A program made the translations under genes and the position numbers. Positions 1 to 64,000 of a DNA stretch of 64,000 nt are shown piece after piece (the first letter of the stretch is position 1; each line of letters opens with the position of its first letter). The stretch covers positions 97,203 through 161,202 of the forward strand of contig CAZIMC010000001.1 in NCBI GenBank assembly GCA_964540475.1, read 5' to 3'. This stretch comes from an uncultured Gammaproteobacteria bacterium. GTDB taxonomy: Bacteria; Patescibacteriota; Microgenomatia; UBA8517. The notes under the pieces are model-generated. The model ran no database searches. It had not been told where the DNA came from and was given only the letters and a program-made list of their open reading frames with translations.

Positions 1-2310
1 ACTGATACGCCACACGAGAAATTACGAGAGTTTGAAGCTATGGTGGATATTTTATCGTATGCCAACGAGCTCATTAACGATTTAAAACCCAGTATAAAGA
101 TCGATTGTGTAAAAGCTGTCCATTTTATTCTTCAAGACGAAGATAAAAACACAATTCAGCAGGAAATGACCTCTCTTCAAGAAGATATAAATTTCGTCAA
201 GGAGAGTTCTAAAAAATACCCCAAGAACTTTGATAAGTTAGGAATTCGACTTACAGATTTAAAGACACTCACAGAAAACAATCTTACAAGATTAGGCGAT
301 TTGGATTTCAATAGTCTAGTTCGATATGTAACTTTGAAGCAGAAACTAGAAAAAGAATTTCAAAGGATTCCTGAGCTGAATTACAGCCAAGCTAAAAAAG
401 ATATAGAAGAGCTGGTTACAACTCAAATGACTTACATTATGGACGGTCGATTGGTCAACTTTTATGACCAAAGCAGGAGTGATGCAAAAACATTAAGAGA
501 TATTATTAGAAAGAAACAAAGATTTCCAAAAGACGAATTTCTCAAGTTGAAAGAGGCTTTTCCCTGCATTTTGGCTGGAATTAGGGATTATGCAGAATAT
601 ATTCCACTCGAACCTGAAATTTTTGATTTAGTTGTCATTGATGAAGCTTCACAAGTAAGTATAGCCCAGGCATTTCCGGCACTGCTTCGAGCAAAAAAGG
701 TGTTGATTTTAGGAGATAAACGGCAATTCAGCAACGTCAAATCAGCACAGGTACGTACAGCCACTAATAGAGAGTATCTTAACGACCTCGAGAGAGTATT
801 CAAAGACAGTGTATCTACAGACCAGGCAAAGCTCTCAAGGCTTTCTAAATTCAACATTAAAACTTCAATTTTGGAATTTTTCGAATTTATCAGCAATTAT
901 CACACCCAACTACTAAAACATTTCCGGGGGTATAAAGAAACCATATCGTACTCCAACAGGTATTTTTACCAAAATAACTTGCAGGTAATGAAAATTCGAG
1001 GGAAAAACATCGATGATGTTTTGAAGTTTTCGTTCATTAAACACGATGGAAAAGAAGATCTTTATCCGAATACAAACTCCTTGGAGGGAGAGTTTATTAT
1101 CAATGAACTAAAAAAACTTAAGGAAGTTGATAGCAATTCTAGTGTATGCATAATCACACCGCACACTAACCAGCAAAAATTACTAATGGAGATGATAAGT
1201 AAGTTGCCAGAAAGAGATTTCTTCTTTGATAAACTCCAGTTGAAAATCATGACATTCGATACTTGTCAGGGCGAAGAAAGGGATATTGTCTTCTATTCGA
1301 TGGTCGCCACAGAAAATTCCGACAGACTTTGGGGTGTGTTCATTAAAGACTTAAGTCAAGTAGACATTGAGGAAGATGGGCAGATAAAAGCCCAACGCCT
1401 CAACGTTGGCTTTAGCCGAGCAAAGGAGCGTATGCACTTTGTCTTAAGTAAACCACTTGATAAATTCTCAGGTTCTGTAGGTGAAGCTCTTAGACATTAT
1501 TACAACGCTTTAGAAGAAGGTAAAAAGGAACCTTTACCAAATGAGGTTGATCCAAATTCACCTAAAGAAAAGGAGGTATTAAATTGGATCACACAGACTA
1601 CGTTTTGGCAGGATAACTTTCCTGAAAATTTAATGCTTAAGCCTCAATTCGAACTTGGAAAGTATCTTAAGCAACTCGATAAGACGTATACCTATCCCAA
1701 TTACAAGGTGGATTTCCTTCTGGTCTACAAAGATCCAAGACACAATACCCATAAAATTATCATTGAATACGACGGTTTTGAAGAACATTTTAGAAATATC
1801 GATGAAGTAAATGAATATAACTACACCGAATATTACTCAGACGACGACGTTTATCGTCAAAAGGTACTAGAGAGTTATGGCTATAAATTCTTGAGAATTA
1901 ATAGATTTAATTCAGGAGAAGACCCCATTCAAACAATCAATACCAGGATTGAGAATCTTGTCAAAAATTACAGCGCTAGCCATAAACGCCTAAGTCGAAT
2001 CTATGAAACAATAGAAAATTTACAAAACGGACAGATGAAGGAGTGTCCGAAATGTAATGAAGTTAGATCCGCCGAAGATTTCAAAGACTCATCGCTTATT
2101 ACCGGGTATGGCAGATTTTGCAAGTACTGTAAAGGTAATATCTCATATTCAGAGTTAAGAAGTTCTTTGTCAGACAATACAGACTTAGAGAGTGACGACA
2201 AAACATGTCCGCGATGTAATTCAAAAATGATACTGAGAAGCGGCAGATACGGAAAGTTTTATGGGTGTTCCCGATTCCCTTATTGTAGAGGGACTCGTCA
2301 ATACAACTAA
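1..2310 (+). CDS. 5'-truncated SF1 (Upf1/Dna2-like) DNA helicase C-terminal half fused to a DUF559/Vsr-like endonuclease domain and a C-terminal C4 zinc ribbon (topoisomerase-type)
   Basis: Frame is open from nt 1 with no upstream stop; listed ORF 40..2310. Helicase motifs: DEASQ (motif II), TFDTCQGEERDIV, LNVGFSRAKERMHFV (motif VI). DUF559-like block KIIIEYDGFEEHF...YGYKFLRINRF. Terminal CPRCNSKMILRSGRYGKFYGCSRFPYC zinc ribbon. Confidence 0.75.
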   Translation, partial: TDTPHEKLREFEAMVDILSYANELINDLKPSIKIDCVKAVHFILQDEDKNTIQQEMTSLQEDINFVKESSKKYPKNFDKLGIRLTDLKTLTENNLTRLGDLDFNSLVRYVTLKQKLEKEFQRIPELNYSQAKKDIEELVTTQMTYIMDGRLVNFYDQSRSDAKTLRDIIRKKQRFPKDEFLKLKEAFPCILAGIRDYAEYIPLEPEIFDLVVIDEASQVSIAQAFPALLRAKKVLILGDKRQFSNVKSAQVRTATNREYLNDLERVFKDSVSTDQAKLSRLSKFNIKTSILEFFEFISNYHTQLLKHFRGYKETISYSNRYFYQNNLQVMKIRGKNIDDVLKFSFIKHDGKEDLYPNTNSLEGEFIINELKKLKEVDSNSSVCIITPHTNQQKLLMEMISKLPERDFFFDKLQLKIMTFDTCQGEERDIVFYSMVATENSDRLWGVFIKDLSQVDIEEDGQIKAQRLNVGFSRAKERMHFVLSKPLDKFSGSVGEALRHYYNALEEGKKEPLPNEVDPNSPKEKEVLNWITQTTFWQDNFPENLMLKPQFELGKYLKQLDKTYTYPNYKVDFLLVYKDPRHNTHKIIIEYDGFEEHFRNIDEVNEYNYTEYYSDDDVYRQKVLESYGYKFLRINRFNSGEDPIQTINTRIENLVKNYSASHKRLSRIYETIENLQNGQMKECPKCNEVRSAEDFKDSSLITGYGRFCKYCKGNISYSELRSSLSDNTDLESDDKTCPRCNSKMILRSGRYGKFYGCSRFPYCRGTRQYN

Positions 2311-2314
2311 GAAT

Positions 2315-3355
2315 ATGGATAACCAAGACTATAAATGCCCTTTATGCGGTAGTTTGTTGACCAGAGATCGTTGGGTAAAGATAACGGGTCGATGGTCAGA
2401 ATTTGAGAAAGAGCGGGAAGAAAACAAAAAGCTACTTGAGAGATATAAAAAAGAGAAGGCCGAAAGGGAGAAGAAATATAAGATGGAACTAAAAAAGGCT
2501 GCGAAACTAGCAGAAGCTACGGGAATGGCGAAGGGAATAAAAAAGGAAAAAAGCGAAAGAGATAGAATGGGCAAAATGCTTCAAAATCAAGCAAAAGCAA
2601 TTATTGCTAGCAATAAAAAAATTCAAGAATTACAAAAACAACTTAAAGAGGGAAAAACGCCACAAACAGCAGGCTTCGATTATGAAAAGGAGGTAGTAAG
2701 GATTTTATCTGAGAATTTTCCAGACGATATTTTAAAACCCACAGGCAAAGAGGGCGATGTAATTCAACACGTTACTTATAACAATAATCAGGTTGGCTGC
2801 ATTCTATATGAATGTAAAAAAACCGATAAGTTTAATAACTCCTTTATTAGAGAAGTATTAAAGCACCAAGATACTGCTCGAGCCGAGTTTGCAGTAATCG
2901 TTACTCATGCATTGAAGGAAGGAAAATCTAAGTTTTTTATAGAGGAAAACGTCATTGTTATAGATCCACTGGGCCTTCTAGATGTAGCCTCGCTTTTAAG
3001 GAGTTCACTACTAGAGATGCACAGACTTAAGTTAACCAAAGAAGAGGTAAAGGAAAAGGGTGTCCAAATTTTACGCTATATGCAGTCAGGTGAATTTAGA
3101 AATAACATGGTCGATACGATTGAGAAATCAAGAAAGGCATACGAACTTTTAGTGAAAGAGGTGAAAGATCACGAAAAGGCTTGGACTGAAAGGATTAAGC
3201 TATATTATTCAATTCACGAAAACATACAAGGAGTTAGGAGGTCAATTGGTGAAATAGTTACAGGAGGAGCAGTCGAATTAGAAGGGTATAACTTTGTTCA
3301 GCTAACAGGTTCAGAATTACCTAAACTATTGAGCGGTGAAAGAACTACGCAATAA
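2315..3355 (+). CDS. DUF2130-like protein: N-terminal CxxC, long K/E-rich coiled coil, C-terminal PD-(D/E)xK nuclease-like core
   Basis: ORF 2261..3355; ATG at 2315 lies 4 nt after the upstream stop. CPLCGS motif, KE-rich coiled coil, GDVIQHV...ILYECKKT (D...E.K) nuclease-like signature. Confidence 0.55.
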   Translation: MDNQDYKCPLCGSLLTRDRWVKITGRWSEFEKEREENKKLLERYKKEKAEREKKYKMELKKAAKLAEATGMAKGIKKEKSERDRMGKMLQNQAKAIIASNKKIQELQKQLKEGKTPQTAGFDYEKEVVRILSENFPDDILKPTGKEGDVIQHVTYNNNQVGCILYECKKTDKFNNSFIREVLKHQDTARAEFAVIVTHALKEGKSKFFIEENVIVIDPLGLLDVASLLRSSLLEMHRLKLTKEEVKEKGVQILRYMQSGEFRNNMVDTIEKSRKAYELLVKEVKDHEKAWTERIKLYYSIHENIQGVRRSIGEIVTGGAVELEGYNFVQLTGSELPKLLSGERTTQ

Positions 3356-3427
3356 AGATATAAAAGTAATATTTGAAAAGTTTTTGGCCTTCTGTGGGAT
3401 TGGGCTTACAACTAATAAAAATGCTCT

Positions 3428-4777
3428 ATGCAAAACAGAGACGATATAAAAAACCAGCAAACTCTTAGTAGAATTGATGACTACTTAAAATCTAATAAGA
3501 ATGACAAAGGCCAAACTTTATCAAAGGATGAAATTGAGGCGTTGCGGTTTGGTAGAAGATTGATTGCCGAGCAGTTAGAAATACCCAGCTATGAAGTCCA
3601 CTGGTCTGACGGTACTACAAAATCTACAAAGATTAGCTTTAAAGACCAAATGGTTCGAATTATCCCTGAGTCCGAGGACGAAATATACGGACAGTATTAC
3701 CACTCTCCTGATAAAAAATACTTTGTTGTCACAAAAGGCAGTTTTTGGACGGACTATGGAAAAACGGAAAAATTCACTAAGGGATGGGTGTTTCTTTTTG
3801 AGGGCAATACAAAATGCCTTTGGAAAAAAGAGTTTATCGCACCTGATAAGGCATATGTAAATAACAATGGCAATGTTGTTGTAATTGACTCACTTAATAC
3901 TGATTATGGCAAGAAGTACACAAGTGGCCTTTTTATTGTTGATAAGACAAACAAAGATATTTTCACCCGTCTGTTTACTTCTATCTTAGACAAGGTCTTA
4001 TACTCGCAAAAAAGAAACGAATTGTTATGTCTAACAAACAATCCGGAGAGAGCGTTTTTTCTTGTCGATCTTGCTACCCAGAAAGTTATTTATAAAGCAA
4101 AATTGAAGCGGGCATTTGAAAAGTGGTATTTAGAAAATGCCAATTATTCATTTAAAGATGACCATATCAATATCTGGAATGAAGATTTGTTTGAACATAT
4201 CCGAACTAGATTGCAAGAGGAGGAGGACATAAAAACGCCATCAGACGATCAGGCAGAACATTTAGAGCATATACAAGTCGAGACTGAGAGAACTACTGAA
4301 GAATATGAGCGAGAGCAATTTTTGGAAATCTATACTAAACCTGAGTTCAGCATTTTTGAAGAGTATGAAATATTAAAATGTGAGAAAGAGGGAAAAGAAT
4401 TCGAAGGCTTGGTATCTGAATACTACTTTGATTATCTTCACTCTATGGGTATTTCCACGATGGACGATTTGCTCAATACAGATATCACGGTGCTTATCAA
4501 CAGGACTGGCGATGGACTCAGACCAGGACCAGGAAGAATATACGGCATCAATAATAGGGTCTCAAGTGAACTTGGAAGACAGCTTAAAGGAATCGAAGAT
4601 TATATTCCTGTATCACCAAGAATAAGAACAGAACTCGAAAAGATTGGTGTTAACAAACTTGGTGATTGTGCTAACTTCTCCAGAAGCGAACTATTAAAAA
4701 TTAAAGGTATAGGTGTAAAAGTGTTGGAATACATATCAAGTGCATTGCAAGAATTTCACCAGAACGAAATAAAATAA
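3428..4777 (+). CDS. hypothetical protein with C-terminal helix-hairpin-helix repeats (RNAP alpha-CTD-like)
   Basis: 449-aa ORF; C-terminal SELLKIKGIGVKVLEYI and DDLLNTDITVLINRTG HhH-like motifs; no other recognisable domain. Confidence 0.5.
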   Translation: MQNRDDIKNQQTLSRIDDYLKSNKNDKGQTLSKDEIEALRFGRRLIAEQLEIPSYEVHWSDGTTKSTKISFKDQMVRIIPESEDEIYGQYYHSPDKKYFVVTKGSFWTDYGKTEKFTKGWVFLFEGNTKCLWKKEFIAPDKAYVNNNGNVVVIDSLNTDYGKKYTSGLFIVDKTNKDIFTRLFTSILDKVLYSQKRNELLCLTNNPERAFFLVDLATQKVIYKAKLKRAFEKWYLENANYSFKDDHINIWNEDLFEHIRTRLQEEEDIKTPSDDQAEHLEHIQVETERTTEEYEREQFLEIYTKPEFSIFEEYEILKCEKEGKEFEGLVSEYYFDYLHSMGISTMDDLLNTDITVLINRTGDGLRPGPGRIYGINNRVSSELGRQLKGIEDYIPVSPRIRTELEKIGVNKLGDCANFSRSELLKIKGIGVKVLEYISSALQEFHQNEIK

Positions 4778-4788
4778 TCAGAAAAGAA

Positions 4789-4826
4789 GGTCAGTAGTAT
4801 TACCGACCCTCTTTTTCTTGCCGAGC
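4789..4826. terminator. putative bidirectional rho-independent terminator between convergent genes
   Basis: Imperfect stem GGTCAGT / ACCGACC followed by CTCTTTTTCTT, between 3428..4777 (+) and 4827..5060 (-). Confidence 0.3.
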
Positions 4827-5060
4827 TTATTTTTTACTCTTTACCACTTCTTTAGCAGGTTCTTTCGTTATTTCAGGCTTTACTACTTCCTCTGAAATTT
4901 TCTGTTTTGCTGCCGCTAATTTCTCTTTTCTCTTTAGCATGTAGCGTGCTCGTGCTGCTTTGCCCTTCACCGACTCCTGATAGCGTTTGCGGGCTTCTTT
5001 ACCCCTGGCAGACCTGGCGTATTTCTTTTGTGCTTGTGTCCATTTTCCCATTGTCATCAC
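4827..5060 (-). CDS. small highly basic Lys/Arg-rich protein, function unknown
   Basis: 77-aa ORF, KR-rich (KKYARSARGKEARKRY...). Sits just downstream of the XRE gene on the same strand. Confidence 0.4.
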   Translation of the reverse strand: MMTMGKWTQAQKKYARSARGKEARKRYQESVKGKAARARYMLKRKEKLAAAKQKISEEVVKPEITKEPAKEVVKSKK

Positions 5061-5125
5061 CTCCTAACGGACTATCCTGATATATTTATTATCAAGACCC
5101 TACTGGAAGAAGGCACTCCGGCAAT

Positions 5126-5323
5126 TTATGTATGCTTACTGATGTACCGCCTCAAAGCTCTGCGTAAATCTTTCTTACAGCGGATACTGGGATTGACCCT
5201 GCTTGTTTCTATGAGTGAAATATATGTCTGGGTGTATCCTGAGAGTTTTGCCAGCCTTTGTTGGCTTACAAACACGCCTTCGTTAACTCGCGTTTGGTAT
5301 AGGTAGTTTGCAAAATCGACCAT
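5126..5323 (-). CDS. XRE-family helix-turn-helix transcriptional regulator
   Basis: HTH_3-like SQQRLAKLSGYTQTYISLIETSRVNPS. Start taken at MVDF; ORF listed to 5335. Confidence 0.65.
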   Translation of the reverse strand: MVDFANYLYQTRVNEGVFVSQQRLAKLSGYTQTYISLIETSRVNPSIRCKKDLRRALRRYISKHT

Positions 5324-5867
5324 TGGTAGCCTCAATTACCTGATATTTGGATTCGGAATCCAATAACTCCTTCAAAACCTCTAACTGAACCTTGACCTGT
5401 GCGACTAAATCTCTAGGGAATAACTGGTAAAGAACATTCGGCGAGCTATGGAGCAGAGTTGGATTTTGATTCCACAATAGTTCTATTTGGGGCGCTGCAT
5501 CAGTCTCTTTTGCATGTTCGAACATTGCAGAAATAGTAGGCTCTTTCTTTTTAGCTTCTTCGATAAATTGAACAGGACTTTCGTCATCCACACGCACAAT
5601 TTTGTCTTGTAAAATTAAGTTCGAACATATACCTTGCAGTATTGATCTTTTCTGTAGCTTATCTCCATGTTCAAACCAATGTCTTGCATAACAAGCAAAG
5701 TTGAATGTGTTTTCAGTAAGTTCTACCCATTTACTAATCCTTCGATCTGTATCATTGAGCTTCTCCCTTTTTAGTACCCAGGAGTGATACAATAGAAGGT
5801 AATCGGCTGCCCATCGTGCAGCCTTTTTTTGTATGAGTAAATACAGAGCAGTAGGCAGTAAACTCAA
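5283..5867 (-). CDS. hypothetical protein, upstream of and overlapping the XRE gene
   Basis: 194-aa ORF with no recognisable motif. Same strand as the XRE gene with a 41-bp overlap, suggesting co-transcription. Confidence 0.45.
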   Translation of the reverse strand: MSLLPTALYLLIQKKAARWAADYLLLYHSWVLKREKLNDTDRRISKWVELTENTFNFACYARHWFEHGDKLQKRSILQGICSNLILQDKIVRVDDESPVQFIEEAKKKEPTISAMFEHAKETDAAPQIELLWNQNPTLLHSSPNVLYQLFPRDLVAQVKVQLEVLKELLDSESKYQVIEATNGRFCKLPIPNAS

Positions 5868-6582
5868 GAACGAATCCGATCCTTCTCTTGCAAAGGAACA
5901 TAAGGCTGGGGCTGTCGTTGAATTAGTTCAACCAGCTAAGGATGATCGCTGGGGCAGATACTACTTCAATCACTATCAGCGTTATTGGAATATCCTGAAC
6001 GAATCTCGAAGACACTACAATAGAGCTCTTATTTATCTTAAAAAATGTCGTCAGTTGCCAGTCGATACAAAAACTCAAAATCGACATGTACCTGAAGAAC
6101 TAAGAGACAAACTTGAAATGCACTCAATGAAATATCTTGTCCTCCTGAAGATGGGGTATGAATATATGACTCTGGAGATGTTGCCATCAATAGATCATAT
6201 ACAAGAAGCAAAACAAGGTATAGCAAAGACAGATTGGGATAAGGTTGATCTATTGAAAAGAATAAGCTCATTGAAGAGCAAATTGTCCATAAGCAAAGAC
6301 GTCCCTGACTGTCTCTTCCCACTTTTTGATCGAAGAGACATTGTTGAACACCCTAATCAAGAGCGCTTATACAATGCTACCGCTAATGGCTGGAAAAATA
6401 ATCATTTAGCATGGGTTTTAAGTGGTGATATGGAAGGGACAATGGAAAAGATTGTTGATTTTACAAGCGAAATAATCAAAGTGTTTGATGAATATGTAAA
6501 AAATAATCCCATTCCTGGAACATTGGAAGGAGTAGTAAGGGGATTAAAAGCATCCGAGTCATATAAAAATCCTAAAAAATAA
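5833..6582 (+). CDS. hypothetical protein, first gene of a tight three-gene operon
   Basis: 249-aa ORF; diverges from the 5283..5867 gene with a 35-bp overlap; next gene starts 3 bp after its stop. Confidence 0.5.
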   Translation: MSKYRAVGSKLKNESDPSLAKEHKAGAVVELVQPAKDDRWGRYYFNHYQRYWNILNESRRHYNRALIYLKKCRQLPVDTKTQNRHVPEELRDKLEMHSMKYLVLLKMGYEYMTLEMLPSIDHIQEAKQGIAKTDWDKVDLLKRISSLKSKLSISKDVPDCLFPLFDRRDIVEHPNQERLYNATANGWKNNHLAWVLSGDMEGTMEKIVDFTSEIIKVFDEYVKNNPIPGTLEGVVRGLKASESYKNPKK

Positions 6583-6584
6583 AC

Positions 6585-7103
6585 ATGAACAACTCTAATC
6601 TTAGATATATCAATACTGCATTAGAAGGAGCTAAGTATCACGAAGATCAAGCATTTCAAGTAAGAGGTAATCAACCAAATGATTACAATAAAATTGTTTT
6701 TCATCTGAGGGCATATTTTTGGGAGCTTTGGTCTGCCTGGGATTATGTACTGCAGGAAACCAACAGGCAAACCTTTCATTTAGAGCCACATGAGGTACGC
6801 AGAAATATCCTAAATAAAGTTAGGAAAGAAGTTCCTGACTATAAATTTCTCGAACTGCTCGAATCCATTCAGGAAAATGAAAGATTAAAAAGAATTATGT
6901 GGTTGCGTGACCATGCTCACAAATGGCAAATTGAGCCATATATGATTGACCATGATGATGAAAAAGTAAATGTCATTGCCTTAAATAATCTTGATTCACG
7001 AGATAAGTTTTTAGATAGGCAAATTAACATAGATAGAAATGATTTATATTTTATGCAAGAGTTCATAAACACACTTTCGAAGGAAGGTTTTTTTGAAGCA
7101 TGA
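6585..7103 (+). CDS. hypothetical protein with N-terminal LxxAKYH motif (paralogue of next gene's N-terminus)
   Basis: 172 aa; INTALEGAKYHEDQAF resembles LKKLERAKYHLNIL in the next ORF; 4-bp overlap with the next gene. Confidence 0.5.
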   Translation: MNNSNLRYINTALEGAKYHEDQAFQVRGNQPNDYNKIVFHLRAYFWELWSAWDYVLQETNRQTFHLEPHEVRRNILNKVRKEVPDYKFLELLESIQENERLKRIMWLRDHAHKWQIEPYMIDHDDEKVNVIALNNLDSRDKFLDRQINIDRNDLYFMQEFINTLSKEGFFEA

Positions 7104-7864
7104 ACTCCTTAAAAAAACTTGAAAGAGCAAAGTATCACCTCAATATACTTACTCAGGAAGTAAAAGAATTTATTCAAAGCCAACCATACAAAATTTACAC
7201 TACCGAAGAAGCTAATGGAGATCTGGTTTACAGATTGAAAATTATTAAGCCTGTTCCAGAAGAGTGGAGTTTAACAATTGGAGACATAATACATAATCTT
7301 CGTTCATCCCTGGATCTTCTGATTTCAGATCTCCTGATAAAGAATGGGAAACAACCTGATAATAGAAGTGCGTTTCCAATTTATGAAACTGAGACAGAAT
7401 TGTTAAAAGATTCTCAACACAGAATTACTGGAATAACTCCAGCAGCTCGAAAAGTCATTTCCAAGATTAAACCATACAAGGGAGGAAACCAGATACTTTG
7501 GAAGCTACATAAACTTGATATTCTTGATAAACATAAACTAATTATTCCTGTAGGATCTGCATCGAGAAGTGTAGGTATTGATTTTAATTCCTTATTGCAC
7601 ACTCAAGGATTTTCAAAAGATTTAAAGTTACCCCCAATTTTTATTAGACCTGCTGACACACAATTTCCATTAAAAGATGGTATGGGATTATTTTCTATAT
7701 TAAAACAGGCTCGGACAGGAGGTGAGCCACCTCCCCATTCGTTTGCTTTTGATATTGCATTTGGTGAAGGAGATTTAGTAATGGGCGAGCCTATTATAGA
7801 AACATTAAATTTGTTTGTTATAGAAGTAGAGAGTATATTAAATAAGTTCAAAAAATTACTGTAG
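7100..7864 (+). CDS. hypothetical protein with N-terminal LxxAKYH motif
   Basis: 254 aa; ATGA overlap with the upstream gene. Confidence 0.5.
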   Translation: MNSLKKLERAKYHLNILTQEVKEFIQSQPYKIYTTEEANGDLVYRLKIIKPVPEEWSLTIGDIIHNLRSSLDLLISDLLIKNGKQPDNRSAFPIYETETELLKDSQHRITGITPAARKVISKIKPYKGGNQILWKLHKLDILDKHKLIIPVGSASRSVGIDFNSLLHTQGFSKDLKLPPIFIRPADTQFPLKDGMGLFSILKQARTGGEPPPHSFAFDIAFGEGDLVMGEPIIETLNLFVIEVESILNKFKKLL

Positions 7865-8107
7865 TTTGTGGAGAGATAAGGAATCCTATTATTTCTTTGT
7901 TTGCCTGGAAACACATACCCCCTCCAGTATCATGATAAACTCATGAGGTTTACATGAGCTTCTACAGTAGGTAATACTGGGATGCTTACATAATCTTTGG
8001 TGGTGGTGTAATATGTTCGCATCTGCTCCATGAGGGAGAGCAAGGTTTTTTAGCTTCATTTTTCCTCCTTACCACAAGGTATTTTCGAACTTTGGTAAAA
8101 TTTTGAT

Positions 8108-8713
8108 GTGAGTAAGAGAGAATTGTCAACAAACATTGAAGATTTGGGGACCGATGAAATTACAGAGGCTTTTCTTAGAACTGCGGGTCGAAATCCTGAA
8201 TATATTGAAGCGGAGAATATAGTAAGGGGAAACACGAGTGCGGGTATATGGTTGATAGGTGGATTTGTATACAGAGGGATTGTCGCAGATTTGTATGGAG
8301 TGCAAGTTTCTACCGATGCTGATTTTGATTTTATTGTGGAAAAGCCGAGTGATAGCCTAAAACTTCCTGATGGGTGGGAAATAATAACCAATAGATATGG
8401 TAATCCTAAATTTGTTGGTCCAAAATATGAAATCGACTTTGTACCAATTAAAAACGTTCATTCTATTTTAAGACGTGGGCTGGCTCCAACTATTAGCAAC
8501 TTTCTATCGGGTGCGCCTCTTACGGTGCAATCCATAGCTTTTGACGTGTTAGGTAAAAAAGTAATTGGGGGGGTGGGGAGAAGAGCCATAATATTGCAGA
8601 CAGTTGGAGTAAATAATGAACAACAGGCAACCCATAGGGCCGAACTGAAAGGAAAAACAGTACAAGAATTAGTAACGGAAACGGCTCAAAGTTTGAATTT
8701 TACTGCTGAATAG
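8108..8713 (+). CDS. minimal nucleotidyltransferase (Pol-beta-like NTase fold) protein
   Basis: GIWLIGGFVYRG...STDADFDFIV matches the G[SG]x9-13 Dx[DE] NTase signature; 201 aa. Confidence 0.55.
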   Translation: MSKRELSTNIEDLGTDEITEAFLRTAGRNPEYIEAENIVRGNTSAGIWLIGGFVYRGIVADLYGVQVSTDADFDFIVEKPSDSLKLPDGWEIITNRYGNPKFVGPKYEIDFVPIKNVHSILRRGLAPTISNFLSGAPLTVQSIAFDVLGKKVIGGVGRRAIILQTVGVNNEQQATHRAELKGKTVQELVTETAQSLNFTAE

Positions 8714-8745
8714 AAAAGGGGGCCTCCATGTATTAGAATAAAAAA

Positions 8746-9252
8746 ATGAGCAGATTAATAGCGTGCATCTGGTTTGTAAATAATAACGGCGAAGAGGCGG
8801 TAAAGTACTACATAGACACTTTTAAGAAAGCCCCTGGTAATCACGAAGCAAAACTGGGAGATACAACAAAAGCCCCTAAGGCAACCGAAGAGGTCTCAGG
8901 TAGACCCGAAGGTTCGGTCTTAACAGCAGAGTGTGAACTTGACGGAATTAGCTTTATGGCTCTTAACGGAGGACCTGTTGATCAATTCAAACTTAATGGA
9001 TCTACATCTTTTATAATTGAGTGTGAGACACAAGAAGAAATTGACTACTTCTGGGAGGCCCTTTCGGCAGTTCCAGAAGCCGAACAATGCGGTTGGTGCA
9101 CGGACAAATTCGGTGTCACCTGGCAAGTAGTTCCAAGAATATTGGATGAGATGATGCGCGACCCTGAAAAAGCTGAGGCTGTAACAAAAGTCTTCATGCC
9201 AATGAAAAAGCTCGACATTGAAACCATTAAACAAGCTGGCGAGAAAAGCTAG
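8746..9252 (+). CDS. VOC-family (glyoxalase-like, PhnB / 3-demethylubiquinone-9 3-methyltransferase-domain) protein
   Basis: DYFWEAL...CGWCTDKFGVTWQVVP is characteristic of PhnB-like VOC proteins. Confidence 0.7.
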   Translation: MSRLIACIWFVNNNGEEAVKYYIDTFKKAPGNHEAKLGDTTKAPKATEEVSGRPEGSVLTAECELDGISFMALNGGPVDQFKLNGSTSFIIECETQEEIDYFWEALSAVPEAEQCGWCTDKFGVTWQVVPRILDEMMRDPEKAEAVTKVFMPMKKLDIETIKQAGEKS

Positions 9253-9279
9253 AAATATTGGACATATATTGAAGGACTT

Positions 9280-9699
9280 ATGGCTGAACTAAAAACAAAA
9301 CCTACTAAAGGAAATGTTGAGGACTTTTTAGATTCAATAGCGCCAGAACAAAAACGTCTAGATGGTTATGTCTTGCTTCAAATGTTTAAAGAAATAACAG
9401 GTGAAAAACCGGTAATGTGGGGAAATAGTATAGTCGGGTTTGGTAAGTATCATTATAAGTCAGAAAGAAGCAAGCAAGAAGGAGATTGGCCCCTTTCTGC
9501 ATTCTCCCCCCGCAAGCAAAGCTTGTCCCTCTACATCATGGCAGAAAATGAGAAGTTTAAAAAATTACTTAATAAACTTGGTAAGCACAAAACCGGAGTT
9601 GGGTGCTTATATATAAATAAACTCTCGGATATTGACATAAATGTACTTAAAGCATTAATAAAAGTGTCATATGTGCACTCAAAAAGATCTCTAACCTAA
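9280..9699 (+). CDS. DUF1801 (YdhG-like) domain protein
   Basis: N-terminal VEDFLDSIAPEQKRLDGYVLLQMFKEITG pattern typical of DUF1801. Confidence 0.6.
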   Translation: MAELKTKPTKGNVEDFLDSIAPEQKRLDGYVLLQMFKEITGEKPVMWGNSIVGFGKYHYKSERSKQEGDWPLSAFSPRKQSLSLYIMAENEKFKKLLNKLGKHKTGVGCLYINKLSDIDINVLKALIKVSYVHSKRSLT

Positions 9700-9919
9700 A
9701 ATCACACACCGGGCGCAAAAATGACAATAGAATTCAGAACCCAGCCAAATACTCCCGAAAAGCCCAAAAGCCCCGCGCCCACAAAACCAGTTTTACCCCC
9801 CAGAAAACCAGAAGCTTCTAAAAAACATATCCGCCGAAGCGGAAAGTAATCTTTCTTTGCCATTTGTCAATTTGATTTAATAAATTGATGGTCGCCGGCC
9901 TAAATGTTACAATTTCAAA

Positions 9920-10453
9920 ATGGTAGAAAGAATAACCCAGCTTTCCCACAATTATGCTTTAGATAACTTTTTTAGATTGCGCTATGGAGTAGAAGGCGCA
10001 AATACCCTAATGCCTTGCGAGCCCATCAACGATCCACATCTCGTTCTTGGAATTATTGACAATAACAATGTTAACCCCAGAAGGCTACTTCTTTTAGACA
10101 AAGATTTGGCACCAATCCGTGTAACTTCCCCCGAGACCGGCAAAGACCATGCATTGGCACTGCCTGGAAAGTCCGCATTCATCTGTTTTACCAATGAAGA
10201 GTGCGAAGAGGATATTGTCAGAGAAATGGTAGCCAGCAACTTAGCATGCGAACCAAACAGGAGGCACCACCTTCATCTTGCTACAGTTGCAAAAATAAAA
10301 ACCGCCGGTTGGACCCCATTTTGGGCTCCATTACAGCTTAAAGGAAATGTCTTGCATGTGAGAATGGTTGCGCAAAGAACAATTGACACACTAGCTCACC
10401 CTACCATTGATGACGCTCAAAGGCTTGCAGAAGCGTTTACCAAAGTTGCCTAA
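9920..10453 (+). CDS. hypothetical protein
   Basis: 177-aa ORF with no recognisable motif; slightly GC-richer local composition. Confidence 0.4.
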   Translation: MVERITQLSHNYALDNFFRLRYGVEGANTLMPCEPINDPHLVLGIIDNNNVNPRRLLLLDKDLAPIRVTSPETGKDHALALPGKSAFICFTNEECEEDIVREMVASNLACEPNRRHHLHLATVAKIKTAGWTPFWAPLQLKGNVLHVRMVAQRTIDTLAHPTIDDAQRLAEAFTKVA

Positions 10454-10492
10454 CCGGCAAGGAATGCCCCCAACACCTCAAGCGTCTCCCTT

Positions 10493-10693
10493 TTACTGCG
10501 CTGGAGTGTTCACATTAACATCCACTTCTCGCGGGATGTTAATATTTGTTCCTCCGCCAAACCCCCCGCCTCTACCAAAGTAAAACAGTAGTAAAAACAA
10601 AGCTATCAAAAGCACCACGCCAATAGCTAAATTTGTACCACCAGATGGACTGGTTTCTCTATGCTCTCTTATTACATCTGCCACATTTCTCAC
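10493..10693 (-). CDS. small Gly-rich membrane protein
   Basis: 66 aa; one TM helix (LAIGVVLLIALFLLLFYF) followed by GRGGGFGGG. Confidence 0.35.
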   Translation of the reverse strand: MRNVADVIREHRETSPSGGTNLAIGVVLLIALFLLLFYFGRGGGFGGGTNINIPREVDVNVNTPAQ

Positions 10694-10697
10694 CCCC

Positions 10698-10955
10698 TTA
10701 AGGTGTCATATCTACCTGTATTTGTGCTGGAACTGCCGCACCATTCATATTAAAGGTATTAACCGCTCTTTTAACCACTGGTGTCCCGTAATATGCGAGT
10801 GCCGCCATTAGTGCTATCAATACAATTGCCCCCAGCAGTGTCTCCGCCCTTCTTTGAGCCTGAACTGCCCTAACATTCTCTAAAGTATCCATCATAAATA
10901 TCACCCCCTTGACTTCGCTTAAGATCATTGACCTTTCTTTAAGCACTATAAGCAC
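10698..10955 (-). CDS. small membrane protein
   Basis: 85 aa, one TM helix; 5 bp upstream of the previous small gene on the same strand. Confidence 0.35.
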   Translation of the reverse strand: MLIVLKERSMILSEVKGVIFMMDTLENVRAVQAQRRAETLLGAIVLIALMAALAYYGTPVVKRAVNTFNMNGAAVPAQIQVDMTP

Positions 10956-11041
10956 GAGGCAAAAGAATTTGATAAATATTGTTTAAAGAAATTGTAAGAA
11001 AGCGTGGCTTTGGGGTCAGATATACAGTAAGAGGCCCGCCC

Positions 11042-11314
11042 TTACTCCTCAATGAATATCTCGTCAATATAGCACCACTTCCAGCTCTCCCCTGGCTCGT
11101 GTGATCTAATTACAGGGTGGTTGGTTGATTTAAAATGCTTAGTGGCATGCTTATTTTTAGATTGATCACAGCAGCCAACATGTCCACAACTAAGACACAT
11201 GCGTAGATGAACCCATTCATCCCCTGTTTTAAGACATTCTTCGCACCCCGACGCGCTTGGAGTAACGTTCTTGATTTGATCCAGGTGCTCACAATTTTGA
11301 ACAGAAGCTTTCAT
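11042..11314 (-). CDS. UBP-type zinc finger (zf-UBP) domain protein
   Basis: CEHL...CEECLK...WVHLRMCLSCGHVGCCD...HATKHF...NHP matches the Znf-UBP Cys/His pattern. Confidence 0.65.
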   Translation of the reverse strand: MKASVQNCEHLDQIKNVTPSASGCEECLKTGDEWVHLRMCLSCGHVGCCDQSKNKHATKHFKSTNHPVIRSHEPGESWKWCYIDEIFIEE

Positions 11315-11406
11315 AACTTAAACATTAATATATAGGCCGGCTTCGGTCAATCAACTAAAATATTGCTTGACTTCCATATTGGCGACCATACAATTAAACC
11401 AGCTTA

Positions 11407-12558
11407 ATGGGAAATATTTTAGAAGAAATCTACAAATCATCGCTTAAGTTTTTATCTCCCTTAAATCCACAAGAGACGTATGAAGCCATTGTTTCCGAGG
11501 CGGTCCATCTTACAGGCACAAAATGGGGATCGATATTTTTAGCTCATAACGATGCTCTCAAAAGGGTATACACCAATCAGCCTTCAAAACTGCAACCCGG
11601 GGTAAGAAAACGTGGGTATACATATAAGACTTTTAAAACCGGAAGGGCCCATGTTCTTGCGGGTAAAAGTATAAAAAAAACACACCCCCTATATGGAAAA
11701 GCAAAAGCAGTGGTTTTTGTACCGCTTTACTATGGTAGTGGCCCTGTGGGAGTTCTAAACTTGCTTTCCGACAGAATAATAAAACTTGACCGGCAAACCT
11801 TGCATCAGCTTCAGTTATATGGCTCAATGGCTTCGTTGGCAATCCACAAGGCTCAACTCCTTGAAAAAGCCCAGGAAGCTCTTAAAAACCGAGATTTTTT
11901 CATCTCGACAGCTTCACATGAGCTTAAAACTCCTTTAACTTCAATTTATGTATATGCCCAACTACTAAGCCAAAAGTTCGGCGAAAGCAAGAATCCGGAA
12001 GGTAAGTGGAGTAAAAACCTGTATAAGGAGGTTAACAGGCTTACGCGACTGGTTAACGAGTTTCTGCATGTAGATTCCGTTAAAGCCGGGGCTTTAAAGT
12101 ATTTCATACGAAAGCATTCACTTAAAAAAATTGTCCAGCAGGCAATCTCAGACAGCCTACTCGCCTATCCCGAGCACAATTTTGTTGCGACTCTGGAAAA
12201 CAAACGGGGCAATTATTTTGTTTATGGTGATTTTGACAAACTCTTGCAAGCGATTTTAAACCTTTTAACAAATGCTGCCAAATTCTCCCCTGCAGGTTCT
12301 CTAATTACTGTTACCCTTTTTCGCCAGGGCTCTGACAATGTATTAGCCATACAGGATAACGGCAAAGGAATACCCAAAGAAGAGCTTGAAAGAGTTTTTG
12401 ATGTCTTTTATAAGGGCAAGGGCTCATATCAAGAGGGTATGGGCATTGGGTTATATCTAGTCAAGGAGATAATTGAAAAGCATCACGGAGAAATAAAGTT
12501 AATATCCCATCCTGGCAAAGGCACCAGGGTGGAAATAAGGTTACTAGAAGCAAAATAA
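11407..12558 (+). CDS. sensor histidine kinase with N-terminal GAF-like domain (no adjacent response regulator)
   Basis: H-box SHELKTPLTSI; N and G boxes LLTNAAKFSP, GMGIGLYLVKEIIEKHHGEI; 383 aa without TM segments. Confidence 0.8.
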   Translation: MGNILEEIYKSSLKFLSPLNPQETYEAIVSEAVHLTGTKWGSIFLAHNDALKRVYTNQPSKLQPGVRKRGYTYKTFKTGRAHVLAGKSIKKTHPLYGKAKAVVFVPLYYGSGPVGVLNLLSDRIIKLDRQTLHQLQLYGSMASLAIHKAQLLEKAQEALKNRDFFISTASHELKTPLTSIYVYAQLLSQKFGESKNPEGKWSKNLYKEVNRLTRLVNEFLHVDSVKAGALKYFIRKHSLKKIVQQAISDSLLAYPEHNFVATLENKRGNYFVYGDFDKLLQAILNLLTNAAKFSPAGSLITVTLFRQGSDNVLAIQDNGKGIPKEELERVFDVFYKGKGSYQEGMGIGLYLVKEIIEKHHGEIKLISHPGKGTRVEIRLLEAK

Positions 12559-12564
12559 TATAAA

Positions 12565-13674
12565 TTGAATAGCGAAAGAAGATCCAACATTCAAATTGAT
12601 ATTGGCGCAGACCTGGAAACAAGGAAAGAGGAGTTTCTTGTGGTGCAAAATTTGGAAACTGTGTATGTGCCCGCCAGAATACAAGAACCTTTCGTCAGCT
12701 ACTTTGTGAAAGCCATGGCTGAAAACCAAATTAAAGAGTTCGTAATAAGTGGCGCACCTCAAATAGGAAAATCCCGGATAGCAAATGAACTGAACCACCT
12801 AGTAAGACATTACTCCACCATTGTGGCTCCATACAGAAAAGAACCACTTCAAATATTTATGCAGTGGTATGATATGGCCAGAAGAACCGTACTTGAGAGT
12901 ACCCGGTGGAAGAATTACACTTCAGAAATTTCTCCGGTTGATCCTGACTGGGCCACTAAAGTATTTGATAGAATTGCAAAAGATAGTCGGGAGGAAGAAT
13001 TTCGGGAGGATGTTAACAACCAGATTGTACTTGATTATGAAAAGATTAAAAGCGAAGGCACCATATTCCGTGGAAATATTCACGGAATTGAAGTGCCGCT
13101 AATTGGGAAAAAAGACTTAGGTAGAACTGCTTTAAATACCATAAAAAATAAATTGAGAAACAGCATGCTTGTAGCTGTTGTTCCTGAATTTAGTTACCAA
13201 CAAGAAAGATCTGGAGTGCAAGAGAGAGGAAATGAGATTTCCTCTCTCGTGTTAAACGCAGCAAGCAGCGAAGTTCCAGAGCTACTTGAAAGCCGCGGTA
13301 TATCAATCAGATATGCAGGAAAGAGGCTGACTGATAAGGAGTTGGGCGACCGTCTCAAAGGGGTATTTAGATGGGTTGCTTCAAGCAAGCGGGTCATCGA
13401 CTTAAATAAAGATGTTGTGGAGGCAGCCAGAAATGTTCCTGTTTGGATAGAAAAAAGGATGAAGGCTCCCAAAATGTATAACGGCTTAGATATACCAGTT
13501 CAACACTGGGATAACCCATATGTCAGACATATGTTGCACATTTTACTCGCCAGAAAGGATGAAGGGGGGATCGGAATACCCCAAAACCAATTTGTGGTTG
13601 TGATGAACCGCTTTAGGCCGCAATTCCAACACCAAATAATCGATTTGGACTTCTTGGAAAGTAAAAATGGTTAA
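12565..13674 (+). CDS. P-loop NTPase-domain protein of unknown function
   Basis: Walker A GAPQIGKS; 369 aa; starts 7 bp after the histidine kinase gene. Confidence 0.45.
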   Translation: MNSERRSNIQIDIGADLETRKEEFLVVQNLETVYVPARIQEPFVSYFVKAMAENQIKEFVISGAPQIGKSRIANELNHLVRHYSTIVAPYRKEPLQIFMQWYDMARRTVLESTRWKNYTSEISPVDPDWATKVFDRIAKDSREEEFREDVNNQIVLDYEKIKSEGTIFRGNIHGIEVPLIGKKDLGRTALNTIKNKLRNSMLVAVVPEFSYQQERSGVQERGNEISSLVLNAASSEVPELLESRGISIRYAGKRLTDKELGDRLKGVFRWVASSKRVIDLNKDVVEAARNVPVWIEKRMKAPKMYNGLDIPVQHWDNPYVRHMLHILLARKDEGGIGIPQNQFVVVMNRFRPQFQHQIIDLDFLESKNG

Positions 13675-13719
13675 GAATATGCAGCACCCCCAGTAACGTC
13701 TATAATAACTCTAATATTT

Positions 13720-14055
13720 ATGGATTCGACACTTAGCGAGAAATCTTTTTGGCCCACCTGGGAAAGAGGTAGGGCCGAAATCACAACACACTTTGCAAAC
13801 TCTATCGAGCCCAAGCAAGCTGCTGAGTTTGTCAGGGGTTGTCATCGCATCTACGAAATGGTTTTGTCCGAACACCCGGATGTGCTAATAACCACAGAAA
13901 GAGGAGGAATTCCTCTTGGTTGGGCAATATCTGTAATTGAACAGGAAAAAGGAGCTAAGCCTATCAAAAAGATTGTATTACCCTTGGCATGCATACTGAC
14001 ACACGCCATCAGAAAACCAAAATTATTCACCCCACCGAACACAAAATTGCCATAA
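13720..14055 (+). CDS. hypothetical protein (possibly the N-terminal part of a frameshifted gene)
   Basis: 111-aa ORF overlapping the next ORF by 67 nt in a different frame. Confidence 0.35.
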   Translation: MDSTLSEKSFWPTWERGRAEITTHFANSIEPKQAAEFVRGCHRIYEMVLSEHPDVLITTERGGIPLGWAISVIEQEKGAKPIKKIVLPLACILTHAIRKPKLFTPPNTKLP

Positions 14056-14588
14056 CAAGAAAGCTACTTGAACACGAGCAAGTGTCACCAGCTGGTCTGG
14101 GTAAAGTTGCATATGTTGAAGAAACAATAAGCGGAAACTCTCTTAATTTCTTTTTGAAATCGGTCTACCCAGTGCTTTATGATTATGGATGTACCCAACT
14201 TTTTGTGATTGCAGCAATAGACAACACCTCTAAGGCCAAGCAAACAGAAATAGCTGATCCACCAAATGCCAGTGTAAAAATCTCGCGGATCTCTCTACCG
14301 TTAATATTTACAGACAGGAGCATATTTTTGAATACCCTAGCAATAGCAACAGGGCAAGAGCAAATAATGCCACAAACAGTACATAACGTCGAAACCAGAA
14401 AAATAGTGGAAATTATTACATTGGCCCACCTCCATCCCGCTCGATTAAAGAGTGTGCTTGATAATACGGCGGCTAGCGAAAAAGGAGGAAATCAGCTACA
14501 GGAACTAGTAAAAGAAGTGACAAAAGATATGCCAAAGCCAGAGGTGTTTATTGATTGGCTTAAAAGGTACTACGGAGAAATAAACTAA
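13989..14588 (+). CDS. hypothetical protein (possibly the C-terminal part of a frameshifted gene)
   Basis: 199-aa ORF in frame 3, overlapping 13720..14055 (frame 1). Confidence 0.35.
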   Translation: MHTDTRHQKTKIIHPTEHKIAITRKLLEHEQVSPAGLGKVAYVEETISGNSLNFFLKSVYPVLYDYGCTQLFVIAAIDNTSKAKQTEIADPPNASVKISRISLPLIFTDRSIFLNTLAIATGQEQIMPQTVHNVETRKIVEIITLAHLHPARLKSVLDNTAASEKGGNQLQELVKEVTKDMPKPEVFIDWLKRYYGEIN

Positions 14589-15304
14589 GCTTTTCTTTCT
14601 TTTACATATCCTGGCGGATAAAAGGCGTATTCCTCTTCTTCTGCTCCCTTCTCGAGAACGTGTACAATTCTCCCCGCCACAAATTCGGGGGTTAGGTACT
14701 TTTTGCCCTTTTTCATCCTCTCTTTTTTCTTTTCAATGCTTGCTCCAAAATTGGTCAGAACACTCCCCAGGGTTACCAAACTGAAATTAATTTTACCCTT
14801 GTATTCTTTTGCCAGTGACAACGACCATCCCCGTAATGCAAACTTTGAAGCACAATAAAGACTCCTTTCAGAAAAGCCACGCTTCCCCATACCGGAACCC
14901 ATTGAAATCACCACTGGATTCGAGGCTCTCTTAAGCAGTGGCAAAACTTCTTTGGTAATTAAATAATTGGCATCGACATTTAGTCCAAAGCTAACCTGCC
15001 ATTCATCAAAACTTGCGTTCTCAAAGCTTTTATAAATTCCAATTCCTGCGGCATGAATTACCCCATCGATATGTTTAAAATCGGCTCGCAATTTTGACCC
15101 CAAATCTTTTATTGATCCACGGTCTAAAAGATTGCATGTATAATATTTATCCGCACCAACCTCTTCGGCAATAGCCTTGAGTTCTTCCTCGCTTCTTGCA
15201 ACCAACACGAGTCGGACTTCGTTTTTTGAAAGCTCTTTGGCAATAGCGCTACCTATCCCCCCCGTTGCACCAATAAGAAGAATTATTTTACCAGCAAGTT
15301 GCAT
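14585..15304 (-). CDS. short-chain dehydrogenase/reductase (SDR) family oxidoreductase
   Basis: GATGGIGSAIAKEL Rossmann motif and YCASKFAL (YxxxK catalytic motif). Confidence 0.85.
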   Translation of the reverse strand: MQLAGKIILLIGATGGIGSAIAKELSKNEVRLVLVARSEEELKAIAEEVGADKYYTCNLLDRGSIKDLGSKLRADFKHIDGVIHAAGIGIYKSFENASFDEWQVSFGLNVDANYLITKEVLPLLKRASNPVVISMGSGMGKRGFSERSLYCASKFALRGWSLSLAKEYKGKINFSLVTLGSVLTNFGASIEKKKERMKKGKKYLTPEFVAGRIVHVLEKGAEEEEYAFYPPGYVKERKA

Positions 15305-15340
15305 TACCCCATTATATGACCAAAACAGGGATAATGTATA

Positions 15341-16444
15341 TTAATCCAAATAATCCTGAAGTTTCTTTCTCCTGCTTGGATGTTTTAACTTTCTTAACGC
15401 TTTTGCCTCAATTTGCCTAATACGCTCACGGGTCACTCCGAAAACTTTGCCAACCTCCTCAAGTGTCATTTGTTTGTTGCCTTCAAGGCCAAAGCGAAGC
15501 TTGAGCACTCTTGCCTCACGGTCTGAAAGAGTTGCTAAAACCTCATCTAAATGATCTTTAAGAAGCTGTTTGCTGGCCTGGTCAACCGGCGAAAGCTGGC
15601 TCTCATCAGGAATAAAGTCACCCAATATACTTTCCTCATCCTCCCCAACAGGTGTTTCAAGGGATGTAACCTCCTGTGCAATCTTAAAGATTTCGCGTAC
15701 TCGGTCCGGTTCAATCTCAAGCTCTTCCCCAATCTCCTCGGCAGTAGGTTCACGACCCAGCTCTTGCATTAACCTTCTACTTGTCCGGTAGAGTTTGTTA
15801 ATTGTCTCTACCATATGAACCGGGATACGGATGGTTCTTGCCTGATCTGCGATTGCACGGGTTATGGCTTGCCTAATCCACCATGTTGCATATGTTGAAA
15901 ACTTAAAACCTTTCCTCCAGTCGTATTTTTCAACCGCACGAATAAGGCCTTGATTACCCTCTTGTATTAAGTCCAAAAGCGATAATCCTCTACCAATGTA
16001 TTTTTTGGCAATTGAAACAACCAGCCTTAAATTGCTTTCTGTTAACTTGTCCTTGGCTCTTCTGTCCCCTTTTTCATATCTTTTGGCAAGCTCCGCCTCC
16101 TCTTCAGCATCAAGAAGGGGAACTCGTCCAATTTCGCGCAAATACTGCCTGACCGGATCGGTTGATTCTATTCCTTCAAGCTTTGAGAGGATTTCAATCT
16201 CCCGATCAAGCTTTTCTTGGGCTTTTTCCGAAGTTTCAGCCTCCTCCAGGCTTACTGATTCAAAAACATCAATATTTTCACCGAGGAGCGTGTCGTAGAA
16301 ATCGTCAAGCTCAACTATGCGCATTTCAGCATCCGGAAAGACCTCCAAGATTTCATCCTGAGTTAAGAACCCCTGCTCACGTCCCTTTTTAATTAGTTCT
16401 TGTACCGGTTTTCTTATCATTATAAAACTTTGCCACGGTTTCAC
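15341..16444 (-). CDS. rpoD: RNA polymerase sigma-70 factor RpoD
   Basis: Region 2 [43 protein letters not shown]; region 4 [21 protein letters not shown]. Directly downstream of dnaG on the same strand. Confidence 0.9.
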
Positions 16445-16473
16445 TCACCGCAAAAAATAACCCCTTAGGGGCG

Positions 16474-18264
16474 TTAATAAGTAATTATACCCTTCTTTTC
16501 CGCTTCTTCAAGTCTCGATAGTCGTCTGGCCAGTTCTGCAAACCTTATTTGTGCTTTTTCTAACTTCGACAAGCTTTTGTCTTCTTCAAACTGTCTCATC
16601 TTTGCGCTTAACTCTTCCAAGGTTTTACGGATACTCAAAACCTCAAGTTCACGAACAATAACACCTACTTCTTTGTTCAGGTGGTCAGGTGAAGTTTCTC
16701 CGATCCCTGCATCAACCAACACCATATCCGTGAAGCCACGTACTAGCTCCTTAGGCAAGCTCGCGGCAAATTGCGCCTGACTAAACTTCTCTTTGTTCAC
16801 AAAATTACCCAATTCTTCAACAATTCTGCTGGCAAGGGGTGTTATGATTAAATTCTTAACTTCTCTTTTAAGCAAGACTGTCGGGTCTCCCTGAAAACAG
16901 ATCGCAAGTAGCCTCTCCTCTAGTAAAACTCTCCTGCTCTTTTCAGGCTGCTTGACGAGGCTACCAATACTGCTAATCGTGGCGCTTGGTTTAAGCTTCA
17001 GTCTGTCAAGTTCAGTAAAAACCGCCTCCGGCGGTACATCGAGTCGTTTTGCAACCAGCCCCACGTAATGAGACTTCACAATGGCATCATCTATATTTGC
17101 CAAAACAGGTACCACCTCTTTACTTATTCTGGCCTTACCTTCTCCCTTTAAACTGTATTTTTTGAAAATTGAATCCACCAGAAAATCCCAAATACTTACC
17201 GCACCATCGAGAGACTCCTTGTAAGATTCCGGGTCGCTACGTGCCGCCTCATCGGGATCTTTAAACCTTGTTTGACCAGCAACATTAACTTCAAGCCCTT
17301 CCGCTTGCGCGGTTTTTATACCTTTTTTGGCGGCTTCATTGCCTGCAAAATCGGAATCAAGTGCAAGGGTGATTTTTTTTGTGAAACGTGCTAAGAGTCT
17401 TACCTGCTCATCGGTCAAGGCTGAACCCTTGATGGCAACCACATTTTTAATTCCAATTTGCCAAGAAGAAATCATGTCAAGCTCCCCCTCAACCACTACG
17501 GCAACACCAGACCTTTTTATAAATTCACGCGAAAGATTTATGCCATAAAGGGTAGCGCTTTTATGGTAAATGGGTGTTTCGGGAGAATTAATATATTTTG
17601 CCATATCTTCACGGCTACCGGGCAGTATCCGTCCAGCAAAAGCAATTGTATTACCACGACTGTCTGATATCGGAAAAATTACCCGACCCTTCATGCGATC
17701 AATAATAAACTTACTTCTAGCAAACCCGATTCCTGCTGTTTCCAGGTCTTGTGGTCTAAATTTCTTTTTTTCGACAAGAAATCTACTCAACAAGCTTGAG
17801 TTGCTGGGCGCAAAACCCAAGTTAAATTCCTTTATAGTCGCCACTGTTATACCGCGATTTTCAACTAGATACTTTAATGCCAGTGCACCTAATTTGTGGT
17901 TAAGAAGTATATGATTATAAAACCGCGCAGTCCAGCTGTTTACTTCAAGTAATGTATCTTTTATACCCCTGGTTTCACCGTGATAGCTTTTCAGCTTAAT
18001 CCCAGCCCTATCAGCCAAATATTTAAGAGCTTCAGAAAAATCCATACCTTCATACTTCTCAAGAAAGGTAAAAACATCCCCGCTTTCTCCGCAACCGAAA
18101 CACTTAAAAATCTGAAGTTCTCCCGAAATCATAAACGATGGGCTTTTCTCTCCATGAAACGGGCAAAGAGCTTTATAGTTGCGCCCAGCTTTTTTAACCT
18201 CTATCCGCTCTCCAATTATTGATGCTATATCTGTCCTCTGTTTTACCTCGGTGGCCTGGTCCAT
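16474..18264 (-). CDS. dnaG: DNA primase DnaG
   Basis: Zinc-binding CPFHGEKSPSF...CFGCG and a TOPRIM region; dnaG-rpoD arrangement. Confidence 0.9.
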   Translation of the reverse strand: MDQATEVKQRTDIASIIGERIEVKKAGRNYKALCPFHGEKSPSFMISGELQIFKCFGCGESGDVFTFLEKYEGMDFSEALKYLADRAGIKLKSYHGETRGIKDTLLEVNSWTARFYNHILLNHKLGALALKYLVENRGITVATIKEFNLGFAPSNSSLLSRFLVEKKKFRPQDLETAGIGFARSKFIIDRMKGRVIFPISDSRGNTIAFAGRILPGSREDMAKYINSPETPIYHKSATLYGINLSREFIKRSGVAVVVEGELDMISSWQIGIKNVVAIKGSALTDEQVRLLARFTKKITLALDSDFAGNEAAKKGIKTAQAEGLEVNVAGQTRFKDPDEAARSDPESYKESLDGAVSIWDFLVDSIFKKYSLKGEGKARISKEVVPVLANIDDAIVKSHYVGLVAKRLDVPPEAVFTELDRLKLKPSATISSIGSLVKQPEKSRRVLLEERLLAICFQGDPTVLLKREVKNLIITPLASRIVEELGNFVNKEKFSQAQFAASLPKELVRGFTDMVLVDAGIGETSPDHLNKEVGVIVRELEVLSIRKTLEELSAKMRQFEEDKSLSKLEKAQIRFAELARRLSRLEEAEKKGIITY

Positions 18265-18297
18265 GCTTTTGGCTGATTATATAACAGTAGACAGGCA

Positions 18298-19125
18298 TTA
18301 CCAATGAATCCCAATATTTAGCAGTAAATTATAAAATTCCTGCATATTACAAACCCTCGCTACACCCATTTTCTCCAATTCAGTAAATCCTTGAGCTGGG
18401 CGTCGGTTTTTGGAGTCATAATTAACCACCCACTTATATCCTGCCGCTAGGGAGGAGGACACATCAGAAACCAAACTATCACCCATAGCCAAACTTCTTG
18501 TGGGCTCGGCGCGTACGGTCCTAGCACAATCTTTCCAGTGTTCGGGTGTTTTAGCGCTTTTGGTAACGCAGTAAAGCGTGTCAATAAGATTATATATATC
18601 TGCTTCTTCACATTTCCTGACCGCATCCTTTTCTGTCGATAAAGTAATAACCGCAATTTTCCTGTCACATGAGCTAAGCGCGCTAAGCAATTCGACTACG
18701 CCCGGAAAGGGTGGAAAAGGGTCCTGGTAAGCTTTCATCAAATACTCCCAACTCCTCCTCACAGCCTCTTCCTCTATTTCAGGCCAACCCCTCACCATGC
18801 CCTCAACCACCAGGCCCCACCTTCCCGGTTCAGAACCATAGTAATCCAAAGATGCCCTATCAAGCTCCCAAAATATTTCTAGAGCGGTGCTCCTTTCTGA
18901 TTCTTTAATGGATTGAACCAAAATCTCTCCCGCTCTTCTTCTATTTTCCTTAAAGGATTTATCCTGCAATAAAGTACCATCCAAATCAAAAAACAATGCC
19001 TGCAAGTCAATTAAGTCCAGATGTTCTTTTAATTTTTCTTGTTCTAAATGGAATTGCGGAGACTCGGGCTTAAGTCTTTGGCCTTCACTTCTTTCTGGCA
19101 TACATGGGATTATATGAAAAAGCAA
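18298..19125 (-). CDS. HAD-superfamily hydrolase
   Basis: Motif I FFDLDGTLL; 275 aa. The true start may be downstream of the first Met. Confidence 0.6.
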   Translation of the reverse strand: MLFHIIPCMPERSEGQRLKPESPQFHLEQEKLKEHLDLIDLQALFFDLDGTLLQDKSFKENRRRAGEILVQSIKESERSTALEIFWELDRASLDYYGSEPGRWGLVVEGMVRGWPEIEEEAVRRSWEYLMKAYQDPFPPFPGVVELLSALSSCDRKIAVITLSTEKDAVRKCEEADIYNLIDTLYCVTKSAKTPEHWKDCARTVRAEPTRSLAMGDSLVSDVSSSLAAGYKWVVNYDSKNRRPAQGFTELEKMGVARVCNMQEFYNLLLNIGIHW

Positions 19126-19196
19126 GTAAGAAAACGATAAGAAGACGGAAAGAAAACAAATTGATTCAAGCGAATAAATTGACAGTGATTATAACT

Positions 19197-19276
19197 GGGG
19201 TGAGGGAGGGATTCGTGTGCACAGTTGATTCTCACCTTGGCACTATCGAATACCGCACTCAACGCGAGTCTGCGAG
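19197..19276 (-). repeat. tRNA-3'-end direct-repeat module downstream of tRNA-Ser(GGA): 17-bp copy of the tRNA 3' end plus a conserved insert
   Basis: GGTGAGGGAGGGATTCG at 19199..19215 repeats 19278..19294 (tRNA 3' end). Insert carries CTTGGCACTATC and TGTGCACA and is near-identical to the module at 20286..20367. Confidence 0.7.
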
Positions 19277-19363
19277 CGGTGAGGGAGGGATTCGAACCCT
19301 CGGTAACCTTGCGGCTACACACGATCTCCAATCGTGCTCTTTAGACCACTCAGACACCTCACC
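19277..19363 (-). tRNA. tRNA-Ser (anticodon GGA), class II with long variable arm
   Basis: Reverse complement folds as GGTGAGG acceptor, 3-bp D stem, anticodon stem CACGA/TCGTG with loop TTGGAGA, long variable arm, T arm GAGGGTTCGAATCCCTC. Confidence 0.85.
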
Positions 19364-19377
19364 AGAGCTAAATTATA

Positions 19378-19896
19378 TCAAAGTTGATGGGATTTAAGCT
19401 CCAATATCTCTTTTGCCTTTTTTAAAATCTCTTTATCACCCTTAAATGTTAGTTTTGTCAAAGCTTTCTTTAATGGGAAGAATTTGGCTTGCCGGACCTC
19501 TTTGTCGTGATTATTAGTATCTCCGCCGGCATACTTCATCAAATAAAATGTGACGATTTTGAATATCTTTGCACCATCCCAGTGAAAAAAATATTTCTGG
19601 TCGGCAATCTTTTCAATTAAACTTGCTCTCACTCCACACTCCTCCGCTACTTCACGAACAGCGGTAGCCTTTGATGATTCGCCGGGGTCGATATGTCCCT
19701 TGGGAAACTGCCACCGATCGGTTCCTGCAGGATTAATAAGCAACCACTCCATTTTGGCACTGTCAGGGCTTTTTCTGAAAACAATCCCTCCAGCCGAGAA
19801 CTCTCGTTTAAGCGGGGAGCTCGGGTTCTTCCTCTTTTTTGTTTCTTGGGGATTTCTCCCAGATTTTGAGTACTTCTTTTGCATTTTTGAAAACAT
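19378..19896 (-). CDS. Nudix hydrolase
   Basis: Nudix box GHIDPGESSKATAVREVAEECG. The N-terminal K-rich extension may not be translated; overlaps the upstream Nudix gene. Confidence 0.75.
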   Translation of the reverse strand: MFSKMQKKYSKSGRNPQETKKRKNPSSPLKREFSAGGIVFRKSPDSAKMEWLLINPAGTDRWQFPKGHIDPGESSKATAVREVAEECGVRASLIEKIADQKYFFHWDGAKIFKIVTFYLMKYAGGDTNNHDKEVRQAKFFPLKKALTKLTFKGDKEILKKAKEILELKSHQL

Positions 19897-20269
19897 CCTT
19901 TTCTCGCTTTAAATGGACCGCACTACGAGCGCGGCTTAACTCCATCCATTTATAATCGCTAAATCCCAAGACTTCGCCGCCCGCTCGTTGCATCATAAGA
20001 TAATAGTAAAATTTCTGTGAGACCGTTCTACCATTAACTATGGCAGAACCAGTGGTTCTAAATGCCTCTTCCAAAACCCGTGCATTCATTCCGGCCATTT
20101 CACCGGTCATTCTTAAAGCTGCCCTAATGGAGGATTCCCCTCTTCTGACTGTCACTTTGGGTATTTCCCACTTTGCATCATCAGAGATTTTAACCACCAA
20201 AAAGGTCTTTTTCCCATTATTTTCTTTAAAAACCACTGCTCCACTTATAACTATTTGGTTATTTTTCAT
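19808..20269 (-). CDS. Nudix hydrolase
   Basis: Nudix box RRGESSIRAALRMTGEMAG. Start taken at MKNNQ (ATG complement at 20267..20269) because the listed ORF extends through the tRNA and repeat. Confidence 0.75.
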   Translation of the reverse strand: MKNNQIVISGAVVFKENNGKKTFLVVKISDDAKWEIPKVTVRRGESSIRAALRMTGEMAGMNARVLEEAFRTTGSAIVNGRTVSQKFYYYLMMQRAGGEVLGFSDYKWMELSRARSAVHLKREKDVFKNAKEVLKIWEKSPRNKKEEEPELPA

Positions 20270-20285
20270 ATTTATGTTTTCTTCT

Positions 20286-20367
20286 CGTGCGGTGAGGGTG
20301 GGATTCGTGTGCACAACTTCTCTTTGCTTGGCACTATCGAATACCACACTCAACGCGAGTCCATGTG
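20286..20367 (-). repeat. tRNA-3'-end direct-repeat module downstream of tRNA-Ser(TGA): 20-bp copy of the tRNA 3' end plus a conserved insert
   Basis: TGCGGTGAGGGTGGGATTCG at 20288..20307 repeats 20366..20385. Insert shares CTTGGCACTATCGAATACCRCACTCAACGCGAGTC and TGTGCACA with the 19197 module. Confidence 0.7.
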
Positions 20368-20456
20368 CGGTGAGGGTGGGATTCGAACCCACGGTAACGA
20401 AAATTCGCTACGTCGGTTTTCAAAACCGATGCACTAGTCCGCTATGCGACCTCACC
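20368..20456 (-). tRNA. tRNA-Ser (anticodon TGA), class II
   Basis: Reverse complement GGTGAGGTCGCATAGCGGACTAGTGCATCGGTTTTGAAAACCGACG...GGGTTCGAATCCCACCCTCACCG. Anticodon stem TCGGT/ACCGA, loop TTTGAAA. Confidence 0.85.
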
Positions 20457-20506
20457 GAGTCTGCGAGGTGAGTAGCACAAGCTTGCCTTATGCGACCTCA
20501 CCCCAA
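20443..20506 (-). repeat. 14-bp direct duplication of the tRNA-Ser(TGA) 5' end, 50 bp upstream of the gene
   Basis: TATGCGACCTCACC at 20443..20456 (tRNA 5' end, plus-strand view) and again at 20493..20506. The intervening GAGTCTGCGAG also occurs at 19267..19277. Confidence 0.6.
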
Positions 20507-20529
20507 TCTACCATTGCCGCACCTTAGAG

Positions 20530-20618
20530 CGGTAGGGACAGGATTCGAACCTGCGCGAGGGGTATTAACCCTCAAGGGTTTAGCAAACCCTCGCCTTAGA
20601 CCGCTCGGCCACCCTACC
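20530..20618 (-). tRNA. tRNA-Ser (anticodon GCT), class II
   Basis: Reverse complement GGTAGGGTGGCCGAGCGGTCTAAGGCGAGGGTTTGCTAAACCCT...GCAGGTTCGAATCCTGTCCCTACCG. Anticodon stem AGGGT/ACCCT, loop TTGCTAA. Confidence 0.85.
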
Positions 20619-20630
20619 ACAAGCGTGCAT

Positions 20631-20668
20631 ATTATACCAGAATCACCGGTTGGAACGAAGCCTTAATT
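20631..20668 (-). promoter_or_regulatory. putative sigma-70 promoter (extended -10 TGGTATAAT) for the minus-strand tRNA-Ser(GCT)/(TGA) genes
   Basis: Minus-strand TTCGTT, 17-nt spacer, TGGTATAAT, ending about 12 nt before the tRNA 5' end. Confidence 0.35.
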
Positions 20669-20680
20669 TGGGATATAATA

Positions 20681-21226
20681 ATGCGTAGCATGCCCGAGGA
20701 CTTAAGTGAGAGCACATTAAAAGAAAATGTTGTTGAGCCTATTGCAAAAACCGAGCCTGAGACTGATCTAGTTGTTTGGGTAGCGCCAGCTCGACCCTTC
20801 AAAAGGCGTAACAGACAGTTTTATGTCACCTTAATTGCCACAGCCTCGATAGTGGGGCTAGTGCTGTTCTTTGTAGAAGGATGGGTACCGGTTGTTCTTA
20901 TTATTTCTTTAATTTTTTTGTTTTATGTAATGTCAACGGTCCCCCCGGAAGATATCGAGTATAAAATTACCAATAAAGGCATAAAAATTGCAGGCAGAAG
21001 ATCAGATTGGGAAACCCTCGGCAGGTTCTGGTTTAGCAGAAGATTTGACACCAGGCTCTTGGTTATAGAGACTTATACAATTCCAGGCAGAATCGAACTG
21101 GTAATTGAGCCTTATAAAAATGAGGAGATCCAGAGCGCAATCGCTAAGTTTTTGGTGCATGAAGAAATTCCACCTTCAAACCTGGATAAGGCCGCGGTTT
21201 GGTTTGCTAAAAAACTCCCTCAATAA
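20681..21226 (+). CDS. hypothetical membrane protein (two TM helices)
   Basis: 181-aa ORF with TM stretch VTLIATASIVGLVLFFVEGWVPVVLIISLIFLFYVM. Confidence 0.45.
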   Translation: MRSMPEDLSESTLKENVVEPIAKTEPETDLVVWVAPARPFKRRNRQFYVTLIATASIVGLVLFFVEGWVPVVLIISLIFLFYVMSTVPPEDIEYKITNKGIKIAGRRSDWETLGRFWFSRRFDTRLLVIETYTIPGRIELVIEPYKNEEIQSAIAKFLVHEEIPPSNLDKAAVWFAKKLPQ

Positions 21227-21229
21227 AAA

Positions 21230-21301
21230 GCGCTCGTAGCTTAATGGATAGAGTGGCGGCTTGCGGAGCCGTTGATCCCAGTTCGAGTCTGGGCGAGCGC
21301 A
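21230..21301 (+). tRNA. tRNA-Arg (anticodon read as GCG)
   Basis: GCGCTCGTAGCTTAATGGATAGAGT...TTCGAGTCTGGGCGAGCGCA. D arm resembles bacterial tRNA-Arg; anticodon stem GCGGC/GCCGT, loop TTGCGGA. Confidence 0.75.
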
Positions 21302-21306
21302 CACAC

Positions 21307-21391
21307 GGTGGGGTGCCGGAGTGGCCAAACGGGATGGTTTCGAAAACCATATCGGTTTTCCGATACGCGAGTTCGAATCTCGCCTCCACCG
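21307..21391 (+). tRNA. tRNA-Ser (anticodon CGA), class II
   Basis: GGTGGGGTGCCGGAGTGGCCAAACGGGATGGTTTCGAAAACCAT...GCGAGTTCGAATCTCGCCTCCACCG. Anticodon stem ATGGT/ACCAT, loop TTCGAAA. Confidence 0.85.
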
Positions 21392-21447
21392 CCGCACAGG
21401 TCGCAATTTGCTTAAAGCAAATTTGGCATGCATTCTATACCCTCCGC

Positions 21448-22125
21448 CTACCTCACTACGGCTAATCCCCAAACTCGTTTTGCTCCCGCCCGTTTTAAAA
21501 CCTTTGCTGCCTCTTTAAGAGTTGAGCCAGTTGTAAAAACATCATCGAATATGATGTAGTCGGTAGATTGTAGTTTGTAGGTAGAATTAAGAGAAAACAC
21601 ATTTTTGACGTTTACTCTCCTTTCTTCCGCCATTACTTCGGTTTGCGATGGGGTAATTTTTTTCTTTATTAATAAATCCGGTATAAACTTGATCTTTAAA
21701 AAACCGGAAACTTCTCTTCCTAAAAACTCCGACTGATTAAAACCTCTCCAGTTTTGTCTTAAATACTGCAGTGGTATCGATGTTAAAACTTCAAAATCTT
21801 TCAAAACAGATGTGCTCGGGTGCCCACCAAGCGCCTTAAGTGTCAAGTTTATAATTTCCTCACCCACTTGCTTTGCAAACTTGTACTTTAAACTTATAAT
21901 TGCCCGCTTTAAAACCCCCTCATAATTCCAAAGACAACTTAGTCCATCAAGGCCAAATTTACGTTTACATTTATAATGTGTCATTCCGTCAATACTTGCA
22001 TTTTCGCAATAAGGACAAACCTGCTTGGCTGCCCGAACTTTTTCTAAGCAAACTAAGCATATGTATCTCCCCACCGCACCGCAACCTAGACATTTTTTGG
22101 GAAATAAAAGATCCAAAGCGTCCAT
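21448..22125 (-). CDS. comFC: ComF-family phosphoribosyltransferase-domain protein (ComFC-like)
   Basis: N-terminal double CxxC zinc ribbon (CLGCG...CLVCL...CPYC); C-terminal PRTase motif IIFDDVFTTGSTLKEAAKVL. Confidence 0.75.
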   Translation of the reverse strand: MDALDLLFPKKCLGCGAVGRYICLVCLEKVRAAKQVCPYCENASIDGMTHYKCKRKFGLDGLSCLWNYEGVLKRAIISLKYKFAKQVGEEIINLTLKALGGHPSTSVLKDFEVLTSIPLQYLRQNWRGFNQSEFLGREVSGFLKIKFIPDLLIKKKITPSQTEVMAEERRVNVKNVFSLNSTYKLQSTDYIIFDDVFTTGSTLKEAAKVLKRAGAKRVWGLAVVR

Positions 22126-22145
22126 TGGGGTACAATATTAAGTAT

Positions 22146-22574
22146 ATGAGAATATTTAACAAACGTGCTAGATATCTTTATCAAATCCAAGAGGCAGAAA
22201 TCGAGGCAGGTCTTGTGCTAACAGGGGCAGAGGCTAAGTCTTTGCGTGAAGGAAGAGGTGATTTAAGTCAGGCACATATTAGGTTAATTGCAGACGGACT
22301 TTATCTTATAAACGCCAATGTTCCAACAAATAATCCCCAAAACCCACCCACACGCATGAGGAAGCTGCTTTTAAATAAGCATGAAATTGTTTCTCTGACA
22401 ACCAAAATGAAGCAGCAAAAATTGATTCTCGTGCCTCTTGCGGTGTATAATAGAGGCCGGCTATTTAAGCTCGAAGTGGGTTTGGGTAAACCCAAAAGAA
22501 AGTTTGAAAAGCGCGAGTATTTAAAGGAAAAAGATTTAAAGCGCGATATCCAAAAAGAGCTTAAATTGCGATGA
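22146..22574 (+). CDS. smpB: SsrA-binding protein SmpB
   Basis: NKRARYLYQIQEAEIEAGLVLTGAEAKSLR...LLLNKHEI...KLEVGLGKPKRKFEKRE. tmRNA lies immediately downstream. Confidence 0.9.
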   Translation: MRIFNKRARYLYQIQEAEIEAGLVLTGAEAKSLREGRGDLSQAHIRLIADGLYLINANVPTNNPQNPPTRMRKLLLNKHEIVSLTTKMKQQKLILVPLAVYNRGRLFKLEVGLGKPKRKFEKREYLKEKDLKRDIQKELKLR

Positions 22575-22575
22575 T

Positions 22576-22944
22576 GGGGGCGACCGGTTTCGACGGAATG
22601 TACTTTAACAAACTGCAAGCCGAGTTTGATTCAAACTCGTAAAACAGAATCAAAACCTTAAGCGTCAATACAAAAAACGCTCCAGCTTATGCTGGCGTAA
22701 GCAATTACGCTTTCGCCTAAGCGGTGTCTTCTATTTCGCATCCTGATCGAATTAGAAAGGCATAAACCAATCGGGATCGGTTTTTGGTTGCTGGTTGTAG
22801 GCCCGAAACTTAAATACAACTAACCTTACTTTTTGGTTTCCAGTTAATCGGTTAGCCTTAAAGGAAATTGCTGGATTAACTAAGCTTGTAGTAGTTTTCT
22901 AAAGGAATTTTCGGATGAGGGTTCAATTCCCTCCGCCTCCACTC
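22576..22944 (+). ncRNA. ssrA: tmRNA (ssrA)
   Basis: 5' GGGGGCGACCGGTTTCGACGG and 3' GGTTCAATTCCCTCCGCCTCCA can form a tRNA-like acceptor. Internal tag-like reading frame ends ...NYAFA-stop. Directly follows smpB. Confidence 0.85.
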
Positions 22945-23025
22945 ACATTCGTTCGTTTCGTCTCCAGGACTTGATAGTGCCAAGATTGGTAATGCTGTGC
23001 ACGCAATTCCCTCCGCCTCCACACT
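22945..23025 (+). repeat. tmRNA-3'-end direct-repeat module: 19-bp copy of the ssrA 3' end 80 bp downstream, with the same insert motifs as the tRNA-Ser modules
   Basis: CAATTCCCTCCGCCTCCAC at 22924..22942 and at 23004..23022. Insert contains GATAGTGCCAAG (22973..22984) and TGTGCAC (22996..23002). Confidence 0.7.
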
Positions 23026-23142
23026 TCGCCCTTTTTAACAAAAGGGCTTCGCGTGGCAAGCCACCTTTCGATAAATCAAGGCTGACGCTGCAATTGTAAA
23101 GAAGTGTGTCCCGCGAAGTCTTGACGAAGTGGGACAGTTGAC

Positions 23143-23379
23143 ATGTTTTACGTATATATTCTCCAGCTAACAGAAGGTTCGTTTTACGTTGGTTACTCTA
23201 CGGATCTTGTTAAGAGAATGAAATACCATAAAACCGGGAAAGTGATATCAACAAGTAATTCGAAGTCCCTAATTCTTGTGTTTTATGCTGCCTTTAAAAA
23301 TAAATCTAAAGCTATTAACTTTGAAAAGTACCTCAAATCGAGTTCTGGCTCAGCTTTCAGAAGCAAACGGCTAATTTAA
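23143..23379 (+). CDS. small GIY-YIG nuclease-superfamily protein (COG2827-like)
   Basis: YVYILQLTEGSFYVGYSTDLVKRMKYHKTG matches the GIY...YIG motifs plus conserved R and H residues; 78 aa. Confidence 0.65.
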   Translation: MFYVYILQLTEGSFYVGYSTDLVKRMKYHKTGKVISTSNSKSLILVFYAAFKNKSKAINFEKYLKSSSGSAFRSKRLI

Positions 23380-25250
23380 AGGTGTTTGAGTTCCAGACTC
23401 TTCAAGTTTCCATTTACTAAAAATATTGCCCGTCTGGTTTTTTCTGATACAACCAAGTCGGTCGCATTTTTAAGTTCATCCACTTTGTACTGAGATTTAT
23501 AAATTCCCTTTTTATCAACCACAACCATTCTTGCAGATTGCGGATCAAGTATGTAAAGATAAGAAAGTTCCTCATTGGTATAAAGATTAACTGGATTGTT
23601 TAGTGTTTCTGTCATGGCGGTTATGGTAAAGCTTTCAGGGCTTCCCATGCCAAATTTCAATATTTTACCTGTACTAAGAAGCACCCAAACCGAACCGTCT
23701 ATAGCAAAAGAAACTGCATTTGAAAAGTCCGGATTAACTCCAGCACCAAGCCAGCGCTGCTTACCACCAAAGCTACCCTGAATGGCTGGGTACCGCCAAA
23801 CATTCCCGGACCCTTTATCTAAAACGTACAAGTTCCCAGCATATGAATACACAAAAGCCTCACCTTCCCAATCCTTTTGTATAACAACCTCCTTGCGCCC
23901 TCCAACCTCTTTTATCCCTTCCTCTATCAACAAAAACGGCCTATCCTGATAGGCTGCAACCCACGACGGGGTGGTAGTGTCTTCCGGGCCAGCAACTATT
24001 TCAGCTCTTTTACTGGAAATTGAGATACGAGCCACCTTGCGACCAGAAGCATCCATAGCAAAAATGTCTTCACCCGACGAAGCTAGGTCGCTTGCGACAA
24101 AACCACTAGAAAGTAGTCCCAAGTCAACAAAATTTTCTAATTGACCCTCGAACTCCCCCAATATTACTCCCTGGCTCTCTGCCAGTTTGCGAGACAATTC
24201 ATTAAGACGATCATCCTTAACTCCCTCTTTTTGTAAAGTATCTACAATTGCATGGCTATTTAAGTAAAGTTCTCGCGACCTTTCGGGGCTTATAGTCAAA
24301 AGGGTGCCTGCTTCATTAAAATCTTTTAGCGCCTGATTTAGACGTAGCTCGTATCGTCCTTTTGCCAAATTGACATTTCTCTGTCTTATTCCAAAGCCTA
24401 TACTTATTAAAAGCAGGAGAAGTAAGATTACGCCAACAGTAATTGTAGTTTTCTTCTTTCCTGCTTCATATTCATTTACTTGGCCGACCCTGATGGTAGA
24501 AACAGGTAATCCCCTGGGTGTTGGTATCTTAGCCAAAATCCTTTTCTTTACCAAATTTACAAAACTTTGCAGTTGATTTGTCAATACTGGCGACTTAAAT
24601 CTTTCTGCTTCAAGACTACTAATAGTCGGCGTGGCGTTGGCATGAAACAGGACGATAGCAGCCCCAACTGCTTCACCCTGGTCTTTGAAAGCAAATGACG
24701 CAAAAGAGTCTGATATGGCGTCCCTGTTTCCACTCTCCAAATTTGCTTTTAGCACTCCAGAGGGTACATTATCAAAGAACGACTTAGTGCCTAGAAGTAA
24801 TATGTCGCGATCTTTAGGATGCCCCGAAGCAGACACGAGGCTTCCGGAACCCGCTAATATGGTTGCAAGCATGCCATCCCTTAAAATAACGACTTGCCCG
24901 CCTCCCGCAACCACCGCGTAAACAACACCGTCAACAAAGGAAGATGCAATAATTTCAACTCCACCCAAGTCATTTTTGTTTTCATCCGAAATTCTCTGAA
25001 TGACACCTTTGAGTGTGTCATAAGCGGATGTCTGCTTGTCTTCGTAATATTCCTTACCAATCCTATTTAAAATATCCCTTCCCAAACTGAGAGCTCCTAC
25101 TCCACCATTTAAGAACTTGGTTGACACAATAACCATCAACACCCCGCGCGCACTTGCACTTTGCTGGCTTTCGGGCTTAAATTCATGAACCTGAACCCAA
25201 CCGGAATTGTGTTTGTTTCCGGTAATTTTGACTGAAGTAATATTAAGCAT
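23376..25250 (-). CDS. hypothetical membrane-anchored protein (one central TM helix, large C-terminal extracytoplasmic domain)
   Basis: 624-aa ORF with TM stretch TVGVILLLLLLISIGFGI; no confidently recognised domain. Confidence 0.5.
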   Translation of the reverse strand: MLNITSVKITGNKHNSGWVQVHEFKPESQQSASARGVLMVIVSTKFLNGGVGALSLGRDILNRIGKEYYEDKQTSAYDTLKGVIQRISDENKNDLGGVEIIASSFVDGVVYAVVAGGGQVVILRDGMLATILAGSGSLVSASGHPKDRDILLLGTKSFFDNVPSGVLKANLESGNRDAISDSFASFAFKDQGEAVGAAIVLFHANATPTISSLEAERFKSPVLTNQLQSFVNLVKKRILAKIPTPRGLPVSTIRVGQVNEYEAGKKKTTITVGVILLLLLLISIGFGIRQRNVNLAKGRYELRLNQALKDFNEAGTLLTISPERSRELYLNSHAIVDTLQKEGVKDDRLNELSRKLAESQGVILGEFEGQLENFVDLGLLSSGFVASDLASSGEDIFAMDASGRKVARISISSKRAEIVAGPEDTTTPSWVAAYQDRPFLLIEEGIKEVGGRKEVVIQKDWEGEAFVYSYAGNLYVLDKGSGNVWRYPAIQGSFGGKQRWLGAGVNPDFSNAVSFAIDGSVWVLLSTGKILKFGMGSPESFTITAMTETLNNPVNLYTNEELSYLYILDPQSARMVVVDKKGIYKSQYKVDELKNATDLVVSEKTRRAIFLVNGNLKSLELKHL

Positions 25251-25472
25251 CTATAGCGCGATCAGTGCCACCAAAAACACCAGTACTGCAAAGGCGAGAT
25301 GGATGTAGGACAAAAACCTGATTGGTGCTTCAAATCCCACCTCTACAGTTTCTGTCATTAGTTGCACCTGCCTAATTACCACAAGCGCAAAAACAAGGTA
25401 TAAAACCAGAGCAAAGAGAATAAAAAGTTTTGCAACTGAAAGGAGAGACACGCCAATTAACGGTACCTCCAC
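25251..25472 (-). CDS. small membrane protein
   Basis: 73 aa with two hydrophobic helices; start codon adjoins the stop of the upstream gene. Confidence 0.4.
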   Translation of the reverse strand: MEVPLIGVSLLSVAKLFILFALVLYLVFALVVIRQVQLMTETVEVGFEAPIRFLSYIHLAFAVLVFLVALIAL

Positions 25473-26158
25473 TATCTTACCCTCCCCTCTATCTTTTCCT
25501 GTTCTTCTTCAATTCTTAACTGCTGCAAAATACGGCTTACCTGATCTGGTTTAGGAACTGCCAGAAAATCAAATGTCGGAACCTCAGCAGCGGTTTGAAT
25601 ATGCACATCGCCATAATTAAAGATAGTTCTAATTACTCCACCCATTTTGTACGTAACATCCTGGATTCGGTCGATATTTGCATCTGAAATTTCTTTATAA
25701 ATCAAATTATAGAAATCTATATCGACAATCCGCTCGTCGGTTATTATGTTTACGTTAAAAAACCAGGTCAAAAAACTTTCCAGAACAAAAGCAGTAGTAA
25801 TCAAATACCACCCCAAAACAACAACAAATTGAAAATTAGCCGGTAAAAACGCAATGATCGGAAAAAAAGTTAATAATAAAGGTGCAAGTAGCATTAAAAT
25901 AGCAATTGATATCCAGGATAGATTTGTAATCGGATGTTTTCTTAATAGCAAAACAACACGTTCTTCACTGTCTTTGTTTTCAAAATCCACACTATCGGGT
26001 AAATAACAGTAGGCTGCCAGTGGGTTATGTGTGTGCCCGGGGCTCTCCTCTATTTGGGTTTTGATTTTTGGCACCACTCGAGCTTGCACGGTTTTACTGC
26101 TCGTACTACTTTTTTCTTTTGTCTTTGTGGTGTCTCTAGAGATGAAAATGTCAGGCAT
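25472..26158 (-). CDS. membrane protein with bacterial PH (bPH_2/YdbS-like) domain
   Basis: Two TM helices followed by ITDERIVDIDF...FDFLAVPKPDQV, typical of bPH_2. Confidence 0.5.
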   Translation of the reverse strand: MPDIFISRDTTKTKEKSSTSSKTVQARVVPKIKTQIEESPGHTHNPLAAYCYLPDSVDFENKDSEERVVLLLRKHPITNLSWISIAILMLLAPLLLTFFPIIAFLPANFQFVVVLGWYLITTAFVLESFLTWFFNVNIITDERIVDIDFYNLIYKEISDANIDRIQDVTYKMGGVIRTIFNYGDVHIQTAAEVPTFDFLAVPKPDQVSRILQQLRIEEEQEKIEGRVR

Positions 26159-26202
26159 CTTAGGGAGATTGTATCACTTTGAACTAAAAACCTAAAGTCA
26201 AA

Positions 26203-27942
26203 CTACTTTCTTTCGATATTGAAAAAGGCAAAGTCCTCCCCAGAAAATGCCCCAAAACCTTTTCCTTGTGGAATTCTTAAGTAGCCTGGCGCCCTGGCAT
26301 TAAATGCTTCTTTAAACTCTATGCCTCCAATTTCAATTGTTCCATTAATAACTACCTTATTCGTAGTGCCGTTACCCTGGAGGGTGTTTATTGATATTAC
26401 AGATGAAATTCCTCCTGCCACATTTCTTAGCTCATCAAAACTATATGGATTTCCTGAATGACAACTGGTTGTTATAGGAGTAATACGATCCTTGTCTACG
26501 CCACCTTTTCTCATTGCCAACGCTGCATTGACAACATCTGCCAGTTCTGCTGAAGTTAACCAAGGATTGCCCCTGCCGCAAGTGTCACCTGAACTCGTAT
26601 ACCCTTTTCTATACCAAGCTTTGTAAAGCCAAGGAGAACCACCTCTGGCCTCCCAGGCTCGGTCTATAAAGTTGCCCCCTCCCTGTCCGTCTGTGGTATC
26701 CCAACCCTTAGAAAGAATGAAACCACCCGTAGTTGAAGAGTAATACGCTTTTAATGGTTGTCCTCCCGAAATCATCACTTTCCCTGAAGTAGCGTTGACG
26801 GCGTCCTCCCACGCTCCTCCTTTAGGGGTAGTTTTAAAGACTTGGCATTTCTCTGTAGCACAAATCGAATGTTCGCCATTATTGGTAGCAGACAAAACAT
26901 AAGATCGGGCAGCTATTGCTTGCGCCTCTAAAGAGGCTTGCGGCCAAGAAGCTGGGATTTCATAAATTCTTTTTATGTAATCCTCTAGGCTACCAGTCCA
27001 CACAACATTTCCAGAATTAACACCACCACCATTGTTAACTTTTATGGTTACACCCCCTCGATCCTCATAGTTGTCAAAGTTGTAGTAACCGCGCAAAATT
27101 GCATCATGGTTTTGCCCATTCGCTGCTCTTCCACGCGCACCATACTGACTCATGCCACGCCTGTGTGTATATGAACCAAACGAAAAAACTGCAAACGATC
27201 CGGCAGGTGCACTTTCTCTGAATCCACGGATAGAAGCGTTATAATCGTCGGCCAACTCGATATCGCCCACGCTTGTTGTAAAACTCCCCGCTTTCGCGGC
27301 TAAAATTTCCTGCTGCTTTGCTGAAAGTTGAGCCAGATGAGCCTCAGTTTTGTCAACCTCGCTACCCAGAAACTTGGCTTCGGCATCCAAGCTTGTCTTG
27401 GCAGACGCAAGGCTCGCCTGGTTTTTTTCCAAACTAGCCTTATCCTCTTTGAGTTTTATTAGCTCAATTGCATAAAGATCCATAGTCTTTCTGTCCTCAT
27501 CCGCCGCTTTTTGCCTGAAACTTATCTCACGAAAAGCCTCAGACGCGTCTTCCGAAGAGAAGAATGGTAATAGCGGATCATAAAGCCTTATAAACCTGTA
27601 GTGATTGGCTGCCTTAGCTTCAAAAACTTCCTGAGTAAACGCCAGGTCTTCCTCTCTTTTTCGTATGTCGTTTTCAAGGCCCTTTAATTGCATGGAGACT
27701 CCTGCAATCCGACTGTTTAGGTTTGTGATTTGATTTTTAAGGCTGGAGAGCTGGTTTTTGTTGGTTTCGTGGGCTTTTGAAAGAGCGTCAATTTCATTCT
27801 GAATTTCCGCAATTTGGCAATCATAATCAGTGGTTGCACAATGGCTGGCATTGACTAGAGTAAAAGAATAAAAAAGTAGAAGAGTAGAAGTCAAAAATAA
27901 GAATAATCTTGAGATGGCAGTTTTAGCAGTTAGATTTGACAT
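26203..27942 (-). CDS. SpoIID/LytB-domain protein with N-terminal signal/TM segment and coiled coil
   Basis: RGMSQYGARGRA, LEAQAIAARSYVL and YYSSTTGG motifs; 579 aa. Confidence 0.75.
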   Translation of the reverse strand: MSNLTAKTAISRLFLFLTSTLLLFYSFTLVNASHCATTDYDCQIAEIQNEIDALSKAHETNKNQLSSLKNQITNLNSRIAGVSMQLKGLENDIRKREEDLAFTQEVFEAKAANHYRFIRLYDPLLPFFSSEDASEAFREISFRQKAADEDRKTMDLYAIELIKLKEDKASLEKNQASLASAKTSLDAEAKFLGSEVDKTEAHLAQLSAKQQEILAAKAGSFTTSVGDIELADDYNASIRGFRESAPAGSFAVFSFGSYTHRRGMSQYGARGRAANGQNHDAILRGYYNFDNYEDRGGVTIKVNNGGGVNSGNVVWTGSLEDYIKRIYEIPASWPQASLEAQAIAARSYVLSATNNGEHSICATEKCQVFKTTPKGGAWEDAVNATSGKVMISGGQPLKAYYSSTTGGFILSKGWDTTDGQGGGNFIDRAWEARGGSPWLYKAWYRKGYTSSGDTCGRGNPWLTSAELADVVNAALAMRKGGVDKDRITPITTSCHSGNPYSFDELRNVAGGISSVISINTLQGNGTTNKVVINGTIEIGGIEFKEAFNARAPGYLRIPQGKGFGAFSGEDFAFFNIERK

Positions 27943-28020
27943 TTAGTATTTGATTTGCAAGGCTCCGCCTTACATTATACCAGTTCAAATCTAACTGCCA
28001 CCTGTGATAAACTTAAGGCC

Positions 28021-28401
28021 ATGAAACGGTTTATACTTTTGGGATTTTTATGCACTTGTTTGTTAATAAAGCCCACCAGCTTAATGGCACAAACGCCCCT
28101 AAACGAGGGTGGGTGCACGAATAATTCACTTAACACCGCCATTGGCTGCATTCCAGTTGAGGACACAAATCAATTTATGGGCTACTTACTCGGCTGGGCT
28201 ATTGGAATTGGAGGAGGCATTGCCTTTTTGCTAATTGTTTACGCAGCCTTTATGATAACGACCTCTTCCGGAGTACCGGAACGGCTAAAAGCGGGACAAG
28301 AACTACTAACCTCTGCCTTAATGGGTATAATAATGTTAATATTTTCTGTCTTTATTCTGAGATTTATTGGCGTTGACATATTAAAGATTCCAGGCTTATA
28401 G
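28021..28401 (+). CDS. VirB2/TrbC-like T4SS pilin-family small membrane protein (paralogue 1 of 8)
   Basis: Start taken at MKRF; signal peptide plus two TM helices; conserved SSG...LKAGQELLTSALMGII block shared with the following seven ORFs. Confidence 0.55.
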   Translation: MKRFILLGFLCTCLLIKPTSLMAQTPLNEGGCTNNSLNTAIGCIPVEDTNQFMGYLLGWAIGIGGGIAFLLIVYAAFMITTSSGVPERLKAGQELLTSALMGIIMLIFSVFILRFIGVDILKIPGL

Positions 28402-28414
28402 CCACCATTGTCAA

Positions 28415-28726
28415 ATGATAGACTTTAACCAAATCCAGCAAAATGCAAATGTGGGATTTAAATTTACCAACTCATCAGTTGGACAAATCATAAAAGACAC
28501 AATTCCCTATATCTTTTCTGCGGCGGGCATTGCTGTTTTGATTTATCTAATTGTTGCCGGGTTGCAGCTTATGACTTCCGCTGGCGACCCAAAGGCGGTT
28601 GAATCAGCAAAAGGAAAAGTTACCGGTGCATTGATTGGGTTTGTAGTAATATTTGCATCTTACTGGATTGTACAGCTTCTATCAGCTTTCCTGGGAGTTG
28701 ACAGGGTTGGTGAGCCATTTAACTAG
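28415..28726 (+). CDS. VirB2/TrbC-like pilin-family protein (paralogue 2)
   Basis: SAGDPKAVESAKGKVTGALIGFVVIFASYWIV. Confidence 0.55.
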   Translation: MIDFNQIQQNANVGFKFTNSSVGQIIKDTIPYIFSAAGIAVLIYLIVAGLQLMTSAGDPKAVESAKGKVTGALIGFVVIFASYWIVQLLSAFLGVDRVGEPFN

Positions 28727-28763
28727 CTTTTACATTTTAACCAAGCTGTAATAAAATTGTTAT

Positions 28764-29072
28764 ATGCTTGCACAAGTTGATATAGGCAATACTTATCTCG
28801 GTTCTGGAAGTCAGTTAACAAATTTGTCAAATGTCGGCTCATTTGTTTCACGCATAGTACAGGGATCAATTGCAGTAGCAGGAATTATTCTGGTGTTTCT
28901 TTTTGTGTTCGGAGGTATTAGCATAATTGCATCTGCAGGAAGCGATAACCCACAAGGTGTAGAAAAAGGAAAGCAGGCTATAACCACCGCCCTCTTGGGA
29001 TTTTTGTTAATCTTTGGTGCTTACTGGATTGTTAAGTTGATTGAAATTATTGCAGGAGTTACAATTCTATAA
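28764..29072 (+). CDS. VirB2/TrbC-like pilin-family protein (paralogue 3)
   Basis: SAGSDNPQGVEKGKQAITTALLGFLLIFGAYWIV. Confidence 0.55.
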   Translation: MLAQVDIGNTYLGSGSQLTNLSNVGSFVSRIVQGSIAVAGIILVFLFVFGGISIIASAGSDNPQGVEKGKQAITTALLGFLLIFGAYWIVKLIEIIAGVTIL

Positions 29073-29420
29073 ATGAACCTTATAGCACAAAACCCTTTCG
29101 GAACCATCGCCCCCCCACCGCAAGTTGCCAAATATGGAAGCGTACAGGACGGTGCAATTGGTACTTTTATCAATTTGGCATTAAACGTATTGATAATTGG
29201 CGCCGGTATTTATGCTGTAATCAATCTAGTTTTAGCGGGATATGCATTCATGTCGGCAGGAGATGATCCCAAAAAAGTGGCTGGAGCATGGGCTAAAATA
29301 TGGCAAACTCTGCTGGGCCTGGCTGTTGCGGCTGGTGCCTTTGTTCTGGCGGCGATTTTTGGAAGAATTATTTTTGGCCCAGGGTACGACATTCTTAATC
29401 CGTCAATTCCAACACCATGA
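29073..29420 (+). CDS. VirB2/TrbC-like pilin-family protein (paralogue 4)
   Basis: SAGDDPKKVAGAWAKIWQTLLGLAVAAGAF; start adjoins the stop of the previous gene. Confidence 0.5.
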   Translation: MNLIAQNPFGTIAPPPQVAKYGSVQDGAIGTFINLALNVLIIGAGIYAVINLVLAGYAFMSAGDDPKKVAGAWAKIWQTLLGLAVAAGAFVLAAIFGRIIFGPGYDILNPSIPTP

Positions 29421-29791
29421 TAAATTACCTATTTCAAATACCATTAGCTCCCGGAGGCGGTTTCCGGGGAATAGGTCCCCTTGGTTTGGAAGGATCAGCC
29501 ACCACCGGCGCAGCTAACGTCTTTACCAGGTTTTTATCTATCACCATTGGAATAATGACAATTGTTGCGATAATTTGGTTTATATTTCTTTTTATTGCCG
29601 GTGCATACGGGATAATGAGTTCCGGAGGAGACAAACAAGCACTTGAGGGTGCAAGAAAAAAGATCACGACTGGTTTAATTGGGCTCGTGGTAACTATTGC
29701 TGCTATTTTTATTGTAAACCTGGTAGGTAATTTCATAGGTATACCTAATATTCTAGATATTGAAGCTTTGCTTGACAGAGTCGCGCCATAA
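29417..29791 (+). CDS. VirB2/TrbC-like pilin-family protein (paralogue 5)
   Basis: SSGGDKQALEGARKKITTGLIGLVVTIAAIFIV; ATGA overlap with the upstream gene. Confidence 0.55.
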   Translation: MINYLFQIPLAPGGGFRGIGPLGLEGSATTGAANVFTRFLSITIGIMTIVAIIWFIFLFIAGAYGIMSSGGDKQALEGARKKITTGLIGLVVTIAAIFIVNLVGNFIGIPNILDIEALLDRVAP

Positions 29792-29800
29792 TCAAAACCA

Positions 29801-30157
29801 ATGAACCACGCCTTAATCGCACAAATCAGAAACCCCGCCCTTGGACCTACGCTAGACAACCTTCAGCGCCAGGAAAACTCTGGGGTGGCTTTCTTAAACC
29901 TGTATCTGCCAAAATTTGTTCAATTGGGACTTCTTGTTGGTGCCTTGTTGTTTTTTGCGATGCTCTTGTTCGGGGCAATACAATGGATTTCGTCGGGCGG
30001 CGACAAAGCAGCTCTCGAAACAGCGCGAGGTAGAATTACGAATGCCATCATTGGTCTGGTTGTGCTTTTTTCCGTATTTGCGTTTATTGTGCTAATTGAG
30101 AATTTCTTCGATATCTCGATCCTTCAAATAGACCTGTCCCCTTTTAGAATTAATTAG
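29801..30157 (+). CDS. VirB2/TrbC-like pilin-family protein (paralogue 6)
   Basis: SSGGDKAALETARGRITNAIIGLVVLFSVFAFIVL. Confidence 0.55.
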   Translation: MNHALIAQIRNPALGPTLDNLQRQENSGVAFLNLYLPKFVQLGLLVGALLFFAMLLFGAIQWISSGGDKAALETARGRITNAIIGLVVLFSVFAFIVLIENFFDISILQIDLSPFRIN

Positions 30158-30208
30158 CATTTAGCTCTTGACATTATGATGGGTTGGGCTCGATAATATG
30201 CTTAATAT

Positions 30209-30523
30209 ATGGATACGATAGATTTAACGCCCGGGGGTCAGTTTGATAGATTGGGTACACTTACCATCCCCGGTATAATTTCCGCCCTTATTAGACTTAC
30301 TTTAGTTGTAGCAGCTTTGGTGTTCTTCTTTATTCTCGTCATTGGAGGGATCAGATGGATACTTTCCGGCGGGGATAAGGCACAAACTGAGGCAGCTCGC
30401 AATCAAATAACGGCTGCGCTGGTTGGATTAGTAATTGTTTTTGCTGCATGGGCAATAATTCAACTAGTACAGGTGTTCTTTGGAATCAACATACTGCAGC
30501 TTGATATCCCCACTGCAAATTAA
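30209..30523 (+). CDS. VirB2/TrbC-like pilin-family protein (paralogue 7)
   Basis: SGGDKAQTEAARNQITAALVGLVIVFAAWAIIQL. Confidence 0.55.
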   Translation: MDTIDLTPGGQFDRLGTLTIPGIISALIRLTLVVAALVFFFILVIGGIRWILSGGDKAQTEAARNQITAALVGLVIVFAAWAIIQLVQVFFGINILQLDIPTAN

Positions 30524-30576
30524 TAAACCGCGTTCTTCTTGCTCAATTGTGGCTATTCAGTTAAACTTGTTATTAT

Positions 30577-30882
30577 ATGCCACCACACTGTGCGGATTTT
30601 ACAAGTCGGGACGTTGTGCAGTTGCGCGACCTCGAATGTATTTTTTTTAATCTAGTGAATGTTATTTTGGCATTTGCAGGCATAGTCTTGTTTATTGTAA
30701 TTGTCATAGGTGGATTTAAGTACATAACATCAGGCGGCAACCCCCAATCTGTTGATGGTGCCAAAAAAACTATCACCTATGCCATAGGTGGTGTGGTGCT
30801 TCTAGCGCTAGCATATTTAATCTTGGTTCTGATCAAACAATTCACCGGCGTTGACGTGACAAGATTTCAAATCTACCGCTAA
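30577..30882 (+). CDS. VirB2/TrbC-like pilin-family protein (paralogue 8)
   Basis: SGGNPQSVDGAKKTITYAIGGVVLLALAYLILVL. Confidence 0.55.
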   Translation: MPPHCADFTSRDVVQLRDLECIFFNLVNVILAFAGIVLFIVIVIGGFKYITSGGNPQSVDGAKKTITYAIGGVVLLALAYLILVLIKQFTGVDVTRFQIYR

Positions 30883-30883
30883 C

Positions 30884-33319
30884 TTGGCACTAATAGTGGA
30901 ACTTAAATCTATGCCAAAACTCTCTATCTTCAACCAAAAATCTAATTTTTCAGCGCTCTTTTTGTTATTTTTTCTCCTGTGTGCAATGTACTATATGCTT
31001 TCAGTTAAACAGGTAGCCGCTCAAGTCCCCCCTCCAATCGTAAAATGTAACCAAACAGAAAACCCAGAATTTCACTCCCTGCGCCCGTATCAGGCGAGCC
31101 CCTGCGTGGAGGAGCAAGAGCAAATCCAAATAGCGTGTGGAAACGACTTAATCATTCAAAAGAAGTACAATATAACAAGCCGTATTGGAGCAAAAAGCTG
31201 CACTTCCCACGCAGACGGCTCTTTTGACTGCGAATTCGAGTTCACAGACTCAAGCAATATAAAAATAAGCCTGCCTGATGCAGAACTTCCAATTTTAGGC
31301 AACACTCAACTTGTCAAAAATAGTCAAAATGCAAGCAGCCAACTGAATCCCGCACAAAGAGTGAATGAATATGTAAGCTGGTATCTAAATGGTGCCAATT
31401 ATCGCGCAGAGGAAACACCAGTTGATGCATCCACCAGCCAAGGACAAAAGGATCTATTAAGTTTTGCTGGGCCTTTGAGAAAACTCCTACCGCTAGCAAT
31501 TGTGCACCAAAAACAAGTGGAAACTATTAAAGAAGAGGGGGTTAAACAACACGATCAAATAGTTGTGTGTGCAAAGAAAAAATACTTTTTTGGACTAATC
31601 GGCCCAGCCGAACCGCGCGAATGCTACAAAGGTAACAACACCCAAGCTAACGAAGAGTATAGGTTGTCTGAATGGGATGCGGATTTATCACTATTAAACA
31701 GTGCGTGGAATGCAGCAGGAAATATGCTTGAACCTTTTAAGCTATTTCTGCCCGATTACCCAATTGACCAGATACAAAACTTAATTGGCAACAAATGGAA
31801 CAAAAGATACCCCCCTGCTCCATCGGATTTTGAAAACGGGCTGTTATATGAGAAGGCTTACAGTGAATGGAGAGGCAAAACTTGCATAGTAGTGCCAATT
31901 GTAAACCGTCTCGCATGTATTGATAACCCGTTAATAACAAATGAATACGCAGATCTTTTCCCGTATGTCCCACTCTCTTCAGCCGAAGACCGCATTGGGT
32001 CCGTTGATGTAAACGATGCACTAACAATACAACCGGCCTCCAACAGCATAAATGTTACGGATGTTAAGTTCACCCCAAACTCGAACGAAACAAACGAGAA
32101 TCTCATCTATGTTCCACACACAGAGGAAGTCTCGGGATTGTCAGGGTTGCTACAGAAAACCTTCGCCGCGCAGGGTGTTCCCGAGACAAACAGCCCGCAA
32201 GACGAGAAAGGAAAGCTGTTTGTTACCGACAACCACTGCGACTTAAATAACGTACGCTGGAATTCTGGCGACGATCTATTTGGCGAAGTCGACACTACGC
32301 CCATCCAAGGAAAGCTCGACTATAAAGTCTCATTTAGCTGCAATTTCGGACCGCCAGTACTTAACCCAACATGCTTTTCAGAATGCAGAGACAATGGGGG
32401 AAACATTGCCAATTGTCAGGCGCAATGTACCGGCTCCTCAACTTGCGAAAAAGAAGTTAATGTTGCCCTCTCTGTTTACACCAACACGCCGCTTATGAAC
32501 GACATTGGAGACAGGCTGGTCTTCGGAGATGCCTCCATTGTCAAAAGGATTTATCCCTTTGATTTATCGCGCAAATCTCAGCTTCTGGGTCTGCCTGGAG
32601 TCACAACTGCAAAATACGAAAGCCCAGATTCAAACACTACTGTTTTGGCCGGAGATCCTAAAAACAATCGGCCTGGCAGTCGTGCAGAAATATTTATTCC
32701 ACACCTTGGGGCAATACAGGAATATTTCTTAAGAGGTATACAGACTGCCTTAAGGCCAAAAGGTCTAGCGGGTAGTCTTTTGTCTGGGATAACCTCCGGT
32801 AATACAAGCAACGAAGTTGACTGCAACCAAAACGCATCTGCCTCCAATGTTTCCGGCATTCTTTCAAAAGATGCTTATCATGACTTGGCTTTAAGATGGG
32901 TGGGTAATAAACCAGGCACCAATGCGGACAAGTGTTATAACGATGTCATCTCAAAAGCCCGCGCTGCCGGGGTAAATGTCGGGCTTGCTCTCTGGTTATG
33001 GGTCCACGAAAGCGACGCCAGCAACTATAACGTTTCAGTCGAGGACTTTGGGGTTCATTACGGCCAACCGAAAGGCTTTAATGCACAGATAAACGGTTTT
33101 TTAAGTAGAGCAAAAATATATAATACCAGTCATTCGACCTGCCAGGGGACGGGGGTAACAAATGACCTTCAAGCTTTTGCATATATTTATAAAAGCGGAA
33201 AATGCGACAACAGCCAAGAGGGCGCGGAAACTTTCTGGCAAGAGCTACGAAATCAATTCAACTGGGTAGCGCCTGGGTGTTCCCTGCCATCAAGCGCAAC
33301 AGACACCAGTTGTCCATGA
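30884..33319 (+). CDS. large Cys-rich secreted/surface protein within the T4SS-like cluster
   Basis: 811 aa; N-terminal signal/TM (LFLLFFLLCAMYYMLSV); many Cys and Asn, no TM helix thereafter. Confidence 0.55.
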   Translation: MALIVELKSMPKLSIFNQKSNFSALFLLFFLLCAMYYMLSVKQVAAQVPPPIVKCNQTENPEFHSLRPYQASPCVEEQEQIQIACGNDLIIQKKYNITSRIGAKSCTSHADGSFDCEFEFTDSSNIKISLPDAELPILGNTQLVKNSQNASSQLNPAQRVNEYVSWYLNGANYRAEETPVDASTSQGQKDLLSFAGPLRKLLPLAIVHQKQVETIKEEGVKQHDQIVVCAKKKYFFGLIGPAEPRECYKGNNTQANEEYRLSEWDADLSLLNSAWNAAGNMLEPFKLFLPDYPIDQIQNLIGNKWNKRYPPAPSDFENGLLYEKAYSEWRGKTCIVVPIVNRLACIDNPLITNEYADLFPYVPLSSAEDRIGSVDVNDALTIQPASNSINVTDVKFTPNSNETNENLIYVPHTEEVSGLSGLLQKTFAAQGVPETNSPQDEKGKLFVTDNHCDLNNVRWNSGDDLFGEVDTTPIQGKLDYKVSFSCNFGPPVLNPTCFSECRDNGGNIANCQAQCTGSSTCEKEVNVALSVYTNTPLMNDIGDRLVFGDASIVKRIYPFDLSRKSQLLGLPGVTTAKYESPDSNTTVLAGDPKNNRPGSRAEIFIPHLGAIQEYFLRGIQTALRPKGLAGSLLSGITSGNTSNEVDCNQNASASNVSGILSKDAYHDLALRWVGNKPGTNADKCYNDVISKARAAGVNVGLALWLWVHESDASNYNVSVEDFGVHYGQPKGFNAQINGFLSRAKIYNTSHSTCQGTGVTNDLQAFAYIYKSGKCDNSQEGAETFWQELRNQFNWVAPGCSLPSSATDTSCP

Positions 33320-33361
33320 CGTCCTACACAGACTTAAGTCTGTGGTTTCCTTTAAACAGGA

Positions 33362-34987
33362 TTGTTAGATATTTTTGCTTGTTGTATCATTAAAAGGATT
33401 CCTAAAATGTTTAAAAAATTATTGATATCACTACTCTTGGGTATTGTTTTACTCGCCCCATTTACTGCTGTGGCTCATGCCCAAACAACATGGTACAACC
33501 AGGGTTTCAGCGAGTGGTACTTAAAAGTCTACGATAACAACAATCAATCAGAAATTTTCGGTGAACGCTATACCGCCGCACAAATCCAGTGGATTTATTA
33601 CAGCATCATTTCGTTTGTTATCAACATGATGACGGGGGGCAACACACAACTTGTAAGCTGTGTAATGAGCCCTGACGTGGGCACATGCATTGAAGGTGCG
33701 CTTGAGGCAATTCCATTTGTGGGCAGTTCTAGCCCTAATGGTACGGAAAATTTCTCTGTTGTCTCCGTTTTTTCTAACCGACCAATTTCAGGAGTCGGGT
33801 ATTTACTGAATATCGGCAAAAATCTAAACATTATCCCCGAAGTGCAGGCCCAGGGCTTCGGTTTCCAGGCAGCAAGTCCCGTACTCACTCTTTGGAGGGT
33901 TACAAGAAACATGACTTATGGCCTCCTGATTCTTGTGGTAATTGCAATGGCGTTTATGATTATGTTTAGGGTCAAAATTTCTCCGCAAACAGTTATATCT
34001 GTGCAGTCAGCCCTTCCCCGAGTAGTTCTGGCAATTATTCTTATCACCTTCTCGTACGCTATTGCTGGGTTTTTGATCGATTTAATGTACGTGGTTATAG
34101 GTCTGGTGGCTGCTCTGTTTGCTGGATCTGGACTCCTTTCGGCGCCGTTTAACCAATTTGGAACCATGTTCGGGGCTTTAACCACCGAACGAAACGTCCT
34201 AACATTAATTCTAAATTATTTTATTTCCTTTTTGATTATCTACATGCCAGCCAGCATAACTGGTTGGGAGTCACTGTTAATTGCACCTCTAGCCGCGGCA
34301 ATCTTTCCCCTCGTCTTAATTGTACTCACGGTTGTGCTCATTTTTGTTTTCTTTAGAATTTTCTGGCTACTGCTAAGAACATATGTGACAATCCTTCTCT
34401 TAATCATAGTTGGCCCATTACAGATACTTATTGGTGCAGTTTCAGCTACGGGCGGGTTTGGTCTGTGGTTGCGCAACCTGGCTGCCAATCTTGCTGTATA
34501 CCCCATTGTGGGTGTAATGTTCGTCGTTGCGTTTGTGTTTCTTGGTGCAGCACTAGATGAAAACATTTCATCTGGATTAACTCCGGACTGGGTACGCAAC
34601 GCGATATTGCCGTTTAATGTTGCTTCCGGCGCGTTGGGAGGTAACACCTGGGCGCCCCCTTTGACTTTGGGGGAAAGCCTCCATGGATTATTGTGGCTAG
34701 GGGCAAGTTTTGTCATAATCACCCTTATACCAAGAACCGCAGATATTATTAGAAGCTTCATTCAAGGTCAGGAGTTTGGTTTTGGTACTGCAATCGGCCA
34801 GCAGTTTGCACAGGTTGGAACAGGGGTTGCCATGGGTACGAGAATTGGCCAGGCTGTTATCAACAGAGGTCGCGCAGGTCTCGCAGGGGGTGGGGCAGCT
34901 CCTAACAACGCGGCTGTACCACAGCCAGCAGCACAGGCAGGTGCAGCGGGCGGCGGCGGAGTACCCGGCGGAACTACAACAATTTAG
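33362..34987 (+). CDS. VirB6/TrbL-like polytopic T4SS membrane protein
   Basis: Signal peptide, at least six TM helices, Gly/Ala-rich C-terminal tail (GGGAAPNNAAVPQPAAQAGAAGGGG); position after the pilin array. Confidence 0.5.
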   Translation: MLDIFACCIIKRIPKMFKKLLISLLLGIVLLAPFTAVAHAQTTWYNQGFSEWYLKVYDNNNQSEIFGERYTAAQIQWIYYSIISFVINMMTGGNTQLVSCVMSPDVGTCIEGALEAIPFVGSSSPNGTENFSVVSVFSNRPISGVGYLLNIGKNLNIIPEVQAQGFGFQAASPVLTLWRVTRNMTYGLLILVVIAMAFMIMFRVKISPQTVISVQSALPRVVLAIILITFSYAIAGFLIDLMYVVIGLVAALFAGSGLLSAPFNQFGTMFGALTTERNVLTLILNYFISFLIIYMPASITGWESLLIAPLAAAIFPLVLIVLTVVLIFVFFRIFWLLLRTYVTILLLIIVGPLQILIGAVSATGGFGLWLRNLAANLAVYPIVGVMFVVAFVFLGAALDENISSGLTPDWVRNAILPFNVASGALGGNTWAPPLTLGESLHGLLWLGASFVIITLIPRTADIIRSFIQGQEFGFGTAIGQQFAQVGTGVAMGTRIGQAVINRGRAGLAGGGAAPNNAAVPQPAAQAGAAGGGGVPGGTTTI

Positions 34988-35002
34988 TCGTAACAAAAAC
35001 TG

Positions 35003-37489
35003 CTATTTTTTCCCGCCTCCACCAACTATTTGAGCAACATCAAAAATTAGACCGAAGGCATTAAGAAGTATCTGCCTTCCACGGCTACCTCTTTGGTCAT
35101 TGGTTTGGATAATTTTTCTTGCGTTACTTAAGCTTTTTTCTGCATAATATTTATTGCCTCTGAATATAAGCCCATTTCTTCCTCCAGCCTGGGCTGCCAA
35201 AAAACCAGCTTTTCCATTTAGTTCCGGTCCCCACAGAAACTGCTCAACCTCCATAAAGGGCCTCGCTGCATCCGGTGAGAAAAGAACCTTTGAAGCCTCG
35301 GAGCCAGCATGACGAGCGCTCTCAACAGTTGCTGCTATTGTTTTGCACTCTATGAGTCTCGCGACCATAGCGCCGACTATATGTCTTCCTTCGTCCGGGA
35401 AAACCCCTTCTGCCGTCTTCTTGCTAATTCCTCCATACACTTGTTTAAGCAGGTCCGCTATTGCATCCATGCTGGTAAATGTGTCTTTGGTCCACATAGG
35501 CAAACCGTTAGCCGTTGACCCGCCAAGAGCCGCCCACATAGCGGCATTAAGCCGGTAGTATTTTTTGATACCTTCTACAGCACTTGGTATAACCATTTTG
35601 CCCATCAATGTCCCGTTAAAAACATCCGAGGGCTTAAATGCAGAATCAAAAGCAACCAAAATTACAGAATAGTCACCCTGATAAACCGCTTTCACCCTTC
35701 GAGGCAGAAATGCCGGTTCCAAAACCATTCTGAACGGGTCCCCGCCCCATGACGGCAGAGGTTTCATTCCGTACTCATCCTTGGATTGGGGGTCACCTGC
35801 TCTGGTGAGCAAGTATTCCCACCGTGTGTATTTTTCTGCCAAAAATGCATCACAAGCAAGCTTGGCAGCCACCATGTTCATTTCGTTTTGCTTGTCTGTT
35901 CCTTGAAGAAGTCTTTCATTAATATAGGCATCAAAGCCACCTTTATATGGCCTATCCTGAATTCCATCGCCACGCAAAGTCTTAGTTCTAAGGTAATCAG
36001 CCAAACCACCAGGTGAATTTGCAGTACTAATGCTAAGATTAAATTCGCTAAATGCCCGCGCTTTACCATCATCAAGAAGATCGCCACAATCTCTACCGGC
36101 AGCAACCGTCATTCCTGCATCTTGCAATATCCGTCTGTAATACTGTCGGACAAGAGGAATGCTTATAACCTTTCTATATTTATCGGGATCGTCTGCCAGC
36201 AAATACTCCCGCCAGGTATCTTGCATGTCTAAACTGGGTTCTCTTTCGTTAGCAGGTGTTTGGGTTACAATTTTTGCATAAGAAGTCGCAGAACCAACAG
36301 AAAGCTCCATGGCACGGGCCGGAACAGTCACTGCAATCATGGCAATTAGATCCTTCTTGGTTTCCTCGACTTCTGCCATTTGCTCAGCATTAAGCTTTCC
36401 TCTACGAGCAGCGTCTCCCAAGTCCCCCAGCCATGTGTCAAGCACCCCTTTCCATCTGTCCGCCAACCCCAACTCGTTAAACAGCCTTAAATTGTTAAAC
36501 ACCCACCTATCCCTGTCTTCTTTCTTGCGAATATCTAAAAACTCAACTTCCGTCCAGGCTCTTTCGTACCGTCTATACTTCCCGTCCCGAAACGTCATCG
36601 TAACATAATCTGGCGGCAGAGGCGCTGCCCCGCCGTCTCCACCTTCGCGCGAGTCGCGAATTTGACGATGCATGGCTCGTTCTAATTGAACAGACGCCTT
36701 ATTGTGAAGTTCCTGCAAGGGCGGGTCTTCATAATTAAAAAGCTCAACGGTCCTGTCTAGAAACGGCTGAGGCGGTATCGTGCCATCCTGAGGCAAAACC
36801 CCACCCTCATCGTCCCACGCCTTCATCATATTGTAAAAGGCTGCGTTTCTATATGCCCCAAGAATCCCCTCAAGTCTTTGGTCCCAGCCGCTTAAGCCCC
36901 GCGCCGTTGCTTCATATCTTGAGACGTCTATTCTTCGTATATCTTCTGCTGCTTGTAAAAAATCCTGCTTTCGTTGGATGTCCTCTATCCTTGCCTTTAA
37001 ATCCTCAAACACCCCAATTCTTTTTGCATAACTTCCAAGGACATTAAGTTCTGCTTTTAGTCTCTGCTCTTTTGTCTGGTCGGGGTTCCTTAAAACTTCT
37101 GTTAGCTCGGATATAACGCGCTTAACAGAGCGGGCTCTCCTGTTCAAAACGGGTTCTTCTTCCGGTGCCATAGTTGGAGTTTCTGTTTCAATTTTGCCTT
37201 TTTTATCCTCTTCTTGTATCCGGTCTGCCATGCGTGCCAAATAGGGCGCAACTTGAGGCCAAACCTCGTCGCCTTCTTCAACCGCTTCTTCTCCCCACCT
37301 GGCAGCTCTGTCACTTAACTGATCCGCATTTAGTGTATCTGCAAGTCCAGTTTGGTGAAGCATGGCAATCTTCTTCCCAGCAGTACCCAGCGCCCCGCTT
37401 CTTAAAGCTACGAATTCTTCCTCCGTAGCTACGAGCCACGATGGTTTTTTAAATTCCTCTATTGGTCTTGGTTTATCAGCTTCCGACAT
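35003..37489 (-). CDS. large soluble hypothetical protein encoded antisense within the T4SS-like cluster, locally GC-elevated
   Basis: 828-aa ORF with no TM helix, Walker motif or recognisable catalytic motif. Spot GC counts are about 45-65% versus about 33% in the adjacent pilin genes. Confidence 0.6.
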   Translation of the reverse strand: MSEADKPRPIEEFKKPSWLVATEEEFVALRSGALGTAGKKIAMLHQTGLADTLNADQLSDRAARWGEEAVEEGDEVWPQVAPYLARMADRIQEEDKKGKIETETPTMAPEEEPVLNRRARSVKRVISELTEVLRNPDQTKEQRLKAELNVLGSYAKRIGVFEDLKARIEDIQRKQDFLQAAEDIRRIDVSRYEATARGLSGWDQRLEGILGAYRNAAFYNMMKAWDDEGGVLPQDGTIPPQPFLDRTVELFNYEDPPLQELHNKASVQLERAMHRQIRDSREGGDGGAAPLPPDYVTMTFRDGKYRRYERAWTEVEFLDIRKKEDRDRWVFNNLRLFNELGLADRWKGVLDTWLGDLGDAARRGKLNAEQMAEVEETKKDLIAMIAVTVPARAMELSVGSATSYAKIVTQTPANEREPSLDMQDTWREYLLADDPDKYRKVISIPLVRQYYRRILQDAGMTVAAGRDCGDLLDDGKARAFSEFNLSISTANSPGGLADYLRTKTLRGDGIQDRPYKGGFDAYINERLLQGTDKQNEMNMVAAKLACDAFLAEKYTRWEYLLTRAGDPQSKDEYGMKPLPSWGGDPFRMVLEPAFLPRRVKAVYQGDYSVILVAFDSAFKPSDVFNGTLMGKMVIPSAVEGIKKYYRLNAAMWAALGGSTANGLPMWTKDTFTSMDAIADLLKQVYGGISKKTAEGVFPDEGRHIVGAMVARLIECKTIAATVESARHAGSEASKVLFSPDAARPFMEVEQFLWGPELNGKAGFLAAQAGGRNGLIFRGNKYYAEKSLSNARKIIQTNDQRGSRGRQILLNAFGLIFDVAQIVGGGGKK

Positions 37490-37627
37490 AATAACCCTTC
37501 TGCCTCGAATTATATCAAGTTTGAGGATTTATAACAAAAATACATGTGAAAAAGGGATGTGGTTGCATAAAGCACTTCACGCAGTAACCTAAAAAATAGA
37601 GCAAAAGACTATTTACTAAATAAATAC

Positions 37628-38722
37628 TTGCCAAATATGCAAGAACAGCATCCGATACCACAACAAATAAGCTCTTATCAGTTCAGGCTGGTGGGCGACA
37701 TGACATTAAAACAGTTTTTCCAGCTAGCAGGTGGCGTTATGGTGTCATTGCTTTTTTACGCGTCTCCCCTTCATCCAGCCATCAAGTGGCCATTTATAAT
37801 TCTTTTTGTTCTTCTGGGTATTGCTCTTGCATTTTTACCTTTTGAGGAGCGGCCATTGGAAAAATGGATTTTAGCATTTTTCCGTTCTATTTACTCCCCA
37901 ACCATCTTTGGCTGGAGCAAGGCACAGATTCCCGTTAAATATTTTCAGGAGGAAGCGGTGTCTCAGCTTGCTCCACAATTTGTTGCCCCACAGGGGAACG
38001 ACACACTTAACGCGTATCTTGCAACTCCTACCACTCACACCACCAGTTTTAGACAACTTGAGCATTCAGAGCAGACTTTTCTTACTAGAATGGGAGACCT
38101 TTTTGCACCCGGAAGTCCCCAAAAGGGAGTCGTTAGTTTGCCTGTTGCCACACAAAACCCACAGACCCCACCACCCCCAGCACAAACCAGCAACATTGGG
38201 AGCACGCAAATTCCGCAAACCCCATTGATTAAAGCGGTCGGAGAAAACAGGACCCGAGTTGTGGTTGAAGAAACTGCTCTGCCACCAGATGTTCAACAAG
38301 CAGCCGTAAGTGAGACTATACAAGCTGCCCCACCACAAGTACAGGTGTCAGAACAGGCTATTTTTTCAACCGAAGCCGCTCCACCACACCCGCCAACTAT
38401 CCCCAACACAATTTCTGGGCAGGTTATGGACCCTGATGGAAAGATTGTTGAGGGGGCAATTCTTGAGATTCGTGATGTAAGCGGAAGGCCGGTAAGAGCA
38501 CTTCGGTCTAACAAGCTGGGTCATTTTCTGATTGTCACCGCCCTGCTTAACGGAGCATACGAAATCATAACAGAAAAGGACGGCCTCGAGTTCAAGCCGG
38601 TTTCTTTTGAAACCACTGGAGGAATTGTACCCCCAATTGCCATTAAGGCTGTCGCGAGAAACACACCCCCTCCTGTAGCAGAAAGTCCAACACCCAATAC
38701 AGCTCAGGTGGCAACCATATAA
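37628..38722 (+). CDS. PrgI/VirB3-like T4SS protein with Pro-rich linker and C-terminal CarboxypepD_reg-like beta domain
   Basis: N-terminus QFRLVGDMTLKQFFQLAGGVMVSLLFY...PFEERPLEKWILAFFRSI (PrgI-family pattern). C-terminal ISGQVMDPDGKIVEGAILEIRDVSGRPV. Confidence 0.5.
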   Translation: MPNMQEQHPIPQQISSYQFRLVGDMTLKQFFQLAGGVMVSLLFYASPLHPAIKWPFIILFVLLGIALAFLPFEERPLEKWILAFFRSIYSPTIFGWSKAQIPVKYFQEEAVSQLAPQFVAPQGNDTLNAYLATPTTHTTSFRQLEHSEQTFLTRMGDLFAPGSPQKGVVSLPVATQNPQTPPPPAQTSNIGSTQIPQTPLIKAVGENRTRVVVEETALPPDVQQAAVSETIQAAPPQVQVSEQAIFSTEAAPPHPPTIPNTISGQVMDPDGKIVEGAILEIRDVSGRPVRALRSNKLGHFLIVTALLNGAYEIITEKDGLEFKPVSFETTGGIVPPIAIKAVARNTPPPVAESPTPNTAQVATI

Positions 38723-38730
38723 AAAAGGAC

Positions 38731-39393
38731 ATGCTAAAAATTCCCATACTCTCAACCCCGGATACCCCCTTGACTGCACCAACACAGCATCATCTGCCAA
38801 TTGCAGATATAACCGACGACATTGTGCTTTTCAAAGACGGAGGAGCAGCGGTTGTTATGGAGTCCTCATCCCTTAACTTTAGTCTTCTTTCAGAAAAGGA
38901 GCAGCAGGCTGTTATTGCCGCCTATGCTGCACTACTTAATTCGCTTTCCTTTGCAATTCAAATTGTTATTCGCACCCAACGTAAAGACATCAGTTCATAC
39001 ATTCACTATCTGGACGAGGCGGCCAGCAAAATCACGAACCCAAAAATGGCAACAGTCATGCAAGGATACCGAAGGTTCATTGTTGAGTCTATTAAGAAAA
39101 AGAACGTTTTGGGTAAAAAGTTTTACATCGTAGTTCCCTTTAGCCCGTTGGAACTCGGAATAACAAAGTCTTTCTTTTCAGCCACCAAAAAGGGGGGTCC
39201 TCTTCCTTTTACAAAATCTTACATTGTCAAAAAGGCAAAAGTAGTTCTCTACCCCAGACGAGACCATCTAATTCGTCAAACAGGAAGGCTTGGTCTTAAA
39301 TTAAGACAGCTTACCACTAACGAACTTGTCGAAACTTACTACACAATTTTTAACCCTGAGCTGCCTGCAGTTAAGAAGGAGGAGGGAGTGTAA
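38731..39393 (+). CDS. VirB4 N-terminal-domain-like protein (separate ORF immediately upstream of VirB4)
   Basis: PIADITDDIVLFKDGGAAVVMESSSLNFSLLSEKEQQAVIAAYAALLNSLSFAIQIVIR resembles N-termini of Gram-positive VirB4 (PrgJ/TcpF-type). Stop overlaps the next start as TAATG. Confidence 0.45.
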   Translation: MLKIPILSTPDTPLTAPTQHHLPIADITDDIVLFKDGGAAVVMESSSLNFSLLSEKEQQAVIAAYAALLNSLSFAIQIVIRTQRKDISSYIHYLDEAASKITNPKMATVMQGYRRFIVESIKKKNVLGKKFYIVVPFSPLELGITKSFFSATKKGGPLPFTKSYIVKKAKVVLYPRRDHLIRQTGRLGLKLRQLTTNELVETYYTIFNPELPAVKKEEGV

Positions 39394-41360
39394 TGAAACT
39401 TAATCTGCCATTTTTAAAGAAAAAAGATACTCAAAATACTGGCCAAACTGTAGTTAATTATATTCCGCCAATCCAAACCAAGCCGACTGCACCATCTGTT
39501 ACCACCACAAATACTGTGCCACCAATCCCCCACACACACCATACCTCGCAACCTCAGTCAAACCAAGCCATAAATTTAGCGGGGCAAGGGTCGCTAGCTA
39601 ACAAGCCAAAGATCTTAAGCCCCACTTTAAGTTTGTACCAAAAACAACTTTCCGTTCAAGACGTTATTGCTCCCCAAGCAAGTGAAATTGATTTTGACTA
39701 TTTTAAGGTAAACGATGTGTATTTTAGGACTCTTTTTATCGCCGGCTACCCTCGGTTTGTCTCTCCTGGGTGGCTAGAGCCAGTGATCAACTTTGACAGT
39801 TCACTGGATATATCTTTTTATATATATCCAGTTGAGGGGAAATCTGTATTAGACGATTTAAGACGTAAAATTGCAGAGATGGAGGCTGAGATTGGTACGG
39901 ATCTTGAGCGCGGAAGGATTGTTGATCCAGGAACACAGGCCAAGCTCGAAGATGCCAGAGCACTACAAGAACAGCTTGTTAAGGGTATAGAGAGATTTTA
40001 TGAGTTTTCATTTTACATAACAATTCCTGCTCCCAGTGTTGAAGAGCTTAATAGAATTACCAAAGAGGTTGAAAGTGTTTTGTCCTCACTTTTGATTGTT
40101 GGAAAACAAGCTCTCTTAGATATGGACAGCGGTTTTTTGTCATCAGCCCCACTGGGTATGGACAGGTTATCAATCACCAGGAACATGGACACAACATCTC
40201 TTGCAACCACTTTTCCGTTAACCTCTGCTGAGCTTTCGTCCGATAAAGGTGTTCTTTATGGTATTAACTCCGAAAATGAATCATTTATTATTTTTGACCG
40301 CTACTCGCTTGAGAACTATAACATGGCAATTTTTGCGACTTCAGGTGCAGGTAAAAGCTTTTTTGTTAAGCTTGAAGCACTTAGGAGTCTATTGCTTGGA
40401 GCTGAGGTTATTATTATTGACCCAGAGAATGAGTACAAATCAATTAGCGACGCCGTGGGCGGAGAATATATTTCATTCTCATTCACCTCCCCTGCTAAAA
40501 TAAATCCATTCGATCTTTCTCAAATCTACGAGGAAGGCGAAAACCAGCTGGGACTTAAAATACTTTCTCTTCACTCGCTATTCAAAGTAATAATGGGTCA
40601 GATCACGCCCTCACAAGAAGCACTGCTGGACCGAGCTATTGTGGGTGCATACCGCGCTAAAGGTATAACAACCGATCCCGAAACACAAAAAAATGAACCC
40701 CCACTAATGGAAGACCTGTATAAAACTTTAGTTGGCATGGAAAGTGCTGAGGCAATGGATCTGGCGGCCCGGCTTGAGAAGTTTGTAAAGGGTAGTTATG
40801 TGGGAATCTTTGATAAACAAACTAATATCGACCTCAAAAATCCATTTACTGTTTTTTCGGTTCGGGACATGCAGGATGCGCTTCGTCCTATCGCAATGTT
40901 TATTATTCTTGATTACATTTGGACAAGAGTCAAAAAAGACCTCAAGAAACGCCTCCTAATCGTCGATGAGGCCTGGCATATGATGAAATACCCAGATACC
41001 GCATCTTTTCTCTGGATGGTCGTTAAACGGGCAAGAAAGTACTTTTTAGGCTTAACAACAATTACACAGGATGTTGAAGATTTTTTGGCACAAGATATTG
41101 GTAAGGCTATCGTTACCAATTCGGCTATGAAACTCCTCCTGAAACAGTCTCCAGCCGCAATAGATAGAATTGGTGAAGTTTTCTACCTTTCTCAGGGAGA
41201 AAAACAACTTTTGTTGGCTGCAAATGTCGGGGAGGGTATATTTTTTGCCGGCCCTCACCATGCCCCGATCAGGGTGGTCGCATCAGAAGAAGAACACAGG
41301 CTTATGACAACCAAGCCACAGGAAGTGATGGTTCAAAAACCAAATGGCCAACAATATTGA
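39393..41360 (+). CDS. VirB4/TraE-family T4SS ATPase
   Basis: Walker A IFATSGAGKSFFVK; Walker B LLIVDEAWHMM; VirB4-type N-domain FRTLFIAGYPRFV; 655 aa. Confidence 0.8.
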   Translation: MKLNLPFLKKKDTQNTGQTVVNYIPPIQTKPTAPSVTTTNTVPPIPHTHHTSQPQSNQAINLAGQGSLANKPKILSPTLSLYQKQLSVQDVIAPQASEIDFDYFKVNDVYFRTLFIAGYPRFVSPGWLEPVINFDSSLDISFYIYPVEGKSVLDDLRRKIAEMEAEIGTDLERGRIVDPGTQAKLEDARALQEQLVKGIERFYEFSFYITIPAPSVEELNRITKEVESVLSSLLIVGKQALLDMDSGFLSSAPLGMDRLSITRNMDTTSLATTFPLTSAELSSDKGVLYGINSENESFIIFDRYSLENYNMAIFATSGAGKSFFVKLEALRSLLLGAEVIIIDPENEYKSISDAVGGEYISFSFTSPAKINPFDLSQIYEEGENQLGLKILSLHSLFKVIMGQITPSQEALLDRAIVGAYRAKGITTDPETQKNEPPLMEDLYKTLVGMESAEAMDLAARLEKFVKGSYVGIFDKQTNIDLKNPFTVFSVRDMQDALRPIAMFIILDYIWTRVKKDLKKRLLIVDEAWHMMKYPDTASFLWMVVKRARKYFLGLTTITQDVEDFLAQDIGKAIVTNSAMKLLLKQSPAAIDRIGEVFYLSQGEKQLLLAANVGEGIFFAGPHHAPIRVVASEEEHRLMTTKPQEVMVQKPNGQQY

Positions 41361-44300
41361 TACAAATAAGCTAACCGGTAAGTTTTTTCTTACAGCTGAA
41401 CTGGTTGCTGAATTAAGAAGACTCTGCGAGAGCTTTAATCCGGTAGAATTGTTGGGTGAGGGCTATCCTTTTATAAATAAGGCAGAGATCCCCGAACTCG
41501 GCTATAAATGGAATAGCCGCTCCGAATTTAACCAAGATATTTTTAATCTTACTGGGAAAAACACTATTAAAGAAGCCCATAGAATTTTGTATGAATGGGA
41601 AAGTGCTCTCTCAAGTGGCGCTCCAGTTGACGAAACTGTTCCCAAAAAAGATCGTCTAGACCAACTAGAGAAAGAGGCAGAAGAAAGACAAAAGGCTGCC
41701 CAGGAAGCAAAAGGCCGCGCTGAAACACAAACGCGGGAGCAAATTGAAAGACTCGAAGAAAAAGCCGCTAGGGAGCGTGTGCGCGCCTCGGACCAGAAGC
41801 CTACCACCGATGTTAATTCTGTTCCGTCGGAAGCTGGATCAACCCCTCTAACTAGAGAGCAGACAAGTCAACCACCTGCAATTAACCCAACCATTTCTTC
41901 AATGCCCTCCACACAACCCGGGGAGATTGGTGTGTCACCGATTACTGATAAAGCAGTGAAGGAAACTCAAAAAATGGTTGCTTCAAATGAGCGACCCGCA
42001 GCTTCTCCGGCTCAATCAACAACCCCCACGCCTATAGGCACCGAAGTTAGCCTAAGTCCCTCAGAACAAAGACGTATCGTTTACCTTGAACCAAAAGAAT
42101 CGCCTGGGCCAGTAAAGCTCAGTGCACAAGAACAGGTTGCAAAAGAACGGCTGGAAGTTTCTGCCAGACAAAACCCTAGATTGTTTGTACAAACAATCTC
42201 CAGCAAAATAGAGAATAACCTTAGTAAAATCCCAGACCCTGCCATTAAGGAGTATGTAACAACACTGCCCAAACCCGAGCTTAAAGCTGCAATAAACAAT
42301 GTTGCCGCAGACTTTACAACCAGACTCTTAATGGGAAATCAGCTGTCAACCGTGCCGTCAGGTGTTTATGCTTCCATGCTTAACTCCGATGACATACCAG
42401 GAGTCCTAAAAAGTGAGGCATTGCCTGCTCTTGCAATAGTAACAGCTTCGTCCGAAGACACGGTGAGGCAGCTCTTAACACCCACTCTTGGCGCTAACCT
42501 AACTGAATTTTTCTACCAGAAACCAGACATTACCTACATAGTATCGACAGAACCCTCAGAGCGAACAACTCATCAAGTTTCGTTGGGTGGCATCGCAGAT
42601 AGCTGGAACGCTTTTAGACAAAACCCAATTGCAGGATTTGTGGAAGGAAAGGCTAAAGAAAAGATTTTAGGAATTGCCCAACAAAGATTCAACACTTTTA
42701 TTGGGAAACTGCCAGCACAGGGCGGGTTAAGTTTCGTTTCAAGGTTTGCCTCCTCGTCAGGAATCAGTTCAGCACTGTCTTACATTGCGGCACCTGCCAC
42801 CCAATACCAAGTAACATCGTCTCTCGGGTGGGTTATTCGCAGTGCTGCCCCGGAAATGGTTCCGGTATTCACAAATCTTGCTGGGAGGATTGGTATAAAT
42901 ATCGGTTTTGGGGCTATAAACACTCTAGCTCCGGTAGCTGCAACAACCCTGGAAGTTGGAGCAGTAACCGCAGTAACAACAACTGCGACTGGAACAGGAG
43001 CGGCGGTTGCTACTAGTGCTGCGGCTACAGCGGCTGGTACAGCAATCGGAGAAGCCGCAGGTGTCGCAGCAGGAACTGCAGCAGCTACGGCAACTGGCAC
43101 TGCAGCAGGTGTATCAGCAGGAGCTGCTGCTGGGTCAGTTGCCCCCATAGTGGGAACGGCTATAGGGGCAATTGTTGGCTTCGTTGCTGGCAAATTACTC
43201 CCTAAAGTCTTGTCGTGGCTCAAGCGAAACAAAAGCACCGCCGTTATATTAGCCTCCTTACCACTAGCTACGGGGGTATTTATAGGGTCTATTCCCCTAA
43301 TTCTTTTCGGCACTGTGTTTGCAATCGGTTTTACAGCAGCAACTGTAGGTGGGGCAAGTCTGTTAACTGGAGGCGTTGGGGGTTTCTTTGGAGGAATATT
43401 TAATGGTTTTTTTGGTCTGGTATTAAAGTCAATTGCAATCCCTTTCATTGTTTCTATTTTGGGATTAGCCGTAAGTATCGCCCTTATTATGTTTATTATT
43501 AATTCCGGCGCATATATTGTTCCCCCACATACAAGCACTGCAATTGAGATAGACCAAAGTCCTTATATTAACGTTTCGAAAGTTGCAAGTGTCACCAATC
43601 TCTCAAACAGCCAACTTACTCCAGCTACGGTTAACTACACGGTTACAATTTCTGCCCCTTTGGGAACAATTTCAAACATATCTTTTAAAAATGAATGTGT
43701 GGTTACTAAATCAGGATCAATACCGCCATGCACTCCCCCACTCCCAAATACTGTTCCGGAAACAATAGGTCCAGCAGAACCGTATGTCTTCACCTATTCT
43801 CAAGAATTTGATTCATCGTTTGCAAACAGTCTCGTTGCTGACACCTTCAGTGTTACAGCCGACGCTCCGGATGCCGCAACGCAAACCTCTATTTCAACCG
43901 CCTCAATTGTCATAGGAAGTCCTCCAACCAGCTGTTTTGAAGTTGTGGGTAGCAACTGGCCTGCTAATCACAAAGCAAATATTATGTCCGCAATTGCAAC
44001 TCTTAGTAGCTCATTCCCAACCTATACAGCTAAAGTTTGTGCAGCTGGAACGGTGAGGCTTGTGTACGATACAACAAAGAATCCCGGTGGTTGGGGTTAC
44101 TACAGCGGAAGAACAATCTACTTTAACGGAGGAGGCTTAAATAGCGCAATCAATGCGCTTTACATTTTTTCCCACGAAACTGGACATCATGTACAATCTG
44201 TCTCATTCGCCTCACTAATGGTTTATTACTTAAATAACTTTGTTGGCTTAGCTCAAGAAAGACCTCTTTGTTCATATGTTAACACAGGCAATCCGTACGA

Positions 44301-44433
44301 AGCGTTCGCTGAAGCTATTGCACTTTTTGTAACACGCGATCAATCATCTCAGTGGAAAAACAAATGTTCTGGGACCTTCCAAACTACCTATCCAAGGCAC
44401 TATAATTTTGCTGAGACAGTGATTTTTAAATAA
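41344..44433 (+). CDS. large T4SS-associated membrane protein with coiled coil, Pro/Thr-rich linker, Ala/Gly-rich TM region and C-terminal HExxH-containing domain
   Basis: 1029 aa; IFSHETGHHV near the C-terminus; multiple TM helices around residues 540-700. Confidence 0.55.
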   Translation: MANNIDTNKLTGKFFLTAELVAELRRLCESFNPVELLGEGYPFINKAEIPELGYKWNSRSEFNQDIFNLTGKNTIKEAHRILYEWESALSSGAPVDETVPKKDRLDQLEKEAEERQKAAQEAKGRAETQTREQIERLEEKAARERVRASDQKPTTDVNSVPSEAGSTPLTREQTSQPPAINPTISSMPSTQPGEIGVSPITDKAVKETQKMVASNERPAASPAQSTTPTPIGTEVSLSPSEQRRIVYLEPKESPGPVKLSAQEQVAKERLEVSARQNPRLFVQTISSKIENNLSKIPDPAIKEYVTTLPKPELKAAINNVAADFTTRLLMGNQLSTVPSGVYASMLNSDDIPGVLKSEALPALAIVTASSEDTVRQLLTPTLGANLTEFFYQKPDITYIVSTEPSERTTHQVSLGGIADSWNAFRQNPIAGFVEGKAKEKILGIAQQRFNTFIGKLPAQGGLSFVSRFASSSGISSALSYIAAPATQYQVTSSLGWVIRSAAPEMVPVFTNLAGRIGINIGFGAINTLAPVAATTLEVGAVTAVTTTATGTGAAVATSAAATAAGTAIGEAAGVAAGTAAATATGTAAGVSAGAAAGSVAPIVGTAIGAIVGFVAGKLLPKVLSWLKRNKSTAVILASLPLATGVFIGSIPLILFGTVFAIGFTAATVGGASLLTGGVGGFFGGIFNGFFGLVLKSIAIPFIVSILGLAVSIALIMFIINSGAYIVPPHTSTAIEIDQSPYINVSKVASVTNLSNSQLTPATVNYTVTISAPLGTISNISFKNECVVTKSGSIPPCTPPLPNTVPETIGPAEPYVFTYSQEFDSSFANSLVADTFSVTADAPDAATQTSISTASIVIGSPPTSCFEVVGSNWPANHKANIMSAIATLSSSFPTYTAKVCAAGTVRLVYDTTKNPGGWGYYSGRTIYFNGGGLNSAINALYIFSHETGHHVQSVSFASLMVYYLNNFVGLAQERPLCSYVNTGNPYEAFAEAIALFVTRDQSSQWKNKCSGTFQTTYPRHYNFAETVIFK

Positions 44434-44438
44434 TAAAT

Positions 44439-45032
44439 ATGGAAAAATTATCATATTACGTCCAAAATAAGAAATGGCTAGTATTTGTTGCACTTCTTGG
44501 AGTTTTACTTATCCTAAGTTTTTTCTTTTTAGCAAAACCTTCTCCAGTACCACCTCCCCCTCAATCTAATGAAGGACTAACGTACAATTCACTTACACCT
44601 GGAGTATCAACTAAAAGCGATGTTTTAAATACTCTAGGAAATCCCCAAGAGGAAGCACAGAGCGAAGGGTCTACTCTCTTGACATTTGAAACAGACAATA
44701 CATCAAGACCAATTGAAATTTATATTCAAAATGATAGTGTTCAGTTAATAAAAGAAGTCATACCGTTCGATGATGAAAGAAGATCAGATACGATTCGTAA
44801 AAGATATGGAAATGCCGATCTGGTAATGTATGGTGAAGGTGCTGTTGCGGATTTTTATCTCTTTGTATACCTAAAGCAAGGTATAGCATATATTGGTAAT
44901 ACCAATTCCGGTAATCTGCTTGAGATTTGGTACTTTTCTCCAACTAATGAAACGACTTTTGTGAATACGTGGGCAAAAAGTTATTCACGAACCCTACCAG
45001 AACCCCATGCGGACACTATCCTTGAATTCTGA
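44439..45032 (+). CDS. N-terminally anchored membrane protein (possible VirB8/PrgL-like; weak)
   Basis: 197 aa; single N-terminal TM helix then a soluble domain; last gene of the cluster. Confidence 0.4.
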   Translation: MEKLSYYVQNKKWLVFVALLGVLLILSFFFLAKPSPVPPPPQSNEGLTYNSLTPGVSTKSDVLNTLGNPQEEAQSEGSTLLTFETDNTSRPIEIYIQNDSVQLIKEVIPFDDERRSDTIRKRYGNADLVMYGEGAVADFYLFVYLKQGIAYIGNTNSGNLLEIWYFSPTNETTFVNTWAKSYSRTLPEPHADTILEF

Positions 45033-46131
45033 CTGGCATTATCAAATGAAGGTAGTTTGCATCTGTTGGGTCCAAAAAGACACCCGGTGAATCGGTATCT
45101 GAAAGCTCCATTCTTATGTCGCTTGAGTTTGTTGAGTGTAGAAACTCCTCTAAGAATTTATAGTTAAACGCAATCTCAAAATTATTATCACTTTCAACTC
45201 CTTCAACTTTTGCCTCAACCGAGGTTTCTTGTGTCCCTGAAGACGGGCTCTCAGCAAAGATACCCAATGAATGTTTACCTACCTTAATTTTAATAATATT
45301 TGCTGCATCGCGGGCAATTGCTGATGAAATCTTTACTGCTCGAACCAACTCTTCCCGACCAACCAAAACCTTGTATTTAGTGGTTTTTGGAATTATTTTT
45401 TCAAAGTCTGGAAAATTTCCTTCAATAATTCTCGACGACAAAACCAAATCCTCGTTTCCAAACAACACCTGATTGTCTTTAGACTTAAAATTCATTAAAA
45501 TCTCTTCTTGCCCTTCAAACAATTTAGCTACTTCCAGGATTGCACCTCTGGGTAAGTTTATTTGCCCCTCAAATGATTCACTACTTGCAATTCTTTTCTG
45601 TGACAACCTAAAACCGTCGGTTGCGACCATTAGAATGCTATTTTTATCATGAAGCATTAAAATACCAGTCAGGACCGGCCTAGTTTCGTCGGTTGAGCAA
45701 GCAAAAACCACTTGGGGAATAGACTTTAAAAACTCACCGTTAGTGAGTTTAATTACATTATCGCTACCCACCACTTCTGGTACTTTGGGATAGTCTGACG
45801 AGTTCATTCCAAGTAATGTAGAACTAAAACCATCCTTTTGAAGACTTAATTGCTCCTTTTCTGATGCAATATTTATTCCACCCGGGGTTAAATTATTTAC
45901 TATCTCTGTTATTACCTTAGACGGTACAGTTATTTCCCCTTCTTCTTCAATCTTACCTGCTAATTTAACTACTACTGAAATTTCTAAATTTGTAGACGCT
46001 AGTAAGAATTTTGTCTTACGAGCAGACAATAATGTGTTCCCAAGTACAGGCAGCTGTGCCTTGGAACTACTGAATCTGGATGTAATACTAAGTGCTTTTG
46101 CGAAATTTTCCTGTAGTAATTTAACTTTCAT
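45016..46131 (-). CDS. dnaN: DNA polymerase III beta sliding clamp DnaN
   Basis: 371 aa; N-terminus MKVKLLQENFAKALSITSRF...LPVLGNTLL; sits downstream of dnaA. Confidence 0.85.
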   Translation of the reverse strand: MKVKLLQENFAKALSITSRFSSSKAQLPVLGNTLLSARKTKFLLASTNLEISVVVKLAGKIEEEGEITVPSKVITEIVNNLTPGGINIASEKEQLSLQKDGFSSTLLGMNSSDYPKVPEVVGSDNVIKLTNGEFLKSIPQVVFACSTDETRPVLTGILMLHDKNSILMVATDGFRLSQKRIASSESFEGQINLPRGAILEVAKLFEGQEEILMNFKSKDNQVLFGNEDLVLSSRIIEGNFPDFEKIIPKTTKYKVLVGREELVRAVKISSAIARDAANIIKIKVGKHSLGIFAESPSSGTQETSVEAKVEGVESDNNFEIAFNYKFLEEFLHSTNSSDIRMELSDTDSPGVFLDPTDANYLHLIMPVRIQG

Positions 46132-46336
46132 ATTTATTGGTTAATGACAAATTTCTTCTTACTCCTTTTATCATATATTAATTAGTAGAACTAGTAGTAG
46201 GTATTGTTGATATGTGTAATTTTAAGCATATTTAGGCGCAGATAAAATGTGAATAATACGCATATCAATTTGTTGATAAATTTGTGGATATTTATAAAAA
46301 GATTGTTGATAAGTGGAAATCTCTTTAAAAGTATCC
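46132..46336. promoter_or_regulatory. AT-rich dnaA-dnaN intergenic region with DnaA-box-like repeats (candidate oriC element)
   Basis: TTGTTGATATGTG (46204), TGTTGATAA (46271), TGTGGATAT (46283), TTGTTGATAAG (46303); about 75% AT. Confidence 0.55.
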
Positions 46337-47704
46337 TCAAAGCTTTTGCTTTATACCCATTATGTCCTCACGTATTTGCACATTGCTTGAAGCTAGTTCG
46401 GTCACCTTATCAACAGCGTGCATGACGGTAGTGTGATCGCGCCCCCCCACCAGTCTGCCAACCTCTTCCAGTGGCAGCAGTAACTCTTTCCTTAAGAGAT
46501 ACATTAATATTTGCCTTGGCCTGGCAATTGGGCGTGCCCTCGAGTCTCCCAACAAAGACCTTTTACCCACAGAATAATATTTACAAACAATTTCTATTAA
46601 ATCATTCGGCGCCACTCGTTGTGTGTTGCCATTTGTTGTTGGCTTACCCAGAACTGAATTAATAAGGTCAGGTGTAATTTCGGTCTGCTTAAGGTGCGCT
46701 TCTGATATAAGTCTTGTTAGAAAACCCTCAATCTTTCTTGCCGACTCGAGACTTCCCGCAATAAGCTGAATTTGTTCCATGCTTATTTCCAAGCCTTTCT
46801 CCTTGGTTTTTATCATAATAATTGCACACCTGAGCTCAAAGTCGGGAGGGGCTATGTCAACTATTAATCCTGCCTCAAACCTGCTTCTTAATCTTTCTTC
46901 AAGCTTTGAAATTTCTGAAGGGGGTCTGTCAGAAGTTAGGATAATTTGCCCGCCAGCCCGGGTTACGGCATTAAAAGTGTGGAAAAACTCCTCCTGTACA
47001 GTATCTTTACCGGCAATGAACTGAATATCGTCTAAAAGCAATATATCAAGCCTCCTGTATTTATCTCTAAAGGTTTGTGTTGTCTTGTTTCTTATTCCTT
47101 CGACAATATCGTTAGTAAAATCCTCAGCAGTGCAGAACAGGACCTTTGTGTCAACCTTTTTTTTCAAGACCTCGACTGCTACGGCATTAGCCAAATGCGT
47201 TTTGCCTACCCCCACTCCACCCCAAAGAAAAAGTGGATTATAGGTAGTGCCTGGATTTCGCGATACTGCCTCTGCGGCGGCGTGGGCCATTTGATTGGAA
47301 GGGGAGACAGCAAAATTTTCAAAAGTAAAATTTTCCTTTATTCTTGCACTGATAAGTTTTTCTTGGGACAAACTATTTGTTGTCGTTTCGTTTTTTTGAA
47401 ACAGGGGTGCTTCTATTTCAACTGCCTTTTCATTTAATACAACTTGTCTGACTTCAAATACCAGGTCACATGGTTTCCCTAGGTGTTGAGCTAGTGTGTC
47501 TTGCACTAAACCAAAGTATCTTGTTTCAAGGGTGGTCTTTACATAAGAGGAGTTGCAGCCAACTGTTGATATAAACCGGCCTCCCGTATCCTTGGTGTCA
47601 ATCAGGTGTGTTTGGGTGAACCAGGTTGAAAAGATTGCGGGCGAAACTGAAAGCCGTATGCTTTCTAGAATTTCTTTCCAAAGGTGTTTGTTGTCTGTAT
47701 CCAT
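46337..47704 (-). CDS. dnaA: chromosomal replication initiator DnaA
   Basis: Walker A GGVGVGKTHL; LLLDDIQFIAGK; C-terminal DNA-binding signature DHTTVMHAVDKV. Confidence 0.92.
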   Translation of the reverse strand: MDTDNKHLWKEILESIRLSVSPAIFSTWFTQTHLIDTKDTGGRFISTVGCNSSYVKTTLETRYFGLVQDTLAQHLGKPCDLVFEVRQVVLNEKAVEIEAPLFQKNETTTNSLSQEKLISARIKENFTFENFAVSPSNQMAHAAAEAVSRNPGTTYNPLFLWGGVGVGKTHLANAVAVEVLKKKVDTKVLFCTAEDFTNDIVEGIRNKTTQTFRDKYRRLDILLLDDIQFIAGKDTVQEEFFHTFNAVTRAGGQIILTSDRPPSEISKLEERLRSRFEAGLIVDIAPPDFELRCAIIMIKTKEKGLEISMEQIQLIAGSLESARKIEGFLTRLISEAHLKQTEITPDLINSVLGKPTTNGNTQRVAPNDLIEIVCKYYSVGKRSLLGDSRARPIARPRQILMYLLRKELLLPLEEVGRLVGGRDHTTVMHAVDKVTELASSNVQIREDIMGIKQKL

Positions 47705-47789
47705 GTTTGCTTTTGCACAGAAGTCCCTTTGTCTGTTGTTATGGGGGTGGGCGGTGTGTTCTGTGCTTTTTGCTTCTGCACTTTAATAA

Positions 47790-47860
47790 AGTTATCCACA
47801 ATTCGTCAATCCCCAAAACTGCAGGCTACATTGCAAAATGTAACTCTTACGGTATAATCG
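47790..47860 (+). promoter_or_regulatory. perfect DnaA box (TTATCCACA, 47792..47800) and sigma-70-like promoter (TTGCAA, 16-nt spacer, TATAAT) upstream of rpmH
   Basis: TTGCAA at 47831..47836, TATAAT at 47853..47858, ATG of rpmH at 47865. Confidence 0.5.
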
Positions 47861-47864
47861 TACT

Positions 47865-48005
47865 ATGGCCACAAAAAGAACATACAGTCCGAGCAAAGTC
47901 AAGCGAGCAAAGAAATTCGGTTTTCGAGCAAGAATGAAGACAAAATCAGGTAGAGACGTAATTAAACGAAGGGCGCTAAAGGAAAGAAAAGTGCTTACTT
48001 CTTAA
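47865..48005 (+). CDS. rpmH: 50S ribosomal protein L34
   Basis: [46 protein letters not shown], 46 aa; below the ORF-track size cutoff; precedes rnpA. Confidence 0.85.
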
Positions 48006-48012
48006 GTCCACA

Positions 48013-48360
48013 ATGCTGGCTGCAAAATATCATCTCAAAGGAAAGAAGAATTTTGATGAAGTATTAGGAAAAGGCAAGTTTGCTCAGTCCGAATCGTTTG
48101 GGATTGCATATTTGCGAAACGACAGCAAAGAAGCCTCTTGTTTTGGCTTTGTTGTGTCGACAAAGATCTCCAAACATGCAGTACTGCGAAATAGGGTAAA
48201 AAGAGCGCTCAGCGAGGCTGTTCGTTTTATGATGGGAGAGATTGAACCTGGGTACAATGTTGTTTTTCTGGCAAAGTCCCTAAGCCTTAAGAAGTCTACC
48301 GACGAGCTTATGCGGGAGGTGCAGGTTTCCTTACGAAAAACAAAGCTTGTAAAAAAATGA
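48013..48360 (+). CDS. rnpA: RNase P protein component RnpA
   Basis: 115 aa, basic; FGFVVSTKISKHAVLRNRVKRALSEA motif; rpmH-rnpA-yidD-yidC order. Confidence 0.85.
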   Translation: MLAAKYHLKGKKNFDEVLGKGKFAQSESFGIAYLRNDSKEASCFGFVVSTKISKHAVLRNRVKRALSEAVRFMMGEIEPGYNVVFLAKSLSLKKSTDELMREVQVSLRKTKLVKK

Positions 48361-48599
48361 AAACTTTCTTGTTAATCATACTCGATATATACAAAATCGT
48401 TCTCTCACCTTTTCTCCACAGGCTGGGAATAGGAGGGGAACAGGTGTGCAGATTTAAGCCTACATGTAGTGAATACCTAAAAATTAGCATAATTAAACAC
48501 GGTGTCTTAAGGGGTGTGTCTTTGGGGTTTCGCAGACTTTTGAGCTGTAACGCTTGGGAGATCGGTGCAAATCGTTTTTTAAAAGTTCTTAAGTCTTAA
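48357..48599 (+). CDS. yidD: membrane protein insertion efficiency factor YidD
   Basis: YKIVLSPFL...CRFKPTCSEY...HG...G...RLLSCN. Confidence 0.8.
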   Translation: MKTFLLIILDIYKIVLSPFLHRLGIGGEQVCRFKPTCSEYLKISIIKHGVLRGVSLGFRRLLSCNAWEIGANRFLKVLKS

Positions 48600-48623
48600 C
48601 TTTTTAGCTTAATACAAACAGAA

Positions 48624-49475
48624 ATGAACATATTTAATACTTTACTTATCGAGCCCCTCGCTAACGGGCTGATGGTTTTTTATAGACTGCTAGGTGGCAA
48701 CATGGGTCTTGCAATAGTTGCTTTCAGTTTTGCTTTGAGACTTCTTCTAAACCCACTAACTAAGCCTTACATGCAGTCTATGAAAAAGATGAAGGAAGTT
48801 GAACCACTAGTTGCAAAGTTAAAGAAAAAGTATCAAAAAGACCCAAAAAAACTAATGCAGGCACAAAGCGACCTTTACAAACAAAAAGGAATAAACCCAG
48901 GGGCAGGGTGTTTGCCATACATTTTGCAGATAGTTGTCTTAATTGCGCTTTTCAATGTGTTTAACCGGGCGCTTGCTGGAAATGGCGAGCCCCTTACGCG
49001 GTTTAATGAGCTTCTTTATGAACCATTAAAATTTGCCCAAGGAGAGACCTTAAACACAAGGTTTTTATACTTAGATATCACTAAGCCAGACACGTTTAAT
49101 GTCGGCTTGCCTTTTCCAGTCCCTGGGCCACTTTTGCTCTTTGCAGCTGTACTGCAATTCGCAGCAAGCAAAATGATGACGCCATTTGTCAAAAAGGCAG
49201 AAACAGTAGCCAAAAAAACAGAAACCGGGGTTGACGATATGCAGGTGGCTATGCAAAAGTCCATGAGTTATACATTTCCGCTTTTTACAATAATTTTTGG
49301 TATCAATTTCCCATCAGGATTGGCTTTGTACTGGTTGCTGTTTTCTTTTTGGCAGGTGTGGCAGCAGTACCACACATCCGGGTGGGGAGGGCTCACCCCT
49401 TTCATTAATCGAATTGGTCTGATAAAATTGGCGGGAACAGGAGAAGTCGATGTCAAACACAAAACCAGAAAGTAA
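48624..49475 (+). CDS. yidC: membrane protein insertase YidC/Oxa1 family
   Basis: MKKMKEVEPLVAKLKKKYQKDPKKLMQAQSDLYKQKGINPGAGCLPYILQIVVLIALF. Confidence 0.85.
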   Translation: MNIFNTLLIEPLANGLMVFYRLLGGNMGLAIVAFSFALRLLLNPLTKPYMQSMKKMKEVEPLVAKLKKKYQKDPKKLMQAQSDLYKQKGINPGAGCLPYILQIVVLIALFNVFNRALAGNGEPLTRFNELLYEPLKFAQGETLNTRFLYLDITKPDTFNVGLPFPVPGPLLLFAAVLQFAASKMMTPFVKKAETVAKKTETGVDDMQVAMQKSMSYTFPLFTIIFGINFPSGLALYWLLFSFWQVWQQYHTSGWGGLTPFINRIGLIKLAGTGEVDVKHKTRK

Positions 49476-49926
49476 GCTCCAAATGGTTCAAGAAACCGCT
49501 GAGAAACTTGTTAGTTTAATGAGTTTGCAAGCTAGTGTTAACACCACCGAGGATGCTGCCGGTGGCCACTACATTGTTAATATTGAAGCAGGAGAGGAAA
49601 ACGGTTTGTTAATTGGCAGGCGTGGAGAAACCTTGCTCTCATTACAATTTATGCTTTCAGTTTTAACTAAAGAGGCTTTAGAGGAGGGGGAACGTGTATT
49701 GGTCAATGTGGGGGATTGGCGCGAAAAACAAGAGCTGTATTTAAAGGAGCTTGCGCATGAAACAGCACAAAGAGCCAAAGATACTCAAGAGCCGCAACCG
49801 CTATACAACCTATCAGCTGCACAAAGGAGAATTGTACACATGGAATTGTCTGAAGACAATTCTGTCTTGACAGAGTCTATCGGCGAGGGTGATGAGCGTT
49901 ATTTGGTGGTTAAGCCAAAAAGTTAA
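49450..49926 (+). CDS. jag: Jag/KhpB-like RNA-binding protein (KH + R3H domains)
   Basis: C-terminal R3H LSAAQRRIVHMELSEDNSVLTESIGEGDERYLVV; position after yidC. Confidence 0.75.
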   Translation: MSNTKPESKLQMVQETAEKLVSLMSLQASVNTTEDAAGGHYIVNIEAGEENGLLIGRRGETLLSLQFMLSVLTKEALEEGERVLVNVGDWREKQELYLKELAHETAQRAKDTQEPQPLYNLSAAQRRIVHMELSEDNSVLTESIGEGDERYLVVKPKS

Positions 49927-49929
49927 GAA

Positions 49930-51162
49930 GTGCTTAAGAGTCTTGAAGACAAAACGTTTAAATTATTAGCATTCCTTCTTCCCACACAGCTATCAGTTCA
50001 TTTTTTCCCATCTTGGAGCTATTTACTTGGAATACGCATAGACTACTTTGCTCCAGCACTTTATGCAACCGACATTCTTGTTTTAAGCTTGTTTATTCTA
50101 TCGGTATACAATAGAAACTTCAAAGCTGACAAAAATGTGCCTTGGATGATATTTATGATCTTTATTTTTGCAGTCATAAATATCCACCTTTCCACACTTC
50201 CACAAGTTGCAATACTTAAGTGGCTTAAGTTTTTCCAGATGGTCTTTTTGTTTTTGTATATTAAGAATAAAAAAAACTTAGGCGTCAACTCTGTTGTACT
50301 TCCCTTGAGTTTGTCCATCATTGTAATTGGAATTTTGGGGGTATTACAGCTGGTTATGCAGCAGAGCGTAGGGTCACTTTTTTATTTATTGGGAGAAAGA
50401 CAAATAAGCATCTCGACTGTGGGTGTTTCCAAAATAACACTGTTAGGTAAGGAGTATTTAAGAGCATATTCCACATTTTCTCACCCCAACGCGAAAGCGG
50501 CGTTTGTGTTAGCTGCTATGCCAATGTTGTTTACCTTGAAACATACTGGGCATCTTAAATATGTCAAACATGCATCAATTGCGATGGGGTCTATTGCCGT
50601 TCTAATAGCGTTTTCGCTTTCAGCGTACATTGCCGCTCTTGTAATGGGCTTACTGGCAACAACGAAGAAATGGGTTTTGGTGAAGGTGGTAAAGGCTGGT
50701 GTGGTAATTGGAATAGCCCTGAGTGTGGCTCTTCCGTTATTTTCAAGATACATGATAAGTACATATTCATTAGAACAAAGTGTTGTTGAGCGGCTTGAAC
50801 AGGCAGAAGTTTCAGGACAATTAATTTCCCAGAATTTTTTGTTTGGAGCAGGTCTTAACAACTATATACACGAGGCTATTAAAGCGATGCCTGGGCTTCC
50901 TGGCACATGGCTAATGCAGCCGGTTCATAACATTTTTTTGCTTCTTTTTACAGAGTCTGGCGCCTTTGGCTTAGTTGGATCCTTTTTACTTATATGCTAT
51001 TTACTATCATCTGATAAAACAAAAACAACTCGCACATTGACCCTAAGCTTATTTGTCATTATTGTTACAGGGCTGTTTGATCATCACTGGTTAACACAGC
51101 AACAAAATATTCTGTTTTTTACAATGGTTGCCGGCTTTCTTGCAAAGGAGAAAACTATTTAA
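49930..51162 (+). CDS. polytopic membrane protein, O-antigen ligase (Wzy_C)-like
   Basis: 410 aa, at least ten TM helices; central loop RAYSTFSHPNAKAAFVLAAMP resembles the Wzy_C signature. Confidence 0.5.
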   Translation: MLKSLEDKTFKLLAFLLPTQLSVHFFPSWSYLLGIRIDYFAPALYATDILVLSLFILSVYNRNFKADKNVPWMIFMIFIFAVINIHLSTLPQVAILKWLKFFQMVFLFLYIKNKKNLGVNSVVLPLSLSIIVIGILGVLQLVMQQSVGSLFYLLGERQISISTVGVSKITLLGKEYLRAYSTFSHPNAKAAFVLAAMPMLFTLKHTGHLKYVKHASIAMGSIAVLIAFSLSAYIAALVMGLLATTKKWVLVKVVKAGVVIGIALSVALPLFSRYMISTYSLEQSVVERLEQAEVSGQLISQNFLFGAGLNNYIHEAIKAMPGLPGTWLMQPVHNIFLLLFTESGAFGLVGSFLLICYLLSSDKTKTTRTLTLSLFVIIVTGLFDHHWLTQQQNILFFTMVAGFLAKEKTI

Positions 51163-51185
51163 AAATTTTGTATACTTTTTAAGTT

Positions 51186-51587
51186 ATGCTAAAAATATTT
51201 TGCGATGGTGGTGCAAGGGGGAATCCTGGTCCAGCTGCTTGTGCAATTGCAGTGTTTGACGGGGAAGTGGTTATTTACAAAACCTCTAAATATTTGGGTG
51301 TAGCAACTAACAATGTTGCCGAGTACGAATCTGTGTTGTTGGGGCTTCATTATTTAACCAATAATCTACCCGACAAAGATGTTGTTTTTATACTTGATTC
51401 CCAACTTGTTGCAAGACAGATGTCTGGCGTCTATAAAATTAAAAACGAGAAGTTGCGTGGTCTTTTCGTTAAGGCAAAAACACTTGAGAATCTGTTGCCA
51501 ATTAAAATTTCCTACACGAGTGTTGCCCGTGAGCAGAACACAGTAGCAGACGCCCTGGTCAACGAGGCACTTGATGAAAACCCTTAA
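51186..51587 (+). CDS. RNase H-like domain protein (RNase HI family)
   Basis: CDGGARGNPGPAACA...TNNVAEYESVLLGL...LDSQLV...REQNTVADALVN matches RNase H catalytic D/E/D/D context. Confidence 0.7.
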   Translation: MLKIFCDGGARGNPGPAACAIAVFDGEVVIYKTSKYLGVATNNVAEYESVLLGLHYLTNNLPDKDVVFILDSQLVARQMSGVYKIKNEKLRGLFVKAKTLENLLPIKISYTSVAREQNTVADALVNEALDENP

Positions 51588-51707
51588 AAATTTCACGTTG
51601 CCATTTTATGATATTTGCCCTCCTTCACTTGAAAACCACAAGAAGCATAAAATTGTGCCGATTTAAGCAGTTTGAAAAGCTGCGGTAATTGCCTTAGCAT
51701 GTAGTAG

Positions 51708-54386
51708 ATGAATCTAGACACACTGCGTGTTAATAAACCCAAGGTATCCTTAATATGTCAGCCTTCTTCTTTGGGCCTGTATATTGCAGAGAGATTGCTG
51801 TCTAGCTATTGCAGCGTTACGGTTTTTACACCTGAGCCAAACACGTGGGAGAAAAAGTACAGCCACCTTCGTTTTAGTAAATCCTTTGCAGTGGTAACTA
51901 CACCAGCCCCCTCTTTTGGGTCACCCGACTACGTAGTTACTGATTTTTCCGACCTTTCCAATACCACTTGGATAGAAGAAACCCTTGGGATGATTAGAGT
52001 GTCAGAAAATTTGTCTGCTTTAAGAATACTTATGATTTTACCATTTGCTGTTAACAGCAGCCAGGGGAAAATTTTAAAAAAGATTATACATTCTTTCTCT
52101 AAATTTTTGCACGTTAAGATAATTTACGTTGGGCAAACATATGGCCCCAGAATGCTAAGTGGGGAAAGCGTTTTTGCAGCCGAACTCTTTGATGCACTCA
52201 CCATAGGAGAGGCCGTTTCTAAAGATGCTGAGATCTGCCTCTCTTATTCTCCGTATACTGCTAAGGAAATTGTTAAGTGCTTACTGTCTTTTGACTTCCT
52301 TTCTGTTAAGACCATTGTGATAACAACGATTATTAAGCATAGCGAGCTTATAAATATTTTAGGTGAGTTATTGCCTGAACTTAAAATTAAGAAAGCACGA
52401 AAAATTATTCGTCAAAGTGTTGTGGGCGAGGGAAAAAGATATGTGTTACAAACAAACGTATATAAGAGCTTAAGTGAAACACTTACCTGGTTTATCAAAA
52501 GACCTGAACTTCTCGACGACCCGGAAGATGTACCCCTGCTTACCGAACTTCGAAACCAGTACTTCGATAGAAAATTATTAAAAAGTAGAATTGCTACGAC
52601 GTTTGCTATATTTGCAACAGTGTTTGTTGTGCTTCCGGTAGTTTTATTGCTTTTGTCGGGTGCCACCCTTTTCATTTCTTATAAACGTATTGCAGAGGGG
52701 GATCTAAATTCGTCTAAAGCAATTTTGTCGTTCTCTAAGACCACCGCCCGCATTGCAGGGCAACAAACAACCACCCTAGCGTCCGTGCCCATATTGGGCC
52801 ACTTGTTTAAGCTGCAACACAACTCCGCAAGCCTGCTTCTTGAAGCAGGGGAGTTGGGTGACCAGGTGATTTATGTTGGCGAGAAAGCCAGCTCTCTTGT
52901 TGCCAATGTGATTGGTCAAGGCGAGCTCGACATTTCCCGGGATGCGAGCGACTTGGCAGTTGGTATCGATGCTTTATATAGACAAACAGCCTTTATTGAA
53001 AGCGACTTATTATTTTTGGAACCCTTTAGTAGCAGCTTGTTGTATAGGTTCACAAAGCTTGCGCCCACTGAAATTAGGGAATATTTACTATATGCCAAAA
53101 CGTTTGCAACAGAGCTTCCAGACCTTCTTGGACAAAGCGGAAAGGTGAGTTATATGGTGCTTTTTCAAAACAACATGGAGCTTAGACCTACTGGTGGTTT
53201 TATTGGCTCTTTTGCCTTGGTTGACTTTGAGCGGGGTAAGTTGGTTAATTACGAAATATTTGATGTATATGAGGCCGACGGTCAACTTAAAGGTTATGTT
53301 GCCCCTCCCGAACCGATTTCTAAATATCTAGGAGAAGCAGCATGGTATATGCGAGATGGAAATTGGGATCCAGACTTTCCAGTCTCGGCAGAGAGAATTG
53401 AGTGGTTTTTGGCCAAAGAGCTTGAGAAAGAGGTAGAAGGTGTGGTGGCAATAGATTTAAATGCTGTCGCCTTGCTTCTTGATAATATGGGGCCAGTTTA
53501 TTTAGCAGACTTTAATAAGGAAATAGGAAGCCATAACTTATATGAAGAAACACAGGAAGAGGTTGAACTTGAATTTTTCCCTGGGTCATATAGGAAACGG
53601 AATTTTCTGACGGCACTTGCACGAAGCCTAATGCTTGAAGTTACAGAAGCTGACTCTGATTTGCAAATTGCAATAATTAAATCGCTCCTTACGGGTCTTG
53701 ACAGAAAACACATTCAGGTCTTTTTGCACAATCACAAAGCTCAGGCTACAATTGGCCGCTTGGGCTTCGGGGGCGAAGTGTCGGCACCTAGTTGCCTAGA
53801 GCCTAATTGCACTACTGGCTACACCGGTTTGGTTGAAGCCAACGTTGGGGTTAATAAAATTAATTACCATATTAAAAGAACCACAAACCTTGATGTGTTT
53901 TTAGACGAGGAAAGGATAAAAAATACCCTGGAAGTTACTTACACTAACTCTTCTTCTGTTTCCCACGACCCGAGTGTTAACAATATTTATAAAAATTACC
54001 TAAGACTTTTAATACCAAAAGAAGCTGTAGGTGTATCGGCTTTTGAGGACGAAAACCAGATTGAGCACCTAGACATTATTGATACCGCCAAAGCTCGCGA
54101 AGTTGGGGTATTAATTAATGTTGGCCCTGAGTCCCAAAAAAAAGTCCGTTTCGTTTGGGAGCAGCCAGCTGCCATTAGTTATGATGAATCCGGGCAGTAT
54201 ACTCATTATTGGCGCAAACAGGCAGGAACAGCAGCTGACCCTGTAGTCGTGCGTATAATTGCCCCCAAGCAGGTAAGCCTTAGCGCCAATTTAAAAGGGG
54301 ATTTCTTGACCAGTGCGGGTACATACGTTTATAATACTAACTTGTTGAAGGATTTAGTACTCAATACAACATGGCAACCCCAATAA
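51708..54386 (+). CDS. large DUF4012-domain membrane protein with N-terminal Rossmann-like region
   Basis: 892 aa; central TM helix; YMVLFQNNMELRPTGGFIGSFALVDFERGKL...GVVAIDLNAVALLLDNMGPV is characteristic of DUF4012. Confidence 0.6.
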   Translation: MNLDTLRVNKPKVSLICQPSSLGLYIAERLLSSYCSVTVFTPEPNTWEKKYSHLRFSKSFAVVTTPAPSFGSPDYVVTDFSDLSNTTWIEETLGMIRVSENLSALRILMILPFAVNSSQGKILKKIIHSFSKFLHVKIIYVGQTYGPRMLSGESVFAAELFDALTIGEAVSKDAEICLSYSPYTAKEIVKCLLSFDFLSVKTIVITTIIKHSELINILGELLPELKIKKARKIIRQSVVGEGKRYVLQTNVYKSLSETLTWFIKRPELLDDPEDVPLLTELRNQYFDRKLLKSRIATTFAIFATVFVVLPVVLLLLSGATLFISYKRIAEGDLNSSKAILSFSKTTARIAGQQTTTLASVPILGHLFKLQHNSASLLLEAGELGDQVIYVGEKASSLVANVIGQGELDISRDASDLAVGIDALYRQTAFIESDLLFLEPFSSSLLYRFTKLAPTEIREYLLYAKTFATELPDLLGQSGKVSYMVLFQNNMELRPTGGFIGSFALVDFERGKLVNYEIFDVYEADGQLKGYVAPPEPISKYLGEAAWYMRDGNWDPDFPVSAERIEWFLAKELEKEVEGVVAIDLNAVALLLDNMGPVYLADFNKEIGSHNLYEETQEEVELEFFPGSYRKRNFLTALARSLMLEVTEADSDLQIAIIKSLLTGLDRKHIQVFLHNHKAQATIGRLGFGGEVSAPSCLEPNCTTGYTGLVEANVGVNKINYHIKRTTNLDVFLDEERIKNTLEVTYTNSSSVSHDPSVNNIYKNYLRLLIPKEAVGVSAFEDENQIEHLDIIDTAKAREVGVLINVGPESQKKVRFVWEQPAAISYDESGQYTHYWRKQAGTAADPVVVRIIAPKQVSLSANLKGDFLTSAGTYVYNTNLLKDLVLNTTWQPQ

Positions 54387-55048
54387 TATTAAAGGCTGAG
54401 GAAAGAAATGTGGCAGGCAGAAAAACCAAAGCCTTAAGAAATAAAGGCATTTTGCCGGGTAATGTGTATGGGAAATCTGTAAAAAGTTTGTCGGTTCAGG
54501 TTTCGGCTAGCGACTTTCTAAAGGTTTTCAAAGAGGCTGGGGAGACTGGATTGGTAGATTTAGATTTAGGCAAAGACAAAAAGCCAGTGCTTATACACAA
54601 TATCCAGAAAAATCCCATGACTGACGAGCTCATTCACGTCGACTTTTTCCAGGTCAATCTAAAAGAGAAAGTTACTGCACAGGTTCCTGTTGAACTTACA
54701 GGTGAAGCGCCGGCTGAAAAAATGGGCGTCGGTACTGCAGTTCAATACGTAAATGAAGTGGAGGTAGAGGCCCTTCCGACAGATTTGGTGGAAAGTTTTG
54801 AGGTTGATATTAGCGGCTTAAGCGAGGTTGATCAGGCGATTTACGTTAAGGACTTAAAGTATGATAAAAATAAAATTGAAATCAAAGACGATCTGGAGCA
54901 GATTGTTGTTAAAGTAGAGCCTCCTCAAAAGGAGGAAGAAGTAGCGCCTGCACCCGCTGAGGGTGTGGAGGGGGATGCTTCGCAACCAGCAGAGGGCGAG
55001 GAGTCTCAAGAAGAAGTGGGGCCACAGGCCGAAGAACCCAAAGAGTAA
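54371..55048 (+). CDS. rplY: 50S ribosomal protein L25/general stress protein Ctc
   Basis: ILKAEERNVAGRKTKALRNKGILPGNVYG...LIHNIQKNPMTDELIHVDF; acidic C-terminal tail. Confidence 0.85.
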   Translation: MATPIILKAEERNVAGRKTKALRNKGILPGNVYGKSVKSLSVQVSASDFLKVFKEAGETGLVDLDLGKDKKPVLIHNIQKNPMTDELIHVDFFQVNLKEKVTAQVPVELTGEAPAEKMGVGTAVQYVNEVEVEALPTDLVESFEVDISGLSEVDQAIYVKDLKYDKNKIEIKDDLEQIVVKVEPPQKEEEVAPAPAEGVEGDASQPAEGEESQEEVGPQAEEPKE

Positions 55049-55049
55049 T

Positions 55050-55391
55050 TTATTTTCCTAAAATTTGTTTTTCAAGATTCATAATTTTTATAGAGTTTGG
55101 GTCAATACTTTTGGCTCTTAAAATTAAGCTTCGTGCATACTCCACATTTCCTGCTTCAGCCTCAAGACTTGCGATTTCAAGCCACGCATCGCGGTAGGTG
55201 GGGTTTGTTGCTGCTATGTGCTCCCAGTAGTATCTCTCGTCAGATTGATTAGTTTCTGCCCCAAGCACAACGTGTGGTTTGTCGTTCAAATATACTCCCA
55301 AGTTAAATATACCCAGAATAAACACCAGAAGTCCGAATATCGCAAATGTAAGATCTACATACTGTGCACCTTTTACTTTTGCAGAAGGCAT
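55050..55391 (-). CDS. hypothetical membrane-anchored protein with TPR-like C-terminus
   Basis: 113 aa; N-terminal TM helix; DAWLEIASLEAEAGNVEYARSLILRAKSIDP. Confidence 0.4.
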   Translation of the reverse strand: MPSAKVKGAQYVDLTFAIFGLLVFILGIFNLGVYLNDKPHVVLGAETNQSDERYYWEHIAATNPTYRDAWLEIASLEAEAGNVEYARSLILRAKSIDPNSIKIMNLEKQILGK

Positions 55392-55446
55392 ATATTAATT
55401 TGTAATACCTTTTGACCCGGCTGACAATGGTGTATTGGGTTTGGAG

Positions 55447-57534
55447 TTATATTTTTACATTGGGCCACGTGGCTGAGATTAGAAGCGGGGAATCAAAGCG
55501 GCCATTTGCTGATTTCCAGATTTCTTCCGTTAAAAATGGCATGAAAGGGTGAAGAAGTTTTAAGGTTTCCTGTAAAACAATCTCTAATGTTTTTTGGGCA
55601 TCATCTCTGCGAACTTTTGTCTTTTCAACGTAAATATCGGCAAATTTATGCCACGCAAAATCGTAAATTTCCTCTGCAGCCTCGTTAAGTTTATAGCCAT
55701 CAAGTGCTTTGGTTACTTTCTTAATAGTCTTTTTAAGTTCTGCTTTTATCCATTTGTCGTCATCGTTTGCTTTGAGCTTTCTGCTTTTAGCATTCGGCTG
55801 ATCCAGTACAAAGCGAGCAATATTCCAGATTTTGTTTGCAAAGTTTCTTTGACCTCTTATATTATCCTCTGAAAGGGAAATGTCGTTTTCTACCAATGCC
55901 CCCCAGACTAGGGCGACTCTTAATGCGTCACTTCCATATCGCTCTACCATTTCGATTGGATCAATAACATTACCCTTAGACTTACTGATTTTTTGTCCTT
56001 CGCGGTCCCTAACCAGACCATGGAACAAAACGTTCTTGAAGGGAACTTCTCCTGTTGTATAAATTCCAAGCATTATCATTCTTATCACCCAGAAAGGGAG
56101 TATGTCATACGCAGTGTTCATGACTGTTGTCGGGTAAAATGTTTTAAAGTCATCCTCGCCCGTTGTTTGAAGTGTGGCAAAAGGCCATTGGCCCGAGGAA
56201 AACCAGGTATCGAAAGTGTCTGTGTCTTGAACAAGCTTTTCATGGCCACAGTTATGGCAGGAGGCAGGTTTCACGCCATCTGTTATTGTCCATTCAAGGC
56301 ACCTATCGCATCGGTATGCAGGAATTCGCATCCCCCACACAATCTGTCTACTTATATTCCAGTCTTTTAAGTTCTTAAGCCAGTGTATTGCAACCTTTTC
56401 GTATTTTTTGGCAACGATGTTAACTTGCCTTTTTTTTATTGCTGCCAACGCTTTTATGGCTAGGGGCTCGACCTTGATAAACCACTGCTTAGAGACTTTT
56501 GGTTCGATAATGCCCTTATCGCGGTAGCAGGTACCCACCATGTGCTTAATTTTTTCTACCTTGAGAATCTTGCCTTCTTTTTGCAGATCTTTCACAACCT
56601 CTTCGCGGGCGGTTAGTGCTTTCATGCCGATAAATTTTTCGGGCGAGCCTGTCATGCGGCCAGCATCATCGATTACGCTAACGGTTGGAAGTTTGTGCTT
56701 TTGCCCAACCTCGAAATCCAAAGGATCGTGGCCGGGAGTAATTTTCACAGCACCTGTGCCAAAATCCCTTTTGACTAAAACGTCAGAAATTATTGGAATC
56801 CCCCTGTTAATTAACGGTATAACTGCGGTTTTCCCGACTAATTTAGTGAAACGAGTGTCGCTTGGATGAACTGCCACTGCTACATCGGCAAATATAGTTT
56901 CGGGTCTTGTGGTAGCAATCTTAATCGTTCCATAATCCAAATAATATAAATTATCTTCTCTTTCTTGATAGTTGACTTCCAGCTGGGAAAACGCGGTACC
57001 ACACCTGGGGCAATAATTAACAATTCGTTCACCTCTATAGACAAGTCCGTCGTCAAAAAGTTTTTTAAATGTTTTATATACGATTTTTACGATATCCGGG
57101 TCGAGGGTAAATTTGAAACGGCTCCAGTCGCATGAGGCCCCTAGCTTTTTGAGCTGGGTTTCCATAAGGCCCGTATTTTCCTGTACATAATCCCAAATCA
57201 TTTTAAATAGACTCTCGCGATCATAGTCAAAGCGGCTTTTACCTTTTTCTTTAAGTCTCTTCTCGAAGACGAATTGCGTTTCAATTCCTGCATGATCACT
57301 TCCTGGCATCCAAAGTGTTGCTTCACCTTTCATGCGATGGTAGCGGGTAAGTATGTCCTCAATTGCGACAAACCTGGCATGGCCAATGTGCAAGGGGTCG
57401 TTCGCATTTGGGGGCGGCATGATTATGGTAAAGGTGTTTTTGCCTTTGCATAATGAGGGCTTAAAGGAGCCCGAACTCTCCCAAATGGAGTAAATGGATT
57501 GCTCTACCGCCGAGTGATTGTAGTTTTTATCCAT
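55447..57534 (-). CDS. valS: valine--tRNA ligase ValS (short form)
   Basis: PPPNANDPLHIGHA (HIGH), KISKSKGNV (KMSKS), editing-domain block. Start taken at MDKNYNHS; ORF listed to 57615. Confidence 0.85.
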   Translation of the reverse strand: MDKNYNHSAVEQSIYSIWESSGSFKPSLCKGKNTFTIIMPPPNANDPLHIGHARFVAIEDILTRYHRMKGEATLWMPGSDHAGIETQFVFEKRLKEKGKSRFDYDRESLFKMIWDYVQENTGLMETQLKKLGASCDWSRFKFTLDPDIVKIVYKTFKKLFDDGLVYRGERIVNYCPRCGTAFSQLEVNYQEREDNLYYLDYGTIKIATTRPETIFADVAVAVHPSDTRFTKLVGKTAVIPLINRGIPIISDVLVKRDFGTGAVKITPGHDPLDFEVGQKHKLPTVSVIDDAGRMTGSPEKFIGMKALTAREEVVKDLQKEGKILKVEKIKHMVGTCYRDKGIIEPKVSKQWFIKVEPLAIKALAAIKKRQVNIVAKKYEKVAIHWLKNLKDWNISRQIVWGMRIPAYRCDRCLEWTITDGVKPASCHNCGHEKLVQDTDTFDTWFSSGQWPFATLQTTGEDDFKTFYPTTVMNTAYDILPFWVIRMIMLGIYTTGEVPFKNVLFHGLVRDREGQKISKSKGNVIDPIEMVERYGSDALRVALVWGALVENDISLSEDNIRGQRNFANKIWNIARFVLDQPNAKSRKLKANDDDKWIKAELKKTIKKVTKALDGYKLNEAAEEIYDFAWHKFADIYVEKTKVRRDDAQKTLEIVLQETLKLLHPFMPFLTEEIWKSANGRFDSPLLISATWPNVKI

Positions 57535-57538
57535 GATC

Positions 57539-57835
57539 TTAAAGTAATCTTTCTCCAAATGAGTAATACCATATATTGTTTTCGTCGCTTTTAAATACGA
57601 TTTCGTTTGTGTCAAATCCCCACTTTGATAACACTTGATCTAAAAGCTCAAGTGGATGCTCTGGATTTGCCAGTGCAACCTGCAAACACTCTAAAAGCTC
57701 ACGCTCTCCCTGAGAAAGACTTTGATTGAAATCTGGATCTTTAAGCCTCAAAAATATTTGGTCGGCCGTCCCCAATCGTGCCTTTAGAAGTAGTGTGTCT
57801 GTATCAATTGTCATATTTAACAAAAAAACACGCAA
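57539..57835 (-). CDS. hypothetical protein
   Basis: 98-aa ORF directly upstream of valS on the same strand. Confidence 0.35.
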   Translation of the reverse strand: MRVFLLNMTIDTDTLLLKARLGTADQIFLRLKDPDFNQSLSQGERELLECLQVALANPEHPLELLDQVLSKWGFDTNEIVFKSDENNIWYYSFGERLL

Positions 57836-57839
57836 TTAC

Positions 57840-57868
57840 TTGCGTGTTGCGGTCCCTCATAGCTTTAC
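57840..57868 (-). terminator. rho-independent terminator (minus strand)
   Basis: Minus-strand AACACGCAAGTAATTGCGTGTT (9-bp stem) followed by TTTTTTT; downstream of tsaD. Confidence 0.55.
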
Positions 57869-58000
57869 GCGACGGGGAAGGTACCACCTCAACTGTACTC
57901 AATTTATCGGCTAAGTTTCTTGTCACCGAAATTTAAAGTTTGGGGACGAGCCAAACTGCACACTTAAAGTATATATAAAATTGATCTGCTTGGCAACAAC

Positions 58001-59062
58001 TTAGTACCCACCATCTGTGATTTTAAGATTTGGTTTGCGGTCTATGTTTTCTAAATTGTATGATATGCTTTTGTTTTTGTGCTTAATATAGGCGGTGACC
58101 CCAATCATCGCAGCATTGTCTCCATAAAGCTTTTTGGTGTAGGGAGTAAGAAGATTAAACCCCACCTCCTTGCCCAAATGTCTTAATCTTTTTCTAACCT
58201 CAACATTTGCAGCAACACCGCCTCCTAGTAGAAAATCGTAAACAGGTAGGTACGGGTAATGGTTTATGCAATACCCAACAACACGAAGCAGATGTGTAAA
58301 AGCAGCATGCTGAAAGGCAGCAGCCAGATCATACACCTCTTGTCTGGGAGGGAACTTTGGGTTTTCTGATTTTTTCTTTTCGATAAGTCTAAAAAAGGAA
58401 GTCTTAAGGCCAGAGTAGCTAAAAATTTGTCTTGCTTCCTGTCCCGCAAGGGGGATGGTAAGTGGAAATTTGCTGGGGTTACCAAGTTTAGCCATTTTTT
58501 CCAGGACCGCACCTCCAGGGTATCCAAGACCGATCATCCTAGCCGCTTTATCAAGTGCTTCGCCGAGCGCATCGTCGACAGTTTGTGCCAGAATCTCATA
58601 TTTTCCAACAGCGTGGATGCGACAAAAAACCGTATTGCCACCGGAAATTACGAGTCCAAATGCGGGGAAATTTGCCTCAACACTTTTACCGCCGACTGGT
58701 GTTGCTAGGGTGCTTAGGATATGGGCCTCGGTGTGGTTAACAGGAATTAACGGAATGTGAAATTCATTTGCTAATTCTTTTGCCCTCCTAATCCCAACTC
58801 CCAAGGCGATAGATAAACCCGGTCCAACCGTTACCGCAATTGCCTCAAAGTTGCCAGTCTCAATACCCGATCTTTGAATTGCTTTTTCAATAACCCAGTC
58901 GATACGCTCCTCGTGTTGTCTTTGCGCTAAAGACGGCATTACACCCCCCAAGTGGGCGTGCAAACTTGCCTGCGACCAGACAATATTTGAAAGAACACTT
59001 GTACCCTCGGTAACTGCCGCGGCGGTCTCGTCGCAGGAGGTATCAATTGCAAGTATTCTCAT
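58001..59062 (-). CDS. tsaD: tRNA N6-adenosine threonylcarbamoyltransferase TsaD (Kae1/Gcp family)
   Basis: MRILAIDTSCDETAAAV...; HxxH region NHTEAHI; C-terminal GGGVAANVEVRKRL. Start taken at MRIL. Confidence 0.88.
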   Translation of the reverse strand: MRILAIDTSCDETAAAVTEGTSVLSNIVWSQASLHAHLGGVMPSLAQRQHEERIDWVIEKAIQRSGIETGNFEAIAVTVGPGLSIALGVGIRRAKELANEFHIPLIPVNHTEAHILSTLATPVGGKSVEANFPAFGLVISGGNTVFCRIHAVGKYEILAQTVDDALGEALDKAARMIGLGYPGGAVLEKMAKLGNPSKFPLTIPLAGQEARQIFSYSGLKTSFFRLIEKKKSENPKFPPRQEVYDLAAAFQHAAFTHLLRVVGYCINHYPYLPVYDFLLGGGVAANVEVRKRLRHLGKEVGFNLLTPYTKKLYGDNAAMIGVTAYIKHKNKSISYNLENIDRKPNLKITDGGY

Positions 59063-60105
59063 ACATTTCCCCACGAAATAATTCTTTCGTTTTCCTTTTT
59101 ACCGTAGCTAATTTTAACCCAAACAATAATTGCGGTTTCAGAGTGCCGCTTTATCATTTCAAGAACTCGGTCGGCCCATTCAACCACAACTACCGAACCT
59201 TTATCCTCTAAAATTTTTGTCAAACCCACCCCGTCAAGCTCTTTCTGGTCAGAAATTTTCCAGGCATCGATATGAAAAAGGTGGGGATACTCCAAAAGCA
59301 GATTAAATGTAGGGGATACAATTTCATCTGTTATACCCATAGCTCGCCCTACACCCTTTGTAAATTGTGTTTTGCCTGCACCCATTGGTCCTTCTAGTGC
59401 AAAAATAACTGGCCGCTTGCCAAGATATTTTTCGTATTTTTGAAAAAGCTCCTTGCCGATATTTTGAGTATTTTCCTCGTTTCTTGATAGAAGCTCGACT
59501 TCGTCTTTAAGTTTGACATCCCCTTGCCGCAAAACAACCGGATCGTCAAGTGTTGTGTCAACCACCGTGGAGGGTTCGTTGTGGGGTAGTTCGCCAGCAT
59601 CTATAACAAGGTCGATTAGCCGCTTTTGTTTTGAGGAAATATTCTCAAAAATATCCTCTTTTTTGTATGGTCGTTTTTGATAGCTTGCGTTCGCACTTGT
59701 TGCAACAATCGGTCTTCCAAATTTTTCTATTAATTCAAGCATGAATTTGTAATCAGGAATTCTCACCCCCAAAGTGCCGGTTTCCGATTCTACTCCTGGT
59801 GCTACTTTGCCTTTACCCTTTGAGACTACAGTTACTGGCCCCGGAAGAAACCTTTTATAGAAATTTCTCGCGGTTGTGTTTAAACTGACGTACTCTTTTG
59901 CCATTTTTTGACTTGAGCACATGATGGCGTATGGTTTGCCAAGCGGGCGCTTCTTGTAGATATTAAGCCTATGGACGGCTTCTTCGTTTAAACAATCCAC
60001 AGCGATTCCGTAAACAGTTTCACAGGGAAATATAACCAGACCACCCATTTCAAGAGTGGCTAGCGCCTCCTCTGTTGCTTGCTCACTTTCTTTAATTATT
60101 CTCAT
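59059..60105 (-). CDS. fusion protein: TsaC/Sua5 (YrdC domain) N-terminal + TsaE (YjeE P-loop ATPase) C-terminal
   Basis: YrdC block GGLVIFPCETVYGIAVDCLNEEAV...GTLGVRIPD...PIVATSANASY...PSTVVD. TsaE block EGPMGAGKTQFTKGVGRAMGI...SPTFNLLLEY...VEWADRV. ATGA overlap with tsaD. Confidence 0.75.
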   Translation of the reverse strand: MRIIKESEQATEEALATLEMGGLVIFPCETVYGIAVDCLNEEAVHRLNIYKKRPLGKPYAIMCSSQKMAKEYVSLNTTARNFYKRFLPGPVTVVSKGKGKVAPGVESETGTLGVRIPDYKFMLELIEKFGRPIVATSANASYQKRPYKKEDIFENISSKQKRLIDLVIDAGELPHNEPSTVVDTTLDDPVVLRQGDVKLKDEVELLSRNEENTQNIGKELFQKYEKYLGKRPVIFALEGPMGAGKTQFTKGVGRAMGITDEIVSPTFNLLLEYPHLFHIDAWKISDQKELDGVGLTKILEDKGSVVVVEWADRVLEMIKRHSETAIIVWVKISYGKKENERIISWGNV

Positions 60106-60152
60106 TTGCTAATAAATACTTTGATGCTCCCGATTGTTGGGGTGTGGGGATA

Positions 60153-61964
60153 TTATATAGTCTGGCCAGTTCCGCGCAAAAAGACCGCCTGCCAAGGCCT
60201 GTAAGTTGAAATAAAGTTTTTCTGATAAACGACTTGATTATTGCGCTTTACTGAATAGCTAAAACTAGCAGTTGCACCCCAGGCTTTAAAATCAACTTGC
60301 TTGATTACTCCTGCGGGTAGCGTGGGATCATCCTGGTACATATCCGGGGGTGGCGGGGTAACATTGCTGACTACTGGTTTGGTTGTTTCTGCGACACGTC
60401 CGTCAGAAGTACCGTAAAACTCAAAAACCAGAGTATAGGTTTTTGGATCGAAATGAGTTTGAATTAATATGTGCCCCGGCGTGTCATTTGTAAATTTAAA
60501 GTCGGTAGTGGGGGCAAAGACTGTTGCATCCAAGCCTGGCCCCGAATCCTGCTCATAGTAGCTGACGCGGTATGAGTGTGCACGCCTTTCTGGAATAGGA
60601 AGGCCAGCATCGAGGACCGCTCTGAAAAGGGTGGTTGAGACCTGACAAACACCCCCGCCGTCTCCCAAGACAGTTCTTCCATCCTGAATAATATATGCCT
60701 GCTTATATCCAGTCAGGCTCGAAACATCCCCCACGGTGTTATTAAATGAAAGTGTTTGGCCTGGTGCTACCAAAATGCCATTAAACTTAGAAGACGCGAG
60801 CCCCACGTTATGGACTCTGCCTGGAATTGAACCAGTAAAGCGAGAACTGCCACGTCCTATAAGCTCTTTAATCCCCAGATTATTAACAGTCTCGGTTTTT
60901 ATATTAGCCTCCGTTTTGTTAACAGGGACGGATATCGAAACTGCGTTTTCATCTGTTTCTTCGAGGAGCTTGAGATTTTCTAGAAGCGCCTGTTGCAGAT
61001 TGGTTGTGTCGAGGATCACCCCTTCTTTACTGGGCGCAAACTCAGTGACTTTGCCGTTTTCGAACTGGAACTTGGCATCCTGGGGTTCACGATTAACACT
61101 TACCGCGATCTCATTTATCTTTTTATTGATATTACCCAAATCTGCCCCATCCGGACCAAGAAAGGAAAGTAGCTCGGAGCCGGCAACGGTGAAATTTTGG
61201 TATTCGAAACTTAAGTCTACCTTCTTGCCAGCCAGTTTCTCTGCCCGGGATTTGAGAACTGCAGCTTGCTCGTCAGAGATTGTCGGGTCAATAACTTTTA
61301 TCGGAAGGGTAACCGGTACCGACTCTTGCGATTGCGAATAGGCAACCATTCTACCTATCTGGGCCCGAAGAAGCGTTTTATCCACGCTGGTGCCGGCACG
61401 ACCTTTCTCTACTACAATTTCGCCGCCCACGATTTTAACTACAGGGTAAACTGGTGCAATTGTTGCAGCGTCTTCGATTGAGGCCATTTTTTGACTCAGG
61501 ACGGTTTCGTCGACGCTAAGCCTTAAGCCCAATTGACGATTTTTATAAAGGGCGGATATCCTTCCTGCAAAGTCAAATAATATATTGCCAGTTCGATCAT
61601 GGTAAAAAGCAGATGCGGCGGAATCTGTAAAATTATACGCGAGTGCTATATCTTGAGAGTCGATTTCAAAAGTTTGACCTTGGTGGTTAATTGCGATTTT
61701 TGCCGGCAGACGTGCCTCGCTTTCGAGTTTTGTCTCTGCCTCAGCGCGGGTCAAAAATCCGACATTTATTCCAGCAACATATGTGTTGGGATAAATTTTA
61801 TCGGAAAAATGAAGGTTGTAAATGGTAAACAGGCTAGCCACGAATAATATACCAAAAAGGCTTATTGGTAAAAAAAACCGGCTTACAGGTTTAACCTGGG
61901 GTTTGGATCTGGCTAATGCCTTTTTGGCAGATGAAGGCTTCTTCATATTACGTATAATAAACAA
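60153..61964 (-). CDS. VanW-family protein with N-terminal TM anchor
   Basis: GGGVCQVSTTLFRAVLDAGLPIPERRAHSYRVSYY is typical of the VanW domain; 603 aa. Confidence 0.75.
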   Translation of the reverse strand: MFIIRNMKKPSSAKKALARSKPQVKPVSRFFLPISLFGILFVASLFTIYNLHFSDKIYPNTYVAGINVGFLTRAEAETKLESEARLPAKIAINHQGQTFEIDSQDIALAYNFTDSAASAFYHDRTGNILFDFAGRISALYKNRQLGLRLSVDETVLSQKMASIEDAATIAPVYPVVKIVGGEIVVEKGRAGTSVDKTLLRAQIGRMVAYSQSQESVPVTLPIKVIDPTISDEQAAVLKSRAEKLAGKKVDLSFEYQNFTVAGSELLSFLGPDGADLGNINKKINEIAVSVNREPQDAKFQFENGKVTEFAPSKEGVILDTTNLQQALLENLKLLEETDENAVSISVPVNKTEANIKTETVNNLGIKELIGRGSSRFTGSIPGRVHNVGLASSKFNGILVAPGQTLSFNNTVGDVSSLTGYKQAYIIQDGRTVLGDGGGVCQVSTTLFRAVLDAGLPIPERRAHSYRVSYYEQDSGPGLDATVFAPTTDFKFTNDTPGHILIQTHFDPKTYTLVFEFYGTSDGRVAETTKPVVSNVTPPPPDMYQDDPTLPAGVIKQVDFKAWGATASFSYSVKRNNQVVYQKNFISTYRPWQAVFLRGTGQTI

Positions 61965-62054
61965 TCGAATGGTAATTTTCCAGGATTTCGCCTAAATGTG
62001 ACCCATAAAACATTGTAAGTTTAACATACATACCCTATAATACCCAATACTGTT

Positions 62055-62735
62055 ATGAGCGTAAGTGAACACATCAGGAAGCATTTTATGAGCACTAATG
62101 AGCCAAATTGCTCGTCTGTTTCAATGGCTGCTTTGGTTCAGAATAATTTAGAGGATATAACCATCAGAGCTGCTGTTCAAAATGGAATAGCACTAGAAAA
62201 TAGGCGTATGGATTATTATTCCACATTGGTCAGTCACGAATTTGGTAGACAGGGGATTGTCAGTGTGCCGTTTAAGTTTGAATGCGGCAAACCTTCTGAA
62301 TTTCTGTGGGAGAGTTACCGCAGCTTAAGGCAATCCAGTGCTGGGATCAGGTTTTTGGGGGGATTAATGCTAAGACGAATTTTAAACCCAGAATTTAGTG
62401 ATCACATTATTGCAATAACAGCAATTCATGCGAACAGAAAAGCATCAATTGTAGATACTGCGCGTGTCGAAAAACACTTGAAACCACGGGAAAAATTACA
62501 ATTAACCAGAAAACCCTTTCAGTACAAAGTTCCCTTGAGCACAGTTGATAGATGGGCAGAAAAAAACCATAATCCCCAAGACATGCTTGTAATATTTGCT
62601 GGTATTGGTGTTGATGATTTTGTAAAGAAATCAAACGGCAGGAGGTATACCGAATATGTAATCGACCGACTATCTGCCTTAACCCAAAATCAGATGTCAC
62701 AAATAGCTAACGCCCTTCAGGAACTTGAGACTTGA
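62055..62735 (+). CDS. hypothetical protein
   Basis: 226-aa ORF with no recognisable motif. Confidence 0.4.
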   Translation: MSVSEHIRKHFMSTNEPNCSSVSMAALVQNNLEDITIRAAVQNGIALENRRMDYYSTLVSHEFGRQGIVSVPFKFECGKPSEFLWESYRSLRQSSAGIRFLGGLMLRRILNPEFSDHIIAITAIHANRKASIVDTARVEKHLKPREKLQLTRKPFQYKVPLSTVDRWAEKNHNPQDMLVIFAGIGVDDFVKKSNGRRYTEYVIDRLSALTQNQMSQIANALQELET

Positions 62736-62788
62736 TTCAGCTTGTTTATATTCCATAACTGACTAGCTATAATTAGTAAAATATCGCT

Positions 62789-64000
62789 ATGGACCCGAAT
62801 TCTTATCAGCAACCAAACCTCAATCCTCATCCAGTGGCGTCTGCCCCCCAACCTGTCCTTTCTGGGGGGAGCAAAAAGGGCTTTCCTATTCCTAAGAAGT
62901 TTTTGTTGATTGGCCTTGGTGTGTTGGCGTTTTTGCTCTTGGTTATAATTGTCATAAAGCTTTTGGCTGGCGGGGATGGGGGATCATCCAGGGATGAAAT
63001 TGTCTGGTGGGGTTTATGGGAAGAAAAAGAGGTTATAGAGCCGTTAATTGAAGAATATAAACGAATAAATCCAAAAGCCAATATTAGATATGAAAAGCAA
63101 TCACCGCAAGATTATCGCGAGAGACTTATAAATGCGCTTGCTCGGGGAACAGGGCCAGATATTTTCAGAATCCACAATAGTTGGGGCCCAATGTTTAGAG
63201 GAGAGCTTGCCACTGTGCCAGCCGGTGTTTTGTCTTCATCAGAATTCGCAACTTCATATTATCCGGTTGCGGTTTCTGACTTAACGACAAATGATGGTAT
63301 TGTTGGCATACCTTTAATGTATGACGGACTAACCCTTTTTATTAACGAGGAGATTTTTGAAGAGTCGGGCAAAGTGCCCCCTAAAACTTGGGATGAGGTT
63401 CGTGTGGTGGCCCGCGAATTAACACGCAAAGATGAAGAGGGAAGTATTACACAAGCCGGGATTGCTCTTGGCAGGACCGAGAACGTGGATCATTGGCCAG
63501 AGATATTAGGACTAATGATGCTTCAAAACGGAGCAAGTCTGTCTAAGCCACAGGGACCACTGGCTGAGGGCGCATTAACTTTTTTTACCATTTTTGCAGG
63601 CAGTGACGGTGTGTGGGACTCAACACTTCCACCATCAACCATATATTTCGCTGGGGGCAATTTAGCTATGTACTTTGGCCCCAGCTGGCGAGTCTTTGAA
63701 ATACAACAAATGAACCCGTCATTAAGGTTTAAAGCTGTGCCCTTGCCGCAATTGGCAAAAGAAGACCCCAATGAGCCAGATGTAACATATGCTAGTTATT
63801 GGGTTGAAGCGGTTTCCGAAAGAAGTGGCAATAAGGACATTGCCTGGGATTTTTTGAAGTTCCTTTCAACCGCAGACAGTCTATCAAAGCTCTACCAGGG
63901 TGCCTCCCTAACAAGAGGGTTTGGTGCTGCTTATCCAAGGGTTGACATGCAGCCGCTTCTTGTGGATCACCCATTTCTGGGAGCGCTGACATCTGAGGCG
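62789..64000 (+). CDS. ABC transporter extracellular solute-binding protein (family 1, sugar-type), 3'-truncated at the window end
   Basis: Hand-translated frame is open from ATG 62789 to the window end, so it is absent from the ORF track. N-terminal TM/signal anchor. WWGLWEEKEVIEPLIEEYKRINPKANIRYEKQS...ALARGTGPDIFRIHNSWGPMF...GIPLMYDGLTLFINEEIF matches SBP_bac_1. Confidence 0.7.
   Translation, partial: MDPNSYQQPNLNPHPVASAPQPVLSGGSKKGFPIPKKFLLIGLGVLAFLLLVIIVIKLLAGGDGGSSRDEIVWWGLWEEKEVIEPLIEEYKRINPKANIRYEKQSPQDYRERLINALARGTGPDIFRIHNSWGPMFRGELATVPAGVLSSSEFATSYYPVAVSDLTTNDGIVGIPLMYDGLTLFINEEIFEESGKVPPKTWDEVRVVARELTRKDEEGSITQAGIALGRTENVDHWPEILGLMMLQNGASLSKPQGPLAEGALTFFTIFAGSDGVWDSTLPPSTIYFAGGNLAMYFGPSWRVFEIQQMNPSLRFKAVPLPQLAKEDPNEPDVTYASYWVEAVSERSGNKDIAWDFLKFLSTADSLSKLYQGASLTRGFGAAYPRVDMQPLLVDHPFLGALTSEA

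Follow-up and report, generated by a model that had tools for sequence, protein, structure and literature searches.

A repeated 3' end behind the tmRNA gene of a Patescibacteria genome is best read as one copy of a small non-coding palindromic module family at tRNA and tmRNA genes

The window, by which we mean the whole 64-kb stretch of DNA that was analysed, contains a standard one-piece tmRNA gene: ssrA matches the tmRNA model over its full length, the tag frame is present and smpB is adjacent (Table 1). Its 3' end, CAATTCCCTCCGCCTCCAC at 22924..22942, occurs a second time without any change at 23004..23022, as the sequence-only reading of this DNA had noticed. The 61-nt insert between the two copies (22943..23003) is without an ORF. 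It holds GATAGTGCCAAG (22973..22984) and TGTGCAC (22996..23002), and the claim that the inserts behind both tRNA-Ser genes contain the same motifs holds up. In most other copies of this module, the left arm resembles the repeated 3' end in inverted, imperfect form, and in other copies the core ends in the 8-bp palindrome TGTGCACA. For the tmRNA copy, the complementarity of the arm is mostly lost. Copy 2 is 20 nt long with a final T in relatives, and it is this T that is replaced by a GIY-YIG cassette in the window.

Table 1. Features of the tmRNA locus and the sister modules in the window
Feature	Position	Strand	Basis or remark
smpB, tmRNA partner gene	22146..22574	+	Pfam SmpB E=1e-35; homologues found
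tmRNA gene (ssrA), intact, tag APAYAGVSNYAFA	22576..22942	+	ARAGORN; Rfam RF00023, 156 bits, model positions 1-374
Repeat copy 1: T-loop C56 to T-stem 3' strand, acceptor 3' strand, discriminator A, +1 base	22924..22942	+	belongs to the functional gene
Spacer and module left arm behind tmRNA	22943..22969	+	alignments, duplex matrix, fold
CTTG, left half of the 4-bp lower stem	22970..22973	+	covariation with nucleotides 1-4 of copy 2 (CAAT; 3/4 pair here)
Conserved core ATAGTGCCAAG-N11-TGTGCACG, hairpin GTGCCA/TG(T)GCAC	22974..23003	+	alignments, motif scan
Repeat copy 2, exact 19 nt	23004..23022	+	sequence comparison
Leader of the GIY-YIG cassette	23021..23142	+	alignments; folds z -2.9 to -4.5; no Rfam family
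78-aa stand-alone GIY-YIG protein, UPF0213/COG2827 type	23143..23379	+	Pfam PF01541 E=3e-14, residues 1-70
Sister module and copy 2 behind tRNA-Ser(TGA) (gene 20367..20456); 21-nt repeat	20289..20369	-	covariance model, 80.1 bits
Sister module and copy 2 behind tRNA-Ser(GGA) (gene 19276..19363); 17-nt repeat, then 1 mismatch	19197..19278	-	covariance model, 74.8 bits

The composite pattern GATAGTGCCAAG-N8-16-TGTGCAC matches three times in the 64-kb window, where 0 matches are expected from 100 shuffles, and each match lies directly 3' of one RNA gene, namely tmRNA, tRNA-Ser(GGA) or tRNA-Ser(TGA). Motif order and spacing are common to the three inserts (gaps of 11, 12 and 11 nt), in agreement with the earlier claim. 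That the three genes carry one homologous module family is confirmed by a covariance model trained on eight modules, including the three window copies, which recovers these at 74-80 bits while the rest of the 64 kb stays at or below 10 bits. Three of the six tRNA-type genes of the window bear a module. The left arm behind tRNA-Ser(GGA) matches the end of tRNA-Ser(TGA) better than the end of its own gene. Also in the window, tRNA-Ser(CGA) is trailed by a relic of the 3' end found in relatives, which suggests recombination close to T-loops in this lineage.

The 12-mer and the 7-mer were also looked for in other genomes, where their absence would speak against a family, and are present in the module copies found there. 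Database scans detect the module behind tRNA-Glu (L001, L005, L022), tmRNA (L003, L021), tRNA-Leu(CAG) (L013) and tRNA-Leu(GAG) (L024), with a further copy at a contig end (L020); the contigs bearing it are Patescibacteria-like. Syntenic relatives, fetched with SmpB as anchor, contain diverged modules at tmRNA (L027, 46.5 bits; L029, 29.6 bits) and at tRNA-Ser(TGA) (L027, 27.8 bits). The sample comprises about 10 independent module copies. Across several genomes, the same interior of about 60 nt with identical boundaries is found at at least six different target genes. This marks it as an entity of its own and not as a set of deletion scars, and the previous description as an integrase footprint becomes doubtful. 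Our best reading is that the repeat at the tmRNA gene belongs to a family of palindromic insertion modules, which are small (about 45-65 nt), do not code for protein and are specific to tRNA and tmRNA genes of Microgenomates-like Patescibacteria.

The repeat begins at T-loop residue C56 in all copies for which the contig includes the gene. Its lengths are 17, 19, 20, 20, 20, 20, 21, about 35 and 37 nt, usually 20 nt. Extending from halfway through the T-loop to the 3' end over about 20 nt, it has the geometry of classical tRNA and tmRNA integration sites, as had been proposed. The integrated layout is the gene up to the T-loop, X (about 20 nt, running from C56 through the 3' end and 2 nt beyond), a short spacer, X', the core and X again, with X' being an imperfect inverted copy of X and the core consisting of ATAGTGCCAAG, a loop of 11-13 nt and TGTGCACA. 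Covariation is observed in this structure. In the lower stem, nine cells at two of the four pairs are altered on both sides, and twelve such cells are found over the whole 13-pair structure. The covariation score is 0.19 compared to 0.09 in shuffles (reached by 0 of 500), and 89% of the cells are paired compared to 22-55% with the partners slid. When the four lower-stem nucleotides are left out, 7 of 10 modules have their own X as the best pairing partner of the left arm, and the long hairpins in four copies have z scores of -2.4 to -3.2. We could not detect a signature of an RNA strand, as sense and antisense fold equally well. No terminal inverted repeats were found at the module ends, and Rfam contains no family for the module or for the GIY-YIG leader.

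Presence of the module differs between related genomes. At tRNA-Leu(CAG), it is found in L013 and the site is empty in L024 and L038; at tRNA-Leu(GAG), it is found in L024 and the site is empty in L013, L038, L039 and L041. The divergence between empty and filled sites is too high for a base-by-base definition of the junctions. In five related lineages, whose SmpB proteins are only about 55-65% identical, the tmRNA module is found at one and the same place. In these relatives, spacer and loop have diverged, and the motifs and copy 2 are conserved. Such a kept module could equally mean a host function instead of mobility. In L029, copy 2 and the core are decaying.

The GIY-YIG gene is independent of the module. 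It had been suspected to be a remnant or an agent of the duplications. Four syntenic loci (L003, L021, L027, L029) carry the tmRNA module without GIY-YIG, which contradicts this view. The hairpins noticed in the structured GC-rich spacer are indeed present (GCCCTTTT/AAAAGGGC at 23028..23047 and GTGG/CCAC at 23053..23064); this spacer is outside the module and represents the leader, itself conserved, of the GIY-YIG cassette. In its closing stem, ACACTTC/GAAGTGT, the terminal AC of copy 2 is used, and ahead of the start codon there is another hairpin, the third, GTCCC...GGGAC. A degenerate second module within the leader was considered and discarded, as the covariance model has no match there. 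Outside the window, homologues of the gene follow directly after tmRNA or tRNA-Ala(GGC) with a conserved structured leader. It had been proposed to check whether such homologues sit next to RNA genes with duplicated ends; those in L030, L032, L033 and L034 do have such an RNA gene as neighbour, but these loci show no module and no duplicated end.

The encoded protein matches the structures PDB 1zg2 (UPF0213 BH0048, E=1.7e-8) and 1ywl (E=9e-5) and conforms to the UPF0213/COG2827 type, which is a single domain of about 80-110 aa as in BH0048 and EF2693. A conserved core gene of COG2827 at unrelated loci had been named among the outcomes that would refute the earlier interpretation. Half of this came out: the type is as foreseen, but the gene does not belong to the core at unrelated loci. 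The catalytic domain of a GIY-YIG homing endonuclease is present, and a linked DNA-binding domain is absent from the 78-aa single-domain protein. TIGR01453 (group I intron endonuclease) scores 17 bits with a cut-off of 56, and there is no match in PHROG. With UPF0213/COG2827 stand-alone proteins and with free-standing GIY-YIG homing endonucleases (T4 Seg), it shares the catalytic domain, patchy presence among relatives and a tRNA-type neighbour. In contrast to I-TevI and Seg, it has 78 aa without DNA-binding domain and always follows a conserved structured leader that abuts ...TCCAC. We found no report in the literature of a UPF0213-type gene with a structured leader abutting a ...TCCAC end. 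The gene may be a second selfish cassette, composed of the structured leader and a 78-aa UPF0213-type predicted nuclease, that would insert directly after Ala-type acceptor RNAs whose 3' end reads ...TCCAC (tmRNA, tRNA-Ala(GGC)). In the lineage of the window it would have landed behind copy 2, the mimic of such an end. A LAGLIDADG gene overlaps the 5' end of tRNA-Leu(GAG) and is tied there whether or not the neighbouring tRNA bears a module; in L013, a LAGLIDADG gene lies downstream of the module.

How the module arises can be proposed from its anatomy. We assign a probability of about one half to the reading that it is a non-autonomous hairpin cassette, which integrates in the T-loop and is mobilised in trans, with GIY-YIG being a separate cassette. 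The module would act at the level of DNA and represent the integrated form of this cassette. The X' and X arms would fold into a hairpin on either DNA strand, and the hairpin would rebuild the duplex of the segment from T-loop to 3' end beside the conserved core, which may serve as recognition element. A recombinase would swap strands between T55 and C56, and integration would be of the Campbell type, comparable to that at an integron attC or at the attP of phage CTX in its folded form. The gene would stay intact, with a second X downstream of it. The module may also spread via repair copying at the repeats between genes that have X in common, as the two tRNA-Ser genes do. Several observations count against this model. 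Arm complementarity is poor in the tmRNA copy of the window and in the L027 copy. A Campbell-type mechanism needs a cassette with the X of each target, and it does not account for the gain of a new X and X' at other tRNAs. The repeat range of 17-37 nt fits no fixed-stagger transposase and no simple rule. Further, neither an excised form nor a mobilising enzyme was found.

The search for such an enzyme covered several sources. A Pfam scan of about 29 window ORFs shows no recombinase family; the other ORFs were inspected by eye. Neither a cas1 nor a transposase gene was recognised among the window ORFs. An autonomous transposase-encoding relative was not found in the window, the fetched loci and viral contigs, or in genome and metagenome scans with one exact pattern each. 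Two viral-contig scans, one of them with circularly permuted motif order, gave no matches. A phage or plasmid origin was rejected on these empty scans and on phage BLAST, which matched just the 3' ends of phage tmRNA.

Integron attC and the attP of phage CTX are imperfect palindromes whose folded form is a duplex recombination site, and their cassettes have no enzyme of their own. Similarly, the palindrome of the module is proposed to rebuild a duplex site when folded, stem mismatches are tolerated and an enzyme is lacking. Unlike attC, which conserves its arms and varies its apex, the module conserves the apical core and varies the arms. It has no IntI- or Xer-type site.

A tentative alternative, of low probability in our view, is a new type of DNA element without any recombinase, whose arms would be templated by or co-evolve with the target. 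Its hairpin would fold by itself, display the last 20 bp of a tRNA gene in duplex form and hijack a host enzyme for insertion in the T-loop. After fixation, the second 3' end would be a decoy landing pad guarding the essential gene against other invaders. If that reading is true, the position of the GIY-YIG cassette after copy 2 would be an example of such a landing.

It is unlikely that the module was inserted by a staggered cut, with a casposase/Cas1-like or other enzyme cutting one strand at T55/C56 and the opposite strand some 20 nt further downstream and joining the module, gap repair doubling X and the inverted arm being added later. This would need no acquisition step, as the duplicated segment is always the target's own and exact. 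Casposons generate a duplication of 14-15 bp at the 3' ends of tRNA genes, which counts in its favour. Like casposons and the Cas1-mediated duplication of CRISPR repeats, the module has a long duplication from a fixed boundary. Unlike casposons, it contains no Cas1 and no terminal inverted repeats, and its duplication varies over 17-37 nt, which is no fixed stagger. In addition, a staggered cut leaves no role for the target-matched left arm or the covarying 4-bp stem, and a cas1 or transposase gene is not seen. The module resembles MITEs in being small, non-coding and multicopy (3 copies in 64 kb, others elsewhere). MITEs carry element-specific inverted repeats and a fixed duplication of 2-10 bp; here, the arms copy the target and the duplication is 17-37 nt long.

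Equally doubtful is a structured 3' trailer useful to the host, be it for precursor processing or termination, as a decoy for attackers of tRNA 3' ends or as a spare repeat for break repair in the T-loop. Retention of the tmRNA module over five lineages at about 55-65% SmpB identity, with exact motifs and copy 2 next to diverged spacer and loop, would agree with such a function, as would the position of the GIY-YIG cassette after copy 2 and not after the gene. Against it, just three of six tRNA-type genes in the window carry the module, the carrier gene differs among related genomes, and copy 2 and core decay in L029. Folding without strand asymmetry and the lack of an Rfam family do not support a trailer either.

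The interpretation as integrase scars appears improbable. According to it, prophages or islands in T-loops brought replacement 3' ends and lost their interior, leaving attL and attR with about 60 nt between them. In its geometry the repeat agrees with a T-loop integration site, a conserved motif lies by the displaced copy as in Dehalococcoides ssrA islands, and the 3'-end relic behind tRNA-Ser(CGA) suggests recombination near T-loops. As in an integrase-bounded island, the repeat is the 3' segment of the gene from the T-loop; a recombinase and cargo between the repeats are absent, and no remnant of either is left. Independent deletions would not converge on one interior of about 60 nt with the same boundaries at at least six targets, and an inverted target copy inside is not predicted for a deletion scar. 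The Dehalococcoides ssrA-specific islands (serine recombinase DsiB) and other occupants of T-loop tRNA/tmRNA sites are kilobases long and encode a recombinase, in contrast to a gene-less module of about 60 nt. The module family further differs from the Dehalococcoides islands by its occurrence at many tRNA species and by the inverted target copy in its interior.

Hardly tenable is the idea, essentially that of the sequence-only reading, that repair of breaks made by a homing endonuclease (the adjacent GIY-YIG, or LAGLIDADG of L013) produced the duplications: in both the window and L013, nuclease genes are indeed located downstream of modules, and homing endonucleases drive segmental amplification in phage tRNA regions according to PMC13096335, but this reading is largely refuted by the distributions, with GIY-YIG missing from module-bearing relatives and present at module-free tRNA-Ala/tmRNA loci and LAGLIDADG linked to the 5' end of tRNA-Leu(GAG) regardless of the neighbour's module, and break repair alone cannot yield a conserved 31-nt core.

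Group I introns enter the tmRNA T-loop at four reported subsites (PMC11915505). The module invades the same few T-loop nucleotides, and its junction after UU is one of the four subsites as we read the numbering of that work. Unlike group I introns, the 61-nt module has no catalytic core and mostly no terminal G, and the gene is uninterrupted; the tmRNA is contiguous and there is no Intron_gpI match in Rfam at gathering threshold or at E<=10. Further identities were considered and rejected. An origin of copy 2 from a primer-binding site or a mature tRNA conflicts with genomic bases beyond the discriminator, the lack of CCA and a repeat in L001 that takes in 18 nt of flank. The left stem side is not a copy of the T-loop 5' half, as CTTG/CAAG, ATTG/CAAT and CTCG/CGAG represent the complement instead. 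Sigma-54 or sigma-70 promoters, an intrinsic terminator or an IHF site in the core were judged by eye; spacings or second elements misfit and are not conserved. Elements of the IS91 type (GTTC target) or IS200/IS605 type do not fit a single hairpin with a duplicated, not split, gene and without transposase. For a guide-RNA-like element (scaffold and 20-nt guide by GGTT), the left arm would occlude the guide, there is no nuclease partner, and the intact target is in the same genome.

tRNA and tmRNA genes are classical landing sites for mobile DNA. To our knowledge, the known invaders of these genes bring their own integrase or ribozyme. Here, the T-loop junction and the 20-bp repeat come from a gene-less entity of about 60 nt with an inverted arm matched to each target. 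Duplicated tRNA ends routinely mark island boundaries, and the modules would cause false calls. Through the result for GIY-YIG, the uncharacterised UPF0213 family gains a first genomic context. With the GIY-YIG cassette at Ala-type acceptor ends and LAGLIDADG at tRNA-Leu(GAG), several independent selfish elements seem to reside beside tRNA genes in these reduced genomes. If the module is mobile, it would represent a minimal substrate for T-loop-specific recombination and point to a new enzyme in Patescibacteria.

The 3' end of the tmRNA gene is duplicated around a 61-bp insert with shared motifs, as the sequence-only reading had described, and the 19-nt repeat is exact. The composite pattern of GATAGTGCCAAG and TGTGCAC occurs three times in the window, with zero occurrences expected in shuffled sequence, and each time it lies immediately 3' of an RNA gene: tmRNA, tRNA-Ser(GGA) and tRNA-Ser(TGA). 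A covariance model of the module, built from 8 copies, recovers only these three copies across the 64-kb window; the next best match scores 10 bits. An exact-pattern scan of species-representative genomes gave a single match, behind tRNA-Glu(CTC) (L001), and the same scan of metagenome contigs gave 25 loci, seven of which are true modules. The remaining 18 are unrelated pattern matches with no tRNA nearby. In syntenic relatives retrieved via SmpB homologues, the covariance model detects diverged modules behind tmRNA (46.5 bits in L027, 29.6 bits in L029) and behind tRNA-Ser(TGA) (27.8 bits in L027). The proposal of one module family at three RNA genes is thus supported and can be extended to further genomes and tRNA species. 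The comparison contigs are typical of Patescibacteria/Microgenomates in gene content and source names. The L001 record (CAYMZX010000007.1) is labelled Gammaproteobacteria and has a low GC content; over the ~210 nt compared, which cover tRNA-Glu, module and flank, it does not differ from metagenome contigs L005 and L022, and it may be misbinned.

Features of the window and of comparison loci or contigs (L numbers); positions without an L number are those of the window
Feature	Location	Remark
smpB	22146..22574	directly upstream of tmRNA
tmRNA, intact, one-piece	22576..22942	ARAGORN and Rfam
Repeat copy 1, CAATTCCCTCCGCCTCCAC	22924..22942	last 19 nt of tmRNA
Repeat copy 2, CAATTCCCTCCGCCTCCAC	23004..23022	exact 19-nt recurrence
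GATAGTGCCAAG	22973..22984	within 61-nt insert of tmRNA module
TGTGCAC	22996..23002	within 61-nt insert of tmRNA module
tRNA-Ser(GGA)	19276..19363 (-)	module immediately 3'
tRNA-Ser(TGA)	20367..20456 (-)	module immediately 3'
Metagenome modules	L003, L021; L005, L022; L013; L024; L020	tmRNA; tRNA-Glu; tRNA-Leu(CAG); tRNA-Leu(GAG); contig end
GIY-YIG leader	23021..23142; L030 2321..2500; L032 2359..2500; L033 1270..1410; L037 ~2330..2500	
GIY-YIG domain protein ORF	23143..23379	Pfam E=3e-14
GIY-YIG homologue	L030	178 nt behind tmRNA
GIY-YIG homologues	L032, L033, L034	83-140 nt behind tRNA-Ala(GGC)
GIY-YIG homologue	L037	behind bare ...GTCCAC
LAGLIDADG ORF	L013 11606..12262; L038 625..1281; L039 and L041 2001..2657	

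In every copy with the gene on the contig, the direct repeat X starts at T-loop position C56. From there it spans the 3' strands of T-stem and acceptor stem, the discriminator and ~2 further bases, with lengths of 17, 19, 20 (four copies) and 21 nt. Longer repeats reaching into the flank are found for tRNA-Ser in L027 (~35 nt) and for tRNA-Glu in L001 (37 nt). Between the two copies lie a spacer of 5-10 nt, often resembling TCGCAGACTCG, a left arm imperfectly reverse-complementary to X, and a conserved core of ATAGTGCCAAG, 11-13 variable nt and TGTGCACA. The last element is an 8-bp palindrome, in place of which the window tmRNA copy has TGTGCACG. RNAalifold predicts a hairpin with an upper stem GTGCCA/TG(T)GCAC and a 4-bp lower stem, in which the 4 nt preceding ATAG pair with the first 4 nt of copy 2. 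This lower stem shows covariation with the target's T-loop variant (TTCG/CGAA, ATTG/CAAT, CTTG/CAAG, CTCG/CGAG, TTTG/CGAA). For 11 sequences, the covariation score is 0.19 compared to 0.09±0.02 in shuffles, none of 500 reaching 0.19, and 89% of the stem cells are paired compared to 22-55% after sliding the 3' partners by 1-3 columns. Even with these 4 nt left out, the best pairing partner of the left arm is its own X in 7 of 10 modules. In the tRNA-Ser(GGA) module the arm fits the end of tRNA-Ser(TGA), whose X differs at two positions, better than its own, which suggests copying from the sister gene. In four copies the stability of the whole-module hairpin exceeds that of shuffles (z -2.4 to -3.2); the hairpin of the window tmRNA module is no more stable than shuffles. 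Since the antisense strand folds about as well as the sense strand, the palindromy lacks an RNA-strand signature and would seem to be a feature at the level of DNA.

Further arrangements were observed in the window. In the stretch 21307..21452, tRNA-Ser(CGA) differs throughout from its counterparts in syntenic L027 and L029, and 42 nt downstream of the gene the T-stem and acceptor 3' strand of these relatives survive as a relic (TCTATACCCTCCGCC, 21436..21450). The 42 nt in between hold a hairpin GCAATTTGCTT/AAGCAAATT(T)G and, adjoining the relic, the palindrome GCATGC; the layout is module-like, the sequence different. Between tRNA-Ser(GCT) and tRNA-Ser(TGA), the stretch 20457..20528 contains an exact 14-nt copy of the tRNA-Ser(TGA) 5' end (20489..20502), then ...GGCAAGCTTGTGCTACTCACC and TCGCAGACTC, the module left-end motif. 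This stretch, partly conserved in L029, is possibly what remains of an older tRNA-plus-module unit that collapsed. The interval between the module-bearing tRNA-Ser genes (19378..20272) holds a pair of adjacent NUDIX hydrolase paralogues, which L027 has as well. A defence-like cluster (40..7864) encodes a superfamily-1 helicase with topoisomerase zinc ribbon and REase-like domain, DUF2130 and a HEPN-like protein.

The adjacent GIY-YIG gene had been proposed as a possible remnant or active part of the agent behind the footprints. This link is not supported, and the gene is a separate cassette: syntenic relatives keep the module without it and its homologues sit at module-free loci. L003, L021, L027 and L029 share the order ComF-like gene, SmpB, tmRNA, module and convergent gene; there, copy 2 is 20 nt long, ends in T and abuts the convergent gene. 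The segment 23023..23379 is therefore an insertion that arose in the window's lineage, right after ...CTCCAC of copy 2. The closest homologues (78 aa, 54-67% identity; L030, L032, L033, L034, L037) share one orientation throughout. Four of them lie behind tmRNA or tRNA-Ala(GGC) and one behind a bare ...GTCCAC; neither a module nor a duplicated end is present at these five loci. The 3' end ...TCCAC is common to tmRNA and tRNA-Ala(GGC), so that Ala-type acceptor ends appear to be the target of the cassette, and copy 2 would have provided one. The protein is a stand-alone UPF0213/COG2827-type domain, closest among solved structures to BH0048 (1zg2, E=1.7e-8). It has no DNA-binding domain and scores 17 bits against the group I intron endonuclease model, under the cut-off of 56.

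The hairpins noted as a structured spacer after the tmRNA module are present; they belong to a conserved GIY-YIG leader common to the window and four of the five other contexts, L034 being the exception. It begins at the last bases of the RNA gene and runs through (A/T)CTTCGCC, a hairpin of variable sequence, T(A/T)CG..GTGG-loop-CCAC and GCGAAG(T/A)GTGTCCC...GGGAC. The stem that closes the leader has at most 9 bp (7 bp in the window's copy) and incorporates the terminal AC of the upstream tRNA or tmRNA; a single compensatory change, from A-U to U-A, is seen in it. These leaders fold far better than shuffles (z -2.9 to -4.5) and match no Rfam family. In L032, three tandem repeats of ~39 nt (TAATCTGAACGTAGTAAAGATTACAAACTTGTTTA...) directly follow the GIY-YIG gene (2790..2905).

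In L013, the module is followed by a LAGLIDADG ORF of a family of 218 aa with 872 homologues, mostly in Microgenomates. Each of the four contexts examined shows the ORF overlapping the 5' end of tRNA-Leu(GAG) by 36 nt, whether the neighbouring tRNA has a module (L013) or lacks one (L038). The gene is a third independent element and looks like a free-standing homing endonuclease tied to tRNA-Leu(GAG), independent of the module.

Group I introns are known to occupy four T-loop subsites of tmRNA (PMC11915505) and position 35/36 of Patescibacteria tRNAs (PMC13011429). A full-text literature search of incomplete coverage returned no description of the module or the GIY-YIG leader. [quoted passage not shown] In contrast to these islands, the module has a tiny interior without genes, a single family occupies many different tRNA species, and an inverted target copy is present, with covariation right at the junction. 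No ORF is found inside the module, no recombinase, transposase or Cas1 family matches among the ~29 window ORFs scanned against Pfam, and none was recognised by eye in the list of the remaining ORFs. From the geometry and the three new features, we favour a cassette that is moved by an enzyme acting in trans. On folding, its arms would restore the duplex of the target's 3' segment beside the conserved core, and recombination would take place at T55/C56, much as with the folded phage CTX attP or integron attC sites. The weakest point of this model is that the cassette would need the X of every target, and the model offers no route to a new X and left arm. A staggered-cut, casposase-like insertion may instead make the module; it accounts for exact copies of the target but not for the variable repeat length and the left arm.

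Which gene is occupied varies among related contigs. A module follows tRNA-Leu(CAG) in L013, while this gene is empty in L024, where the next tRNA starts 3 nt after it, and in L038; tRNA-Leu(GAG) carries one in L024 and is empty in L013, L038, L039 and L041. By contrast, each of the five related lineages sampled (window, L027/L028, L029, L003/L021) has the tmRNA module, at SmpB identities of ~55-65%. Sequence drift is seen in the spacer and loop; the motifs persist, as does copy 2 for the most part, and in L029 both the motifs and copy 2 are decaying. This pattern fits either continuing turnover or re-insertion, or else some selection on the module, which may be a trailer with host function. 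The recurrence of one and the same interior at six or more genes makes it unlikely that the modules are scars left by separate integrase events. In L041, the gene of a large serine recombinase (4282..4657; Resolvase, Recombinase and Zn_ribbon_recom domains), a candidate enzyme type for T-loop recombination, lies ~1.6 kb downstream from tRNA-Leu(GAG). Overall, the module is best regarded as a miniature variant of T-loop integrating elements that is new and carries no gene, and whose unusual feature is a palindromic architecture matched to each target.

Follow-up and report, generated by a model that had tools for sequence, protein, structure and literature searches.

The 828-residue protein X828, encoded on the minus strand of the 64-kb stretch of DNA that was analysed (the window), is the product of a gene resident in a conserved slot of a chromosomal MPF-FATA-like T4SS locus of Microgenomates/Woesebacteria (CPR). 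Without exception the occupant of this slot is a single antisense gene that encodes a large, soluble, highly charged protein, and the slot proteins are combinatorial, with an optional N-domain and an optional mid region joined to one of several unrelated C-terminal modules. A fixed slot with one large soluble protein of swappable modules means that X828 may be secretion cargo, and we tentatively propose that the slot proteins are candidate substrates of the CPR T4SS, that is, polymorphic effectors. In those portions of the literature that deal with the function of CPR T4SSs (PMC12102498, PMC10633639, PMC12857230) these systems are described as having no relaxases and no known substrate, and as being proposed for protein export or some other role than DNA transfer. 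The same portions describe the T4SS as essential for epibiotic growth in one tractable species (PMC10633639, PMC12102498, PMC12857230).

The T4SS Cluster and Its Antisense Gene

The cluster in the window comprises the following features.

27955..30882 (+), eight paralogous VirB2-like T4SS pilins in an array (PF18895)
30884..33319 (+), 811-aa Cys-rich exported protein, cluster-conserved, no family matches
33362..34987 (+), VirB6-like polytopic membrane protein, 541 aa, with many hydrophobic segments, so labelled from topology and position
35003..37489 (-), 828-aa slot gene (X828), an ATG-started ORF with homologues
37628..38722 (+), PrgI/VirB3 homologue whose C-terminal domain is CarboxypepD_reg-like (PF12666, 27.4 bits; PF13620)
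38731..39393 (+), TrsD-like protein, counterpart of the VirB4 N-terminal domain as a separate polypeptide (matches to the TrsD and VirB4 N-terminal models of NCBIfam)
39393..41360 (+), VirB4-type ATPase of CD1110 / MPF-FATA type (NF045971, 377 bits; PF19044)
41344..44433 (+), membrane protein of 1029 aa, conserved downstream of VirB4, with HExxH in its C-terminal part (SHETGHH, read from the sequence)

The first-pass annotation had placed an 828-aa minus-strand ORF at 35003-37489, antisense to its surroundings and between VirB6 and VirB3, and this description holds. The ORF is a real gene with an ATG start, its neighbours are the VirB6-like and PrgI/VirB3 (PF12666) genes and, all other credible genes in 27955-45032 being on the plus strand, it is the sole antisense gene of the T4SS cluster. 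It converges with the VirB6-like gene, the two stop codons lying 15 bp apart, and diverges from the PrgI/VirB3 gene across a 138-bp intergenic region. The VirB6-like protein has no Pfam match even at E = 1, a free-standing TrsD-like protein is described for CPR in the relevant part of PMC12102498, and the eight-pilin array is also present in locus L001. Pfam and NCBIfam searches of the cluster found neither a VirD4-type coupling protein nor a recognisable VirB8 homologue, and its only soluble products are X828, VirB4 and TrsD.

X828 itself is soluble, highly charged and mostly alpha-helical, and consists of the N-domain, mid region and type-A C-domain described below. A TM segment and a signal peptide were looked for in X828 and not found, the 19-residue Kyte-Doolittle maximum being 1.60, at the extreme C-terminus. 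With a pI of 5.9 (mildly acidic) and 8.0% Arg the protein is indeed, as had been stated, soluble, acidic and Arg-rich, and regex scans of X828 for Walker A/B NTPase, HUH, His-triad and HExxH motifs gave none, in agreement with the earlier statement that it has no Walker or relaxase motifs. It holds just 5 His and 3 Cys residues, none of them conserved in the family. Comparison with Pfam, NCBIfam, PHROG, PADLOC and PDB sequences produced no significant match; the sole match at the Pfam/NCBIfam level, to DUF7748, scores 21.7 bits, below the cutoff of 25, and only 1 of the 34 family members shows it. None of the Pfam/NCBIfam models of canonical T4SS components (VirB4, VirD4, VirB11, VirB6, VirB8, VirB3, relaxases) matches X828 above threshold, and the 64-kb window contains neither paralogues of X828 nor repeats involving the slot gene. 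The earlier description of a cluster-associated soluble component of unknown function is supported. Two signals precede the start codon.

37495..37501 (-), Shine-Dalgarno-like AGAAGGG, 5 nt before the ATG, read from the sequence
37509..37537 (-), predicted sigma-70-like promoter TTGTTA-17-TATAAT with an extended -10 (TGaTATAAT), a 10/12 match to consensus only

The predicted promoter lies ~20 nt 5' of the ATG, and a near-consensus predicted promoter and SD of its own count in favour of the slot gene encoding a substrate. Whole-gene omega values of 0.16-0.51 in orthologue pairs, compared with 0.05-0.06 for VirB4, establish purifying selection on the slot gene. That the ORF arose by chance and is no real gene has next to no probability, since nothing favours this view except the missing annotation, and against it stand 828 codons with homologues at E-values down to 1e-130, omega values of 0.16-0.5 in orthologue pairs, a co-evolution signal sufficient for an AF2 model at pLDDT 86, and the predicted promoter and SD.

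Conserved Position and Composition

An antisense ORF of 440-1180 aa is found between the VirB6-like gene and PrgI in all 35 of the related Microgenomates/Woesebacteria genome loci that have both flanking genes, from which it follows that the slot is conserved and its content is not. A further 18 metagenomic loci with downstream flank were found through the protein itself, and in 18/18 the type-A family occupies the same slot, with PrgI divergent upstream of the type-A slot gene in 15 of them; the flanking sequence of the P0003 locus (L002) is too short for its context to be read. On one side the slot is bounded by the pilin/811-aa/VirB6-like operon, the adjoining VirB6-like gene being conserved in related loci, and on the other by the PrgI/TrsD/VirB4 operon. 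Slot occupants contain ~16% acidic and ~15% basic residues, and 37 of 38 are without a TM segment or signal peptide. No cognate immunity gene was found downstream of the slot gene, where the convergent VirB6-like gene is always present, and in some loci the interval contains extra small genes. The slot gene family appears to be specific to Microgenomates/Woesebacteria.

Prior to this work the gene had been regarded as a compositional outlier, with a GC content of about 45-65% as opposed to about 33% in the flanking pilin genes, and on this basis as possibly horizontally acquired cargo. The measured values tell otherwise. The slot gene is 47.1% GC (37-60% in individual 100-bp windows) vs 41.9% for the window, corresponding to z = 1.9 and to the 97.7th percentile among 2487-bp windows, and the pilin genes are 38.5-46.0% GC (100-bp window mean 42%). 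Neighbouring genes are similarly raised (PrgI 47.8%, VirB6-like 45.8%, 811-aa gene 44.7%, 1029-aa gene 45.3%). The excess is seated at codon position 1, where GC reaches 56.9%, and therefore reflects amino-acid composition; GC3 is normal (41.7% vs 40.3-43.5% in neighbours), and in synonymous codon usage the slot gene is the least deviant (25th of 25) of the window genes of >=250 aa. With a large antisense ORF at the same position in each of the 35 and the 18 loci, the position is filled in every related locus compared, an outcome that the first-pass annotation had itself named as refuting acquisition. Occupants are often non-orthologous and cassettes are replaced over long time scales, but the slot gene of the window looks native to its genome.

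One could argue that the slot is a mere recombination hotspot, collecting accessory genes (defence, selfish, cargo) without a functional link to the T4SS. The 'horizontally acquired cargo' of the first-pass annotation corresponds to this explanation. Non-orthologous content between close relatives, mosaic dS (see below), the extra small genes in some intervals and the bAvd / 23S-rRNA-IVP genes that flank PrgI in L083 would all be expected of such a hotspot, but we consider it improbable given the lack of any anomaly in composition or codon usage, the likeness of the occupants in size class, orientation, solubility, charge and basic C-termini, and the N and mid modules that are common to different C modules. 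In addition, the type-A family turned up solely in this slot (18/18) and was missing from plasmids, phages and viral contigs, PADLOC and PHROG matches are absent, and there are no DGR-type repeats in the window. Two further candidates were rejected: a diversity-generating retroelement target, prompted by the bAvd genes of L083, as the 64-kb window has no template/variable repeats, and a plasmid or phage origin, as there are neither tblastn matches nor viral contigs.

Modular Architecture of the Slot Proteins

X828 can be divided as follows.

37202..37456 (-), N-domain, residues 12-96, acidic, ~4 helices, with 46-50% identity to P0002 and P0003
36620..37132 (-), helical mid region, residues ~120-290, common to L012, L006, L009 and L026 (BLAST), which have differing C-terminal modules
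35006..36616 (-), type-A C-terminal domain, residues 292-828, core of a rare T4SS-slot family
35006..35155 (-), C-terminal tail, last 50 residues, net charge +6 from the sequence

The N-domain, with the motif KPSWL...GTxGKKIAM...LNADQLSDRAxxWGEEAVEEGDEVW, is present in just 9 proteins by iterated HMM. It is joined to no fewer than 3 kinds of C-terminal module, lies internally in P0093, and its profile has no match in Pfam or PDB. Iterated HMM searches place the mid region in 42 proteins, 19 of them without a type-A C-domain; its identity to L012 is 37% over residues 17-287. In a BLAST map the N-terminus of X828 is common to P0002, P0003 and L012, and its C-domain only to L042, P0002 and L026.

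The type-A domain (motifs SARAMExSxG, AAKLACDAFL, TRWEY, WGGDPxRxxLEPxFLPR, VYGG and GxHIVGxMxAR) defines a family that has 133 cluster representatives in a set of 1.84 billion proteins, with E-values down to 1e-130 and most matches spanning profile positions ~292-829; a word-indexed profile search recovered just 5 members. An alignment of 34 sequences (A2) contains four nearly invariant Tyr and no conserved His or Cys. The AF2 model of the C-domain has a pLDDT of 86.2 and a pTM of 0.87, and that of full-length X828, derived from a 3-sequence alignment, is unusable (pLDDT 37.8). The C-domain profile has no match in Pfam or PDB, and Foldseek searches with the model gave best E-values of 0.49 (PDB) and 0.34 (BFVD) with TM-scores <=0.18, the top non-significant matches being generic alpha-solenoids. 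As the family is well defined and its predicted structure confident, with counterparts missing from Pfam, PDB and BFVD, type A is a candidate new fold.

Only 4 of 46 slot proteins are matched by the type-A HMM, and the C-terminal modules of the slot occupants fall into a minimum of five or six unrelated types. In hhalign comparisons types B and C are linked, as are E and F, and type A is linked to none, leaving the notion that all slot proteins form one hyper-divergent family unsupported. Counting architectures gives 66 proteins with the C-domain only, 18 M-C, 3 N-M-C, 19 M-other and 4 N-other, and in 42 of the 89 proteins with a full type-A C-domain it is preceded by <=60 residues. The N-M-C(type A) architecture of X828 is thus rare. 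Among 37 slot-protein homologues (alignment A3) there are no Pfam matches, be it to a toxin, an enzyme or any other known domain.

Divergence, Exchange and a Possible Role in the Machine

The C-domain is 30-43% identical between loci where VirB4 is 66-80% and TrsD 46-73% identical, and envelope components diverge likewise (VirB6 29-50%, 811-aa protein 29-58%). For L042 vs the window the values are 42% for the C-domain, 66% for VirB4, 36% for PrgI and 32% for VirB6; loci with a VirB4 ~80% identical to that of the window carry other modules. Values of dS form a mosaic along the locus (slot 0.13, VirB4 0.96, VirB6 1.5) that, taken with the non-orthologous content in close relatives, points to frequent recombination, and shows the chromosomal T4SS loci of these bacteria to be recombination mosaics. 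Exchange between lineages, as seen in the L042 C-domain and the mosaic dS, favours a role as substrate, as does the fact that a soluble protein diverges at the level of envelope parts yet with an omega above that of VirB4. The slot proteins are locus-resident, soluble and polymorphic, and evolve like a surface- or host-exposed component.

The main rival to a role as substrate is that of a cytoplasmic accessory of the machine. Such a protein might be an adaptor or a scaffold at the membrane periphery, or it might take the place of something that the machine lacks, for instance a coupling or recruiting factor, or the large soluble part of 'extended VirB6' proteins; its basic, amphipathic C-terminal helix would attach it to the translocon on the inner side. 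Several observations are in keeping with this: position, copy number and orientation are fixed in every locus examined, X828 is the only soluble cluster-encoded protein besides VirB4 and TrsD, its tail resembles membrane-targeting helices, the gene is under purifying selection, and the best non-significant Foldseek matches of the type-A domain are alpha-solenoids. A recognisable VirD4 or VirB8 homologue is missing from the cluster, as it is in the account of such clusters in part of PMC12102498, and in Southlakia prgI is immediately preceded by the gene for SEML1_0011, a membrane protein that is essential and has an ARM-like helical domain at its C-terminus. We nevertheless regard an accessory role as somewhat less likely than that of a substrate. 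Contact with conserved VirB4/TrsD should bar replacement by unrelated modules, or an identity of 30-40% beside a VirB4 of ~80%, the slot protein is decoupled from VirB6 (95% vs 48% identity between L096 and L097, 94% vs 99.8% between L099 and L100), and NTPase motifs are absent.

C-Terminal Charge

The net charge of the last 25 residues averages +2.6 in slot proteins; for the 782 ORFs in their vicinity the average is +0.5 (Mann-Whitney p = 9e-8, with sequences that are partly non-independent). At the level of 25 homology groups the slot proteins have a mean of +1.8. In X828 the tail runs from an Arg cluster (RGSRGR) through an amphipathic/hydrophobic helix to a terminal GGGGKK, with pLDDT <50 over the last 15 residues. 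The enrichment in positive charge over the class, together with +6 over the last 50 residues of X828, is what might be expected of substrates; against this, the last 25 residues of X828 carry only +2, a value reached by 31% of control ORFs. The hydrophobic moment of the C-termini is slightly enriched in the slot-protein class (p = 6e-4), and an amphipathic basic tail fits membrane anchoring equally well.

A basic tail on a large, soluble, modular protein inside a conjugation-derived locus could also belong to a novel DNA-processing or pilot protein, an analogue of a relaxase or of VirE2 that accompanies DNA through a T4SS apparently devoid of a relaxase. The four nearly invariant Tyr of the type-A domain would suit such a protein, and part of PMC12102498 allows that very different relaxases may await discovery in CPR. 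This explanation is very improbable, however, with no HUH, His-triad or other nuclease motif, no conserved His/Cys, no oriT-like repeat found nearby and no Pfam or PDB matches; moreover, modules that are non-homologous between lineages are unexpected for a catalytic core.

The Slot Proteins as Candidate Substrates

Were the slot protein a substrate, it would be produced in the cytoplasm under its own promoter. The VirB4/TrsD/PrgI/VirB6 translocon would then recognise it, plausibly via the positively charged C-terminal tail and/or the common N and mid modules, these being the export signal of a machine whose locus encodes no coupling protein. Export would follow the VirB2-like pilus, either through it or along its length, and end at the cell surface or inside the host bacterium that the epibiont needs. 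The activity would reside in the variable C-terminal module, which would set its host-specific action and be exchanged between lineages as hosts differ. Possibly, then, the slot proteins are translocated T4SS substrates, a module-swapping effector family with unseen folds that ultrasmall epibionts deliver into their hosts.

In addition to the evidence from divergence, C-terminal charge and promoter, a role as substrate is favoured by the fixed slot in 35/35 and 18/18 loci with the family absent from viral contigs, plasmids and phages, and by the joining of the same N and mid regions to different C modules. It is likewise consistent with the proposed protein export by relaxase-less CPR T4SSs and with T4SSs that have no VirD4-type coupling protein, of which B. 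pertussis Ptl and Brucella VirB are given as examples in a portion of PMC12102498. On the other side, no enzymatic, toxin or other known domain was found in X828 or the 37 homologues, no immunity-like gene is adjacent and the cluster is without a gene for a VirD4-type coupling protein. Strict single copy and fixed position and orientation are more in the manner of a machine part than of cargo, the whole-gene omega is <1, the amphipathic tail would serve equally for membrane anchoring, and the Southlakia T4SS is without such an antisense soluble gene, having the membrane protein SEML1_0011 there instead. Of the earlier suggestion that the protein is effector-like, then, the argument from composition fails and what makes it plausible is the modularity, the divergence rate and the basic C-termini.

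Relation to Known Systems

The cluster in the window corresponds to the MPF-FATA-like Patescibacteria (CPR) T4SS as set out in parts of Quinonero-Coronel et al. 2025 (PMC12102498) and Wang et al. 2023 (PMC10633639), with which it shares a monoderm-type VirB4, a free-standing TrsD, PrgI/VirB3, an array of VirB2-like pilins, the absence of a relaxase and a chromosomal locus adjoining dnaN-dnaA. It differs in the large antisense soluble gene between VirB6 and PrgI, of which the cluster descriptions in PMC12102498 and PMC10633639 make no mention. Southlakia, which has the only genetically studied CPR T4SS, has co-directional membrane proteins at the equivalent position.

Polymorphic effector cassettes occur at fixed positions of secretion loci in other systems, including the vgrG/PAAR-linked T6SS effectors, the LXG/EsaD toxins beside essC (T7SSb) and the X-Tfe effectors, with an XVIPCD domain, of the Xanthomonas T4SS. 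The slot proteins resemble these (T6SS, T7SSb, X-Tfe) in that a conserved slot has polymorphic content, in the joining of conserved modules to interchangeable C-terminal modules, as in polymorphic toxins also, and in an exchange incongruent with the phylogeny of the machine. They differ in having no recognisable toxin domain or adjacent immunity gene, in common N and mid modules that are optional, and in the absence of sequence or fold similarity to LXG, PAAR, MIX or XVIPCD.

Positively charged C-terminal signals are found in the T4SS substrates VirE2, VirF and VirD2 of Agrobacterium, and like these the slot proteins are soluble, have no Sec signal and end in a basic, poorly ordered C-terminus. 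Unlike them they have no VirD4 receptor in the cluster and no defined conserved Arg motif, and their charge enrichment is modest and also compatible with a membrane-binding helix.

The class is a concrete candidate T4SS substrate or else a lineage-specific machine part. If the former is true the slot proteins would fill the substrate gap of the Patescibacterial T4SS, with the variable C-module as a host-specific activity. The closest counterparts on the side of the machine are the 'extended VirB6' / TraG-type hydrophilic domains and Southlakia SEML1_0011/0013, which the slot proteins resemble as large helical soluble domains that vary between systems and are encoded at or next to VirB6, just before VirB3/PrgI.

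Setting and Composition of the Antisense Gene

The cluster at 27955-45032 is a Patescibacteria (CPR) T4SS of the MPF-FATA-like type, chromosomal, close to dnaA and lacking a relaxase, as described by Quinonero-Coronel et al. 2025 (PMC12102498); Wang et al. 2023 (PMC10633639) showed that Southlakia cannot do without its Patescibacteria T4SS; the excerpts available of these two papers make no mention of the antisense gene. Across 80 MAG loci of Woesebacteria, Microgenomates and Shapirobacteria, VirB4 is 54-81% identical to that of the window.

Features of the T4SS cluster and neighboring genes
From 27955, plus: eight small T4SS_pilin paralogues (PF18895, Pfam), start of the cluster
Between pilin array and VirB6-like gene, plus: 811-aa exported protein
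After the 811-aa gene, plus: polytopic VirB6-like protein, 541 aa; slot gene next
35003-37489, minus: slot gene, ATG-initiated ORF of 828 codons (product X828)
37628-38722, plus: PrgI/VirB3 homologue, next after the slot gene
38731-39393, plus: TrsD-like protein, 220 aa, a free VirB4 N-domain
39393-41360, plus: VirB4 ATPase (NF045971, 377 bits)
41344-44433, plus: 1029-aa membrane protein, downstream of VirB4
After the 1029-aa gene, plus: 197-aa protein, last of the cluster
45016-47704 (45-47.7 kb): dnaN, then dnaA

As the first-pass annotation had it, the gene lies antisense amid plus-strand genes, all other credible genes of the cluster being on the plus strand, and encodes a soluble protein free of Walker and relaxase motifs; hydropathy and motif scans of X828 found neither a TM segment nor a signal peptide and none of the Walker, HUH and HExxH motifs, and the window contains no paralogue. 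That X828 is a novel DNA-processing protein is very improbable, less likely than a T4SS substrate or effector or an accessory protein. The compositional claims, of a GC outlier at ∼45-65% flanked by pilin genes at ∼33%, did not hold up on measurement. The slot gene has 47.1% GC and the window as a whole 41.9%, which puts the gene at z = 1.9 among stretches of its length; PrgI (47.8%) and the VirB6-like gene (45.8%) are raised as much, and the pilin genes range over 38.5-46%. The excess sits in codon position 1 (56.9%), because X828 is rich in Ala, Gly, Asp, Glu and Arg; GC3 (41.7%) equals that of the neighbors, and none of the window's 25 long genes deviates less in synonymous codon usage. The gene bears no mark of having come recently from elsewhere. 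Consensus matching predicts a near-consensus extended -10 promoter upstream of its ATG (TTGTTA-17-TGaTATAAT), with a Shine-Dalgarno-like AGAAGGG ahead of the start codon; the 15 bp that separate the gene from the convergent VirB6-like gene showed no terminator.

Several features of the surroundings deserve mention. VirB4 is split, as already known for CPR (PMC12102498), the TrsD-like gene overlapping the ATPase gene by one base. The PrgI/VirB3 homologue is unusually long (364 aa); it contains a linker rich in Pro and Gln and, at its C-terminus, a CarboxypepD_reg-like (Ig-like) domain that is also present on the PrgI neighboring P0137, an X828 homologue. The 1029-aa protein, which has no Pfam or NCBIfam match, joins an Ala/Gly/Thr-rich multi-TM region to a C-terminal HExxH motif (FSHETGHH) and may be a metallopeptidase; Southlakia SEML1_0007, a hypothetical protein whose best structural match is a peptidase, has a similar position. 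Divergent from the pilin array (26203-27942, minus) is a gene whose product combines a SpoIID domain with a coiled coil at the N-terminus, kept in the same place in the related locus L001 and with a homologue upstream in L054, that may be a cell-wall-remodeling (VirB1-like) partner of the T4SS. The cluster adjoins dnaN-dnaA and an apparent replication origin (cumulative GC-skew minimum at ∼46-47 kb), as previously reported for CPR. The plus-strand operons of the cluster run head-on to the leftward fork, with which the slot gene, dnaN and dnaA are co-directional. Four tRNA-Ser genes (GGA, TGA, GCT, CGA), tRNA-Arg(GCG) and a tmRNA whose tag is APAYAGVSNYAFA occupy 19236-22944. Two of the minus-strand tRNA-Ser genes there (GGA, TGA) share a direct repeat of 72 nt (90% identity) that takes in their 3′ end and ∼40 nt of downstream flank.

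A Conserved Slot

In 35/35 genome loci where the VirB6-like gene and PrgI could both be located, a minus-strand ORF of 440-1180 aa is directly convergent on the VirB6-like gene, and the same arrangement is seen in L001, L083 and L085, reached via X828 homologues. Scanning metagenomes with a profile of the C-domain yielded 20 further loci; when these are pooled with L083-L085, the VirB6-like gene is convergent in 18/18 having downstream sequence and PrgI divergent upstream in 15. The first-pass annotation had suggested that the gene could be inserted cargo, a reading that by its own criterion was incompatible with conservation in relatives, and since the slot is filled in all 35 genome loci this is refuted. 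No type-A family member was found on the viral contigs, plasmids and phages searched; a hotspot unrelated to the T4SS is unlikely, less so than only the DNA-processing role and more so than a substrate/effector or accessory.

The more distant Shapirobacteria-type loci L059-L077 have no detected VirB6-like gene and no large slot gene; a conserved minus-strand ORF pair (∼300 aa and ∼370-430 aa) lies just upstream of PrgI. In a deeper Microgenomates branch (L070, L078-L080) the slot ORF is ∼1000-1180 aa (minus), and plus-strand ORFs of ∼950-1000 aa and ∼200-220 aa stand between it and PrgI, so that the slot is expanded there. In one lineage PrgI is flanked, beside the slot gene, by members of the 23S_rRNA_IVP / bAvd family (L083 167-577 and 1844-2155; L084 820-1131), and no DGR-type repeats were found in the window.

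Modular Slot Proteins

A word-indexed search of 5.8 billion proteins returned only two relatives and an exhaustive HMM search of 1.84 billion representatives 133, matching mostly over residues 292-828, the type-A C-domain. BLAST and HMM maps establish that slot proteins are mosaics of modules. The N-domain (residues 12-96) occurs in 9 proteins, P0002 and P0003 among them, and the mid region M (∼120-290) is common to L012, L006, L009, L026 and others; besides X828, only L042, P0002 and L026 among genome loci have the type-A domain, whose HMM matches 4/46 slot proteins. In L012 an N-terminal/mid segment like that of X828 (37% identity over X828 residues 17-287) is fused to a different C module, type B, also found in L044, L018 and L009, and in P0003 the N-domain comes with yet another, type C, present too in L019, L027 and L037. 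Among C-module types hhalign connects B with C and E with F only. Proteins of at least 450 aa comprise 66 C-only, 18 M-C, 3 N-M-C (X828 included), 19 M with another C and 4 N with another C. No Pfam domain was detected in any of 37 slot-protein homologues (scan of alignment A3), nor above threshold in X828. C-module type is out of step with the VirB4 tree: loci with ∼80% identical VirB4 carry other C modules and L042 (VirB4 66%) has a 42% identical type-A domain.

Selection and Recombination

In close locus pairs slot-gene omega is 0.16-0.21 (L096 vs L097 and L101) and 0.51 (L099 vs L100), compared with 0.05-0.06 for VirB4; the ORF is therefore a genuine gene, and the selection on it is purifying, though relaxed. 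A spurious ORF is excluded. We conclude firmly that the slot gene is native and selected, and it is predicted to be expressed from its own unit. Along the T4SS locus dS is strongly mosaic: between L096 and L097 the slot gene has a dS of 0.13, PrgI 0.48, VirB4 0.96, VirB6 1.5 and the 811-aa gene 2.1, which indicates segment-wise recombination within chromosomal T4SS loci. The slot proteins of this pair are 95% identical, whereas the adjacent VirB6 proteins are only 48% identical, and the two are therefore evolutionarily decoupled. The near-identical L099 and L100 likewise show mosaic dS. Over longer distances the type-A domain (30-43% identity) diverges like VirB6 (29-50%) and the 811-aa exported protein (29-58%), and unlike the cytoplasmic VirB4 (66-80%) and TrsD (46-73%).

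Possible Role and Comparison with Known Systems

On firm grounds, X828 represents in this genome a class of soluble modular proteins specific to the T4SS slot, and the C-domain of X828 constitutes a new family. Neither class nor family has a Pfam, NCBIfam, PDB-sequence, PHROG or PADLOC match, and neither is described in the available portions of the CPR T4SS papers PMC12102498 and PMC10633639.

The last 25 residues of slot proteins carry a net charge of +2.6 vs +0.5 for 782 neighboring ORFs (p = 9e-8), or +1.8 averaged over 25 homology groups, and amphipathic moments are slightly higher (p = 6e-4); the X828 tail has +6 over 50 residues but only +2 over 25. We tentatively favor a polymorphic T4SS substrate or effector, its mechanism being inferred, because the protein, which lacks a Sec signal, keeps evolutionary pace with envelope-exposed parts, because modules turn over and recombine independently of the machine, and because the class has basic C-termini. 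The main rival, somewhat less probable, is a cytoplasmic, membrane-peripheral accessory or adaptor, to which the strict positional conservation, the amphipathic C-terminal tail and a possible analogy with Southlakia SEML1_0011 would point.

The surrounding T4SS type is already known, the slot gene probably being an accessory or effector cassette of it, and the importance of the gene would rise substantially if export were demonstrated. In T6SS and T7SS loci effectors occupy fixed polymorphic cassette positions, and it is to these that the slot may be likened, a resemblance that also inclines us toward a substrate or effector.
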